Origin: Owenia fusiformis
Taxonomy: Eukaryota
Direction of reading: 5' to 3'
NCBI GenBank assembly: GCA_903813345.2
Contig: CAIIXF020000001.1
Span: 13,082,001 to 13,146,000, forward strand
Length of the DNA: 64,000 nt
How positions within the stretch are numbered: position 1 is the stretch's first letter; each line of letters begins with the position of its first letter. The translations under genes were made by a program, and so were the position numbers. Under the pieces are notes generated by a model. It was not told the DNA's origin. It did no database searches and saw only the letters and a list, made by a program, of their open reading frames with translations. Of this stretch, positions 1 to 64,000 are shown piece by piece.

Positions 1-1470
1 AAAGTGTCTTTCAACTTAATCATAAGAGTAAATATGGATTTTAACTTATTAAAATAGTTTCTCTGTATTAATTACATAATGCTGGTTGTATGTATATGGA
101 CTATTGATTTAGGATAATGATCGAAGGATTTAATTCTAAATCGCAACCATAGAAATAATGGGTAAACTGGCTCAATAACTTTTGGCGCGTTTATTGTTGT
201 TTTTCTGTACTTAAATTCCCCATTTACTCTTAATTTGTCATTCGGATCACTAATTAATGGTGGCACTCCATATCTACGTATGCTGATCTTACAGTATGAA
301 AAAAATAAAACAAATCGGCTTGATGAAACATCTGTAACGAGGACTTCATAAGTGAGTATATTTTTTAGAATTTTTTTCAAAAATATTCAATTCCAATGTC
401 ATATTGTGGTCTAAACTTAGCCTACATTCATATATCATTCATCCTCCGTATTCTTAATTTAACATTAATTGACACAATGTCAAATCCTTGACAGTGCTGT
501 TTTTAAACTTGTGCTTCCTTCAATCCAATTTAGTCGAAGGCATTGTTAAAAAAAACTCAAAAATGTCCAACTGTTTTGCATTTTTTGAAGATTTGCATGA
601 AATAAAGGCCCTTGCACATCAGTTCAAACTTTTGTTGGAAATTACTAGAATGAGCAAACCAATTCAAACTCCATTCATATCAAATAGTCGGGTACATTTC
701 CTAATTAGGATATATATATTGCGAATACCAGTGCTGTCAACCCCCAAAGATTTTCTCACAGGACAGATTTTTTAGACCCAGTGCCCAAAATTTGTGGGAC
801 ATCTAACTAAATTCGTGGGATTTGCGTGATTGCCCTAGGCCAAATTTTGATCAAATTTGCGGGACCATTCGAGGGACGAACACGCTAATTTCGGGACAGT
901 TAACAGGGTAACCACCAAAGATTTCATATATAGAGGCATACCGGAATAGCCTGACAACGGTAAAGTCAGATAATGTTGTCACAAATGACCGACATAACTT
1001 TTGCTTCAACTGTTTAATCATTTGGTCCTCATTTCATGGGATTACAGATTTGTTTAAATCTATCTGCGGATCTTTGTAATTTCCATAAAAGTTAGAACTG
1101 ATGAGCAAGCGCCTTATCTAATCAGCAGAATCAAAGAATGGTTGACAAATAGGCTATGTAGAGTGACAACATTACCTCTGTATTCCAGAGCTGTCAAGTG
1201 TCCCGCAATATCTAGCGAAGTCCCGCAAATGTCGGCTTTGACCTCCGCAAATTTCCAAAATTGTTGCAATCCCCTAGGCTTAAGGTTCAGCTGGAAAGTA
1301 ACATTTTGGTAAAAAAATGCTATACCTGCACATGTTATTTTCTGGTTAAAAATTAAGTATGAAAGCATGTGTATATTTCCTTGCTTTTTTTTCAGGAAAG
1401 TATCATTTCATTATCTACTTTGAGTAAACCTGGAAACAGGTCAATGGTAGCTCCTGTGTTGTCTGGAAAC

Positions 1471-1968
1471 TAGGGGTGGGACGGATAACCGAAATACCGA
1501 AAAACCGCGGTTCATAGCCTTCGGATCGGTTTATGGATCACGGCCCTACTTTCGGATCAGCTTTTCGGATCGTTTTCGGATTAATATTTCATTGGTCAAG
1601 TATCAATAAAACAGTTAAAAACACTGTTTTACAGCAAGATTTTTGATATTCCTAGTCCCTACCTTGTCTGTCTTGTCACTTGCTAGCTCACTCGTTTACT
1701 AGATTGGTTTAGTATCCGCGTATTCGTATCCCTCGGTAATCAATCATGTGGTCCCTGGTACTATATTCTTTAGTCGTGTATTCTAAATAATATGTATTGT
1801 TCATGAAATACTATAACATAAAATTCCATCTATAAAATATTGTTATAACAAAGACAAAGCGGCTAATCATGTCAATCAATACAAATCCTTAAAATGAATG
1901 AACCGAACAGAAAAAACCGAACCGACGGCTGATGATCCGAAAAACCGAACCGAACCGTCCCATCCCTA
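1471..1968. mobile_element. hAT-type MITE
   Basis: TIR taggggtgggacgg / ccgtcccatcccta; 8-bp TSD ctggaaac; subterminal aaccga and tcggat repeats. Confidence 0.9.
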
Positions 1969-2974
1969 CTGGAAACTGAAAGAAAATTTGGAAAAATAGA
2001 AAGTGTGAAATATCAGAATTTCCTGGAGTTCCCATTGACCTCTTACCAGATCTACATAAAGAAGACAATGTAATGATACTTTCCTGAAAAAAGCAAGGAA
2101 ATTATTTAAAACATGCCTTCATACTTTATAGTGTACCAGAAAATAACATGTGCAGGTATAGCAATTTTTACCAAAATGTTATTTTCCAGCTGTACCTTAA
2201 TAATTGTGATTATCTTGTCAAATAAGAAGCTAAGTTTTTTGTACTTTTGAGGAGTATTTAGTTTACCTGATTTGAAAAGTGCTGCCAAACTCCCAGTGCA
2301 TCAGATCATCAAAGACTGCTTTTGGAAAGAGCATATAGTCCATTTAAAAAACTGATTTTGATCCAAATAATACCATAGGCTTCTCAAGTGCCTAGTATGC
2401 CATTATTTGGTATCAAAATAAATAGGAAGAGTTCAACTTTCATTTTGATTAAGAAAATAGGGATGTAGGTCACAAATAGTTCCAAATTTTGCCTTTTTAC
2501 TATGCGTGTGGCCTTCATCTCAGAACCGAGCAAATGTTAGCAAATGCGAGTTACAATAAACGGACACCGATATCCCGAAAAGAAACCTGACTCCCTGACT
2601 GATGTAGATTAATCAAACCCCTATATGAATAGGTACATTTTATATAATATATAACGGGGGTAAGCGTTTCATAGTTGGTCACGAACGCCATAAGTGCAAA
2701 GTATTGTTTAGATTTTTTTGAATTTCGTGTTGGATTACGGTACATTTTCAGCGGGCTGTAAAAGGTATTTCATCATGTTAAGGGTCATCCTGGTCCTGTA
2801 AATGATATGTGGAACTATTTGAATTGACTGGAGGTCAAAACAGAATGTTATCTTTGTTCAAAAATGTCTAAAAATGCTACATTTTTTGTCATTTCCTGTT
2901 TTGTCATTTCCTGTTAAGTACCACTGCACCTTAACTTGTTTTATATCTCTAATTTCTTGAACAAAGTAATACAC

Positions 2975-4063
2975 TGTATTTCATACCTACCAAGGTTCTA
3001 GGAACATAACGAAGGGGGATATATTGTGTATCTAGGGAGCTATCGCCAAGATGCGGGACCAGGATGGATACACGCTGTACCCATCCCGGTCCTGAAAAAG
3101 AGAATTTAGGTCCTGACTTATGTTTTACTCAACTATCGAAATAAAGATTATATTTCAAACTTATGCCGTATATTTTAAATTATAATTCTGATTCATTGAA
3201 CTATAACTCACAAACTCAAAACGACCTTTTAAGTAGTGCTTGCAACGGTAATGGATCTCACTGCCGGTAAATTTCACCTCCATTACCTTACCGTTACCGA
3301 TAATCGTTGATACTGATAATGTTCCTAAAATCCCGGGGAAAAATCTGTTAAAATATTTGGAAAAATCCTTAACGAAGCCGATTTCTCAGCTTGATTTCCC
3401 GCTCACATCAACTACAGTGGATATATTGTATCATCGTGTATCTCGTGTGTGATTGTGTATTGTTAGGAAGTCTTTGAATGATAATATAGAGTGAATTCGA
3501 TCAAAATTGATCAAATTATTTGTGTTTGTTTTTACTTCACCGAAATATCACGTCACGTGATTTGTTAATCTCGCGGCATGGGAGATGATTGACAGAAGTG
3601 GGCGGGGTTTTGCTTATCCTCCCGCCTTTTACGAATGATTTGCAGTTGATTGACAGATTAGCTCTTCAAATGTGGAGATTGAAATATACATGATTGATAA
3701 AATATTCTTAAACGAACATTGTTTCGTAAATTTGACAATGGATCGCAATGCCAATCATGTTGCAGCAGCATGTCGATTATCGGCAATGGATTTTATTACC
3801 GGCAATTGAGAGTATCTACTGCCGCTGCCGACAATCCGGCATTACCGTAAGGCACTACTTTTAAGACTAAGAAAATACGTACAGTTTTGAATTTGGGAAC
3901 TTTATGAGTTACTGTGAACCTAAAACCTCAGTAGGTATGAAATACATCTGTTATGTATGGTCTGTTATTGATTCAGGGTTTATCCCTCAGGAAAAATGTG
4001 TATCTCCCTTGGGATAAACCCTGTATCCAAAACCTCCCAGTACATATCCCTTATGTATTATAC
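2975..4063 (+). mobile_element. Non-autonomous element with subterminal inverted repeat and large 3' palindrome (Crypton- or Helentron-like, unresolved)
   Basis: tgtatttcatacctac at 2975 is inverted to gtaggtatgaaataca ending at 3946; hairpin cagggtttatccc...gggataaaccctg (3974-4023); second copy at 62877-63362. Confidence 0.65.
3234..3857. mobile_element. hAT-type MITE nested in the 2975-4063 element
   Basis: TIR tagtgcttgcaacggtaatg / cattaccgtaaggcacta; 8-bp TSD cttttaag. Confidence 0.85.
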
Positions 4064-4100
4064 ACTAGACTATTATTTTACTATTCCAGACTGAAACACC

Positions 4101-4176
4101 ATGAGTGCCATGATGAATGGGGAGGTACCCAGTGTGCCCATTACTACTTTAGCTGGAATCACAAGTCTTACAGATC
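4101..4176 (+). CDS. NIPBL: NIPBL coding exon 1
   Basis: Acceptor ttccag ends at 4089; MSAMMNGEVPSVPITTLAGITSLTD; donor gtaagt. Confidence 0.93.
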
Positions 4177-7100
4177 GTAAGTACATGTATACATATTTAT
4201 TTTTAAGTCACCAACAAGAAGTGGTGGCATATTGTTATGGTCTCCATTTTTTGGTGGTTGGTGGTTAGCGATCGGCATATGTAACAAATTCTTAAAACTT
4301 CCAATAACTTAACAAATACTGCTTAGACTAACTTCAATTTATTTTCAAATCAACTCCCAATTTTCAGAAGTTAAAATCTGACTTGACATTTCAGATTTGA
4401 CCTTGAATGACTTTTTGGCTCACAGAGTGAGCCTATGGGATCGACCAGGCATCCGTCCGTTGGTCCGTCCGTTGGTCTGTCTGTCCGTTGGTCCATCCGT
4501 CAACATTGGCCGAACAAATTAAAACTGCTATTCCGAATTCGGATTGCGTCATATCCACATTCATTTTATGCATATCCATAATGCCTATTTGACCTATCAT
4601 CGCCATTTCCCAAGTTCGCCCGGTTTCCGAGAAATTGGGGATTTTGACATCAAAAAGTCAAATTTTCTGTAAATACTAGACACTTTGTTGAAGTAGAATT
4701 TTCAAATAACTTTTAGTAGTTGCTGTATATGCAACGTATGTCCTCTGAAGATTTCAAAGCTCTTGGAATTACAGTTTTTGGTGTTTTGGCATTTTCCGGA
4801 AAATTTCTCATGTATAAAGTCAATGGCAGGTTTTGTGATTGACAAGTTTCTCAAGGTTTGCCTTATACTTGATCATTTCTTGCAATGAATTACATCATTA
4901 CTAGATTTAAGCATTCCCTACATATTGCTCAATATATGTCAGCATCAAATTTTTACCTTTTTTGAGATATTTGACGTCAAAAAACAGTAAAAATAAGTTA
5001 TTTTTCAACTTGCTTCAATTTGACCAAATTTTTTTTGAAAATCATCTACAAGTTGCCAGGAGTTCGAATCTGACATTAGTTTTAGGATTTAACCTTTAAT
5101 TGACCTTCAGTGACCTTCGAAAGGTAAAAAAGTGGACTTTTCAAATTGATTTTTGGATGTAAATTTTGGTCAGCTTAATCACAAAAGACCTTACTGAGCT
5201 CTGAATAAGTAAAATTTTCAAGGTCAAAGGTCATCAAACTAGGTCACACAACTGTGCTATCTAAGTTTCTCAAAGTTCGAGACTACAAATCCAAATCAAT
5301 ATTTTTGTTTGAAAGTCAGGATATACATGTACATTCCTCTGAAGGTTCCAAACTGTGTGAGCACAGGACCGTGGGTCCTATTTTTTAAGTAACTTGCTTC
5401 CAATTGACCATTTTTTTTAAAAATCAACTACAAGTTATCAGAAGTTCAAATCTGACTTTAGCTTTAAGATTTGGCCTTCAATGACCTTCTCAAGGACAAA
5501 AAGGTCATTTTTCAACTTGCTTCAAATTGACCAATTTCTTTTCAAAATCAGCTACAACTTCTCAAATGTTCAAATCTGGCTTTAGATTTGAGATTTCACC
5601 ATCAATTACCCACTCGGGGTAAAAAAACTTGTTTCAAAGTTCAAATCTGAATATAGATTTGACCTTTAATGACTTTGGGGTCAAAAAAGTTTTCAGAAGT
5701 TAAAATCTGACTTGACATTTCAGATTTGACCTTGAATGACCTTCAAATCTGACTTCAGTTAAGATTTGGCCTTCAATGACCTTCTCAAGGACAAAAAAGG
5801 TCTTTTTCAACTTGCTTCAAATTGACCAATTTTTTTCAAATCATCTTGAAGTTCTCAGGATTCAAATCTGGCTTTAGATTTGAGATTTCACCATCAATTA
5901 CCCACTCAGGGTAAAAAAACTTGTTTCAAATTGACCCTTTTTTTCAAAATCATCTACAGTTCTCAGAAATTCAAATCAGACTTAAGATTGAACTAATAAT
6001 ATTGTTAGCAACCAGGTGGTGACATTTTGTCATGTTAATGCCTTGTTTAGTGCTGGCTTTTGACTATAGGCTGAATCATGTGTACCATTTTTCCAGATAT
6101 GTACTATTCTAAGATATTTAGAGAATCTTCAAAAACTTGTATGCATACCTATTGCAATTATCAAGGATAACTTTATGATTTCCATAAAGAAATTACATAC
6201 TCTTACATAATGTTTCACTGTGTCTGGTTACCAGCATAAACTGACCTGGAGTCCCTCCACGTTGGCCTAAAAGGCTCATAGTTGACACCTTGTACATCAC
6301 AAGCAGACTAAACATAACTCAACAGTCACCAAGTTCATTATTTATTCCAGTTCTACCAGAACTTCCATTGCCCTCCCCACTACCACAGACAGTTAACAAC
6401 AAGAGCCTGCTGTTCCATCCCAAGGTAGCTGATGATGCACGTAGACTACTGGCCTCAACAGATGAGAACATCGTGTCTCAACTAGTGAATGCTTTGTCAC
6501 AAACAAATACCAATGATATGTAAGTAACAGTTGTCTTTAGGATGATGGTAATAATAAATTATCAATATCATACTTAAAAGAGATTGCCATGGGTGCACTT
6601 TTATTAAGGTTGCATTTTGGATGATAATCTGTCAGTTTGTAATTAGTGAAGGTAATTTCAACTGAAGATCATTCAACTGATAAAAAACAGAACTATTTTT
6701 TACATGACTTTATTTTTTCAGTGAATTGAAAGATAAAGCCCTGGGTAGTGATAGTATACAAGGGGATGTACCAGACCTTCTCAGAGCTATTTTGGCCCAA
6801 AACTCAAATGTATTCAAGGGAGGAAGAGAAAATCGTAAGTTGTACACTGTACATTTATTTTCTTATGCAGTCTGAAAAAGCATGCATGCAAAATAATAAG
6901 TAGTATTTAAGATGCCTTAAATTGAAAATAAGAGATGGATTCCCCTTTATCAATAAAATCCAATGCATAATGATAATAAACTGTTCAAGCAAAAATGAAA
7001 AAACATTTTGTATTGTAGATGTGCCAGTGAGATCCCCCTACTACCAGCAACAGTCCCCCTACCAGGCTGGTCAAGTGTCGCCCTTTCAACCATCCAGCCC

Positions 7101-10100
7101 AGCAAGGTATGGACATTGGCAGCATTATTATCATATTTTGCCTTAAATTCTGTTCTGGGTTTAAATGGAAATAGAATAACTGTACATTTTTAATGTAATA
7201 TTTCTTAGTATGAAATAAATCTTTAAAGAATTGTAAACTTTGCAGGTACCAGCAGCCAGGTTATGGAAGTCCTAATAGGTACCCCCAAACTTCTCAAGGT
7301 ATCCCACCACAAGGCTTAGACATGTACCAGAAACAGTTCTCAAACTTTGCATCACCTCAGCCAGGTAAATAATATACAAACCCATTTAGTAGATTCACTG
7401 TCCAAACTAGCAGACTTGAATTTGAATTAAATTCATTTGGATGTTCAATGGACATGGGAAGCAGTGGGTAGATTTTGCGCCTTGTGTGGTATCAGTTATA
7501 TGCTTAATGTAATTAATTCATCATTTATGTTGTGATTTGGATAAAACTTGCATCATCATCATGAAGTCATCTATTAAAGTGCATTGAGTTATTAATACCT
7601 TCAGAAGTGAACTGGCTCAGTTGTAGACTGTGTCATTTTTTATTATATTACGTTAGATGTAATATAAACAATTCTCCCAGTTCACTGAAATGGTACAGAT
7701 TAACAACTGTTTTGTAAGTCCAAAGAAAACAGCTGTTGATTCTAGAGGTGAACATGGCTTAGTTACACACCTCTGATTGTCTTGTCAGAATTAAGTATTT
7801 TGAGTGAGATTTTAACACATGCATTTTTTGTAGGAGGGACTATGAATGGAGGTGTGCCAGTACCACGTCCCTCACAAGGAACCTCTCAGTCATTTCAAGG
7901 TACATAACAGAGAATATAAACTACATGATGTATCATAAAGAATTCAGATCTAAATTAATGGACCAGTTTCACACTGATCATGTATTACCTATAATTGTTG
8001 AATTATTTTCCACCTAAATAATTTACGGGATGTTTTCTAAGAGATCAATATTCATGCCAGACCCCTTTGTAGGTAGTTTAAGAGGTACTTTTTGTCCTAT
8101 CCACATTTCTGCTTTTGTAATTTAATTAAATAACAATAAAAGCAATATCAGAAAAACTATTGCAAAATTCACTGTGAATTGAATAATGTACAGTATTCAA
8201 GAACAAACAATCTTTCCATTCAATCTTAATAATGTCTGTATCAGAAACACATGTATATCTTTTCAATTCTTCTAGGCACTCCTCAGACTGTAGTCTCACC
8301 ACCTAAAGATGTCATCCCTAGAGACATGGAAGAGGTGGAAGTCTTAGACCCAGAAACAGGGGCAATAAAAAAGCAACTTGTTCCAAAAAAGTCCTCATCT
8401 ACCAAAAAATCATCAGAACCCTCATCTTCTCGGAAAAAATCAACAGAATCATCTGACCATTCAACTACAGATCTTAAATCTGAACATTCATCATCTATCA
8501 AGAAATCTTCAGATCACCAATCTTCTAGGAGAAAGTCCTCGGAGCCAGTAGTCATGTTAAAACCTCTTGATGCTGATGTAAGTCTATGTGTCTGTAATTA
8601 ATATTTTATATATTATATAATTATTAATATTTTATATATTAGATAATTAATGTAGGTAACATTAATATTTAGAAATAAGGATACTCTAACTCAGTTAATC
8701 TGCATTATCTTTACCTGGGACTAAAATGTAGTTAATCTTTAATTATTAAAACTAAAAAATGAATATATTTATTTTATTTAATTTTGTGTCCAATTAAGGG
8801 TCACAAATTTTTAAGATAAGATTTTTATAATAGGAAATTGCCAAACAGTTGTCTAAGCACAAATCCAAGAAATCCAGTCACAGTGATAAATATAGAGACA
8901 GAGATGGTCATAGCTCATCTCATAGAGATAGAGATAGGCACAGCTCCTCTAAAAGAGAAGAAGACTTGTCTACACAGGTATAGATATTGATGAAATATTA
9001 ATTGCTATCTGCATAAAGGAGACAAAATAAAATAATAAGAATATACCTGATTTAAGAATGAGAATATAAGAATATTGATAAGAATATATAAGAATATACC
9101 TGAATACGAGGGGTGATCCAAAAGTCTTGGACGCCCTGCTCTAATTTTGTTAGTTTTTGATAAAATTACTTTAATCTTTCCAATGATAAAGACCAACAAC
9201 CTAACTACTTTGTGTGTTAATTTCATGGAGAAATTATATATTTGATGTAGTTTTCTAGATAGTTTTTAATATAGGCACCCTGCCACCCGGAACGGTATTC
9301 ACACATGACAACTTTCAGCCCTAAATGTTCCCGCCATTTCACTTGTTTCGAAAGTCTTGACCACTATCTTTCTTTGAATTTTGAATATTAAACCATCTTA
9401 GTTTACTTCCTTTGTTATTAAGCAATCAATTAATTGTGTTTTGATTATCATGTCATATATGACAATGGCTGTATATGTTAAATTCTAAGAAAATGACATC
9501 AGACAAGCAACCCTCATTCTGGTATCATTTTTGCTCCAAGATGGCTGCTGAAATGGAGAACATGAAAGAAATCAAAGTGGAACAAAGTATACTACGAGAT
9601 ATTTTCACTTTTATTGACCATGAACAGCTACCATATGCACCATACAGTCTTATGGCTCTGTGTGATTTTCTTCCTTTTCTCCAAGTTGAAAGAAGGGTTG
9701 AAAGAAAAAGTTTTTTACTCATTGGATGAGGTTTAGAGTGGCACCCTAGCAGCATTTGTATCACATAAGCAATGGCGGTTTCATAAATGTCTTCCATTCT
9801 TCGGTAAAGTGGTATGAAAAATGTGTTCAAATTCATGGAAAATATGTTGAAAAGTAGGTCTTAATATGTAAAGATGATGATGGCAGATGACACTCAGATT
9901 GAAAATTGGAAATTCTCTCATATCATGACTGGTGTTAGGTTGTGCACCTGCACCTCAAGTGTTTGCCATATTATAACAGTTGTGATGTGATTTGCTTTTT
10001 TCAAATACCGTTCCGGGTGGCCGCGACCCGGTATTAAAAACTATTTAGAAAAGTAGCTAAAATATATCATTTTCTGTTGAAACTTGTACACAAAATTGTT

Positions 10101-13100
10101 AAGATGTTGATCTTTATTATCTAAAAGTTTCATGTAATTATGTTAGAAAATAGCAAAGTTAGAGCGGGGCGTCCAAGACTTTTGGATCACCCCTCGTATA
10201 TAAGAATATACCTGATTTGGGATCATTATTATTATTGATATATAAATTCAGTTCTCATTTAATACTGTATTGAATTCACGAGACCTTGATATGAAAAAAT
10301 CTTGAACATTTTACAGTAGGTTAAATCATGATGTATACAGTTAATGTGTAGAATGCATACTATTGTAGTCAACCACTGATAACATGCAAGTTATAATTAA
10401 AGGTGATCATGTCTTCTCAATTTTGTTTATTTATTTTCAGTATCAAGGCCTCAAGTTAATGTCTCCATCTGTAAAATGTAAGTATGGGTAAATATTAAAT
10501 GCAACAACATTGTGATGAATTATTTATCAATATGCTGTTCTGTGAAGAATCAAATTGTATTTCCTCCACAAGCAATTCAGTACAAACTTAAAAAGATTGT
10601 ATTTAAACTCTTTTCATATATTTTGTGCAAGATATTCTTTCACAATGATTGTAGAGTAGGTGCAGTTAATCCTATATATACTGTGCCAAAATTATGGTAT
10701 TAGACACAATGGTCCCAGGAGGACTAGTGTCCATGTGCCCAAATGAACCATTCCCCAACTTGCCACCAAAAATCTGATTTGGGATCAGTAAACTTGGTGT
10801 TAACTTGTCAAGGGAGTTGTCCAAGAATCCATTTCACTACTTTGAATCTTTGCCTGAAAGGTAATCAATGTTGGATGAACATCTGTATATTAGACTATAG
10901 ATGTAGATTTAACTTCATCACTTTAAATACTAGCTTCGGAAGATAAGGAAAATGTAGGAAGAGGAAAGGGCAGAAGAACAAGGGGCAAAAGGGTAACTTG
11001 GGAGCCCCAAATGAAGAAGATCCAAACAAATGAGGAACATGCTCTTAACAAAGACAAATCAGAACACATTTCACCAAAGAAAACCAACAAAACAAAAAAG
11101 AATCAAACTTTGAAAACATCCCAGAAGAAAATATCTCCCAAGACAGTTGTCAAAACAAGATCACAAAATGAGAAAAATGAACCTTCTGATGGTTTGTTTA
11201 GTTATGGCTAATCTAAATTAATTAATATGAGTTGGATTTCCTAAAAAATGAACAATCGTTTGCCACAATCCAAATGCTTTTCCCTGATCTGGAAAAGTTG
11301 GGAATTTCAGAATTTTCTCCAAATTAGTTAGATATTAGAAGTTTGAGTAATGTTAGGGAAATTTATGAAAATGGGATCACTAATTGAAAAAACAATTGAA
11401 TTTTGGAGTCTCAATAAATTCCTCAATGTATACTTGACCATGATTTCTTCTTTTCTCGGTTCAACTTAATTAAGAATACATGTAGAAGTGAACATGAAAA
11501 TGAAGAAATTTTATTATTGAAATGTTATGGTAAATGGATAGATGTATTTGCAATTTTTTGAAATTGTAAACTATTTTAGCAAATCCAATGAAGCTTTTAA
11601 TCGACCAGTTTTCTTGTTGAGTTTTGATATTATTTGTTTGTTTTGGTTTTTTGTTGTTTTTATGTTTAGTTTTCCATGTCACTATAACTGTTTACTAGGG
11701 GTGAGACGAGTCGAAAAAATCCGATTCGAGTCGAATCCGATTCGAGTCAGAAAATGACGATTCGAGTTTCGAATCCGTTTCGAGTCGCGAAAGTGCGAAC
11801 AACATCGCTTTTGACCGTTCGTATTTTTAATGCGTCAATGGTGGAAAGCCGGAAATATAAACAAACACAATTTGTCGTAAGTTTATTCTGATTTTATTAC
11901 ATATATTCTTTCATTTATGTGTACATACAATATAATAATTTAATACAAGCATATCCAAGTCATTGAAACTTATATATTCAACGCAATATCAAGTAAAAAC
12001 ATGCATATTGACAGTATTTTTCTGAATTTTTTTATTTTTTCGAATTTTTTTCTCAACTCGAAAATGATTCGATTCATCAACTTCGACTCGATTCGACTCG
12101 ACTCGAAGCCCCAAACCCGCGAGTCCTCGACTCATCGGGTTGTCGTCTCACCCCTACTGTTTACTGCTATTGATTGATATCTATCACCATTTTTATAATA
12201 CCTTTTTAGGCATTAGAGTTGATATATTTTGGGATATTTCTGGAGCAGTAGATTAACTAAACATGTACTAATTATTAATATTTGTCTAGACTACTTCATA
12301 CAGAGAAGTATGAATTTGATTTAAGCCTCACATCTTATATTTCATTTTCATTGTAAATAGAAATGTTTTCTTATCTGAACGTTTGTGATTTTTAGTATTG
12401 AGGATTGATCCCAAAGATGAGAAGATGATGCGGGATTTAAAGAGAAAGCATTCAGGATCTGACAGTAAATCAGGTGAGTGTTGAGGATCTGGCAGTATGA
12501 TCTGAAAATATGACATAGTATCGGCAAATTATTTGCTGTCATTTAATCACTTGCATAACACTCCTTACATGAATTGAGAAGTATTTTATATGATTTTGAT
12601 AGATGCAATTCCAAGTGCATTCCAAGTGTCAATAATATCCATATATTTATAATAAAAAATAATGGCATGAAAATAACATAAAACTTTTTATGTGGCAAAG
12701 GTAAAATACAATCATTTTTTCAGCTAAAAGAAGTAAATATGATGAACATGATGAGTTTGATGCCTATGGTGGCTTTGCCCCTTCTTTGACTGAAAGGATA
12801 AAGAGTAGACGGAGAGGAGCGGCGCCATCTTTTGAGAAGACCAAAACACCTGAAAAACGACGTCCAGTTATAGAATCTAGTAGTGAGTCAGAAATGGAAT
12901 GTAAGTGTCTTATATGATTGATTTGATTTCATACCAGGTTGATCAATAATTTTTGAGAAAATGCCTCTTTGATAAGAGTTAATGATACATTGGAGGTGTT
13001 TGATGCTTTGTGATTTGAATTTGTCTCTTTATGAATTTTTTTCTTTTTTCGATATTGAGGAAATCAATTGTTTTTCTAATTTAATGTATCTTTTCAATTC

Positions 13101-16100
13101 GTGGTCCAATGTTCCTTATTCTATTTTTTTCTATTGATGCAAGTTTGAAAAAACTTCATGATGTCTAATTTTTGAGACGTGTATGGTTGTTTGATATCCA
13201 TATTTACAGCGAGTAATAAGGAAGGAAATATTAATGAGCCAAGAAAGTCTTCAAGGATTAAGATCAACATGGCACAGAAGTTTGGTTTGTGATTGCTGTA
13301 GATAAAAAGTTCATATGTTGTTTCTGATCTTTCTTTTCTTTTTAAGATTTCCAAACTGTTCAAGTGCTGTAAAGTATTTTGTGGTTCTATTGTTAACAAA
13401 AATTGATCTTTTTTCACTGAACTACATTTTTATGTCACCACCACCAGCAGTTGGTGATCAGCGATTGGCGATCGGTGTCTGTGACAATATTGTGAGCAAC
13501 TAAGTGGTGACATTTTGTCATGTTAATTCCTTGTTTAAAAGCGTGTTTCTGGCAAGCTGAAGCTGAAATAGCAAATGGCAAGCTGAAATAAGTAAATGTA
13601 AAAAATTTATGTACAATTAATATTTCAGATGCACCAAGAAAAAAGGAGAAAAAGAAGAAATCGAGGCGGCAGGTCCAATCAACATTGACCATAGAGGAAT
13701 TAATGGAGACTCCACAATTTAAGCGTTTCACTCATGCCATAGAGACAGTCATAGAAAATGCAGAGGATGTCGACCTCACTGGAATTGACTTAGGTATTTA
13801 AGCTTAGCACAAAACAATTACAAAATTAAAAAATGACCCAATTATATATTGCTCATTTACAAAAAACAGTACTACAAAGAAATGAATGAGAGCAATATTT
13901 CTGTATTATTAATATTTCAGATGACCCTGATGCTGAAGCTCCTCCTGAAGCCCTCATTCACAAGAGTTTACTTAATGATCTTGCCAATGAAGCCGCCAAA
14001 CTTAAGTCCATGAACGTTGTAAACCAGGTACTAGATTTCGTATGTTTAGTTCATGTATTCTGAGGTTGCTATGTAATGACGTGATTATCCAAATATTGTT
14101 TCCTTTGATGTTTCAAGGTAACCAGTTGACACATTTGGTGTTGAGAAGCCAGCTTAAAAGCTTTAAAGTCCCCGTCTAAAGTTTGAAAATATTTTTTTAT
14201 CATTCATTTACTATTTGTCAGGACTTAAAAAGTGATTTTAGAGATTTTTGAACAAAAAAAAATTTTGAAAAAAAAGTTGTGAGCATTTTATTTCTCTAAT
14301 ATTCAAATTTCCCGCCATTTTTCAAAAAAAGTTGAAATTTCTTAATCATCAAATATTTCTTAATGCATTTCAAAAAAGATTATCTTTTTAACACCAATGC
14401 AAAGATTGAACAAAAGACACACTATTTCAATAATAAAATGTCATGTTTAATGGGCCACTTCAATGTTTTAGCTTATCAAAAATATTTTGAAACATTAGTG
14501 ATGTCACTAAGGTAACAAAAACTTTTTGAAAAAAATTGAATTTTTTTTTTCGATGTCAAGCTTTTCTAAATATGCTAGACTTTCATAAAAAACAAATGTT
14601 GATTGTCTAACCAGGTTAAAAGGAAGAATAAATTATGTTTTAGATATTATTGTACCATTGGTTTCTATGAGAACTAAAATTTTGAAACGCATTTTTCTCA
14701 GAACCATTTTCATGCACTGATAAGTTCATTTCTCGCTTGTTTATCAACCGATTTTCTTAATTTTTTCGGCAAAAAACATAGGAGGATGAATGCTATGCAT
14801 TGGTATGAATTGTGGCTTATTAAAAGATATGAGTGACCTCTAAAAGTTGGTTTTAAATAAATTCACAAATTTTGGAACAAAAAGTCTATCAAAAACCACT
14901 TTTTGAAATTAAAAAAAAAAGTTTCACATATCACACTTTGATAACATTGGGTAAGACTACAATATAAGCCAAAGTGGTTTAAACTTTACATGGGGCCTTT
15001 AACGCTTTAAAAGGCAGCATTCTTAGTATCAGTTTAGTATCAGTTTAAGTGCTGATTTATACAGTTGTAATAAAAATCTGTGCATCCAACGGTGAGATCT
15101 AGATCTCTTAACTTCAACTCAAGTCTGTTGTATTTTTGAGTATTTTCAGTGATCATACCGGTTTGTATATTGAAATAAGCATAAGCTTATATTTCATTTT
15201 ACCTTTCAGGTTCCGTCAGATAGACTTGTTAAACTACTCACCATACTGCAGATCAACATAAGAGATGGTGCAAAACTCATGCCATATTTAGGAGGGGTAT
15301 GTTAATTCAATCTTATTAGAACGAAGGCTATAATAATGGCCATAGTTAAATATGCATTACAGTAAAACTTTGAAGCACAATGAAATAAAAAAAATGAAAT
15401 AATTTTTAAATCTTCTTTTCCAGTCAGGGGAGGTAATATTTAGATATATGTAGATAAGAATGTTTTTGTTTAGACCATTTTATGTTTAATCCCACCAAAC
15501 AAAATTCAAAATGGTAAAAAAGTGTTTGTTCAAAATGGATGAGTCCACTATTACTTGGTTATTTCCCTCATTAAATGTGTTAAAAGTGATTTGATCAAAT
15601 ATGTATTGTTTTTGGGGATTTGCTATTCGTTGGAATGGCTGTTTTTCAAGTTCAAATTAAGAAACATTGTACTTGCATATCATTTTATCAAATTGTATGT
15701 ACATGTACCTGTAATTTTTGATGTATAAACTTTTCTTTTAAAACAAAAATGTTTGAAAAGATCCTTTCAACTAAGAATCCATAACAATTTGATATCAAGA
15801 TGTTAGTGCAGTTCTACCTGAAAAACTGTTGTATTAAACACTTCGTTAAAACACAGAAAAGTGCTTTGTTAGCTACAGCTGAAATAATGTTGTTTACCCT
15901 TTTCATAACTTACACATTTGGTCCATATTAAAGGTGCAATAATTAGTGCAGAGGGGTCATTCAACGATCATAGACCAGTGTCAAAATATATTTAAGTTTG
16001 GATATTTCATCAAGACTAACATCTATTTTTTTTATTATCTACAAAGAAACCCCTTTAGATAAACATTATTTTAGCTGATATTCCTCTTGAAACATGGTGG

Positions 16101-19100
16101 ATCTTAAAAATGTAAAAGTGGAAGTCCCCTTTTTGAAGCTTTGAACTGAATTTACACTTCTTAATGCTGAAATTGATAATTTATCCATACATTTTAAGAA
16201 AATAGGTATGTCAAAGAAGATGTTAAACCAAATGTTGCCTTGATAGCTCAGAAAAAATGAAAAAACTTTCCTATTTTTTCTACAGTCCTTATCGCCCCTT
16301 TAATAATATTAGTACCTACTGCATATGCATTCTCTAATATCCCATATTCATTATAGGAAACTGTAGATGCAGACGAGGAGAATTTATGGAGAGAATTAAC
16401 CTTAGAACGTGTTTTAAAAAGTGTTGACTCGGCATTGACAGCATTGAATGTGATGACCTCTGCCAACATGCCAAAGCAGGTTTATCTGGAGGATGTCATA
16501 GATAGATGTACCATGATTATAAAATACCAACTACAGAACACGATATTCCCAGAGTTTGACCCTGTTTATCGGATGTCTGATAATAAAAAAGGTAAAGAAA
16601 ATTGAGTGATATAGACAGAAAGGTTATAGAAGCCTCTATCATTTGATGATCATTTGCCGTGTCTTCCTAAAATCATCCCATGACATTGTGTTATATCCAT
16701 ATTTTTTGTGACTAATATTTCATATAACACACTTTTGCAATTGTAACTAAGTTGGTGACATTTTGTCAGGTAATGTCTTGTCAATTATTTGTTGGCAGGT
16801 TATGGAATCCAATTCTGAGAATATTAGTTTGTTATATTGGCCTTCTCAAACATTTGAACCTTTTAATATTATCAGGTAACTACTACACTAGTTCTAAACA
16901 AAAGCGAGCACGTGCCAAAGAAGTGAAACACAAAGGGACTATAGCCCTGTACAATAAGTTGTGTGAAATGATGTCATCAATGTCTGAACTAATCAACATA
17001 CAAGAACTCACAGATACAAGTATACTACAGGTAGGTCTACATTTTTGCAGTATTCTACATTGCTTCGAATTGCCTGTATAAGTTAATTATTTTTTGAATT
17101 AGCGGTTTTTAGATAAGAATCTGTGTGCCGAGATTGATATTAGGATATTTCTACTACTTCGTTTATTTTTGCATATATTTTTAAAATTCCAAAATGTCAA
17201 ATCTTATGGATTTTCTTCTCAAGGAAATACAGAGGTTTCAACATTTTTGTCCTTCATAAAAATATTGTTGATATTGTTACAGATGTCATCATTAGCAGTC
17301 TCTCCATTTTTTGTGGAGAATGTCAGTGAGCTGCAATTGAACGCCCTGAAGCTAGTCACGTCCATATTTAGTCATTATGAGAAACATCGGCAATTGATCA
17401 TTGAAGATGTGTTCGCATCACTAGCAAGGTTACCCAGTAGTAAGAAGAATCTCAGGAGCTATAGGTTAGTATTAAACATTAAAACACAATATACAAACTC
17501 TTAACCCTTAAACGGTTAGGCTATAGAGAATTACACCAAACACCCCCCCCCCCATCTGGGAAATGACCAATCATAGGAGAATGTATTAGGTATCATTGGA
17601 AAGCTTATTCAATTGCCAGTATTTTGAGCTTAGTAATTTCAATATTGAGCCATTGTTAATGAAGAATTTCATATTCTAAGAACAAGGGGTTTATCGTTTC
17701 AAGTCAAAACTACTGGCAATTTGAATATTTAATTAACTTTGACCAGCTCTAACGTTCCTCCTAGGGAGATATAGTCGTTATTTTTTGCTAAAACATGCCA
17801 AATTCAATTTTAAGAAAAGCCAGAAAGTTTCAGATTAAAAGACAAACTCCGAAAAAGTCATCGAAAAAATCCTTAGGGTGGGGGGCAAATCTGCCCCCTA
17901 ACCATTTAAGGGTTAATGAATGAGATCTAGTCTCTAAAATACAAACCCCTGAATATCACAATACTGCCACCATCAGGCTATCCCATTTTTTCTTCATTTT
18001 TGAAATGATATTTTCATCAAAGGCAATAATAATTGAACACAATACTCAAGTCGTCTGTGTGTTGTACATTATAGGTTAGATTCCAATGAGTCTATACAGA
18101 TGGTGACAGCTCTAGTGTTGAACCTCATCCAGTCAGTGATAATCCTACCCAAGCCTGAGCAACCTACCATACAAGATCCTGATGAGGATGAAGACCATAA
18201 AGATGAAAAGGTTTGTTATATCCCCACCACATAGTGTGGGGCCAGTTTTTTTTTATTATGTATTTATTTTCAATTATAGCAATAATGATACAAAATCATT
18301 TGCCTGATGAAGGGTATTTAAAACTAAGCTAGTTAAATAATATGCTATTCTTGCATAATGTTGTAACTGGAGAGTTTTGGTTGTGTCTTTGCCGACCGAA
18401 AAGTGACAAAAATAAATTGGGATTTTAAGATTGTCTTTAGAAAAGGAAATATTTTTATGATTTATATTTGTTATATTGTTTGGGCATTGCTTTAAAGATA
18501 CCGATAAATCGGGCTACGTATACCGCCGTATTTACATAGGGGGATTAGAAGGGTTTATTTTTTATTTAGGTATGCAAGCTATATAAAATTAGCCCCTCTA
18601 GCATGCATGTACTCGTGTGTACAATCAGCATGCCCTTCAATATTATATAAACACAAGTGTTACTATACCAGGCTATTCAATATGTACTACATAATGTACA
18701 CTATTTATTAGGGGTCAAACGGTTAACCGCAGTACGCGGTTACCGCGGTTAATGATGCTAGGACGGTATTTTCGGTTCATAAATATGAGATTCGGTTCAT
18801 CCACGGTTCGAGGAAAAATTGAAAAATGAAATTTTTTAGACTTCAATATTCTCTCTTTCGTTCGACATGAACTTATTCTTCATGTATATATTCCTTAAAA
18901 ACATGTTTATAGCAATAGAGAACATTCAATTCTTACCTTAGATATGAAACAGATCGCTCACAAATCGATAGACAAGTGATTGTTTACATTTTTGTGACAT
19001 ATAAATAGACCGGAAGTTGGTCTCGCCAGATTACGCTATTCATAGTACAATTAATTTTGCTTCGTGGAGGTGTTTTATCTGTTATAATGAGTTAGTTTTT

Positions 19101-22100
19101 AATCAATATTATTTAAAAAATACTGCAATTACAGAAATTATAACATTACTGCTTTGACAGACTACAAGAATTGCGAGATTAAATCTCAATTATTGAAATA
19201 CAAAAGCAACGTTTGGAATTTTGGGGGTTTTCCTATCGTAAATGGGAAACCAGAGGACAATGTATCAATATGCAGAATCTGTAGGGAGGTCATGAGGTAA
19301 ATTTTTTCCTCAAGTTACTGCTCATAGGTCCGGGAAAATGTATAATAAAGATGAGTTGAATACACCAAAAAAAGATCTCTTTACTTGGTGTATGACTATT
19401 CGACTCGATCTTTTTATGCATTTTCCCTGGGCTATGTTACTGCTTGTGCTACATGTAGATCTCAGGTCTTATCTGACAAAAATCTTATCAAGGACAGAAA
19501 AATCTAAAGTTTAAAATTTAAAGTGGGCCACTAGGCCAATAAACTTTGCTTTGTCAAGTCAATTTAATAAAAAAGGATAGTGGGACCAGAACCAGAACTG
19601 AACCGTGAACCTAAAAACCGTGACCGAACCGAACCGTTGGAATTTTGAACCGTTTGACCCTACTATTTATGTGTGTACTTCATGGGAATACGATTCTCGG
19701 GGAAACAAAAGACAAATACTTTTTATATGTCCAAAATGAGCCATTTGATTGATACATACACTAAATAGTTTCATGAATAACATCTACAAAGTATATCTAA
19801 TAGTAATTTTCAATTTCAATGGTGAAACTTCCCTGGTTACGATTATACGGGAAATCATCACGAGACGAAGATCGTTCGCCTTCCTGGCTTACCTCTGAAT
19901 CGTGTACCTGGTAATCTCTTTATATAGTTTAGCGAGAATGCTGCGCCTGCGCAGTATTAAACTTTGGCGCACACTTTAAGTGATTCTATTTTATTTATAA
20001 CTGACTTCTTTCTTCTGTGCACTTTTAGGTTGACAAAGAGGTTGTCATAGTTACTTCATATGAAACTGGTATGAGAACAGCACACAGTTTTATAGCTGTC
20101 TATTTGCAAAAGTGAGTACATTCTAATGTCACCACCAAAGTGGTTACATATTGTTATAGTTTTCGACTTTTTAAGGACTGTGTTCAGTGGTCAGCATTCA
20201 GCAGTTGGTTGGCAGTTTGTGTGCTTGTAACAAATGGCAGTCTGTAACATTTTACATGTTAATAACGTGTTTGGTTCTAAATGTTAGGACAGGTTATATA
20301 ATACAGGTCTCCTAATTAATAGTGATGCAATTTGTCAGAATTTGGGGTATTGAGTTATCTGCATAATTGATTTTCTACATATCTTCAAATTTCTTAATCT
20401 TCTAGAGGGTATGAACAGAGTCAATTGTAATGAGTGTCTTTCAAGAGTATGCGATTTCTATATGTTTGCATCTATATTTATAATGAAATAAATGATTCGT
20501 TAATTTTAGATGTGCAATGAAGGGGGAAGATGTTGATTATCGTCCACTGTTTGAGAACTTTGTTCAGGATTTATTGACAACAGTGAATAAACCTGAATGG
20601 CCTGCAGCTGAACTCATGTTGAGTCTCTTAGGAAAACTACTGGTAAGTCTACATTTTATAGAACCAGATCAGTCAATAATTATACCAAAATTGAAGTTGT
20701 GTTCTGTTTCAAGTCTCTTAGGAAAACTACTTGTGAGTCTTCTATAGAATTATGACCAGTTCATACCCTAAACATTGAAGCAATGTACATTGAATTTTAT
20801 CAAGTCACCAAAAAGGTAAAAATCACTGAAAAGTAAACCACCAAAAGGAAAATATATTTAAAAAAAACCTACAAGTAAGAAAGACATTATAGGTTAACGA
20901 AAAGTACTATAGAGAAAATAATATTTTCATTCTGCTATATTTTAATTATACTGATCGGCATTTATAATAAGTGTGTCTGTTATCCTGTGCTCTTGTTAAA
21001 TGTTATGTGAAATTATACTTGTCAGCTTTTTTGGCATCTTATCCAGTATCTTTGAACCACATTTTTTGTCTTTCAGGTTCAACAGTTCAGTAACAAGTCA
21101 GTGGACATGTCTATGCGTGTGGCCTCTCTGGATTACTTGGGCATTGTGGCTGCAAGGTTGCGCAAGGATGCTGTCACCAGTCAGCTAGACAAGACAGGCA
21201 TTGATGATGTTATCCAGAGGGTAAGGAAATGTGATAAAATGGGAAAACTTCAAGAAACAAAAAAGAAACAAAACAATTTGGAGAAACCATAAAAGTTGTG
21301 CCTGTTTAAAGCTGATACAAAACATGAAATAACAAAAATTTTCATTTCTTAATTTTTTGTTATTTTAGATGTATGAGAATAACAGCGATGATGAAGATTC
21401 AGAGAAAGAAGAAGATGGTTCAAAAAGTGGAAGAAAAAGCCCCAAGGTAAAACATAAAACCATTGATTGCCATTGCACTTTGAATTAGGAATTTCTTGCA
21501 CTATCAATGTAAATAATACACTCCCATGAATTTTAGGTTTGGTATACTGATACCTATACTAAAGGCAGGAAATAAAGATCCTTGTAATAAAGACAATTCC
21601 AGAGGCATCACTCTGATGAACATGTTGCGTAAAGTGTACGATCATATTGTGTTAAAAAGAATTGGATCCCTTGCAAAAAATATTATGCCTAACTTACAAG
21701 GTGCTTCTCAGAGTCATTGCTCTGCTGTTCATACTTCCCTTTTAGTTCAGGAAACCATTGCCCACAATGTCGAAAAGCATAGAAATGTAATATTAGCCAC
21801 ATTAGATATTAGAAAAGCATTTGACACCGTTTGGTTAGATGGATTGATGGTCAAACTACATAAACTTGGTATCCGTGGCAAACTGTGGCGTATGCTTTAT
21901 GATAATTACCATAAATATGAATGTGCCGTTCGTGTAGGAAGTTCAAATACACTTTCTAAACCTTTTAATGTCATGCAGGGCGTCCACCAAGGGGGTGTCC
22001 TATCTATGCTATTTTATCAGTTGTACATGGCTGACCTTATTCAGGATCTATGTGAAATGAATATAGGTGGCCACATTGATGATGTAAATTGTGTATGTCC

Positions 22101-25100
22101 TTCTTATGCGGATGACATGACCATTATTGCCACAAATCAAAAGGATATGCAACTTATGTTAAACGCTGCCTTTGAACATAGTAGAAGATGGCGATATGAA
22201 ATCCATCCAGCGAAATGTAACTTTCTGACATTTAATGATATGGTCACTGATTCAAGTGTTAAAGGTCATGTCGTTCTCAAGATAGGTGACACGAGAATTC
22301 CAAAGGTCAATTTCACTGTTCATGTTGGTATTCCAATATCTAGTAAAAATGATATCTCACAATATGTTAATGATCGCTGCACTAGTGGTAAGCGAAAATT
22401 CTGCTCACTTTTGGGACTGGGGCACAAAACAGGTGGTTTGTCACCCTTAACAGCATCAAAACTGTACTGGGCCTTTTCTATTCCAACCATGCTGTTTGGG
22501 GCACCAGTTATAAATTACCAAGCGTCAGATGTTGAAAAGCTTGAATTGACTCATAGGGAGATTGGCAAACGTATCCAATTTTTCCCCAAAACCTCAGCCA
22601 ATCCTAGTGCAACGATGCCGTTGGGATGGTTGTCAATAGACGGCTATATTACAGTGTTGCAGATGATGTATCTCTGGAGTTTACTTAGGTTTAATAATAT
22701 TTACAGGGATATAACTATAACACGGTTAGTAAAGATGTTTCATGTCACTTATGACAACCATGCCGATATTTTCTCTCCTATCCGGCGCATTTTCCTTAAG
22801 ACCAAAATGCTAGGAATTGAAAATCTGGTTAAAAATGCGCTGGACTCTGGATATCTTCCGTCGAAGAGGTCATGGAGACTGCAAATTGTCAATGCTGTAA
22901 GATCCGTCGAGGTCAAGCAATTTTTCTTGCAATGCTCATGTTATGGCAAACTTTCATACCTACGTGACTATGTCACAGACTTAAAACCTTGCATATGGTG
23001 GTTGATTTGTCAGAAATATCCTAAATGTCAAAGCCAGTGTAAAACTATGATGCAATTGATATGTAACGCCCATGTATTAAATACGAACAACTTCAATGGT
23101 TCAAAACGATGTATATTGTGTAACCTCTGTGAAACTGAAACAATTGAACATTTTATATTAAGATGCCCTATGTATGAACCATATAGGCATAACATATTTG
23201 AAGCCCTTGGCTGTCGTGGTGACAGTATGGGTGTTATTATGAAGAAAGTTTTAGGTCTCTCAGATGTTTCATGTGAGACGTTAATAATTGTATCATCATG
23301 TGTACACAAAATGTACAATCACAGAGCCAACCTGTTGGCTCTGCTTGACACATAATTTCTCTATCACTTCATTTTCATGTTTTCCAAAACAACAACTTTT
23401 TTATCACATAATTTAATCTTATCCTTGTATTTTATATTTTATATGTAAACCATATGTATACTAAAATGTATTCTCTCATATAAATGAGGCAATAAATATA
23501 CAATACAATACAAAGGATGAATTTAAAGTTTGACTGCTCACATCCCTCCTAGACCAGGGTCACCAGGGCCTAATATGTACATTTGAATATCAAACATGAC
23601 CCCAATTAAGTATTGAACTGATATTCAACAAATTGTATTATTTTGTGTTCATAGCTTGATGATGGCTTAGACAGAACTGAGAAGTTACAGAAAGCCATGC
23701 TGAATTACTTGGTCTTCAATGGACAGAATGATCCTTCTCTCTTGGTAAGTTTTCTGCCTGCAATGAATTTGTCCAGTTATTTCTGAACATTTTGTTTGGC
23801 CTGCCTGCACCAAATCGAGAATTAGAAAATAACAATGCTCTCTGTTGAAAAATTGAATCTTCTATTAGTTGAGAATTAGAAAACACATTATTGATTAATT
23901 GAATATTAGGGATTTTTGATACCTCACTTGCTGATCTCTGAATTGAATTTCACATATAATGACACACATACTCAAACTCAGAATATTTGAGCCTGTGTTT
24001 ATTATTGGCTTATTTTATATTCAAATTCCAGTTTGCAAGATCATTCTACATATCCCAGTGGTTTAGAGATACAACTGTAGAAATGGAGAAAAGGATCAAA
24101 AGCAAGAGTAATGATGATTCATTTGAACCTGATGAAGATGCTGAGGATGAAACTGAGATGGTCCAGAGAGCTGAGAGAAGGAAACGGTTCCTCCTTGAAC
24201 AGATCAATGTGAATGTGGGTGCCTTGGCTAATACTAGGTAAGACCTCCCATATTTAGGTGAATAATAGATAAGTCAAGCAGTGTACTCATGCATTATTTT
24301 GCATTTAATTTGGAACTGGACCAGAATTCAACAATTAAACCCAATGTAGTGTCTTGTAACACATTATGTAGTCAACAAATGCATCCATTTAATATTGCTT
24401 TTAATGTTCGCCCAGAGAATACTCAAGATACCCAGTTGTAATGTCAGTTCAGTTTCCTAGAGGACAGACTGATATCTTTTATTTGTATTTTGTTTTTCAG
24501 GCCAACCAGTAATTTGGAGCTAGACGATGCTTGCTTTGTGGCAAGATTCTTGGCCTCCAACAGACCATTCTCACACAGCTTTGACATATACCTCACACAG
24601 GTAAATGCTATTTTCGTTCATTCAACCTCTATAAATTTTACCAAATGAATTTCACTTGTTTATTAAGTACTAGTTTTTTACTACAAGTTTTATTTTCCAA
24701 AAATCATACAGTTTTCTTGTGAGATTCAGTTTTAAATTCAGTTTTTTATATATCTTTGAAAGATACCTCTGTCCTGGCTTCTAAACTAGATGTTATTTAT
24801 TCAGTAGTAAATATGAATAAGCAATTTCTTGTTGAATGTTTCAGATACTACGTGTACTGAGTGAGACTGCAGTTGCTGTCAGGACAAAGGCAATGAAATG
24901 TCTTACTGCAGTGGTTGAAGCAGATCCATCTATTCTTGCTAGGGTAAGAGAACACTTGAATATCAATGTAGCAAGATGATTTTATATATCAGATTTCTTT
25001 ATTAATGCCCTGGTTTTAATTTGAATCATCTGTTCTTGTGCAATTTTCAAATAATATTTGAAATTCGTGATATGTTTTATTCTATTTATTAGACTGACAT

Positions 25101-28100
25101 GCAGAAGGGTGTCCATGGACGCTTCCTGGATCAGTCCACATCTGTGAGAGAGGCAGCTATAGAACTTGTTGGCAAATTTATCATAATCAAACCTGAACTT
25201 ACTCCACAGTATTATGACATGTTGGCGGATAGAATCCTGGTAAGTTGAACACTCAGGTAAACAACCTACAACATGGAGAACACTGTGATTGGGTTGAATG
25301 AATAAATTAAATAATGAAATGAATCATTTGAGAACAGTAAAGGGTGCTTCACAGGTAGACTGTAAATTTATAATTGACAAGTCAAAATGGAGCATTTAGA
25401 TTGTACCAACAATATAAATAGAATAAAATGTATAATAATTTCAAATTATGTTGATAATTTCAGGATACTGGTATAAGTGTCAGGAAGAGAGTGATCAAAA
25501 TATTCAGAGACATTTGTGTAGAACAGCCAGACTTTAACAAGATCCCAGAGATGTGTGTTAAAATGATCAGACGTGTCAATGATGAAGAGGGCATTAAGGT
25601 GAGTTACTTGATAAACATGCTTATAATAAAAAGGCATTAAAGTGAGTTGGGTTATTTGATAAACATGTCATTGTCATGAAAAATTTATTAAGGTGAGATA
25701 TTTGATAAACTTATCAATGATGTTTAGGGTCTTTGGTCAGCATCTTTAACAAATGGCAGGTAATGATATTTTGCTTGTTAATACCTTGTTCAGTGATATA
25801 TCCCTCAAGTCTTTATTTTATCTTACAACTATTTTTTAGAAACTTGTGAATGAAGTATTTCAAACAATGTGGTTCACAACAGTGAGGGAACGAGATACAG
25901 CCAAGCTGTTACAGAAAGTGCTCAACATTACTGAGGTTGTGGCAGCATGCAGAGATACTGGCTTTGAATGGCTTGAACAGCTCTTAGAAGGGGTAAGTGA
26001 TGCAACATTTTATATACGATAGTCTGTCTGATCTAAACATAAAGAAAGCACCAGATAAGTCTGATTTCAATGTAAAATAATCATTAATGGTGTCCGATTT
26101 CAATGTAAAATGATCACAAACTATATTTCTTATCCAATTTGAATCAAGTAACAATTTTTAGTGAATTGTCTCATTTCAAATTAAAATGATCCAAGCTATG
26201 TCTGATCAATTTAAATCAAGCCACAATTTCTGGTTTCAGATTAAAAATTCACCAGCATTAACTGATAATATAATAAATTAAAGATTCTGTATTTGTTATT
26301 TTAGCTGTTCAAGAAGGAAGAGAATACAAGTGGCAAGCCAGTAGAGCATGCATGCAGGCAGATTGTGGACTGTCTCATTGACAATGTACTGGCTTTAGAG
26401 GAGAAAAATGCAGGTAAGTCATTGCAAAACCATTTTATTTATAAAGAACAGAAAGCAAGCTTATATGATTAATAATTGAAATGTGAAGGATTATGTTATT
26501 AAAGAGAATGTCTTGACACTCTACCATTTATGGAGTTTATAGTTTGCAATTAAGGTCTGATTACTTATTTTATGGATGACATTAGATATAGGGAAATCAG
26601 TAATCCAATTAGAGGAAACAATAATAGACTGATAATCATTATATTGTATCAATGTTTCAGACACTGCAAAGAAGGCAGGGAACAGTCCAAGACTCGTGTC
26701 CTGTCTTTCTACACTCTACTTGTTCAGTAAGATGAAACCTGATCTGATGGTGGCTCATGCTACAACACTACAGCCTTATCTAGAGATAAAATGTAATGTA
26801 AGTACACATGTGCTATTATTCATAAATGGAATGTAATATAGTAAAGATTCAGTGACAGATCTCAGGTTTTTTGAGGCAACAGACCTGGAAGTAAAAAGTC
26901 CTGGATTTCAAATTGTTTTATTATGGAACATGGCAGTATCATACATTTGGATCTTCTGTATCGTAATTTATAGTTCTTTGTTAAAATTGATTGGCAGTTG
27001 GTGTTTGTTTGGTGTATGTAACAAAAGGCAGGTGGTAACATTTTGCATGTTAATGCCTTGTCGAATTGTTGTGTTTTACCTGCTATATTTGGAGTATTAA
27101 TATCATGCTTTTCAGACTCAAGGAGACTTTCTGGTGCTGCATAATGTTGCAAGAATCCTGGAGCTAGTGGTTCCTCTCATGTCAAACCCCAGTGAGAGTT
27201 TCCTATCTCAGCTAGAGGAAGATCTCATGAAACTCATCCTCAAACATGGAATGATGGTAAGTTAACAATAATACAGTGTAGTATAAGAGGTAATGGGTTT
27301 AGCATGGGCAGCAGTGCTTAAATACATCAAGTCATGGGCTAGATAAGGTTTAGAGTTATTCATTGCCAGTGAGCCAAGATTGGTTTTCAACTTGCCACTA
27401 GAACTGAATTCATTGAGTTGTTATACACTTGGGTGAATTTAATGAGACCTGGTCTGTGAATTATAAACTTGTTGGCTTCACTCTTTGATGACTCTTAGTG
27501 GTGAAATTTGCCAGAAAAATGCCACTCTGGGAGAAAATGTAAAAATGCCACTGTGATATACTGGCAAAATTGAGGGAATATTGTAAAAATTAAAAACTCA
27601 CCCCAAAGAAGAACTGACATTCAAGTTGCACCACTAATGACTCTCTCAGCTCCTTGTCACTTGTTCCTCCATAAAAAATAATCACGTTAATCAAACTCAT
27701 TGAGCTACACTGGGGTGAATCTAATGAGAGACCTGGCCTGGGAATTTTAACCTTGTGGGCTTCACATTTCTGTGACTCTACCAACTCCTCGTCACTTGTT
27801 CTGTTTAAATTACTACGTATTGATCGTTGATTAACATAACGAGTAGGGACTCTAATGAATGTCTAGATATTTACATCTTATATTTTAAAATAATGAATAC
27901 TACCTCCTTACTGGATTTAGAAGTAATGCATTGTGCAGCTTTACTTCCTTGCCTTGTTTTACTGAAATGTTGTACTTTATTTGTAGGTGCTACAGAGCTG
28001 TGTCAGCTGTCTCGGGGGTGTGGTCAACAAGGTCACCAAGAACTTCAAACTAGTCAAAGACTGCTTCCAAAAATTCTTTGGTAAGTAGTTTATCACTTGT

Positions 28101-31100
28101 TTGAAATATTGAAAATATCCATCATATAAAAATGAGTGTATCTGGACTGTCTCACAGTGCATCTAGAAATGATGTACCAAACCAATAAATCTTTTGTAAT
28201 TTGTTATAGGGCTATAGGGTTTAAACACATTTTTATCTTTATTGAGTTATATACATTAAAAGTATATGTTAAAGTTGAATTAGATGAACTAGTAGAACAT
28301 GAGACAGTAGCATTATTAATTTTTAAACATGAGACAGTAGCATTATTATGTTACCATCACAAACATATATTGTTGTAGTCTTCAACTTTTTGTGGATGGT
28401 GTTTTGTGGTTGGTGTCTGTAACAAATGGTAGGTGGTGACATTTATCATTAAATCTTGAATGTGAATAAATGCAGCATTTTGATTGGGCAGTATATAACT
28501 ATGGATTATTTTGCAGGTGTTGTATCTAAACTAATGGCAGAACATAAAAGGAATCCACAAAGTGAATTCCTCATAAAGAGCATCCCTACATTACTGCGGT
28601 CACTGTTCACTGTCGGGCTTTTGTGCAAACATTTTGATTTTGACTCCACAGAGATGGGAGAAACAAGTGTTTCTATTAAGGACAGAGTGTTTGACGTAAT
28701 GATGTATTTTACCCAACATGAAGATGAAAACATCAAACACAAGGCCCTAACTGGATTAGGTGAGTTAACAAGTATAAAGGGATGATGATTTCAAGATCAG
28801 AATGTGTGAACGCATTTTCAGCAAATCACTGACATTTCAACATTTCCAAGATTCTTAAATTAAACATCAACACAAGTAATTTTTTAACGATCAGATTTCA
28901 TCAGTATCGACATCACCTCCATAAAAAATTCATTTATATTGCATCATTGATTATTTTTGTAAAGTTTTTGAAATGGATCTTTATGTGTAGGGTTCCTGGT
29001 TGTCCGGCATTATGACTTTATGCTTGGTAAGACTCTAAGGGACTACTACCACTACCTGCTCATGCACAAGGATGCCTCTATCAAGTTGAAGTGCCAGGTG
29101 CTACGTAATCTACATCTCTATCTAATAGAAGAGGAGTTACAGATGATGATCTCAGACCAAGAATGTAAGATTTCTTTATAATTCAATCAATTACAAGCCG
29201 AGTATGATAAACAAATTAATGTGATGATGATACAGACTTTTTTAAATTAAACATTTAGATATTAGCGAGTTTAAGCTTGCATATAAAATCGAAACTCCAA
29301 CCTATATGTATTACTGATCACCCATACAAATGCATTATTTAAATATTTTCCGTTCACATTTAGGTTGTGAAAAGCATTGCAAGCTTAAACTCCCTATTGC
29401 TTAACTGCTCATAAATGATTCTTGTTTTAAGGGAAAAAACATGCAGAAGCTGAAGACTTGAAGGAAATGGGTGATATCCAGTCAGGAATGGCAAGTACAG
29501 TGATGCAGATCTACCTGAAACAAGTGCTTGATTCATTCATTCACATTAATGCCCAGGTGCGCTTGGCTGCATTGAGTGTCATACAGCTAGTCATGAGGCA
29601 AGGCCTTGTCCACCCTGTACAGTGTGTGCCATATCTCATTGCCATAGGAACAGACACTGACCCCACCATAAGGATCAAGTCAGACCAACAACTGCAGGAA
29701 ATTGATAAGAAATACCCAGGATTTGTTCAGGTGAGGAAATCTACATCTACATCAATAATTCGCATTTAAAGCAGATATATAATTTAACAGTGATATAATT
29801 TGAGTAGAATACAATTTTAACCTTAACATTTAAAAAAAATAGATCACTGAAATGTACACTGAAATCATGAAACACTTCTCCTAGCTATCCACTTCTTCTC
29901 ACTTATTGCTGGAAGTTGTAGATGTAATAACAGGCTACACAGAGAAAATCAACATTAGACATTAATATTTGGGCGTTCAATAAGTATTTAAGTAATCCCA
30001 CCAAAAATTTCTTTATGTGTAGGAGAGTTATTTAAAATGCAAGTCCTACTTGACCTATTAATCTTCCCCAAAAATTGTTACTTCAGGCTTAAAACAGTCA
30101 TTTAACATGGATATTACTTACATGCAGATCCAAGTATTTTATTTCGTTGTAAATTAAAACTTAATCTTGTTTACTCACATGGTTCCAGATGAAATCCCTT
30201 GCTGGGATTAAGATGTCTTACAAGCTCCAGCAGCTAATACAGCAAGACCTGGTTGAGCCTGTACGTGGAAATAGACCTGATGACCAACATCAAACTGAAC
30301 AGAACATTGCAGTGAATGGTTACCTCTATAGCTTGTTGAGAACTAATCGGGCTCATAGACGTGCCTTCCTAACGTCACTTCTTCATCTGTTTGATGACAC
30401 AACGGTAAGAAACTTATTTAATAATGGGATGATTATAACTTCTCCCATGTCTCTGAAGTTTAAACTGGAAACTAAATCAATCTTAATAGATATAAAATAC
30501 AATTGTATCTCATTTTTTCTTTAATCTTGTTTGTTAATCTTGTATCTTGAAGCAAGAAATTTATTCTGTACATAGTGAAGCATGTGTTATATTATTTACC
30601 TGGTTCTATGATGCAACTTCTAATTCCCACATGTTCTACAATTTCAGAGAGCGCCTCTTGCTGAATTATTGTATGTTGCTGACAACATGGCATATTTCCC
30701 ATTCCAACACCAAGATGAGCCACTCTTTGTCATACACACCATTGACATCACTGTCTCAGTGTCTGGAGAAAATATTATGCAGTCCTTCAAGGAAGTGAGT
30801 ATCTGTTCTAATTTGTAGCATTGCTCTGTATAGAATACTTTGGATTGTCTTGCTTAATGGCTGAAAGGTGCGTTCAATGGGAGGGGGTAAAAATCAGGCA
30901 CTTGTCAATAATTGAACTACAAATTGATTTGTGATTGTCTCTCTGTGTATATTCTAGGAACTGTATCCAGATGTTCAGGAGAATGAACATGGTACAAAAG
31001 TATTTGATGATGATGATGAAGACCTGGACACTATTCTTGGTAAGAATTCACTCTACGTTTGTGATGTGGGCAAAATGAGCCAAACATGTTCAGGTTGAAA

Positions 31101-34100
31101 GAGACAGGTTGTGCAAATCTTCACATACATTCCAGGAGCCTGACATAAGTACAGTGACTCACAACCAAAGTTAAGATTTTCAAGATGGACCAAGTGTAAC
31201 AAAATCTTCACGCTTCTTTTCATTTGAAGATCTTGATTCTAGTACTTATGTCTTACATTTTTATTAGCTCACATGGTGAGCTTTTGCAATCACTCACTTG
31301 TCCGTCTCTCTGTACGTGCGTCCGTCCGTCAACAATAGTGGCACATTTTAAAACCTCTGTCGATAAGATTCCTGTTTTAAGTTATTTCTGTTCAACATCA
31401 ATACAGAAAACTCCCCTATGACTCCTGGTTCAAAAGCTCGCCTATTTTCAAAATGGCCGCCATTTTTGTCTCGCGAAATTCACTTTTGACCGATATCCTA
31501 GCTTTACAAATAATTTCAGGTGTCCTGCATTGTAAAAATCCATGTTAATGTAAAGAGTAGTTGTATGAAATAATTTTGTTACAAAAAATTATATCCATTT
31601 TTTTATTTTCAGCCATTTTAGTTAACATTGATTTGCCCATCTGACTCAAAAAAAAACACTTCTTTCAACAATAGTGGCACGTTTTAAAACCTCTGTCGAT
31701 AGGGTTCCTGTTTTAAGTTTTTTCTGTTCAACATCAATACAGAAAACTCCCCTATGACTCCTGGTTCAAAAGCTCGCCTATTTTCAAAATGGCTGCCATT
31801 TTTGTCTCGCGAAATTCACTTTTGACCCATTTCCTAGCTTTACAAGTAATATCAGGTGTCCTGCATTGTTAAAAGCCATGTCAATGTATAGAGTAGTTGT
31901 ATGAAATAATTTTGTTACAAAAAATCAGCAAAAAATTATATCCATTTTTTTATAACATTGATTTGAAATAGTGGCATGTTTTAAAACCTCTGTAGATAGG
32001 GTTCCTGTTTTAAGTTTTTTCTGTTCAACATCAATACAGAAAACTCCCCTATGACTCCTGGTTCAAAAGCTCCCTATTTTCAAAATGGCCGCCATTTTTG
32101 TTCCGCAAAATTCACTTTTGGCCCATTTCCTAGCTTTACAAATAATTTCAGGTGTCCTGCATTGTAAAAAACCATGTCACTGTAAAGAGGTACTAATTTA
32201 AAAATTTTATATGTGGCTACTTAAAAGCGTATTCATTCTTCTGATGACAACTTGGCTAGTGAGCAACCATTTTGAAAATGGTGGCCTTTCTTATGGGTGT
32301 TATTTTACGATATTTGCTATATATTTTGTTTGTAAAAATGCCAGCCATTTCTGTTCAATGGGATACGCTACGCTTTGGCATTGCCGTTGTTCTGGTTTTG
32401 ATTATTTTTTGTATAGCGCATGGAAACTAAATTTAAAAAGTGAGCAATGTCATTAGTATTGTGATAATAATGTCCCTTATACCTATATATTACAGGTCGT
32501 GTAGACCATTGTTGCCCGATTTATAGCAAAAACATTGACTTTTGCACGTTGGTGATGATGTGCCTTTTTTAACAGATCTGATGTCTTAGAAGGGTATCAG
32601 TTCAAAAAAATACTAGATGACCTAACATATTTTGCCATGCACTGCACCTATTCATTTGGCAATTCAGTTGTAAATTTTCTCTTGAAAAAATAAATCTTCA
32701 AAAGTTGAGTTTTCTTGCAGAAATCGCCTTATCCATCATTTTTGTACGATCACCGGGCATGTGTAAGGCCAATATAATGTCTGCCTTTATAACACACTTT
32801 AAATTTTGTATTAACTACTACTTTAAAACTTTGAAATAGCCAATCAAATAAAAAGTTTGTCTAGTTTCACATCTGGGTACTTCTAGATCGAGGTTAGTTT
32901 TAAAATTGGAAAATACAATTTTTTGCTTGATTCTTTTTGTTTTGATGGAATAAATTTGGTTTCCCAGAATAACCACTTTTTAGTATAATAGCAAATCAAC
33001 TGATAAAATGTCATTAAGTTCAAAAGTATTCAAAAGAATTTTCTTGACGCAAAATGTGCCTAGACGTGCATGCAAATCATTTGACGTCTATGAAATAATG
33101 TCAGGGTTACCAAGTATGTTAGCTAATAGCACTAATGTATATATAATCAATTATAATTCTAGTATAATTACTGAAGTAGTAATTGAAATCTACTGGTACT
33201 GTGGTTCATTTGGAAATTACAAATTATACGTTTCAGGTAGCATGAATTCCAAGTTATACCGTAGTGTGATAATGCATATCATTAAATCATATTATAATTG
33301 TAGTATATGGGAAGGGGCACTGAGAAGGGCAATCAGTGAATGACGCAGTTATGTTGTACAATATATAATCAGTAAATGACGCAGTTATGTGTATAAGTAC
33401 ACTACAGGGTACATAAAAATTTTGAAAACATTGTAAATTAAAATATTCAGTGATACTTGTAAATCTGAGACTGCCTACCCCTACAATGAAGTGCTTCAAC
33501 TAATCAACTTATATTATAACCATCCTGCCGGGCCTGTTCTAGGGGTATTAGTGCTTGTTTAGAAGGCTTCTTTTTTACTAAATTGACCTTAGCAATATGT
33601 GACGCCATAGTGGCGTGCTGTAGTGTTGGGCCAATAATGATATTTCAGCCAAAAATGAGATATCGTTTGGTGCATATACTTTTCGTTCAGTGGCCGTCCG
33701 TTCTTGCTATTTCAGCCTTGGGCATAAACGGTGGTAATAATACTAATAACATTATTGTACTATTCTTCATGATTTTCTGTTTCATTCTTTCCACTTGTCA
33801 GTTTCCAGAATTTGACAAACATTATAAGAGAATACATTTTAATGGATCTCTCCTGTATTACAGCAATGAAAAACGTCATATCCTGCCAAAATAGTGAAAT
33901 ATTAAGATATTTTGGCTAAAACAGAAGTCATGAAACCAAAACTACCTTAACTTTTTTGTTACCCTGTTCTTAGCTTATAAATTTTGCTGAAACAAGTATA
34001 TGTACCATTATACCAAATCAACAATGAATATGCAACATACATGTATAGCTTTTATACTTCACATATTCAATAAATGAAAAGAAGCTGGAATTCAAAAAAC

Positions 34101-37100
34101 TTCATATACATACTCGTACCATAGCAAGATAGATCAAATTGCATCATAATGATAAGTCTTGTCATTTTGATCAGTGTCTTTCTTCAGAAGTCACAACAAT
34201 CTAACATCACCTCCACAGATGTGATAAGTTTGGAACAATCTAATATCACAACCACAGATGCGATACGTTTGGAACAATCTAATATCACAACCACAGATGC
34301 GATACGTTTGGAACAATCTAACATCACCTCCACAGATGTGATAAGTTTGGAACAATCTAATATCACAACCACAGATGCGATACGTTTGGAACAATCTAAT
34401 ATCACAACCACAGATGTGATAAGTTTGGAAGAATTTAACATCACAACCACAGATGCGATACATTTGGAACAATATGACATCACAACCACAGATGCGATAC
34501 GTTTGGAACAATCTAACACCACAACCACAGATGCGATATGTTTGGAACAATCTAATATCACAACCACAGATGAGATAAGTTTGGAAGAATTTAACATCAC
34601 AACCACAGATGTGATACGTTTGGAACAATCTAACATCACCTCCACAGATGTGATAAGTTTGGAACAATCTAATATCACAACCACAGTGGCGATACGTTTG
34701 GAACAATCTAATATCACAACCACAGATGCGATACGTTTGGAACAATCTAATATCACAACCACAGATGCGATACGTTTGGAACAATCTAATATCACAACCA
34801 CAGATGAGATAAGTTTGGAAGAATTTAACATCACAACCACAGATGTGATAAGTTTGGAACAATCTAATATCACAACCACAGATGCGATACGTTTGGAACA
34901 ATCTAATATCACAACCACAGATGCAATACGTTTGGAACAATCTTATATCACAACCACAGATGCGATTAGTTTGGAACAATCTAACATCACAACCACAGAT
35001 GTCATAAGTTTGGAACAATCTAATATTACAACCACAGATGCGATAAGTTTGGAACGATCTAGTATCACAACCACATATGTGATAAGTTTGGAACAATCTA
35101 ACGTCACAGCCACAGATGAGACCGCGGCTATTCAGTCTTGGACTTTTGAAAGTGGTACTGAAAATCCTTGGATGACATCTTGTATGGTTGCACTGTTTAG
35201 CACTGTAAACAAAGCAAAACCTTACATAGAAAAGAAATACCCATGCAGTATTCCAAAAGATTTAGTGATTACCCGCCAGAATTATTATCCATTGGCTGAT
35301 GCCTGTATGGCTAAGTATGACTATGTTGAAGAGGATGGTGTGTATGCTGTACTGCTAATTCCCCCTGAAGCTAACCACTATTGTAAACCAGATGTCCCAT
35401 ACTTTAGGCAAGTGACCAATGAGCAGCTTGTAAAGGAGGCAGAGGAGGCAGCAAAAGATCAACAAAACTCATCTGTTCCAACCATATTTGTCTGTATACA
35501 AGGCACAACTGGAATTGATCAAGATGCATATTTGACAATAACTTGCAAAATTGAGAATGAAACAGAATTGACCGATGAGATTGTGATGAAACATTGTATG
35601 ATGAGACCTGGGTGGAAATATTCACAAGTGGACACTCCAAAGGATTGTGTTTTGAAGAATGCTGAACGAGAAAATGACATGATGACTCTTTCAGCTCCAT
35701 ATTATTATGTATTTAGTTGTACTACTTTTTTAGGTTTGCTAGGAAATTGTCTTACTCTTTTTGCAATGGCCAAAGCCAAGCCGCATCCTTCTAGATGTTA
35801 CATAGTATGTTTGATTATTACCCAAAATGTATATTTACTTCTTGCATTTTTTTCCTCTGTAATGGGTCTGGTGAGTGATTACATGGCTTTATACACCTTC
35901 ATGTTATATTTTTGTCAGGCCATGTCTGTTCTCCAATTTGTATGCGCCACTTTGTCTACGTTCATGAAAGTCTTATCTTCACTGGATAGATACCTTGCAA
36001 TTTGTAAGCCATTCAGTTACAGAAAGTTTCTCATGCAAAAATTTAGTACCAAGATTTATTTCGGATTTTTTGTCACCATTGTAATATTGGGTTTGTGGTT
36101 CACATTGCAAGGACTTGTTTTGGAAAATACTAAATCGCATGTGTGTGAATTTGAATTATTTAGCTTACGTAAAATGTCAGAGCATCAAAAGTATTTCATA
36201 ATTTTTGGAGTACTTGTGTATTTGTTACCATGGTTACTAATTGTTGTCCTCAGCTCAATTACATCTAGACACCTATTCAATCACAGTAGAGCACGCAAGA
36301 AATTTAACATTCGTAAAAATGTTAATTTAGCAGATAAATCTGGTTGGCTAAATGCATTAAGGGTCACAATCCATAGGTCAGAGGTTAAGGCCACTATATT
36401 AATGTTCAGTACAATACTCACATATCTGTTTTTTTCTGTTCCTCTAATGGCTGCCCAAATCTGGTTTTACACTGAACAAAGTTCATCTGTTCAATTGAAA
36501 CTCAAAGTTTTATTTGGTGCTGCACTTTTGCATACTATTGAGCATTCTGTAAGTTTAATAGTTTATGGTGTTGTTGTGCCACAATTCCGCATGCTTCTGA
36601 AAAAGGTACTTTTATGCAGATAGCAAAATATAGTCAAATGATGTAAATACAAAATGCTCATCAGTATTCGCTAACTTCTCTATTTTAACCTCTCTTTTGA
36701 TACAGGTATATTTATTATGAACATATATCTGACGTGTGCAAATGTATAAGCTTGTCAAAAGTGCAAGAAGAGTTGACTTTGACTCAGAAAATCAGACTTG
36801 TTATACAACAATTCATATTTTATTATCCCACCGAATGAAGTTCGAGGGGGATATAAATCTGACCGTCCGTCTGTTTGTTGGGGTGATAACTCCAATACCG
36901 GTTGACTGATTTGATTTAAATTTTATAGGCTTATGGCGATAAAACCTCTGCTCGAGAAGGAATTTTTAATATGGCTGCTTAATTCAAAATGGCCACCATT
37001 TTTCGAAAAATGTAATCTTTGATTACTCAAATACTTGTAGACAGATCTGGTTCAAATAATATATGCTGATGCCTAGGGAAGGCTCTATGCTGAAGAAGAG

Positions 37101-40100
37101 ATTTTCAAGATGGCTGCTGAATTTCAAAATGGTTGCCATTTTTCATAGCGAACAAGTGAATATATCATATACTCACGAGAGTATAAAAAACACTATATAA
37201 AGAATGAATCATTATATAAACTTATTATGCCACTCTTAGTATACTGTGAAAATCGGTAACTTCAGTTTACCTTTAGGTCATTTTTCAAAACTTCTCTGCC
37301 CTTCAACTGCCCCATATTATTACATAATATTTCATTTTCTAATTCTGTAATCCTGTTTTATTTAACAGTTTATTTAACTGTGTATACTAAATATTGTCAC
37401 AAAGTAAAAACAACTACAATTAACAACAATTTCACTGATTGAAATCATTCGATGCCTCCTACTTCTACCAGTTCACTTTCTCCGGTCAAAAGTTTTCCTA
37501 CGACATCCGCCATTGTTGTTTTTGCAGAAGATCAATGTAGGCAGAGATATCCCGTGAACTTCTAGTACATTTTAACCTATGCACCTGCTCAGATTGCTAG
37601 TCTTTATGGGTAGACTGTGGCTAGTTATTAGCTCACATGGTGAGCTTTTGCAATCACTCACTTGTCCGTCTGTCTGTCTGTCCGTCAATCTGTCCGTCTG
37701 TCTGTCCGTCTGTCTGTCTGTCCGTCCGTCAACAATAGTGGCACGTTTTAAAACCTCTGTCGATAGGATTCCTGTTTTAAGTTATTTCTGTTCAAGATCA
37801 ATACTGAAAACTCCCCTATGACTCCTGGTTCAAAAGCTCGCCTATTTTCAAAATGGCCGTCACTTTTGTCTCGCGAAATTCACTTTTGACCCATTTCCTT
37901 TAAAACCTCTGTCGATAGGATTCCTGTTTTAAGTTATTTCTGTTCAAGATCAATACAGACAACTCCCCTATGACTCCTGGTTCAAAAGCTCACCTATTTT
38001 CAAAATGGCCGTCACTTTTGTCTCGTGAAATTCACTTTTCACCCATTTCCTAGCTTTACAAATAATTTCAGGTGTCCTACACTGTAAAAATCCATGTCAA
38101 TGTAAAGGGTAGATATATGTTATAATATTGTTACAAAAAATCAGCGAAAAATTATATGCATTTTTTTATTTTCAGCCATTTTAGTTAACATTGATTTGTC
38201 TATCTGACTCGCGAAATCCACTTTTCGTCAATAACAGTGGCACGTTTAAAAACCTCTGTCGATAGGATTCCTGTTTTAAGTTATTTCTGTTCAACATCAA
38301 TACAGAAAACTCCCCTATGACTCCTGGTTCAAAAGCTCGCCTATTTTCAAAATGGCCGCCATTTTTGTCTCGCGAAATTCACTTTTGACCCATTTCCTAG
38401 CTTTACAAATAATTTCAAGTGTCCTACATTGTAAAAATCCATCTCAATATAAAGAGAAGATGTATGAAATAATTTTGTTACGAGAAATCAGCGAAAAATT
38501 ATATCCATTTTTTTATTTTCAGTCATTTTAGTTAACATTGATTTGTCTATCTGTCTCGCAAAATCCACTTTTGGACCATTTACCTTAAACCCTCTGTCGA
38601 TAGGATTCTCGTTTTAAGTTAATTTTGTTCAACATCAATACAAAAAACTCTCCTATGACTCTTGGTTCAAAAGCTCGCCTATTTTCAAAATGGTCGCCAT
38701 TCTTGTTTCGCGAAATTCACTTTTGACCCATTTCCTAGCTTTACAAATAATTTCAGCTGTCCTGCATTGTAAAAAGCCATGTCACTGTAAAGAGTAGTTG
38801 TATGAAATAATTTTGTTACAAAAAATCGGCAAAATATTATATCTGTTTTTTTATTTTCAGCCATTTTAGTTAACATTGATTTGTCCATCTGTCTCACGAA
38901 ATCCTCTTTTGGACCATTTACTTAAAACCTCTGTCGATAGGATTCCAGTTTCACGTTATTTTTGTTCAACATCAATACAAAAAAACTCCCCTTTGACTCC
39001 TGGTTCAAAAGCTTGCCTGATTTCAAAATGGTCGTCATTTTTGTCTCGCGAAATTCAATTTTGGCCCATTTCCTAGCTTTACAAATAATTTCAGGTGTCT
39101 TGCATTGCAAAAAGCCACGTCACTGTAAAGAGTAGTTGTATGAAATAATTTTGTTCCAAATAATTGAAAAAAAATTATATCTGTTTTTTTTTCAGCAATT
39201 TTACTTAACATCGATTTGTCCATCTGTCTCTCCGTCAGTCCAAAATAGTGGCAAGTGGCTTGAAATAATTTTGTTACAAAAAATCAGCAAAAAATTATAT
39301 CCTTTTTTTTCTGTCACCATGTGAGCCCAGTACCCACGGTACTAATTTTTTATTGTCACTATGATGCACAACCACGCCATCTTTCAATAGCAGTAAACGT
39401 TTTTCTATATTGATTAGTTCCCAAAATGCACTTCTACAGTGGTATACGCTAGAGTGGTATACGGTGGAGTGTATACGATGACGATATACCACTCTCCACT
39501 ATATATTGTTGTTATAGACACCTGTTATACAACTATAATTGGACTTAGAGTGGTATAAACTCTGTTGCATAAAAATCATGTCCTGTATACCAGTCTATTC
39601 TATTACATTTATGCATAAGCAGTATTTCAACCTACAAGAAAAATAAATTATTATATCAAATGTGTAAACTAAACTTATTTGTGTAATAAGTATATTAACA
39701 ATATTTCATCCTTTTAACAATATAACCCTGCTTAAACAATAAGTCCATAAATTATCCAAATATCAATTCAGTAAATGGTAAACCTCCAAAGCAGGCCAGA
39801 TCCTTAAAAGGTAACACATATTGTTTAGCAAATCGATCGCTGGCTTCTGGTGTTGCTCAGCGTTTAGTATAAAAGGCCTGATCCCGGAACAATACTCAAG
39901 GGTTCACAGGCTCGAGGTTGTTGTGTCAACACCTCTAACTGTTATGTAGCATCCGTATATTATTTATCGTCACACATTTATAAAAGGGAGATTTTTATTT
40001 TGACAAATCAATTTCACATTTATGGGTGACGTTTTGGGATCTTCTATTTAGTGTACAATAAGGAAAATTGAATTCTTAAGGATAGGTATTGATATGGTGA

Positions 40101-43100
40101 ACTGAATTCAACAATGTTTTTCTCTTAAACCAATTATTGAAAACATTCTGTAAAAAAAACACAATCCTTTATGTAATGTTAACTGATTGACAACAATTTA
40201 ATGTGAAAATAATTTATATATATTTTATATAACTGTTTTTTTGTTAACATTTTTTGTTTTTTTAGTGTTTTGTGTTTTGTTTTTTGTTCCTTTCAGAATG
40301 AAATAAAATGTCTCTCCGAACCTTGTTGGAACAAAATAGCATATACAACATTTTCTTAGACCTCTCAATATTATAGTTATACAAAGGAAATTTTGGTTGA
40401 TTTAACAAAAAGTATGCAAAAATTAAAGCAAGCTCCCCAAAATAGTTAAAATTAAGATAAACCTTTTATTTTATTAACAAGATACTTTTTTAAGAACAAC
40501 CAAACTTTCCTCTGTACAATTACAATATTGAGAGACCTAAACGCATTGTCTTTATCTCATTTTGTTTCAATGGGGTTCGATAGATGTTTCATTACATTCC
40601 GAACATCTGGTACCAAGAACAAAAGAAGTGTCTGATGTGTTTTCTAAAACAGTATAGAGAAAAGTGTATATATTTCAAATTATAATGTTACCATCCAAAA
40701 GATGACCATTAAATTGATGATGTGTAAATTTTTCAGAATTTTTTAAGACTGGTATAAGAGAAATGTGTGTTCAAAAAGTTCACCATATCGATACCACTCC
40801 TTTCCATGATGTATTAGTACACAGCTTGGCATATGAAGTATCCTCCAAATGAAACAAAGCAGTTCTAAACTTCTAATACAAGGATTTATATTGGCTATTG
40901 TACATGCATTCTTTGATCAATCACTCTCTCGATAATGTTTTCAGAATCATTATAAACAGATTACTTTATCTCCAAGACAATTTCAATTAACTGGATTTTA
41001 CAAAATTTCCCTAATTTCTTAAAAATGGACTGATCCAGGTGACTTGCCTTGAGCCGCCATATTGTTTTTATACGGGAAGCTTATCGGAATCCTTTAAAGT
41101 TGATACTCTCACCTTTCAAATGGTATATTGAAAAATAAGGACAAAGTATTAAGGACAATTTGACTTACTTTCTCAACTTGACCTGATTTTTTTTAGCTCA
41201 CATGGTGAGCTATTGCATTGTAAAATGCCATGTCACTGTAAAGAGTAGTTGTATGAAATAATTCTGTTACAAACAATTGGCAAAAAATTATATCAATTTT
41301 TTTATTTTCTGCCATTTTAGCCATCATTCACTTTTGAGCAACACCATGTGTGCCCAGTACCCATGGTACTGTTTTCTATATTTTGCCTTATACCCAATAA
41401 TTGAATTGAAGGTATTGCAATTGAGAAATGATTACAAACAAGATTATTTAAAGCAAAATGATATTCTGTTTCTAGGTCTATTACCAGAAAATCTGGCCAC
41501 CATGCAGGAACTTTGTCTTACTGCACAGGGCTGCATTCTTCTGCTTATTATCAAGAACCACTTAAAGGACATGTATGGAATCTCTGACCAGTAAGTTCAC
41601 ACTTTCAGGCAATTTATTCTATGTACAGGAAATTTAACATGATTATGTAAATTTGTTTAAATCCAAAATAATCTAAATTGGAATGTGCTCACATTATGTG
41701 ATAATAAAGGATACAATCCAATACCAGGGCCGTCAGATGGGGGGGTGCGATGGGTGCGACCGCACCCCCCTTTGTCACCCCCAAAATAAATTTGTCAAAT
41801 TTTTTTTTGAAAAATATTTTTTTTGTAATTTTTTTTTCATTGACTCATACACTTTGAAAGTACCCAGAAAGCACCATATAGTATCTTAAAGTTGTAAAAT
41901 TTTCAAGGGGTATTGGCCACCCCTCACCCCCCCCCCACAAAACAATGGAAAAGTTCTGAGACACTTTTAAAGTGCCCAGATATCATCAAATAGCTCCTTG
42001 ATATAGTAAGTGTTTCTGGGGGACTTACTCCCCCTCTTGCATCTTGCACTTGCATAACCCCCCCCCCCCTCTGGCGCCCCCCTTGACCCCCCCAAAAAGT
42101 GATTTTCTCAAATTCTTTAATTGACCATACACTTTGAAAGTGCCCAGAAAGCATCAAATAGCGTCTTAAAATTGTAAAATTTTCTAGAGGGAGTGGGCCA
42201 CCCCTCACACCCCAAACAAAACAATGGAAAAGTTCTGAATTTGTTTATTTATCGTCTCAGACACTTTTTAAATTGCCCAGACATCATCAAATAGCTCCTT
42301 GATAAAGTTAATGATTCTGGAAGACTAACACTTACTCGCCCTCTGGCATCCCCACTCCACCTCCCCCTCTGGTATTGCCCCTTAACACCTCCCCCCCAAA
42401 AAAAAATTGAGATTTTTCAAATTTTTGTATTGACTCATACCCTTTGAAAGTGCCCAGAAAGCACCAAATAGCATCTTAAAATTGTAAAATTTTCTTGGGA
42501 AATAGGCACTTTTAGGCACAGACACTTTAAAAGTGCCTAAACTTCATCGAATAGCACCTTGATATTGTAAATTTTGATATGGGGGACAAACACTTGCCCC
42601 CCTCTGGCACCCCAGCCCCATCTCCCCCTCTGGCACCCCTTCCCCTCTGGCACCCCCCCCCTTTGACACCCCCAAAATTTGAAAAAAATTGTGATTGTTT
42701 TTCAATGTTTTTAAATTGTTAAATTTTCTAGGAGAGTTAGCCACCCCTCACATCCCCCACAAAACAAAAGAAAATATTCTGAATTTCATGTATTGTCTCA
42801 GACATTTTTTAAGTGCCCAGACATCATCAAATAGCACCTTGATATGGTCAATGTTTCTGGGGGACAACTCCTTGCTCACCTACTGGCACCCGACAACACT
42901 TCACCCTCTCATCCTCTTTGACACCCCCAAAAGAATTTGAAAAAAATTCACATTTTTCTTATTGACTCATAACGCACAGGCGTGCCAGATGGTTGCAAAT
43001 TCGCTCCAAATACAACCAAATTTCAAAATTTTCCTGGGGAAGAACCCCGAGACCCCCCGAATGCTCGGTTTTTTATTCACTCAACTCTTATTCCCGTGGT

Positions 43101-45333
43101 GGTGGCGTACTACTTAGAAACTTACACTTTGAAAGTGCCCAGAAAGCACCAAATAGCATCTCAAACTGGAAAATTTTCTAGGGGGAGTGGACCACTCCTC
43201 ACAACCCCACAAAACAATTGGAACGTTTGGAAGTTGCATGTATTTGTTAATTCCAAACCAATATAGGGAGTAACTGACCCCCCCCCCCCCCCTCTGTCTT
43301 AGGCGATTTGATTTACGCGGCAAAAAATGACAATTTTATATTCTCTTTAGTAAGCTAAAAACCGCACCCCCCTTGGAGAAAAGTGTTTTACGGGCCTGAA
43401 TACAATTATAAAATACAATGCAATCCAATGTAATACAATACAATACAATACATACATAGAACTGGAGTGGGAAATTCAGGGAATATTGTATTTTTTTAAT
43501 TGATGTGAGACCATAAAAAAATTATTTCATTACCTCTATTCTGCAGGAAAATAAACACATACTCGCCAAATGATGCAGCTAAAGTTAATGAAAAACCACT
43601 CAATCGAAAACGTGTTGTGAAGTTCAAACCAAAACAGGCAATCGGTATACTGAAGCAGGGACCCCCAGAAACTTATGTAGATGATGAGATGAAGAGAAAA
43701 ATTGCTGAGGAGTACTTAGGGGTAAGCCTACAGCGATCTTGAATTTTTAATTGCATATGCAGTGAATAAAGCTCTATGGAAACCAGTTTAGTAAAAATGA
43801 AAATTGTTTATCTAAGGGGAACATGTAGTTAATGCTAGCTTACAAAAGGCATAATAATTGCTTAACTATGTCACAAGATTTATATCCAGTAATATCTGTT
43901 TCTTTGTTTCAGTTCAAGCAGCTGATGGACAGTATTGACCCCCAGGATGGTAGCGATGATGGAAGTACAGGGCGTCAGACCCCTGCCACTCGGGCATTTC
44001 AGAGTGGCACACCTGGAGGTTCTGGTACCCCTAGGGGGAGTGAAACCACACCCCCTTCAGCCTCAGTTCCACCTCCCCAGGAGAGCAACCATAATACCCC
44101 ACCCCATCAGGATACCCCAGGGGGTACCCCAGGGACTTCAGGGCAACAAGGCCCTATTAAAATCACAATCCGGTTACCTATGGGGCCTGGTGCCCAGAAT
44201 GACTCTGAAGAAGAAGATGAAACAGAGGACAATCAAAGTATGGTGTCAGGGGGCACCACTGGGAGGAGCATAGCTTCAGGCCCAACTCATAGTGTTGCAT
44301 CTGTAGATAGCTTTGAACCAAAGGTATGTATTCAAGTGCCTGATTTCTAATAAAAAACTGTCCTTTTCTCCCAACCTATGGATCTACATTGTAGTGCATT
44401 TTTAATGGTCCTGTCAGCAACAATATTTAAAATCTTTTAAAACGCTTCTTTGAAATTGATTTATTCATACCAAGATCTTACTGTTTTGTTATACACTTGT
44501 GAGCAGGGAAGGAAAGCCAAGAACATAAAGAAAGGGCTTTCAAAATCCAAAACACTGGCCAAAGTTTCAAAAGCCAAAACACTGGCCAAAGTTTCAAAAC
44601 CCAAACAGACCAAAGCAACTTCTAAATCAAAGAAAAATCAAAACCAAAGGAGAAGAAAATAGGTTACTAGTAATTAGAATAAGCTCTTGTAAGGTTGCAT
44701 ACACATTTGTTGAGTTTTCCTTATTTGTTCATTATGTTTTGGTTTGTTTGTTGTTAGCATATACTTTATCAGATAATTGATAATATTTTATGATCAGAAC
44801 GTATTTGACATTAATTTGGAGCTATTTTTTTTTATTTATAGTAAGTTTATTTTATTTTCACAAAAATCAATAATTGTATTGTATTAATTTGGAGCCATTT
44901 ATCATTATGATCAAACTAACTTAGTAATAGGCCTAGTGACATTATTGTTATAGGCACCATAATTTGTAACCTGCATTTGTGTTGGTGGCTTAAATAAAAG
45001 ATCTCAATTTTGTAATTGCAACCAGGTTGTGACATTTTGTGATGTTAAAGACTGATCGTTTGGGCTGTATCGACAGTTATTACTGACAAAGAATTTGGCT
45101 TATTCGGCACTTTTTGTTTATTAAGTAAAATGTATTTTAAAACTTTATTTGAAAATTCTGAATTGTTATTCATATTATTTCAGGCAAAAGAAAGACGAAG
45201 ATCTAAATCAAAATCTCATAAGAAATCCAAGTCCCACAAAAAGAAGAGCAAGAAAAAGAAGAGGAGATACAGCTATAGTGATGAAGAAGAGGATGATAGT
45301 GATGATTCAGAGGACCCAGATTTCACATATTGA
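4101..45333 (+). CDS. NIPBL: Nipped-B-like protein (NIPBL/Scc2, cohesin loader), 44 coding exons, about 2184 aa
   Basis: Spliced translation matches recalled NIPBL motifs: N-terminal MNGEVPSVPITTLAGITSLTDLLPELPLPSPLP, DYRPLFENFVQDLLTTVNKPEWPAAEL, DTGISVRKRVIK, EDLKEMGDIQSGMAS, QGLVHPVQCVPYLIA. All introns are GT-AG with consistent phases. The CDS sums to 6555 nt including the stop. Exons are listed separately. Confidence 0.97.
4205..6048 (+). mobile_element. Helentron-associated (HINE/pearl-like) element, family A, with internal tandem repeats
   Basis: Begins after a T-run with gtcacca...tggtg; ends ggtggtgacattttgtcatgttaatgccttgtt; degenerate core repeats ttcaaatctga...tttgacc. Confidence 0.7.
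4413..5380 (+). mobile_element. HINE/pearl-like element nested in the family A copy
   Basis: 5' gctcacagagtgagc, (ccgt)n microsatellite, 3' gtgagc plus hairpin aggacc-gtg-ggtcct, flanked by T-runs. Confidence 0.75.
6351..6519 (+). CDS. NIPBL: NIPBL exon 2
   Basis: LPELPLPSPLPQTVNNKSLLFHPKV; ag/gtaagt. Confidence 0.95.
6722..6834 (+). CDS. NIPBL: NIPBL exon 3
   Basis: ELKDKALGSDSIQGDVPDLLRAILAQNSNVF; ag/gtaagt. Confidence 0.93.
7019..7106 (+). CDS. NIPBL: NIPBL exon 4
   Basis: VPVRSPYYQQQSPYQ; phase-consistent ag/gtatgg. Confidence 0.85.
7246..7364 (+). CDS. NIPBL: NIPBL exon 5
   Basis: YQQPGYGSPNRYPQ; phase-consistent ag/gtaaat. Confidence 0.85.
7834..7899 (+). CDS. NIPBL: NIPBL exon 6
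   Basis: GTMNGGVPVPRPSQ; 66 nt, ag/gtacat. Confidence 0.75.
8276..8577 (+). CDS. NIPBL: NIPBL exon 7 (contains PxVxL motif PVVML)
   Basis: TPQTVVSPPKD...EPVVMLKPLDAD; ag/gtaagt. Confidence 0.9.
8834..8977 (+). CDS. NIPBL: NIPBL exon 8
   Basis: EIAKQLSKHKSKK...RDRDRHSSSK; ag/gtatag. Confidence 0.87.
9107..10196 (+). mobile_element. Internally deleted mariner element with TA TSD and about 190-bp imperfect TIRs
   Basis: TA|cgaggggtgatccaaaagtcttggacgccc at both ends. Frameshifted transposase remnants at 9541-9857: LPYAPYSLMALCD (YSPDLAPxD-like), FFLFSKLKEGLK, YEKCVQIHGKYVEK*. Confidence 0.9.
10441..10477 (+). CDS. NIPBL: NIPBL exon 9
   Basis: YQGLKLMSPSVK; strong polypyrimidine tract plus cag, donor gtaagt; needed for the phase 0 to 1 change. 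Confidence 0.82.
10934..11191 (+). CDS. NIPBL: NIPBL exon 10 (candidate cassette exon, Lys-rich)
   Basis: 258 nt, symmetric phase 1-1, open: SEDKENVGRGKGRRTRGKRVTWEPQMKKIQ...; weaker sites tag/gtttgt. Confidence 0.6.
11696..12156. mobile_element. hAT-type MITE
   Basis: TIR taggggtgagacga / tcgtctcaccccta; 8-bp TSD ctgtttac; subterminal gattcgagtc repeats. Confidence 0.92.
12396..12473 (+). CDS. NIPBL: NIPBL exon 11
   Basis: LRIDPKDEKMMRDLKRKH; ag/gtgagt. Confidence 0.85.
12724..12900 (+). CDS. NIPBL: NIPBL exon 12
   Basis: KRSKYDEHDEFDAY...SESEME; cag/gtaagt. Confidence 0.9.
13629..13793 (+). CDS. NIPBL: NIPBL exon 13
   Basis: LTIEELMETPQFKRFTHAIETVIENAED. Confidence 0.93.
13921..14027 (+). 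CDS. NIPBL: NIPBL exon 14
   Basis: PPEALIHKSLLNDLANEAAKLKSM. Confidence 0.93.
14167..14998. mobile_element. Kolobok-like non-autonomous DNA transposon
   Basis: TTAA flanks; TIR agtccccgtctaaagttt / aaactttacatggggcct. Confidence 0.7.
15210..15296 (+). CDS. NIPBL: NIPBL exon 15
   Basis: VPSDRLVKLLTILQINIRDGAKL. Confidence 0.93.
16357..16591 (+). CDS. NIPBL: NIPBL exon 16
   Basis: LWRELTLERVLKSVD...FPEFDPVYR. Confidence 0.95.
16876..17030 (+). CDS. NIPBL: NIPBL exon 17
   Basis: SSKQKRARAK...LYNKLCE...LTDTSILQ. Confidence 0.95.
17283..17464 (+). CDS. NIPBL: NIPBL exon 18
   Basis: PFFVENVSELQLNALKLVTSIFSHYEKHRQLI. Confidence 0.95.
17505..17912. mobile_element. piggyBac-type MITE
   Basis: TTAA|cccttaaacggttagg ... 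cctaaccatttaaggg|TTAA. Confidence 0.85.
18075..18210 (+). CDS. NIPBL: NIPBL exon 19
   Basis: SIQMVTALVLNLIQSVIILP. Confidence 0.93.
18496..19975. mobile_element. Possible Kolobok-like element hosting the 18709 MITE
   Basis: TTAA|ag ... ct|TTAA ends with only weak TIR similarity; CpG-rich interior. Confidence 0.35.
18709..19662. mobile_element. hAT-type non-autonomous element
   Basis: TIR taggggtcaaacggtt / aaccgtttgacccta; 8-bp TSD ctatttat; subterminal aaccg repeats. Confidence 0.9.
20029..20111 (+). CDS. NIPBL: NIPBL exon 20
   Basis: VDKEVVIVTSYETGMRTAHSF. Confidence 0.93.
20510..20642 (+). CDS. NIPBL: NIPBL exon 21
   Basis: EDVDYRPLFENFVQDLLTTVNKPEWPAAELMLSLLGKLL. Confidence 0.96.
21077..21220 (+). 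CDS. NIPBL: NIPBL exon 22
   Basis: VQQFSNKSVDMSMRVASLDYLGIVAARLRKD. Confidence 0.96.
21369..21446 (+). CDS. NIPBL: NIPBL exon 23
   Basis: MYENNSDDEDSEKEED; 78 nt, phase 0-0. Confidence 0.8.
21517..23513 (+). mobile_element. 5'-truncated non-LTR retrotransposon (LINE; RTE-X/CR1-group-like, clade unresolved) in NIPBL intron 23
   Basis: Begins abruptly in RT subdomain 0/1 with no endonuclease. The 3' UTR has stem-loop ctcat-ataa-atgag (23475-23488), AATAAA (23491) and a (caata)n tail. Confidence 0.9.
21526..23355 (+). CDS. LINE ORF2 fragment: reverse transcriptase plus C-terminal zinc-finger-like motif
   Basis: 609 aa uninterrupted: IPILKAG-KD...NSRGITL, LDIRKAFDTV, QGVHQGGVLS, YADD, CILCNLCETETIEHFILRCP. 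Confidence 0.9.
   Translation: MNFRFGILIPILKAGNKDPCNKDNSRGITLMNMLRKVYDHIVLKRIGSLAKNIMPNLQGASQSHCSAVHTSLLVQETIAHNVEKHRNVILATLDIRKAFDTVWLDGLMVKLHKLGIRGKLWRMLYDNYHKYECAVRVGSSNTLSKPFNVMQGVHQGGVLSMLFYQLYMADLIQDLCEMNIGGHIDDVNCVCPSYADDMTIIATNQKDMQLMLNAAFEHSRRWRYEIHPAKCNFLTFNDMVTDSSVKGHVVLKIGDTRIPKVNFTVHVGIPISSKNDISQYVNDRCTSGKRKFCSLLGLGHKTGGLSPLTASKLYWAFSIPTMLFGAPVINYQASDVEKLELTHREIGKRIQFFPKTSANPSATMPLGWLSIDGYITVLQMMYLWSLLRFNNIYRDITITRLVKMFHVTYDNHADIFSPIRRIFLKTKMLGIENLVKNALDSGYLPSKRSWRLQIVNAVRSVEVKQFFLQCSCYGKLSYLRDYVTDLKPCIWWLICQKYPKCQSQCKTMMQLICNAHVLNTNNFNGSKRCILCNLCETETIEHFILRCPMYEPYRHNIFEALGCRGDSMGVIMKKVLGLSDVSCETLIIVSSCVHKMYNHRANLLALLDT
23655..23744 (+). CDS. NIPBL: NIPBL exon 24
   Basis: TEKLQKAMLNYLVFNGQNDPSL. 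Confidence 0.92.
24032..24237 (+). CDS. NIPBL: NIPBL exon 25
   Basis: FARSFYISQWFRDTTVEMEK. Confidence 0.95.
24501..24600 (+). CDS. NIPBL: NIPBL exon 26
   Basis: DDACFVARFLASNRPFSHSFDIYLTQ. Confidence 0.95.
24845..24943 (+). CDS. NIPBL: NIPBL exon 27 (HEAT repeat region)
   Basis: ILRVLSETAVAVRTKAMKCLTAVVEADPSILAR. Confidence 0.96.
25093..25239 (+). CDS. NIPBL: NIPBL exon 28
   Basis: DMQKGVHGRFLDQSTSVREAAIELVGKF. Confidence 0.96.
25464..25598 (+). CDS. NIPBL: NIPBL exon 29
   Basis: DTGISVRKRVIKIFRDICVEQPDF. Confidence 0.96.
25840..25992 (+). CDS. NIPBL: NIPBL exon 30
   Basis: KLVNEVFQTMWFT...GFEWLEQLL. Confidence 0.95.
26305..26413 (+). CDS. NIPBL: NIPBL exon 31
   Basis: VEHACRQIVDCLIDNVLALEE. 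Confidence 0.94.
26661..26797 (+). CDS. NIPBL: NIPBL exon 32
   Basis: RLVSCLSTLYLFSKMKPDLMVAHATTLQPYL. Confidence 0.95.
27116..27256 (+). CDS. NIPBL: NIPBL exon 33
   Basis: NVARILELVVPLMSNPSESFLSQLEEDLMKLILKHG. Confidence 0.95.
27987..28080 (+). CDS. NIPBL: NIPBL exon 34
   Basis: VLQSCVSCLGGVVNKVTKNFKLV. Confidence 0.95.
28517..28759 (+). CDS. NIPBL: NIPBL exon 35
   Basis: LLRSLFTVGLLCKHFDFD...KALTGLG. Confidence 0.95.
28991..29164 (+). CDS. NIPBL: NIPBL exon 36
   Basis: LKCQVLRNLHLYLIEEE. Confidence 0.94.
29432..29730 (+). CDS. NIPBL: NIPBL exon 37
   Basis: EDLKEMGDIQSGMASTVMQIYLKQVL...QGLVHPVQCVPYLIA. Confidence 0.96.
30189..30404 (+). CDS. NIPBL: NIPBL exon 38 (Nipped-B C-terminal domain)
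   Basis: MKSLAGIKMSYKLQ...RAHRRAFLTSLLHLFDD. Confidence 0.95.
30648..30794 (+). CDS. NIPBL: NIPBL exon 39
   Basis: LLYVADNMAYFPFQHQDEPLFVIHTIDITVSVSG. Confidence 0.95.
30958..31039 (+). CDS. NIPBL: NIPBL exon 40
   Basis: ELYPDVQENEHGTKVFDDDDEDLD; donor gtaaga opens the 10.4-kb intron. Confidence 0.88.
31261..32197 (+). mobile_element. HINE family B copy 1 (3' subTIR and hairpin deleted)
   Basis: gctcacatggtgagc start, gtcc microsatellite and about 300-337-bp core repeats; ends abruptly in ggtactaattt. Confidence 0.8.
32230..33770 (-). pseudogene. Probable decayed class A GPCR, head-to-head with the intact GPCR
   Basis: Minus-strand translation with many stops: signal-like MKNSTIMLLVLLPP at 33770; TM1-like LIIYTLVLLANILGN (about 33151-33106); TM2-like ILLNTFELNDIL; TM3-like C...ADIILALHMP (to 32755); hydrophobic IIITILMTLLTF*I*FPCAI (about 32474-32412); RKATIF. 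Confidence 0.4.
34149..36623 (+). CDS. Intronless rhodopsin-class (class A) GPCR with signal peptide, 13-aa repeat stalk and Cys-rich ectodomain; nested in NIPBL intron 40
   Basis: 824-aa ORF with hydrophobic N-terminus and seven hydrophobic segments from about aa 518. Motifs: GLLGN (TM1), Cys at the top of TM3, SLDRYLAICKP (DRY at 35985-35993), LP (TM5), FFSVP (TM6), EHSVSLIVY and an FR helix-8 motif. The pattern resembles FMRFamide/peptide-receptor-like GPCRs. Confidence 0.9.
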   Translation: MISLVILISVFLQKSQQSNITSTDVISLEQSNITTTDAIRLEQSNITTTDAIRLEQSNITSTDVISLEQSNITTTDAIRLEQSNITTTDVISLEEFNITTTDAIHLEQYDITTTDAIRLEQSNTTTTDAICLEQSNITTTDEISLEEFNITTTDVIRLEQSNITSTDVISLEQSNITTTVAIRLEQSNITTTDAIRLEQSNITTTDAIRLEQSNITTTDEISLEEFNITTTDVISLEQSNITTTDAIRLEQSNITTTDAIRLEQSYITTTDAISLEQSNITTTDVISLEQSNITTTDAISLERSSITTTYVISLEQSNVTATDETAAIQSWTFESGTENPWMTSCMVALFSTVNKAKPYIEKKYPCSIPKDLVITRQNYYPLADACMAKYDYVEEDGVYAVLLIPPEANHYCKPDVPYFRQVTNEQLVKEAEEAAKDQQNSSVPTIFVCIQGTTGIDQDAYLTITCKIENETELTDEIVMKHCMMRPGWKYSQVDTPKDCVLKNAERENDMMTLSAPYYYVFSCTTFLGLLGNCLTLFAMAKAKPHPSRCYIVCLIITQNVYLLLAFFSSVMGLVSDYMALYTFMLYFCQAMSVLQFVCATLSTFMKVLSSLDRYLAICKPFSYRKFLMQKFSTKIYFGFFVTIVILGLWFTLQGLVLENTKSHVCEFELFSLRKMSEHQKYFIIFGVLVYLLPWLLIVVLSSITSRHLFNHSRARKKFNIRKNVNLADKSGWLNALRVTIHRSEVKATILMFSTILTYLFFSVPLMAAQIWFYTEQSSSVQLKLKVLFGAALLHTIEHSVSLIVYGVVVPQFRMLLKKVLLCR
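34200..35120 (+). repeat. Coding tandem repeat, 39-bp unit x about 23.5 (SNITTTDAIRLEQ)
   Basis: Unit tctaatatcacaaccacagatgcgatacgtttggaacaa repeated with no frameshift or stop. Confidence 0.97.
36821..37147 (+). mobile_element. HINE family C, 3'-truncated copy
   Basis: atcccaccgaatgaagttcgagggggatata start and core repeats homologous to 60833-62035. Confidence 0.75.
37625..39345 (+). mobile_element. HINE family B copy 2 (complete)
   Basis: 12-bp subTIR gctcacatggtg / caccatgtgagc; (gtct/gtcc)n; about 337-bp core repeats; 3' hairpin agtacc-cac-ggtact. Confidence 0.85.
40078..40801. mobile_element. Fold-back (whole-length palindromic) element
   Basis: 40085-40163 pairs with 40721-40795; 40362-40415 pairs with 40482-40534. 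Confidence 0.7.
41194..41371 (+). mobile_element. HINE family B copy 3 (minimal)
   Basis: gctcacatggtgagc ... caccatgtgtgc plus hairpin agtacc-cat-ggtact. Confidence 0.75.
41476..41590 (+). CDS. NIPBL: NIPBL exon 41
   Basis: LPENLATMQELCLTAQGCILLLIIKNHLKDMYGISD. Confidence 0.94.
41725..43398. mobile_element. hAT-like non-autonomous element with internal about 280-310-bp tandem repeats
   Basis: Termini cagggccgt / acgggcctg; cgcacccccc subterminal motif; repeated ctttgaaagtgcccagaaagca; lies in a (caata)n tract; TSD not clean. Confidence 0.6.
43399..43456. repeat. (CAATA)n microsatellite
   Basis: aatacaat...caatacaatacaatacataca. Confidence 0.8.
43547..43721 (+). CDS. NIPBL: NIPBL exon 42
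   Basis: KINTYSPNDAAKVNEKPLNRK. Confidence 0.94.
43913..44323 (+). CDS. NIPBL: NIPBL exon 43
   Basis: FKQLMDSIDP followed by a low-complexity G/T/P tail; cag/gtatgt. Confidence 0.9.
44507..44662 (+). CDS. NIPBL: Candidate alternative NIPBL last coding exon (Lys-rich, stop TAG)
   Basis: cag acceptor ends at 44506; in frame with exon 43; GRKAKNIKKGLSKSKTLAKVSKAKTLAKVSK...RRRK*. Confidence 0.5.
   Translation, partial: GRKAKNIKKGLSKSKTLAKVSKAKTLAKVSKPKQTKATSKSKKNQNQRRRK
45184..45333 (+). CDS. NIPBL: NIPBL exon 44 (terminal)
   Basis: tttcag acceptor; AKERRRSKSKSHKK...DDSEDPDFTY*. Confidence 0.85.
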   Translation, partial: AKERRRSKSKSHKKSKSHKKKSKKKKRRYSYSDEEEDDSDDSEDPDFTY

Positions 45334-48300
45334 CACTAGAATGCTACAATGACACAGATATGTCATATGTACGCTAAATAGTAAATACTGGAAAAATATA
45401 AAGATATCTCACAAACACGAAGTTAAACATCTCATCACAAATTACTATGGAACAATCAAAACTGCGACTGTGAGTCACACAAAATCTTATTTTTGCGTTA
45501 CCTGTTGTTGCATAATGCAGTGAAATGAAACTCTCAATCTTTGAACAAATGCAATACAAACAAAAACTATCATACAGGCTTAGAATCAAAGAAGATGGTG
45601 CTTTTTTAAATGTGATGTTAATTCTATTTCATTTAGTTTAAGATTCAACAAAGGATATGGATGAGTTGGCGTACTTCTATCTATTTTACAATATTCCTTG
45701 TTGTGAATATTTACCTAAAATACCAAGAGTTATGACTTTGTTTCATGATATTCAATGCTTTGATTTCTTATTTGACAATTTCAAAAGAAGGATTTCCTCT
45801 TCAATTTGGACATTTCTGCATCTTAAATCTACATTGACTTCTAAATTTCAGCGGATATCTCAATTCTTTCGGAAATTAAATTTTGGATTGAGATATCCTT
45901 TGCTGCTAACTTAATTAGTTCAAATGTAACCTACATACATACGTACATACAACTACATGTATTTCAATGGAAAAGCTTGCCATGTATGGCACTTTCCTAA
46001 CTTAAAGGATTATTTTTTCTGAAATTTCGAAATTATTCATTATAGTTAGATTAGCATTGTTTTCAGAAATATTTGTAGAAAAAGAATGTTCTTAGTCAAT
46101 TTCACAATGTAAAAAGGCTAGGATTGTTAGAAGGTTTCAAACTGTAAAAAATGTACATAATGTACAAATAGAGTCATATTTATTCTATATTTTAGTGAAC
46201 TTAAATAGGTAGTGAGAACCAAGACTTAACTGTTTAAAGAAGCAATGTAGTTCAGTTTTAAGATATAATGATGCAATGAAAAATACAACTGGAACTATAT
46301 TATTGTAATGTAGACAATTTAGGGCAACATTTAAATAGTAAAATGAATCTAACAATCATAATATAAAATGTGCAATCGAGCTGTAGTAGAGCTTTAATAA
46401 TATAGAGAAAAACTTGCTTTTAATTTACAGAAACACAATCATTGATTGGTTAATCAATCAACTGAATTATCATTGTTTGGTTGATTGATATGATATAAGG
46501 GGCTGTGTTATACGTATATGCATCTAGCAACATTGATAATGTCAATACAAACTCATTCTACTTACATTTTATTATTGTATTGAACACTGGAACAATGAAT
46601 AGGAATGCATAGGGGACCTCAGTTTAAAGTGAAATTTCTAAAATGCACTGCAGCTCTAACCTTATACTAAGTAAATTGTTCATTGTTTCATTCTCTGAAA
46701 AATCAGCATCTCGCATTTCGTTGTATTGTTTGTATATGATGTTGTGTCAAGTGTTAGTGAGTTTTAGTTGACCAATCGGATGAAAGATTGGGACGTATAG
46801 AATCTGTTGGGTCTCCCTACATGTACAAAATAATTAACTGATAAAAAGGTGTATTAAAACCATGTCATCGGAAAAAAAATACCAAATTACTTTAGAATCC
46901 AAGAACAACACGCTGCCATAATCTGTTAGAATTTTGTTTACAAAACAATAGGCTAGATATTGATATAACTGACATAATTTGCCTCCAAACAATGGCCAGG
47001 CCATTGCATTGATATTTAGTCACCAAACCCAATGGAAATCTTCAGACCTTATGTGTATTAAAACTTGTTGTATAAGAGACTGTAAATATTCTTTAACTTA
47101 GCATAAACATTGAACAGTTCAAGTTGCGTTCATACAAGAGATGGACTCGGGATTGTCATTCTCATACAGTGGAAAGCCTTTGTCTATATTTATATTGAAA
47201 ACTGGAGTAATAAAAAAACAAAATCAACTAATATATGCCTTCTGTCTAATTGAGAAGTAGACCCATGACTAAAACATTCTACATAATTGTGCACCTTGAA
47301 CAATACCTGGAAACAGCATCTATACTGCTGTACTGTAAACTATACAAGCAGCTTACCTGGCAAAACTTACAATATGGAATTAAAGTTCTGTTTCTATGTT
47401 TATAATGAGAGGTGCATGATAAATAGAATATTTGCAGAAGAGGCCAGAAAACTAAGACGAGACTTTTTGCCTCCAACCATGCCCATTGTCAATTTCATTG
47501 CTTGTCATCACTAGATATAGTAGTTAGTTTCAAACTAGGTTATATTGTTGTAAAATTGTCACCCTTTTGTTGTTATTTTGTTTAAAAACAACATTCCTTT
47601 AGGTGAAATATATTAATGGTCAAAAACTTCCCAATTTGACCCAAGCTCTTGTGTTAAAAAATGTGAGCTTCCCAGCCAGTCCCAGGAAATTTAAAGGTAG
47701 TGTCTGATCTAGCGAGTGACCTCTACAAAAAATTGTCTCAATTTTAGAATATTTTGGGCTCATATCATTCCTTGTCATGCCTGCCATGTCTATTTTTAAA
47801 AAATTCCCAGTTGTATAAACTAAGCTGAGATAAGTTTATTTGAGGAAAACTAACAATTTTTAAATGAATGCATTAACTTATCCTGTTATCTATAAATGTG
47901 ATTTATCATTTGGGAGAATTTACACATTCCTGGCAAATTGAGCACTTTTAATCTTAATAACTCCAACAATTGATAAAATACTGCTGATATTCTTTTGGAG
48001 ATAGTAACTACATACATTTGAAGACATTTGAAGATCAGTTGTTCATTTGTGACCCATATAGCTCTGATTCTGCCTTTTGGGACTAGAGGGGATAGAGATA
48101 ATTTGAAAGTGAAGTAAAAATATCTACATTTTACAGTATTTTCTCACAGTGAGCACTGTAATCATCCCTAGATGTACTCTGTTTGTTTTATCCTAGAGGA
48201 ACTTTACTATTACATGTATTTTTGCTCACACCATTTCCAACATTATTCATGTCATTGACATGTCTGTTCTCTAAATCTGGACACAACATTACTGACTTGT

Positions 48301-48894
48301 CTTAGGATAATCATTTTTGAGATTATCTAGCTGAAATTTGAATAAGGTATTTTGATATTTTCATCTCAATGACCACCACTGCCACTGTCTGTATCACACT
48401 GGACGAAACGGTTTTTGGCTACACTTATAGGAGCTCTTCAAACATAAAACCTGGAAGGTGTTATTATCAAGTAAGAAATTGGACTGTGTAATACGAAACA
48501 AAACTTTGTGCAGCTGTGTCTTCAAGTGCGGATTGCGTGAGTATTTGACGTTTATTTCTTTAAATGCAAAGCTGAATTGAAAGTATAGACTCTATACTAC
48601 TTTTTATTAGTATTATTACATTGGTCTCCAAATTCTGTATGCTATCTAAAATATCTGATATATTGAAAGAAATGATATTTTTTCCAAAATTTAATTTTTA
48701 AATCTGACCTGGTGGTGCTGGTCTGACTTCTCAGACTTCTCTACCAGCTGACAGAAATCTTTTGAGCCAGCTGTGTTCAGTAACTCAGACTCATGAAGAT
48801 CTGATCAACAGAGATCTATTTATATGGTTTCTTCTTGACAGCCCATTTCACCGTTTTATTTCGTCAGTAGATTAGAACCCCCAAAATAAGAAAT

Positions 48895-49238
48895 CAGGGC
48901 GGTGAATTCGTACGATCCATGATCCGATCCGGATAAATTTCGTCATGGTAATGATGCATTGTGCGATTAATCCAAGAATTAATCCAAAAATCGGTGAATT
49001 CGTACGATCCTGGGATTTATCTCAGGATAAATCTCAATCCACCTCTAGAGGTAGATTACTTTTTAGATAAATTTTATTTGAATTGCAATGCAAATTGGAT
49101 AAATCTTGGGGATTCCCCCTCATAATCTCGGATCGTACGAATTCACCAAATATTTATCGGATAAGTAATCCAAAATTTATCCAAAAAGATAAAATTTATC
49201 CGGATTAGATTGGGGATTGTACGAATTTACGGCCCCTG
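48895..49238. mobile_element. PIF/Harbinger-like palindromic MITE
   Basis: TIR cagggcggtgaattcgtacgatcc / ggattgtacgaatttacggcccctg; inner inverted pair at 48993-49010 and 49130-49147. Confidence 0.7.
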
Positions 49239-49729
49239 GAGACCATTGTGCAATAATAAATGGAAAAGTAAATTCATATTGTACATGAATGACATTTGTA
49301 TATTTCAAATTATTTAGTTTTTTTGTGCAATAAGACCGTGCCCTCTTGTAATTTAAAGAATTTCAGCCATGTTAATCTTTTTGAAAATACTATGGCAGAG
49401 AAGCATCAAAATATAAGAGGCCACATACTTTATTATAGCCAAACTAGAAGCAATCCAAGATATACAAATGTCATTTATGTACAATAGGATTATATTTTTC
49501 CATATATTATTGCAAAATGATCTTTTGATTTCTTATTTTTAGGTTTTACTGATGCAATAAAACAATGAAATGGGCTGTAGTTATTACGCTAAGAGATAGT
49601 TATAAGCTCATTTCATTTGAACTCTTATTCCTAATGATTTCAAAACCTGTAGTGTACCACAACATCCTTGTACTAGTCTAGTATACAGTCTATGTTAGAC
49701 GATAGAGTGAGACAAACTTGCAGACCTAT

Positions 49730-50262
49730 TATAGAGGGATGTCGCGAAAGGAAAGCACAATCAATACCCCCTGATTAATTATCTGATACTTGAATAAACT
49801 GGGGAAATTCACTTGTTGTTTGATTTGTCGTTAAATTTGTTTATCATGGTCACGTGACCAAAGGAACGCCATAAATGGCAATTCTAAAATAAATTAAAAA
49901 CCGGATTTGAATCTGATTAGCTGTCTGGCTCAAGGCACATGCCCAGTTTGCAGACGCTCATGTCACTTGACAGTGTTTTCCCTCGATTGCCGCAATCAAA
50001 CTCAATTGTGTATAATTCTGACAGTTGGTTGTTCTGTTGATTTTCTCAATATATCAGCAATACCCATAAGTTGGTCTCAAGATATATTTAAGTAAAGATA
50101 TAATATACGCAATTATAATGGAACATCACTGATTGTCCGGGAGAGAAACCTTTGGCATACAGAGTATCTTTAAACTCCTGTGTGAAAAGCTTGCATCGAT
50201 CATATTTTATCCCGCCTACTATCAGCTTTTTTTTTATCTAAACCAGTGAGGACTCTGTAAGT
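49730..50262 (+). promoter_or_regulatory. Probable promoter and non-coding first exon of a downstream gene
   Basis: Local CpG enrichment; palindromic E-box tggtcacgtgacca at 49847-49860; cgccat; donor-like ct|gtaagt at 50257; follows AATAAA sites at about 49255 and 49556. Confidence 0.35.
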
Positions 50263-53200
50263 CTTTATTTTAAAATTAGCATTTTATCCATGATTCAGTC
50301 AAGAATTTCACCAAAGTTTTATTGTGCAATGTAACATGTGATCAGGACACTGGACGAAATCCCTGGGAATTTCATTTAAAAAAAATTGGCGGACACTTAT
50401 CCGTATAAGTGTCCGCCAAATCTGTCAAATTAAAACGGCCGTCAAAATGAAAGCAATTTACAGTGTACTGGAAGTCAATTTAAAAGCAATTTTATGAACT
50501 TGATTTGTTGAACAAAATATTCTTTTTCTACTTGTAGACTGGGACAAGTAGATTTGATGATCTAAGGTTAATGATATATTGAGAAAATGTATTGAGGTTT
50601 GTCTAGTTTGAGATTAGTTGTCCCTCGACAACTAATTTCAAATTAGGTAAACTTTGATTTTGAACTAATTTTACATATTTCTTGACCTTTATTGTGAATG
50701 TATTTACTGGCATGCATGTCCATGTCCCATATCAAATAGTTTTTTAAATGTTTAGAAAGACTTGATTCTAACAAAATTTAGCATCTTGGGCAAGTGTTGT
50801 AAATTACTGGCGAAATATCAAAAAATATCAAAACATGTTTCAATCTACTTCCAAAAATTGAAATAAATATCAAGGTGACACGAACATATATTTTGTTGGT
50901 ATTTTACATGCAATGGTGAAAGTAAGACACATTATGTTTTTCTTGGCAGGCCTTTTTGAAAAAAGTCTGCCTCTTTACAAAATGTTTGATGAACTTTCTG
51001 TGAAAATAGATTAGCTTGCAAAGAATGAAGCTCCAGAGATCTGCCAAGGACCAATGCAGTAATCTATTTCTATTCATTGATAAGAATCACTAAAGGGGAA
51101 ATTTGTATACATCCTTTTAACTAACTCAATTTCCTATGATTTTACTTTCAGACATACAATATAGTGCTTTTGACCTTCATTTAACAAGGGAATATAATGA
51201 ACAAAACAGTTTATTTTAACGTTGGTAATTTTATGATTACAAATCCCAGTAGAATAAAGGGGTAAACTTGTTGATCTTATTCATTAGATGCAGTAACAAT
51301 TATTTTATCGTTATATAACAGAATTTAGGCAAATCATTTTGAAATTAAGAAATGTGGCAATCGTCTTATGGGACATTGCCATCGTCACTTTCCACTGGGT
51401 CTAGAGACCAATTGAAACCTTGTGAATCAAGATGGGACATTGCCTCAAACCCAAAGGCCCATGTCAGCTCTTCAATCAGTGTTGTCAGTTAATTCTAAGA
51501 ACATGGAAGTAAAAGACACCAAAGGAGCAAACATCACACAAATAGAACCAGCATTGATATTCACAGGGTCCATTATTATGTGGTTCTTCCATTCTCAATA
51601 TTACAAGGTTCGCTGCTTCCTTTTACAATTGTCTTGAAAGGCTTGTTTTTCTTCTATTATTCTTCAATGTATGTTAATTTGAGTTTGAATCCTTATTCAA
51701 TGTATTATATAATCTTCCTTATGCTAAAGGCAATCTACATTGTCTTGGACATTATTCTTGAGGAGATTGAACAGAAAAGGTCACTGATCTGGAATAGACC
51801 CAATGCTCTTATAGTCTAAATGATGATATCATATTGGCTCTATATGCCAAGAACACCAGGCTTTTGATTGCTCATATCTCCGTGTTATTTTGTGATCAGA
51901 ATTGGATAAACTAAGTCAAGTACTTCATTTGAGAGCATTTAAGTCCAGTTTATCAATAGAGGCGTTCAATGAGTTTGAGGTGTCAAATACAGGCAAGTAA
52001 CATTTATTTGTAGTTTTTAATGATATAAGCAAGAATGAAGTATCAATTTGAGTGAACAACTTATTTAAAGATATATTATTATATTAATGTATAGTGCTCC
52101 AAGCTTTGGAAACATCTTGAATTATATATTATTGTTGTACTTTCAGCGTTATGATCTATTTTTGTCTTGTTTAACTCAACTGTCTTAGTGTTCAACATAT
52201 CTAGTACTGTAGGGCATAGGAGTATGTAATCGTAATGTCTTCCTCATCACATAATTACTAGTTTAGTTAAACACTGTTATCATCATGTGTTCACCTGGCT
52301 TTTCTGAAAGGGAACATTTTAGTTCAAAATGTATAAATAATCCAATAAAGTAAAAAATACATAAGTACGATAAGTACGATGTCTATAAGGTTCAGGCAGA
52401 CCTACACCTTTTGCTATAAATTGCATGTTATTATGGAACTCTGTAGAAACTATATACTTCTATGAAATAAATGTAATAATTCATGATTCATCATAGTTCT
52501 TTTGACAGAATTATCAATAGACAAGAAAATGTGTTTATTTCAAATCCTCTGTGTGTTCCTCAGCCATAGTCATTCATCAAATGTGTTGTACAATGTTAAG
52601 CAAGTAAAATTCCAATATAACATAAATATGTCAAATGTCATGGGAAATTAACTTGTCTAGTTAGTGTGTACTCTAAAACATTTCTCATGTTTTACAACAT
52701 TTTGTGATCAAAGTCACAACCTACTATTAGAACATTTACAAATAGAACGCCACAAAGGTGAAAAATAGGTATTATTCTTGGAAAGGTATGTAGGCTCATA
52801 GCCAATTTTTTGAAAAATTCCAAGGAGGTTCATATTTGAAAATTTTGGCCAAAAATTACTTGAAAAGTGCTCAGAATGGTGAAAATATGCATAATTTTGG
52901 AAAAATGTTTGGTCAGGGTTGGGATGCGGGAATGGTCCTATCTAGTCTAGTTTTACCACATTGGCAGCAAGTTTCATATCTCATATTTCAAGGCTCTTAT
53001 TGCGTTGACGAATTCATCACTAAAATCAGGTAATCTAGTCCTTTGTTTTTTTCTTCAATAAGAATGGCTATATACGTGTATACAGTTTGGAATGGTTATC
53101 CAGGGCAGCTCTCACAACTTCAATCTCAGATAAGTGAAATTGGACCATGGAGCATATTAGTGCATAGTAATTTAAGAGACAAATTAAACTGGTGTTTATT

Positions 53201-56200
53201 CAATATATTACCTATTAATTCCTGCTATCTGCATATTACACATGGTGTCTCTTTCTAATGTTTCAATCTGTCTTGTATCATATTTTCCAGATATCTGTAC
53301 TTATTTGACCAGTTTATTTCGCATTTGTGAAATATTTGATTTGAGAAACAATTTTGAATATATTTGCTGTACTGTATGATCCTACAGGCCCTATCTTTTG
53401 ACATTCTTAGCCTTCTCTCTTTTATCAACATGAGATCAAGATAATTAGTGTTTCTTTAATACCTTGATTGAGAAAGATCAATAAAAATCTCATTTATTTT
53501 TGATATCAGTTAATGTCATCACCTTATTAGGCTTCCTTTTATACTGAACATGTTTACAGGTAGTAAGTACACAGGCGCGAGTAGAGGTTCACACACAGAC
53601 ATAGTTTGAGGGCTAATTCTGTAGAGATAGAGGTCTTTATACTTGCACATGGATAAATCTAAAGGGCTAAGTTTAGTCATAGGGCTAAGTTCACATAGAG
53701 GACTGTGTTCTCATACAGGGCTTTGAATTTGTTTGTGACTTAAAATCTACAGAGGGCTAAGTCTATGTAGAGATGACAGTCTATGTTTCTTCACAATTCA
53801 CATGGATAAATCTTTAAAGAGCATTGCGATATAGCAGCACCCCCTAAATGTCTTTATCCTTCTCTCACAAACAGCAGATAAGAGGGGCTCTGGTATACCA
53901 GAATGGCAAAGTTATAGTCATTCACAGGGCTAAGTTCATACATGGGCTTTCAACTAGAATTGAAAGCCCATGGTTCATATAGAGAACTATGTACTCATAC
54001 AGGGCTAAATCCACAGAGAGCTAAGTACAAGTGAGCCTAAGAGTGAAGTAGAATGTTTACTTCAAGAAAGAGGTATAGAGGTTCATTTCATTCCATTTTA
54101 CGCAACCTCTAACATGTCTAATGATGCAATTTATTTTTAATAGAATAGCCTAAATATTAGTGTGGGTGCTAATGTCACTAACACATGCAGTAGGATGATG
54201 TATAAGTAGCCTGTATTACTACCTCTTGATCATTCTTTCATTGATTTCTCCATCAAAAAGACAAGATGTAGACGTACAATTTAACATTTCATTTAATCCT
54301 TGAGATTTATTTGCATTCATTACTGAGAATTATTTGAGCATGAGAAATAAATCTTTAAGGAAACATTCACACATTTGAACATGTAATAATGTTCCCTGAA
54401 AATGTAATTCTATTCCGTGAAGGAACTATTATTGTTTAAGTGCACGTAGCAAATATGATTTGGATTAAACATTGTAACATTTATTGAAAATCGAACCATG
54501 TTGTTGCTGGTATTAGTTCTTACTACAATAGCCCTGGGGTTTAAACTGTAATCTGTTAATCCAATGGGAAGTCAACTTTAAAGACAAGGTAAGAGAAAAT
54601 AGTTTTTCATAATCAAATGTTACGTGAGATTGCCTTGCATTTAACGATTACTGGCTAAAAATTAACTTGTTATCAATCAAAAAATATATGAATGATGTGT
54701 TTATTTTGCAAAAAACAACTGAATTTAACATAACAATATTTGAAATATAAAAATGCAAATAATTTGTATCTGCATTACAGTTTGTATCTTTGAATTTTGT
54801 ATATGGCATGTCCCAGAGATGAACTTTATGTTTACAAGTTGTTTAATAAGTTTATTTAAAGTCATCTTGTGGTTGAAGTTTGAAAAAGGAGGAAATGTCT
54901 TGAACTCTTGGGATTTATGAATGTTTGTGGTATGGTTTATGGGACATTTTTATATCTGGGCAACCACAGGTCTATAAAAGTAGGGGCTGACCCAAAACTT
55001 TTACTGGGAGATAATTGTATGGTGGAAATGCGTTGAGTACATACCAGTCTCTCCCTACCTTTGAAGAACCATTAACGATCAATCTAATCAAACAATCTTG
55101 ATGATTATTAACTTGACCTTTAATTATAATGTTTAGAGTAAACTCAGTAGATTGCCAAATAAAAAAAAATAAAAAAATATTGCCAGATGTAAAGGTAGCA
55201 TGAACCTTTTTTATTTTATATTTATGACTGACACCTTTATTATCTGGCCCCCATATATTCTGGAAAATCAAAGCAATGCCGGTCCTATATACATGTGGTT
55301 AAGTGACCTGTCTGTTACCTCTAGGGGCAAGTGACCCAGGGAATTCTTGTTCTTTATTACTGTCTGTTGTTTTTTATGTCTTGAAGGGAAGGTACTAGTA
55401 TCTATGCTCATCTCTCACTGCTGTCAAGCAGGGAGGAGTCTAGTCTGCTACCACGATAACAATAGCTATTAGTTTCAAGTAAGTTTCTTCACTTTTTGCT
55501 TCTGGAGTATGTCTGATCTGATTTTATTGTGAAAACTGTCAATGCTGTTTGCAGACTCCAAATACATTGTTTTACCTCCTGTGCCATCTATCTCTCTGAG
55601 ACAGGAATGGAATAACAGCAATAGGAGATTTTCGAATTTCAGCAGTTATAACTTCACATATATACTCTCTGCCCCTATTACCTAGAGCTTGCCTGGTGCT
55701 CTACTGCTCATATATAGATGATACCGTATCGATATACTACAGGCCCGAGCACCTAGAACTGTACAAGGAGCAGAATTATATGATGGTAACTTGGTACAAT
55801 CCATTATGTTGATTTGAAGATATCTGAAGAAATAACATGAGGAGCATATTGTTGTTACCATAGTTTTTCCTCAGAAGTCACCATATTTGTTTTTTCAAAT
55901 ACATGTACATTATAAACCAAGGCTCTCTAATACAGAACATTACAGAAATAATGATCAAGTGAAACATATTGACAATTTGTCAGACAAAAAGTCTCTCAAT
56001 ATAAATAATTCATTGATACTAAGACAGCAAAGAGTTTATTTGAGACAAACATTTACATACTAGCTATTAACACACTCCAACGAAGATGTTATTATAACCT
56101 ATTAGATCCCTGAGACATAATGCCAACACTTCAACTACATGTAAACTTTATGTCTCACAGTTTTGTTTTACCCCTTAGGCAATTTTTACTGTCAAGAGTT

Positions 56201-57689
56201 CTTGTATGTGATATGCCTCTGGCTTCCATACTTTTTCATAGGTTGGACAATAGAGAGTAGGAAGGGAAGGGTGCTTGATTTTTAGCTTTGCCTCTTGAGA
56301 TAAAGTTCATAAAAATTGCTTGCTTTACTTATCAAGTATAACTCTTTGCTGATCAGTTTACAAGAAATATTGAGATACTTTTCGTAAAATACAAATTCAA
56401 ATTTGTAAGAAATATTTATTATTAGTCTTGCTTCAAAACTTTATTGTGATTTTATCCATACTCTCACTTACCAGTTTGATTTTCAATGAAAACTTCATTC
56501 CTTGTTATCTAAGATGATTTTATGATGGTTAGTAAGATTATACATTTGGTTTGGCCAATAGAGTTTATATAAGTTATACTCTTCGATGTTGGGTTTGTTC
56601 CTTAAAGAGACAGCTTCTTTTATTAGAAATTGTATAGAATTCTCCAGCAGGCCCATACTTAGCAGGATTGTAAGTTTCTCCATCTGCTTCCATATAGTCC
56701 TGGATTCTCATAATTCCTTAAAATAAAAATAGTCAGTTGTTGTGTATAAAACACTTATTTTAGAGTTCTTTGTTTTTAAACATTTCTATAATTTTTATGA
56801 TTTTGCCATACAGTACACCTGTGCACAATGAACACCTGTAGATGGATGTTCACCACAGTTTTTGTCATAATAGAAGTTATAGAACTTAGACAGATTTTAC
56901 TATACGATATAGTATTATTTAATTAGCCACGGGCATTCTGGTTCTTCCTACACAGCATACAGATGTATTATTTCCTTGCAACAGGCTGTGGTTTATTTTA
57001 GGCATCTTTATTGTTTGTTTTTGCCAGGTTTACAGCAAGGTTTATGTCTTTTTTAATTGATTAGGTACTAAAATCTTTTGGTATCAGTTTTTGCTCAACC
57101 ATAACAATCTAAAAGATAAAAACAGCCAGCAGATTGATAAACTGCCAATTCAGGCTGATTCTGAACTGAACCAAATTTATTCTACCAAGTACTTGAGGGA
57201 TTTACAATTGAGTAAGGAAGTTGTAGGAAGTTGGATGCATTCAGCCTTTCTTAGGTAATATAATTAGCCAATGTAATAGATAATTCACCAGAGGTTTTAT
57301 TTGGTAAATATCTCATGTCAATGTTAACTTGATTTGCTAAACATGTTAACAGTACTGATCTGCCACCAGGAGGAGGCTCTAATTGCTTTTCATACAAAAA
57401 TGTGCTTTCAAAGTGCTAATTTTGATTTCAATTTTGACTTTACAAATCTTATGCTTGTTTTCACCATTAAGAATTTGGAAATGTTATTTTTTAAGGAAAG
57501 GCATGTTTAGATGTTCTGTAGTAAAATTAGGAGGTGCTCTATAGATATGAGAATGTAACTTTTTTATTTACATTCTCCAAAAGGAAGTATAGATTTTCAA
57601 AAACAGTAACATGTATGCATGTAAGTTGTTAAAATGAGTAAAATAATTTTTGTTAATCTTGATACTCTATGTAGTTCAAATGGCCTCTC

Positions 57690-57790
57690 CTTTTAACAAA
57701 CAAATAGACAAACAAACAAGCAAACAAACAAACAAACTAGCAAACAATCTAAACAAACAGGCAAACAATTTAAACAAAGTGGCAAACAGA
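57690..57790. repeat. (AAAC)n degenerate microsatellite
   Basis: aacaaacaaatagacaaacaaacaagcaaacaaac. Confidence 0.75.
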
Positions 57791-58525
57791 ATTATGAAAC
57801 AAGAGGCGGGAATACAGGAATACTTAGAGAAGGGGTGTGGAAGGATATAAACTTTAATAGACTTAATCTCTTACTGTTACAGCTACATGTCGTATGTTGG
57901 CATGAATGCAAAATGTCATTGGGGTATAAGATTATTATACTAGTATATGTAACATATTCATTAGATGTATATTTAATGGAGATTTGCTCTTACTCCCCCA
58001 TGATATATGCTATTAACTGAACTATAACTGAACTTTAAGCTGTTAAAAAGATTTATGAATTTATTTATGATAATAGTATTACCATATACAAAGTTTGATA
58101 CAAAATATTGGGTTAGTTTGACTCATTTCCAGATTAAGAAGTAAGTAGGGTGATAATCCGATTTTTCAACCTCGTAATTTCAGGCATCGCAGACTTCTGA
58201 TCCATAATACTGTGAAGCGCAATATAAGAGGTTTTTGTTGAGTAAATGTTAGGATAAAAATTGTGAAGCTCAATTTGAAAGAATTATTGAGCTGTTTAGA
58301 TTAGTGTTTAGGTTATGTATTTGTTTTGAATAGAGTTAGGACACAACTCCTTTGAGGCAAGATAGTCTTGTTTAAATGTGGGAATAGCTCTTTATAACAT
58401 GCATGTAATCTGTGGTGACAAGTAATGTACAAATAGAACCTTAAATTCACTGATTTGAAAGTGTTTGTTAACATTCATTGGGAATCATACCAACTGACCA
58501 TATTATGGATTTGATGTATAAAGTA

Positions 58526-58856
58526 CAGTGGCGGATCCAGGAACCAACAAGGGGGGGGGCCCAAATTTGAGAATATAGAAAAAACCTCCGCGCTTGCGTG
58601 TGAAAAAATTTTGGGCCCCTAAAACCGAAAAAGTGGGCCCAAATTTTGAAAATTTGAGGCCCATTTTCTTCCAAATTTGGCCTAAATTGAAAAAATAAGG
58701 CCTTAGAAGGCCCAATAATGACCAAAAGGCTCACTTTTTGGGGCCTTAAGGCCTTTTTTGGCCTAAAATTTTTTTGGGCCCAACTTCTTTTTTTTTTGGG
58801 CCAACCTTAGGGGGGGGGCCCGGGCCCCATGGGCCCCCCCCCCGGATCCGCCATAG
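58526..58856. mobile_element. hAT-like MITE (CAGTGGCGGATCC type)
   Basis: cagtggcggatcc ... ggatccgccatag with many gggccc motifs; TSD degenerate. Confidence 0.65.
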
Positions 58857-59879
58857 AAGTAGGTGTAAATTAACATAAAGGTGCATCTAGTGTACTGTAA
58901 TTCACATTCTATAATTTAAAAGTACCATCTATGGAAAAACCTAACTTTTCCAGAATTATGGAGTATTCTGCAGCCCCTGGCTCAATCAAATTGAGTATGC
59001 TGTTCTAGTATATTCATTTCAGTCATGGAATACCTTGATTGATTGAGATGCAGCATCAATTGATTTAATTCCTCAGAAACTGGAGATATTTTGGCAGAAC
59101 TTTGATTTGTTATTTGTGGTTGTATTTTACACTCTGACATTATTTCAGCTTGTTTTCATTCTCAGTTGTTATTCTAGGTCTGACAGCCTTCACCAGGCAG
59201 TGAGAGTCCACAGGTATCAATTACAAAGTGTGGCAGTGGTCAATTAACCAATCACCTTTGGCCCTCTGGAGCAGATGTATCCCTGACGCCACCTATAGAG
59301 CACATCTGATACTACCTCCAGGCCTACAACATTGAGCGATAAATATCCTGATATGATTGGACTAGAACAGATTGAAGATGGGCCTCTATGAAGCATTCAA
59401 TTAGCACTGATGGCAGCTGCTTCGTAATGTAAGTAACCAATGTTTTAAGTTTGCGTTTTCTAATTAGATTTATCGGTAGACCTGAGCAATCAGAGAATTG
59501 CAATCACTATATTGTTTGAACCTAGTCTGGTAGTGAAAACACTAGGAAATAAACTTGGTTTAAAGTGTTTCTATCTGGAATTCTTGGGTATTACCTAGCT
59601 AGTATTACCTCATTGTGTCCTAGCATTTGAGTGCTTAACAAGCAACAAGCAGCTTTCAGAAGTGCTATAGTAAATAAACTTGGACCTGTATATTTTATAT
59701 GATTAGATTGGTTATTTTGTAAATACTACATTAAGACAAAAAGTATAAGAAATATTTTGAGATAACTGCAATAGCTGGAGAATTGTGAACAGTTATCATT
59801 GAGATTCAGGCTAGTGGAACTGACAGTAGAAGGATAGCAACATTTGGATTTGTACCAGTGTTCCCAAGATTAACAGGTA

Positions 59880-59982
59880 AGATGCAAGTTAATACGCTGT
59901 TATATACAGATATCCATTTTAGCTAAGATGTAAGTTAATACGCTGTTATATACAGATATCCATTTTAGCTTAGATGCAAGTT
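59880..59982. repeat. About 46-bp tandem duplication
   Basis: aagttaatacgctgttatatacagatatccattttagct twice, plus a partial third unit. Confidence 0.85.
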
Positions 59983-60832
59983 TATAAGGTCAGGTCTGTA
60001 TAGCAAAAAATCCATAGTGGTTTAATTTTGACCCAAAATCACTTGAGCAGTACTCAAAATGGTAAAAACTGCATGGTTTTGAAAGATGTTTCAGCTAGGG
60101 GTAACCTCACATGGCTATGAGCCTGAAGCTGTTTTATGCAAGCATATAAGATGCATGTTAGGTATACAAGGCCAGGATGCTCACATCACAGGAGTTTTTG
60201 TAGTAGACAATAATTGCTTTAGAGATAAACAATGAGTCAAAAACAGACCAAAAACAAGCACATTGATATCAGCTCCTTTGGTCAGAAATGAGATGTCTGT
60301 TTTTGCATTTAGTAAGAGATTGAAGGACATTGCAGCAGTCATAACATATAGATATGATGGCATGTTTTGACATTTAACATACTAATTTACATTCCTGAGA
60401 CAGTTTGTTACTTTAAATAAGTTAACCTTGAATCTCGTCTTATATGTCTTATATCTTTAGTATACTGGTAGAAAGAGCCAAGACTATAGATTCTTAATTA
60501 TCTTAAAATACAACGAAACTTGTACAATGGAACACCAATAGAGCTCCAATACCAACTGACTTATGTTAGATGAACCTTTATAAGTAGAACACCTCCCAAG
60601 AAGAACACTTTTTAGAGGTACCAAAGGTGTTCTACTGAGACAGGTTTTACTGTAAAAGAAATGGTCTGAGTCCTATACAGCAAGACTTATTCTTGCTATT
60701 ATCTGAATATATTGGGAGAAACTGTAAATCTGACAGTCTTAATTTGTTAGTCTTATATAAACATAGATCTTGAAATGTTTCAACACATTCAGGGCATATT
60801 TAGTAGAACACATGGCTGGCCTGTTCTTCTGT

Positions 60833-62035
60833 TATTATCCCACCGAACGAAGTTCGAGGGGGATATAGAAAAGCCGTTCGTCCGTCCGTTCGTCCGTCCG
60901 TTCGTCCGTCCGTTCTTCCGTCCGTCCGTTCGTCCGTTCGTGTGTCCGGGCAATAACTCAAATACCGGTTGACGGATTTCATTCAAATTTTATAGGCTTA
61001 TGCCTTATGGGTGTAGGACCTCTGCTCGAGAAGGAATTTTCAATATGGCTGCCAAATTCAAAATGGCAGCCATTTTTCCCAAAAAATATAATCTTTGATA
61101 ACTCAAATACTAGTGGATGGATTTGGTTCAAATTTTATATGCTGTTGCCTGAGTACAAAGGAGCCTTGCTCAAGAAGACATTTTCAAGATGGCCGCCATA
61201 TTTAAAAATGGCGGCCATTTTTTAGAAAAAACGTTATGTTTGATAACTCAAATACCATAGAATGGATTTGGTTCAAATTTTACATGCTGATGCCTAGGGA
61301 CATAGGAGCTCTGCTCGAGAAAGAATTTTCAAGATGGCAGCTAAATTTCAAAATGGCCGCCATTTTTCATAAAAGAACGTAACCTTTGATAACTCAAATA
61401 CCAGTTGATGGGTTTAGTTCAAATTTTATATGCTGATGCCTAGAGACAAAGAAGTTGTACTCAAGAAAATATTTTCAAGATGGCCACTGAATTTCAAAAT
61501 GGCCGCCATTTTTCGTAAAAAAAACGTTATCATTAATAAGTGGATGGATTTGGTTCCAATTTTATATGCTGATATTTAGGGAAAAAGGAGATCTGCTTCA
61601 GAAGAAATTTCAAAGGCATCAGCTGAATTTCAAAATGGCTGGCTTTTTTCATAGAAAAAGTTCGTCTTTGATAACTCAAATACCATTGGACGGATTTACT
61701 TCAAATTTTATATTCTGATGCCAAGAGATAAAGGAATTCTGCTTGAGAAGAAAATTTCAAGGTGGCTGCTATTTATCGAAATCTCCGCCATTTTTCATTA
61801 AACATGTAATCATTATCCTTGATAACCCAAGTACCAGTTGACGGATTTGGATTAAATTGAATATGCTGATGCCTTGGGACATAGGAGCTCTGCTAAGGAA
61901 GAAATTTAAAGATGTCAGCTGAATTTCAAAATGGCAACCATGATTCATAAAAACATAATTCTGATAATTCAAATACCAGTATTTATCAAAACATGTTTTG
62001 TTCGGTGGGATTTGCTACTCCGTGGAGTTGCTGTT
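60833..62035 (+). mobile_element. HINE family C (complete)
   Basis: subTIR atcccaccgaac / gttcggtgggat; (ccgt)n microsatellite; about 145-bp core repeats; 3' hairpin actcc-gt-ggagt. Confidence 0.88.
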
Positions 62036-62876
62036 TTTCTAGTTACAGTATATACTGTATATTCATTATTCACTCTGCTGTAACTAGCACCCATGCCTCC
62101 TTCTACTGAGATGCTACTGTCTGTGGTAAATGATATAATTAATCATCTGTCTGACAAAAAAATCCCTTGTGGCTTATGTGTGTGTTAACTAATGAACTGT
62201 TGATCTAATAGCCGTAAATTACATGTACAAATGACCTATTGTTAAGTGATATAAGTCACCATGATCTTCAGGCAATTTTGACATTTGAGACTTTTAAGTT
62301 GATTTAAAACAAAATCATTGACATTTGATTCAATAGAGCTTGTCATGTAATGCCATTTTGGGCTAATTCACATAATCAGATAACTATTTAACCTGTATAC
62401 TCGAGGTCAACTGGGTAGATTGTTCACCTTCATTGTCTAATGTTGCTGGATAGTTTCAAGGCCAGGATATATCAAGGGGTGAAGAATCTCTTATCTGTAA
62501 ACTTTGAATGAGAATCAATAGAATTTGTTATTCTGAGTAACTATAACCTCAAAAACAAAAACCCTGAAAAGTATAAATTTGCAGAATCCATGTGAATAGG
62601 TTTGTTTTATATTCTGCCTAATTTTCGTTTGTTACAACTCTTGCACTTCATTTATTGGACATTGTGAGTATGTTAATTGGCCACTTAAAAATCCAAAATA
62701 CATGAGGGTTTTAGTTTACATATATACTAATCAATGCAATTTTTTGGAGAACATTGGCCAGATAGGTTCTTATCAAGCCAAGATGGCACTGTTTGATATA
62801 ATCAAAGACACCAGACAAATGACTTTCTCCATGGCATATCCTTTTTGGCAATTTAAGAATTAGCTGGATACATCTG

Positions 62877-63362
62877 TGTATTTCATACCTATTGAGGTTC
62901 TAGGTACATAACGAGCGGGAATATTTACTGTATCTAGCCAAGGCCCGGGGCGGGATGGATACACGCTGTATCCATCCCGGTCCCGCTCCTGAATTTTTTT
63001 TCACAATTTAAAAAAAAAAGATTTTTCAAATTTTTTTCAACTTTTTTTTTTCAAAATTTTTTTTTCTATTTTTTCCAAAAAATATTTTCCCATTCTTTTT
63101 CAAAATTTTTTTCCCATTTTTTTCAAATTTATTTTTCAAAATATGAGTTATATGAGTTTGAAAATCTCAGAAACTTAAAAAACCACTTTATAACACCAAG
63201 AAAATGCGTATCTTAAGTATATTTTTGAATTTTGGAAGGTATATGACGTACCTAGAACATCAGTAGGTATGAAATACATCTGTTATGTACGGTCGGTTTT
63301 GGATACAGGGTTTATCCCTCGGGAAATATGTGTATATCCCTCGGTCCCTCGGGATATACACA
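62877..63362 (+). mobile_element. Second copy of the Crypton/Helentron-like element seen at 2975
   Basis: tgtatttcatacct...ggttctagg; gtaggtatgaaatacatctgttatgta; hairpin tgtgtatatccc...gggatatacaca. Confidence 0.7.
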
Positions 63363-63659
63363 AGTCCTGACTATTTGATAAAGGAAAAAACCATTTGTTC
63401 CTTTTATTTGAGTCAAAAAATAGAAAAACACCATTGTAAAATGTAATTTTTGAAATGAGATACTTTATTTCAGATAGACAATTTGTAAATCAAATAGCAA
63501 CATTTATTTTATATTTGTAAATCAGTGTTAATACTTTAAGTTATTGCTTCCAATATATGCTAAAAATGTATCAAAAAGGTGAATCTGTTGGTTATAGAAC
63601 TCTCTATACAAGAGATAGTCCTTCAAGTGTAGACATGTATAAAGAAGACCGAATAATTA

Positions 63660-63925
63660 TCCGTATAGAAATTTCTATACGAAACAAGCTACTCATTCAT
63701 ATAGAAATTTCTATATTAGAGAAATGGTTGCCGTTAAGAAATGCTGCCTGTATAGAAATTTCTATAGCAAACTCGATGACTATACGTATAGAAATTTCTA
63801 TACGAGGCAAACTAACAATAGAAAAGATGCATACTTGGAAATGGTTACATTTCTTCATGTGTATAGAAATTTCTATAGCATACCCTATAACTGTCCGTAT
63901 AGAAATTTCTATACGAGGCAAGTTA
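63660..63925. repeat. Array of six tatagaaatttctata palindromes (higher-order unit about 110 bp)
   Basis: Copies at about 63662, 63700, 63751, 63786, 63862 and 63896. Confidence 0.85.
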
Positions 63926-64000
63926 ACAATGTATATAAAAATATCCATACTGGGGAAATGGCTGCATGGCTGGCTGCATGGCTGGTATTCTCGATTACTA

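Follow-up and report, generated by a model that had tools for sequence, protein, structure and literature searches.

The open reading frame at positions 34149..36623 on the forward strand of the window, by which is meant the whole 64,000-nucleotide stretch of Owenia fusiformis DNA that was analysed, probably represents an intact gene that lacks introns and encodes a class A GPCR of restricted taxonomic distribution; it lies in sense within an intron of the cohesin-loader gene NIPBL, and a mechanism can be proposed for the receptor. The receptor is a curious, divergent and lineage-restricted member of class A, and not an adhesion receptor. The observation from which the analysis started is real. 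A sequence-only reading had described a single-exon ORF of 824 aa with a signal-like start, a repeat, a Cys region and a DRY-containing 7TM, and this ORF is intact at 34149-36623, its start being a putative signal. The parts of the gene are as follows, all on the forward strand.

34149..36623 (+), complete single-exon ORF, P0001 (from the translation; little gapped against the relative P0004)
34149..34187 (+), hydrophobic signal-like N-terminus, aa 1-13, MISLVILISVFLQ (read from the translation)
34188..35123 (+), 24 tandem units of 13 aa (39 bp), aa 14-325, consensus SLEQSNITTTDAI (from TRF, a unit table and composition)
35124..35657 (+), orphan extracellular domain, aa 326-503, adjoining TM1 (from Cys conservation; no family match)
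35658..36611 (+), class A seven-helix domain with helix 8, aa 504-821 (from Pfam, AlphaFold2, Foldseek and motif columns)

The ORF starts with an ATG and consists of a single exon of 824 codons plus the stop. An in-frame stop stands 8 codons before the ATG, since the stop-to-stop frame opens at 34125. All 824 codons are open without a frameshift in DNA of 36% GC, where stops are frequent, and for the 495 codons outside the repeat the chance of staying open, given the composition of the window, is ~1e-16. When the 573-aa protein P0004 was compared with the window by tblastn, it matched across 35157-36611 with an E-value of 1.3e-67 and without large gaps. The encoded order is a hydrophobic N-terminus, the 13-aa repeat, a domain with eight cysteines, and TM1 with the rest of the 7TM. 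The protein begins MISLVILISVFL..., with a hydrophobic run at aa 2-12 that is a putative signal, and positive charge is absent ahead of this run.

The 7TM domain was assigned to class A by profile, hydropathy and fold, in agreement with what had been read from the sequence. Pfam PF00001 (7tm_1) matches aa 535-781 at E 1.5e-18, its 67.7 bits exceeding the cut-off of 30.5, and the hydropathy plot has seven hydrophobic segments in the receptor domain. The AlphaFold2 model, built from a 69-row alignment, has a pTM of 0.69 and a pLDDT mostly of 85-97, with seven long helices (query residues 175-213, 218-246, 253-290, 301-325, 344-391, 402-446 and 452-480) and an H8 at 482-492. In a Foldseek search with the 7TM model, the best 50 rows were all class A receptors, opioid and CCK receptors among them, with a best E of 1e-10 and TMt up to 0.85 at an identity of only 14-18%. 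A sequence search of the PDB returned 116 entries at E <= 0.01, of which the best 60 were all class A, CCK-A being the top one (6e-6).

The class A motifs were located in columns of a MAFFT alignment, not of a structural alignment. The DRY motif is D613-R614-Y615, its R being present in 66/66 aligned hits, and the TM3-ECL2 pair C589/C666, also found in P0004, falls in columns that are Cys in 59/66 and 60/66 hits. Two activation positions depart from the class. Position 2.50 is Q559 (Q also in P0004), against D in all 66 other aligned GPCR hits, and position 7.49 is S802 (S also in P0004), where 49 of the 52 hits that are ungapped in this column have N. In TM7, SLIVY thus stands for NPxxY, with Y806 kept and N replaced by S802; in TM6, FSVP stands for CWxP, with P765 kept and W6.48 absent. 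Membership of class A stands, as a divergent member, because D2.50 is a hallmark and not obligatory.

Between the repeat and TM1 lies a region of about 180-190 aa with cysteines at positions 345, 366, 386, 412, 449, 466, 483 and 500, all of which are invariant in the two relatives P0003 and P0004. The earlier description of this region as Cys-rich holds in part: the eight cysteines are there, but they make up only about 4% of the residues, so "8-Cys domain" fits better. The earlier reading had taken the receptor architecture as possibly undescribed, and the region found no Pfam family match at E <= 1 and no usable match in an Atlas feature search. Its AlphaFold2 model, made from 3 sequences, is poor (pLDDT 50.4 and pTM 0.46; pLDDT about 30-55 in the larger model). 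With this model, VIA-align against 48,161 chains gave no match at Z >= 5 (best Z 4.8) and Foldseek against the PDB none at E <= 0.001; a model so poor means that these blanks do not establish a new fold. The cysteine spacing had raised the suspicion of an internal duplication of a 4-Cys module. This candidate was rejected: BLASTP of the two halves was empty at E <= 100, and hhalign of 3-row half-alignments gave a probability of 0.24 with an E of 0.25.

The distribution of this ectodomain bears on how restricted the receptor is. Among 1.84 billion representative proteins, 101 hits were obtained, and only 2 of them have the ectodomain in common with the query, both from Owenia fusiformis. In the protein libraries the receptor is thus confined to one species and two relatives, which agrees with the earlier suggestion of a lineage-specific class A receptor whose extracellular part is unusual and very large. 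P0003 is a partial, near-identical copy (89% identity), while P0004 (CAH1776233.1 / UniRef A0A8S4N532, unnamed in its source) is full length at 573 aa with 32% identity; both lie on the same 62.2-Mb contig. The protein match to P0004 (E 1.1e-62) spans query residues 8-492, that is, the ectodomain and the 7TM. A word-index protein search with aa 330-824 found nothing beyond the public model of this locus, P0002. A 3-row profile search, scored on the 8000 candidates with the most words in common, listed only P0002 and P0003, P0004 being absent from the list. The P0004 ectodomain (residues 36-235), searched against 674 candidates of 315-1003 aa, found only P0004 itself.

P0004 resembles the receptor in having an N-terminal repeat, the 8-Cys domain, the 7TM, Q2.50 and S7.49. 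It differs in having DRL instead of DRY, a repeat of six units of 6 aa instead of 24 units of 13 aa, and a longer C-terminal tail. Its model may be incomplete at the 5' end, because the annotated start has no hydrophobic leader. The two proteins also have conserved intracellular stretches in ICL1 (MAKA..HPSR.YI.C) and ICL3. Conservation of the eight cysteines and the intracellular loops at 32% identity shows long-term constraint on the family, not necessarily on this copy, and the receptor family is real and old.

It is possible, though it is not what we expect, that the receptor is an ordinary member of a lophotrochozoan class A expansion, in which the ectodomain is an add-on, the ligand binds in the helical bundle and an odorant-type mechanism is unchanged. 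Lineage-specific expansions of this kind are described as candidate chemoreceptors in the main text of Nath et al. (Nath et al. 2025, PMC11886862). The Atlas clusters that lie nearest to aa 330-824 comprise mollusc "Chemosensory receptor A" and others of the 7tm_1/Srw kind (score 0.95). For the 7TM, the closest hits form a mixture of invertebrate orphans and proteins resembling peptide receptors, with at most 28% identity; the gene is also limited to one species and carries many amino-acid variants. Against this, only two or three copies were found in the protein libraries, and the main text of the cited paper does not contain the words "Owenia", "ectodomain" or "domain architecture". Further, identity between the receptor and P0004 is 31.1% in the ectodomain (56/180) and 31.1% in the 7TM (96/309). 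An ectodomain conserved as much as the 7TM argues that it is functionally integral.

The preferred reading, an intact gene for a lineage-restricted receptor, includes its position in the host gene. The sequence-only reading had placed the ORF in sense within a NIPBL intron, and the intron boundaries were recovered exactly as claimed, at 31040-41475, from splice sites and matches to human NIPBL.

30958..31039 (+), NIPBL exon directly 5' of the host intron (acceptor AG at 30956-30957, donor GT at 31040, open frame; assigned through the neighbouring exon 30165-30521)
31040..41475 (+), NIPBL host intron of 10,436 bp, GT..AG (splice sites and matches of the flanking exons)
41476..41590 (+), NIPBL exon directly 3' of the host intron (match to human NIPBL, splice sites)
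31261..32200 (+), repeat element that contains a satellite of 336/338 bp, 5' of the gene in the same intron (repeat search families D2-D7)
37625..39300 (+), second copy of that element in the same orientation, 3' of the gene (repeat families D2-D7; TRF)

The donor side reads GTAAG from 31040, after the exon 30958-31039, and the acceptor side reads TTCTAG, ending at 41475, after which the next exon begins. The exon 30165-30521 matches residues 1190-1260 of the human NIPBL chain (E 4e-16), and 41442-41590 matches residues 1349-1398 (E 1.2e-4). The Pfam matches to Nipped-B_C are on the forward strand, as is the receptor ORF. The receptor ORF is a clean case of a sense protein-coding gene nested in an essential and highly conserved host, and it poses the question of how transcription of the gene coexists with that of the host. 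The 70-nt head of the downstream repeat element is 90% identical to 31261-31330.

Such a setting also suits a silent or decaying copy: a recent duplicate, or a passenger carried in an intron rich in repeats, functionless in itself and as yet without a stop. We consider this rather unlikely. The same repeat element lies on both sides of the gene, and the near-identical partial P0003 is on the same chromosome-size contig. RNA depth is very low: over the coding part it is 0-2.9 in three RNA runs of which 6-12% was sampled, and the 500-bp stretch 35617-36114 is bare in all three. The few read pairs on the coding part in these runs all have the direction that means the forward strand for most stranded libraries, and no splice joint lies inside the ORF. 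Sense reads on the ORF do not establish an independent transcript, because NIPBL pre-mRNA would be indistinguishable. A further run, X1, has flat depth over coding and flanking DNA and resembles DNA more than RNA. Neither AATAAA nor ATTAAA, the canonical poly(A) signals searched for, occurs in the 1,077 bases 3' of the stop.

Sequence variation points the same way. Reads and contigs gave 20 variant sites over 35119-36620, 15 non-silent and 5 silent; pN/pS is 0.81 and a silent excess is absent (binomial p 0.42), so that short-term constraint on the receptor ORF looks weak. However, 7 of the 8 non-silent variants within the range of P0003 match the P0003 residue, and the set may therefore mix alleles with the near-identical copy. 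The low depth is also tempered by the 6-12% sampling of the RNA runs, whose tissue and stage are given only in code, and by the expression in few cells that is common among genes of the chemoreceptor type. Opposed to decay is the unbroken frame of 824 codons at 36% GC. The cysteines and loop motifs kept relative to P0004 are also against it, as constraint on the family and not on this copy. If the copy is silent, the locus is just another orphan ORF of a single lineage, and its public gene model is incomplete.

On the reading of an intact gene, the repeat would be part of the protein. TRF reports 23.7 copies of a 39-bp unit across the 924 bp of 34195-35118; matches are at 89% and indels at 0%. 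The repeat continues the frame set by the ATG and the hydrophobic start, and none of its 24 units contains a stop. There are 21 N-x-S/T sequons within aa 1-330, nearly every unit carrying one, with the N-I-T sequon spaced at 13 residues. Thr makes up 22.4% and Ser 11.5% of the repeat (34% together), and Pro is absent from all 312 residues. Classical mucin stalks, or PTS domains, consist of tandem repeats in which Pro, Thr and Ser abound, and the absence of Pro tells against a description of the repeat as mucin-like. A Pfam match to Toprim_4 at aa 165-203 (E 4.8e-6, 27.1 bits) was rejected as an artefact summed over repeats, since no single stretch passes.

The receptor may be real and the 39-bp array nevertheless lie outside it, as a 5' UTR or promoter-proximal satellite, with the mature protein starting near the Cys domain. 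This, too, seems somewhat improbable. P0002, with 539 aa, begins within the repeat and has no Met. In the consensus unit three of the six frames are necessarily open, and differences between units are spread over the codon positions as 24/23/21, without a third-position excess. With three open frames and no codon-position bias, a frame that stays open across the repeat says little about translation. In the other direction, the sole Met ahead of the first conserved residues is aa 1, and the next one (aa 341, in W-M-T-S-C) lies inside a conserved block and is Leu in P0004. A disulfide domain of 190 aa needs export, and the only hydrophobic leader, itself putative, is upstream of the array. P0002 and P0003 as annotated both start inside repeat units, P0004 opens with a short repeat of a different kind, and sense-direction reads of runs X9, X10 and X11 cover the bin 35119-35201, just 3' of the array. 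The repeat is thus plausibly a translated part of the protein.

If translated, the repeat cannot be the stalk projecting a ligand-binding domain that had been imagined. It stands at the far N-terminus while the Cys domain abuts TM1, and with the order signal, repeat, Cys domain and TM1 the repeat is the membrane-distal free end and cannot lift the Cys domain. It is highly improbable that the protein is an adhesion-type or mechanosensory receptor whose glycosylated stalk passes force to the 7TM: the long, glycosylation-rich extracellular region would suit one and a free N-terminal polymer could conceivably be pulled on, but 7tm_2 (PF00002), GPS/GAIN, any adhesion-type domain and any further accepted Pfam domain are absent at E <= 1, HMM and fold both place the 7TM in class A, and the repeat, which bears no terminal adhesion module, lies farther out than the globular domain. 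Membership of the adhesion GPCR family, and with it the label adhesion-receptor-like, is contradicted by these sequence comparisons.

For the intact gene the following mechanism can be proposed. The hydrophobic N-terminus would serve as a signal peptide exporting about 500 residues. The membrane-proximal disulfide-bonded domain would sit on the extracellular loops as a ligand-recognition or activation module, and activation would be driven by the ectodomain, as in the LGR/RXFP receptors in logic, with an unrelated domain. The terminal glycosylated repeat would form a distal glycan brush or antenna, and not a stalk beneath the domain. Signalling would pass to a G protein through the intact DRY and the conserved intracellular loops, and the usual sodium/activation switch would be missing without the D2.50/N7.49 pair. 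The most likely guess for the ligand is an environmental or conspecific macromolecular cue, because the gene is lineage-restricted and has many amino-acid variants.

It would go further to see in these proteins the first representatives of a class A type not yet described, with a new disulfide domain fused to TM1 as a built-in ligand-binding or activation module, the D2.50/N7.49 sodium switch lost, and the proline-free 13-residue N-I-T-T-T repeat forming a folded rod or antenna, N-glycosylated at regular intervals, in place of a floppy mucin. This is decidedly unlikely. Among the papers listed by literature searches, none deals, to judge by its title and the opening of its abstract, with a class A receptor that has the layout of repeat, 8-Cys domain and 7TM. 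If the gene is expressed and functional, class A can gain a wholly new conserved extracellular domain and a hyper-glycosylated repeat in one annelid lineage, and it tolerates the loss of two of its most conserved activation residues. The receptor would then be a natural test case for gating by an ectodomain and for the need for the D2.50/N7.49 pair.

Compared with known systems, the receptor is closest in its helical part to the peptide-type class A GPCRs (CCK-A, opioid, nociceptin, somatostatin and orexin receptors), with which it has in common 7tm_1, seven helices with H8, the DRY motif, the TM3-ECL2 Cys pair, P5.50 and P6.50, at a Foldseek TMt of about 0.8. It differs from them in the length of its extracellular N-terminus (about 500 aa, against tens of residues), in Q for D2.50, S for N7.49 and the absence of W6.48, and in an identity of only 14-18%. 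The lophotrochozoan expansions in the main text of PMC11886862 are like it in being class A, in belonging to one lineage, in their many amino-acid differences and in having mollusc chemosensory neighbours, but for the receptor only 2-3 copies were found, and a large conserved ectodomain is not mentioned in that main text.

Adhesion GPCRs (class B2) also have a long, glycosylated extracellular region, glycosylation being predicted here from sequons. Here, however, the repeat is at the extreme N-terminus, and not between adhesion modules and the membrane, and neither 7tm_2 nor GPS/GAIN is detected. The glycoprotein-hormone receptors and other LGRs, together with the relaxin-family receptors, are class A receptors with a large disulfide-bonded ectodomain adjoining TM1. 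The present receptor has such an ectodomain, with predicted disulfide bonds, before a class A 7TM, and this shared position next to TM1 makes activation driven by the ectodomain a plausible analogy. It differs from them in that no LRR or LDLa Pfam domain is present in the whole protein at E <= 1. If the undescribed type were true, its ectodomain would be a third independent solution to ectodomain gating, placed here in the rhodopsin class, beside the LRRs of the LGRs and the GAIN domain of the adhesion receptors.

On balance, the 824-codon single-exon ORF inside the NIPBL intron is probably a genuine class A receptor gene that is restricted to one lineage, carries an ectodomain of a new kind and has the same orientation as its host. 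The ORF and the tandem array within it were located as follows.

34149-36623, + strand: receptor ORF, 824 codons, ATG to TAG
34195-35118, + strand: array of a 39-bp tandem unit, 23.7 copies (Tandem Repeats Finder; 89% matches, 0 indels)

The stop-to-stop frame starts at 34125, just 8 codons 5' of the ATG, so this first ATG is the sole possible start in the exon. The non-repeat part keeps 495 codons open at 36% G+C, with a chance of ~1e-16 under the window composition. Downstream of the repeat, a non-repetitive stretch of ~180-190 residues carries cysteines at aa 345, 366, 386, 412, 449, 466, 483 and 500, and seven hydrophobic segments follow it. The public annotation of the gene is an unnamed, 5'-incomplete product only, the 539-aa model P0002.

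The sequence-only reading had described a class A 7TM domain with a DRY motif and expected Pfam 7tm_1 or an Srw-like family; 7tm_1 was found over aa 535-781, scoring 67.7 bits (curated cut-off 30.5, E 1.5e-18). When the PDB was searched by sequence, 116 distinct sequences came up at E <= 0.01, the best 60 of which are all class A receptors; the top match among those listed is the cholecystokinin A receptor (E 6e-6). The AlphaFold2 model of aa 330-824, with a 69-row alignment of search matches as input, has a pTM of 0.69 and contains seven long helices and a short eighth, with pLDDT mostly 85-97 in the membrane-domain block. Using this model, Foldseek gave at least 500 PDB matches at E <= 0.001. 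The best 50 of these are all class A (opioid, CCK, somatostatin, orexin, chemokine and others), and among the matches listed the best E is 1e-10 and the TM-score normalised to the target reaches up to 0.85. The Pfam family, the predicted helices, the structural matches and the motif D613-R614-Y615 together uphold the class A description. In the 69-row MAFFT alignment, which is not structural, the DRY Arg is present in 66/66 other matches, N1.50 is kept (N in 64/66), P5.50 and P6.50 are kept, and so is the TM3-ECL2 pair C589 and C666 (Cys in 59/66 and 60/66). By the same sequence-based columns, Gln (Q559) replaces the Asp that all 66 other matches carry at position 2.50, and Ser (S802) stands at position 7.49, which is Asn in 49 of the 52 matches with a residue in that column; TM6 reads FSVP, the usual Trp being absent.

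With aa 330-824 as query, HMMER identified 101 proteins at E <= 0.001 among 1.84 billion representative proteins, and only two reach E <= 1e-10. Both are unnamed Owenia fusiformis products from the same 62.2-Mb contig as P0002. The first, P0003 (CAH1775463.1, partial, 290 aa), is 88-89% identical and extends from the last repeat units through the Cys domain to TM3. The second, P0004 (CAH1776233.1, UniRef A0A8S4N532, 573 aa), is 32% identical (E 1.1e-62) over query residues 8-492, which comprise the ectodomain and the whole 7TM, and shares Q2.50 and S7.49 with the window protein. For the remaining 99 (E >= 4.5e-7, identity <= 33%), the best stretch never begins before query residue 145, so these match the 7TM only. 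The nearest named ones are mixed, namely FMRFamide receptor-like (scallop), TRH receptor-like, NMUR-4 (nematodes) and GPR139-like (nemertean), and the window protein is not orthologous to any characterised receptor. Word-index protein searches gave no family member beyond P0002, P0003 and P0004.

All eight ectodomain cysteines are invariant between the window protein and P0004. Identity is equal in the ectodomain (56/180, 31.1%) and the 7TM (96/309, 31.1%), so the two evolved as one unit, and intracellular stretches such as MAKA..HPSR.YI.C after TM1 are conserved as well. In the Atlas feature search, the neighbours of aa 330-824 are mollusc 'Chemosensory receptor A' and similar 7tm_1/Srw clusters (0.95), as would suit a lineage-specific chemoreceptor of ordinary type, to which the ectodomain would be incidental. 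This alternative overlaps the reading of a real receptor with a new ectodomain; set beside the equal identity, it is possible but doubtful. For the ectodomain itself, Pfam gave no family at E <= 1 and Atlas no usable match. Its AlphaFold2 model from three sequences is poor (pLDDT 50.4), and in the aa 330-824 model its blocks have pLDDT of about 30-55. With the poor model, VIA found 0 of 48,161 chains at Z >= 5 (best Z 4.8) and Foldseek 0 matches at E <= 0.001; blanks obtained from such a model do not show a new fold. An internal duplication of a four-Cys module was also suspected and found no support on testing.

The array is likely to be translated. As protein it forms 24 units of 13 residues (aa 14-325, consensus SLEQSNITTTDAI) with one N-I-T sequon every 13 residues, and aa 1-330 hold 21 N-x-S/T sequons; Thr makes up 22% of the repeat and Ser 12%, and none of its 312 residues is Pro. 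In favour of translation, the array connects, in frame, the conserved domain with the single ATG that opens a hydrophobic leader, and it shows 0 indels over 924 bp and 0 stops over 24 units. Furthermore, the public models P0002 and P0003 begin within repeat units, and the N-terminus of P0004 is a short repeat of a different type, with six 6-residue units. Residues 1-36 of P0004 read MNSEGL/MNTEVS/INTEGP/KNLEGS/MKGEAL/MNYATL; because these units come first and a hydrophobic leader is lacking, the public model of P0004 may be 5'-shortened inside a longer repeat, like P0002. On the other hand, three of the six reading frames through the consensus unit are open in any case, and the 68 bases that deviate from the consensus are distributed 24/23/21 over codon positions 1, 2 and 3 (by codon, 46 changes are non-silent and 15 silent), so the array itself has no coding signature. 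A receptor with an untranslated repeat, which is compatible with a real gene, is unlikely.

A silent or decaying copy is rather improbable, and expression and constraint bear on it directly. RNA runs X9-X11 (6-12% of each) were aligned to 35119-37600, the part free of long repeats, giving depths over coding sequence of 0-0.7 (X9), 0-1 (X10) and 0-2.9 (X11). Zero coverage was seen at 35617-36114 in each sample, and no splice joints within the ORF. All reads on the coding part have the first mate on the - strand, which in most stranded libraries denotes + strand RNA; they cannot be told apart from NIPBL pre-mRNA. No X11 reads in that direction map to 37194-37600, the unique flanking stretch of the intron, but such counts are too low to carry weight. 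The 1,077 bases 3' of the stop contain neither AATAAA nor ATTAAA. Across 35119-36620, reads or contigs show 20 variant sites (15 non-silent, 5 silent; pN/pS 0.81), with no silent excess (p 0.42). P0003, which matches the window at 35064-35933, differs from the window protein at 34 residues, seven of which recur as variants in reads aligned to the window. Seven of the eight non-silent variants within its range equal the P0003 residue, so the variants may be alleles shared with the P0003 copy or reads from it. P0003 could be an allele falsely represented as a duplicate, or else a recent, partial copy subject to gene conversion. In X1, a run with the look of DNA, the summed contig depth falls from ~50-56 (up to 35948) to 27-33 just beyond, and the P0003 match ends at 35933; this hints at a partial second copy, contig depth being a poor measure. 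The variants thus do not demonstrate short-term constraint on the window copy; long-term constraint on the family is clear from the P0004 comparison.

The host gene and the repeats around the receptor gene are as follows.

29431-29766, + strand: Pfam Nipped-B_C, E 4.5e-27
30165-30521, + strand: Pfam Nipped-B_C, E 2.3e-9
about 31261-32200 and 37625-39300: two same-orientation copies of a repeat element, flanking the receptor gene in the intron
36779-37193: very high-copy repeat, just 3' of the receptor stop codon

The location proposed from sequence, in sense within NIPBL intron 31040-41475, proved correct. On the donor side, GTAAG begins at 31040, right after exon 30958-31039, and on the acceptor side TTCTAG ends at 41475, just before the next exon, so the limits are exact, and the flanking frames align to a solved human NIPBL chain (30165-30521 to residues 1190-1260, E 4.4e-16; 41442-41590 to residues 1349-1398, E 1.2e-4). 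The ORF was ruled out as a NIPBL exon, having its own start and stop and a sequence unrelated to NIPBL. The intron is full of repeats. Each flanking copy contains an internal satellite of 336/338 bp (3 and 4 units), and the 70-nt heads of the two are 90% identical; they may reflect two separate insertions or one duplication that took the receptor gene along. A fragment of this element lies at 41214-41333. The high-copy repeat reaches a summed contig depth of up to 14,310 in X1 against ~50 in its flanks and is transcribed (RNA depth ~70); by eye, its translation is similar to frames 60869-61225 (+) and 58468-58806 (-).

Elsewhere in the window, 21517-23355 (+; 612 stop-free codons, Pfam RVT_1 E 1.9e-30) is a non-LTR-type retroelement in another NIPBL intron, on the NIPBL strand. 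In the NIPBL intron following the one that hosts the receptor gene, 41900-43300 (G+C 0.41 against ~0.33 around) has long frames on both strands, 41924-42244 (-) and 42973-43266 (+), as well as a 17-bp CCCCCTCTGGCACCCC-type repeat at 42624-42673, and is probably another mobile element. The long open frames 43829-44350 (+; Ser/Pro/Gly/Thr-rich, no Pfam match) and 45049-45333 (+; Lys/Ser-rich) look, by composition, like low-complexity C-terminal NIPBL exons. At 63521-64000, the frames of either strand translate to a peptide with a regular period (IEISIR... units), suggestive of a tandem repeat extending past the window end.

Class A receptors with large non-LRR N-termini are reported from other invertebrate genomes. 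Among the titles and abstract openings of the papers listed, no class A receptor with the leader-repeat-Cys domain-7TM layout was found. The most relevant prior work is that on lineage-specific class A expansions in Lophotrochozoa (PMC11886862), whose main text, as distinct from its supplements, does not contain 'Owenia', 'ectodomain' or 'domain architecture'.

The chain runs from hydrophobic leader through repeat and Cys domain to TM1, so the repeat forms the free end farthest from the membrane, with the Cys domain immediately next to the membrane domain. The proposed stalk therefore cannot raise the Cys domain above the membrane. The likeness to adhesion receptors likewise fell away, as Pfam gave no 7tm_2 or GPS/GAIN match on the receptor protein, and an adhesion-type mechanosensor is very improbable. 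Pfam gave no LRR match either. As a real receptor with its own ectodomain, the protein would have ~500 residues exported by the leader. A disulfide-bonded domain atop the helical bundle could recognise a ligand or gate the bundle, and the glycosylated repeat could serve as a distal brush or antenna. Signalling would pass to G proteins via the DRY motif and conserved loops, from an activation core that would lack the usual D2.50/N7.49 pair. The proline-free repeat is unlike classical mucin PTS regions. Adhesion receptors carry their stalk between distal modules and the GAIN domain, whereas this receptor carries its repeat at the membrane-distal end.
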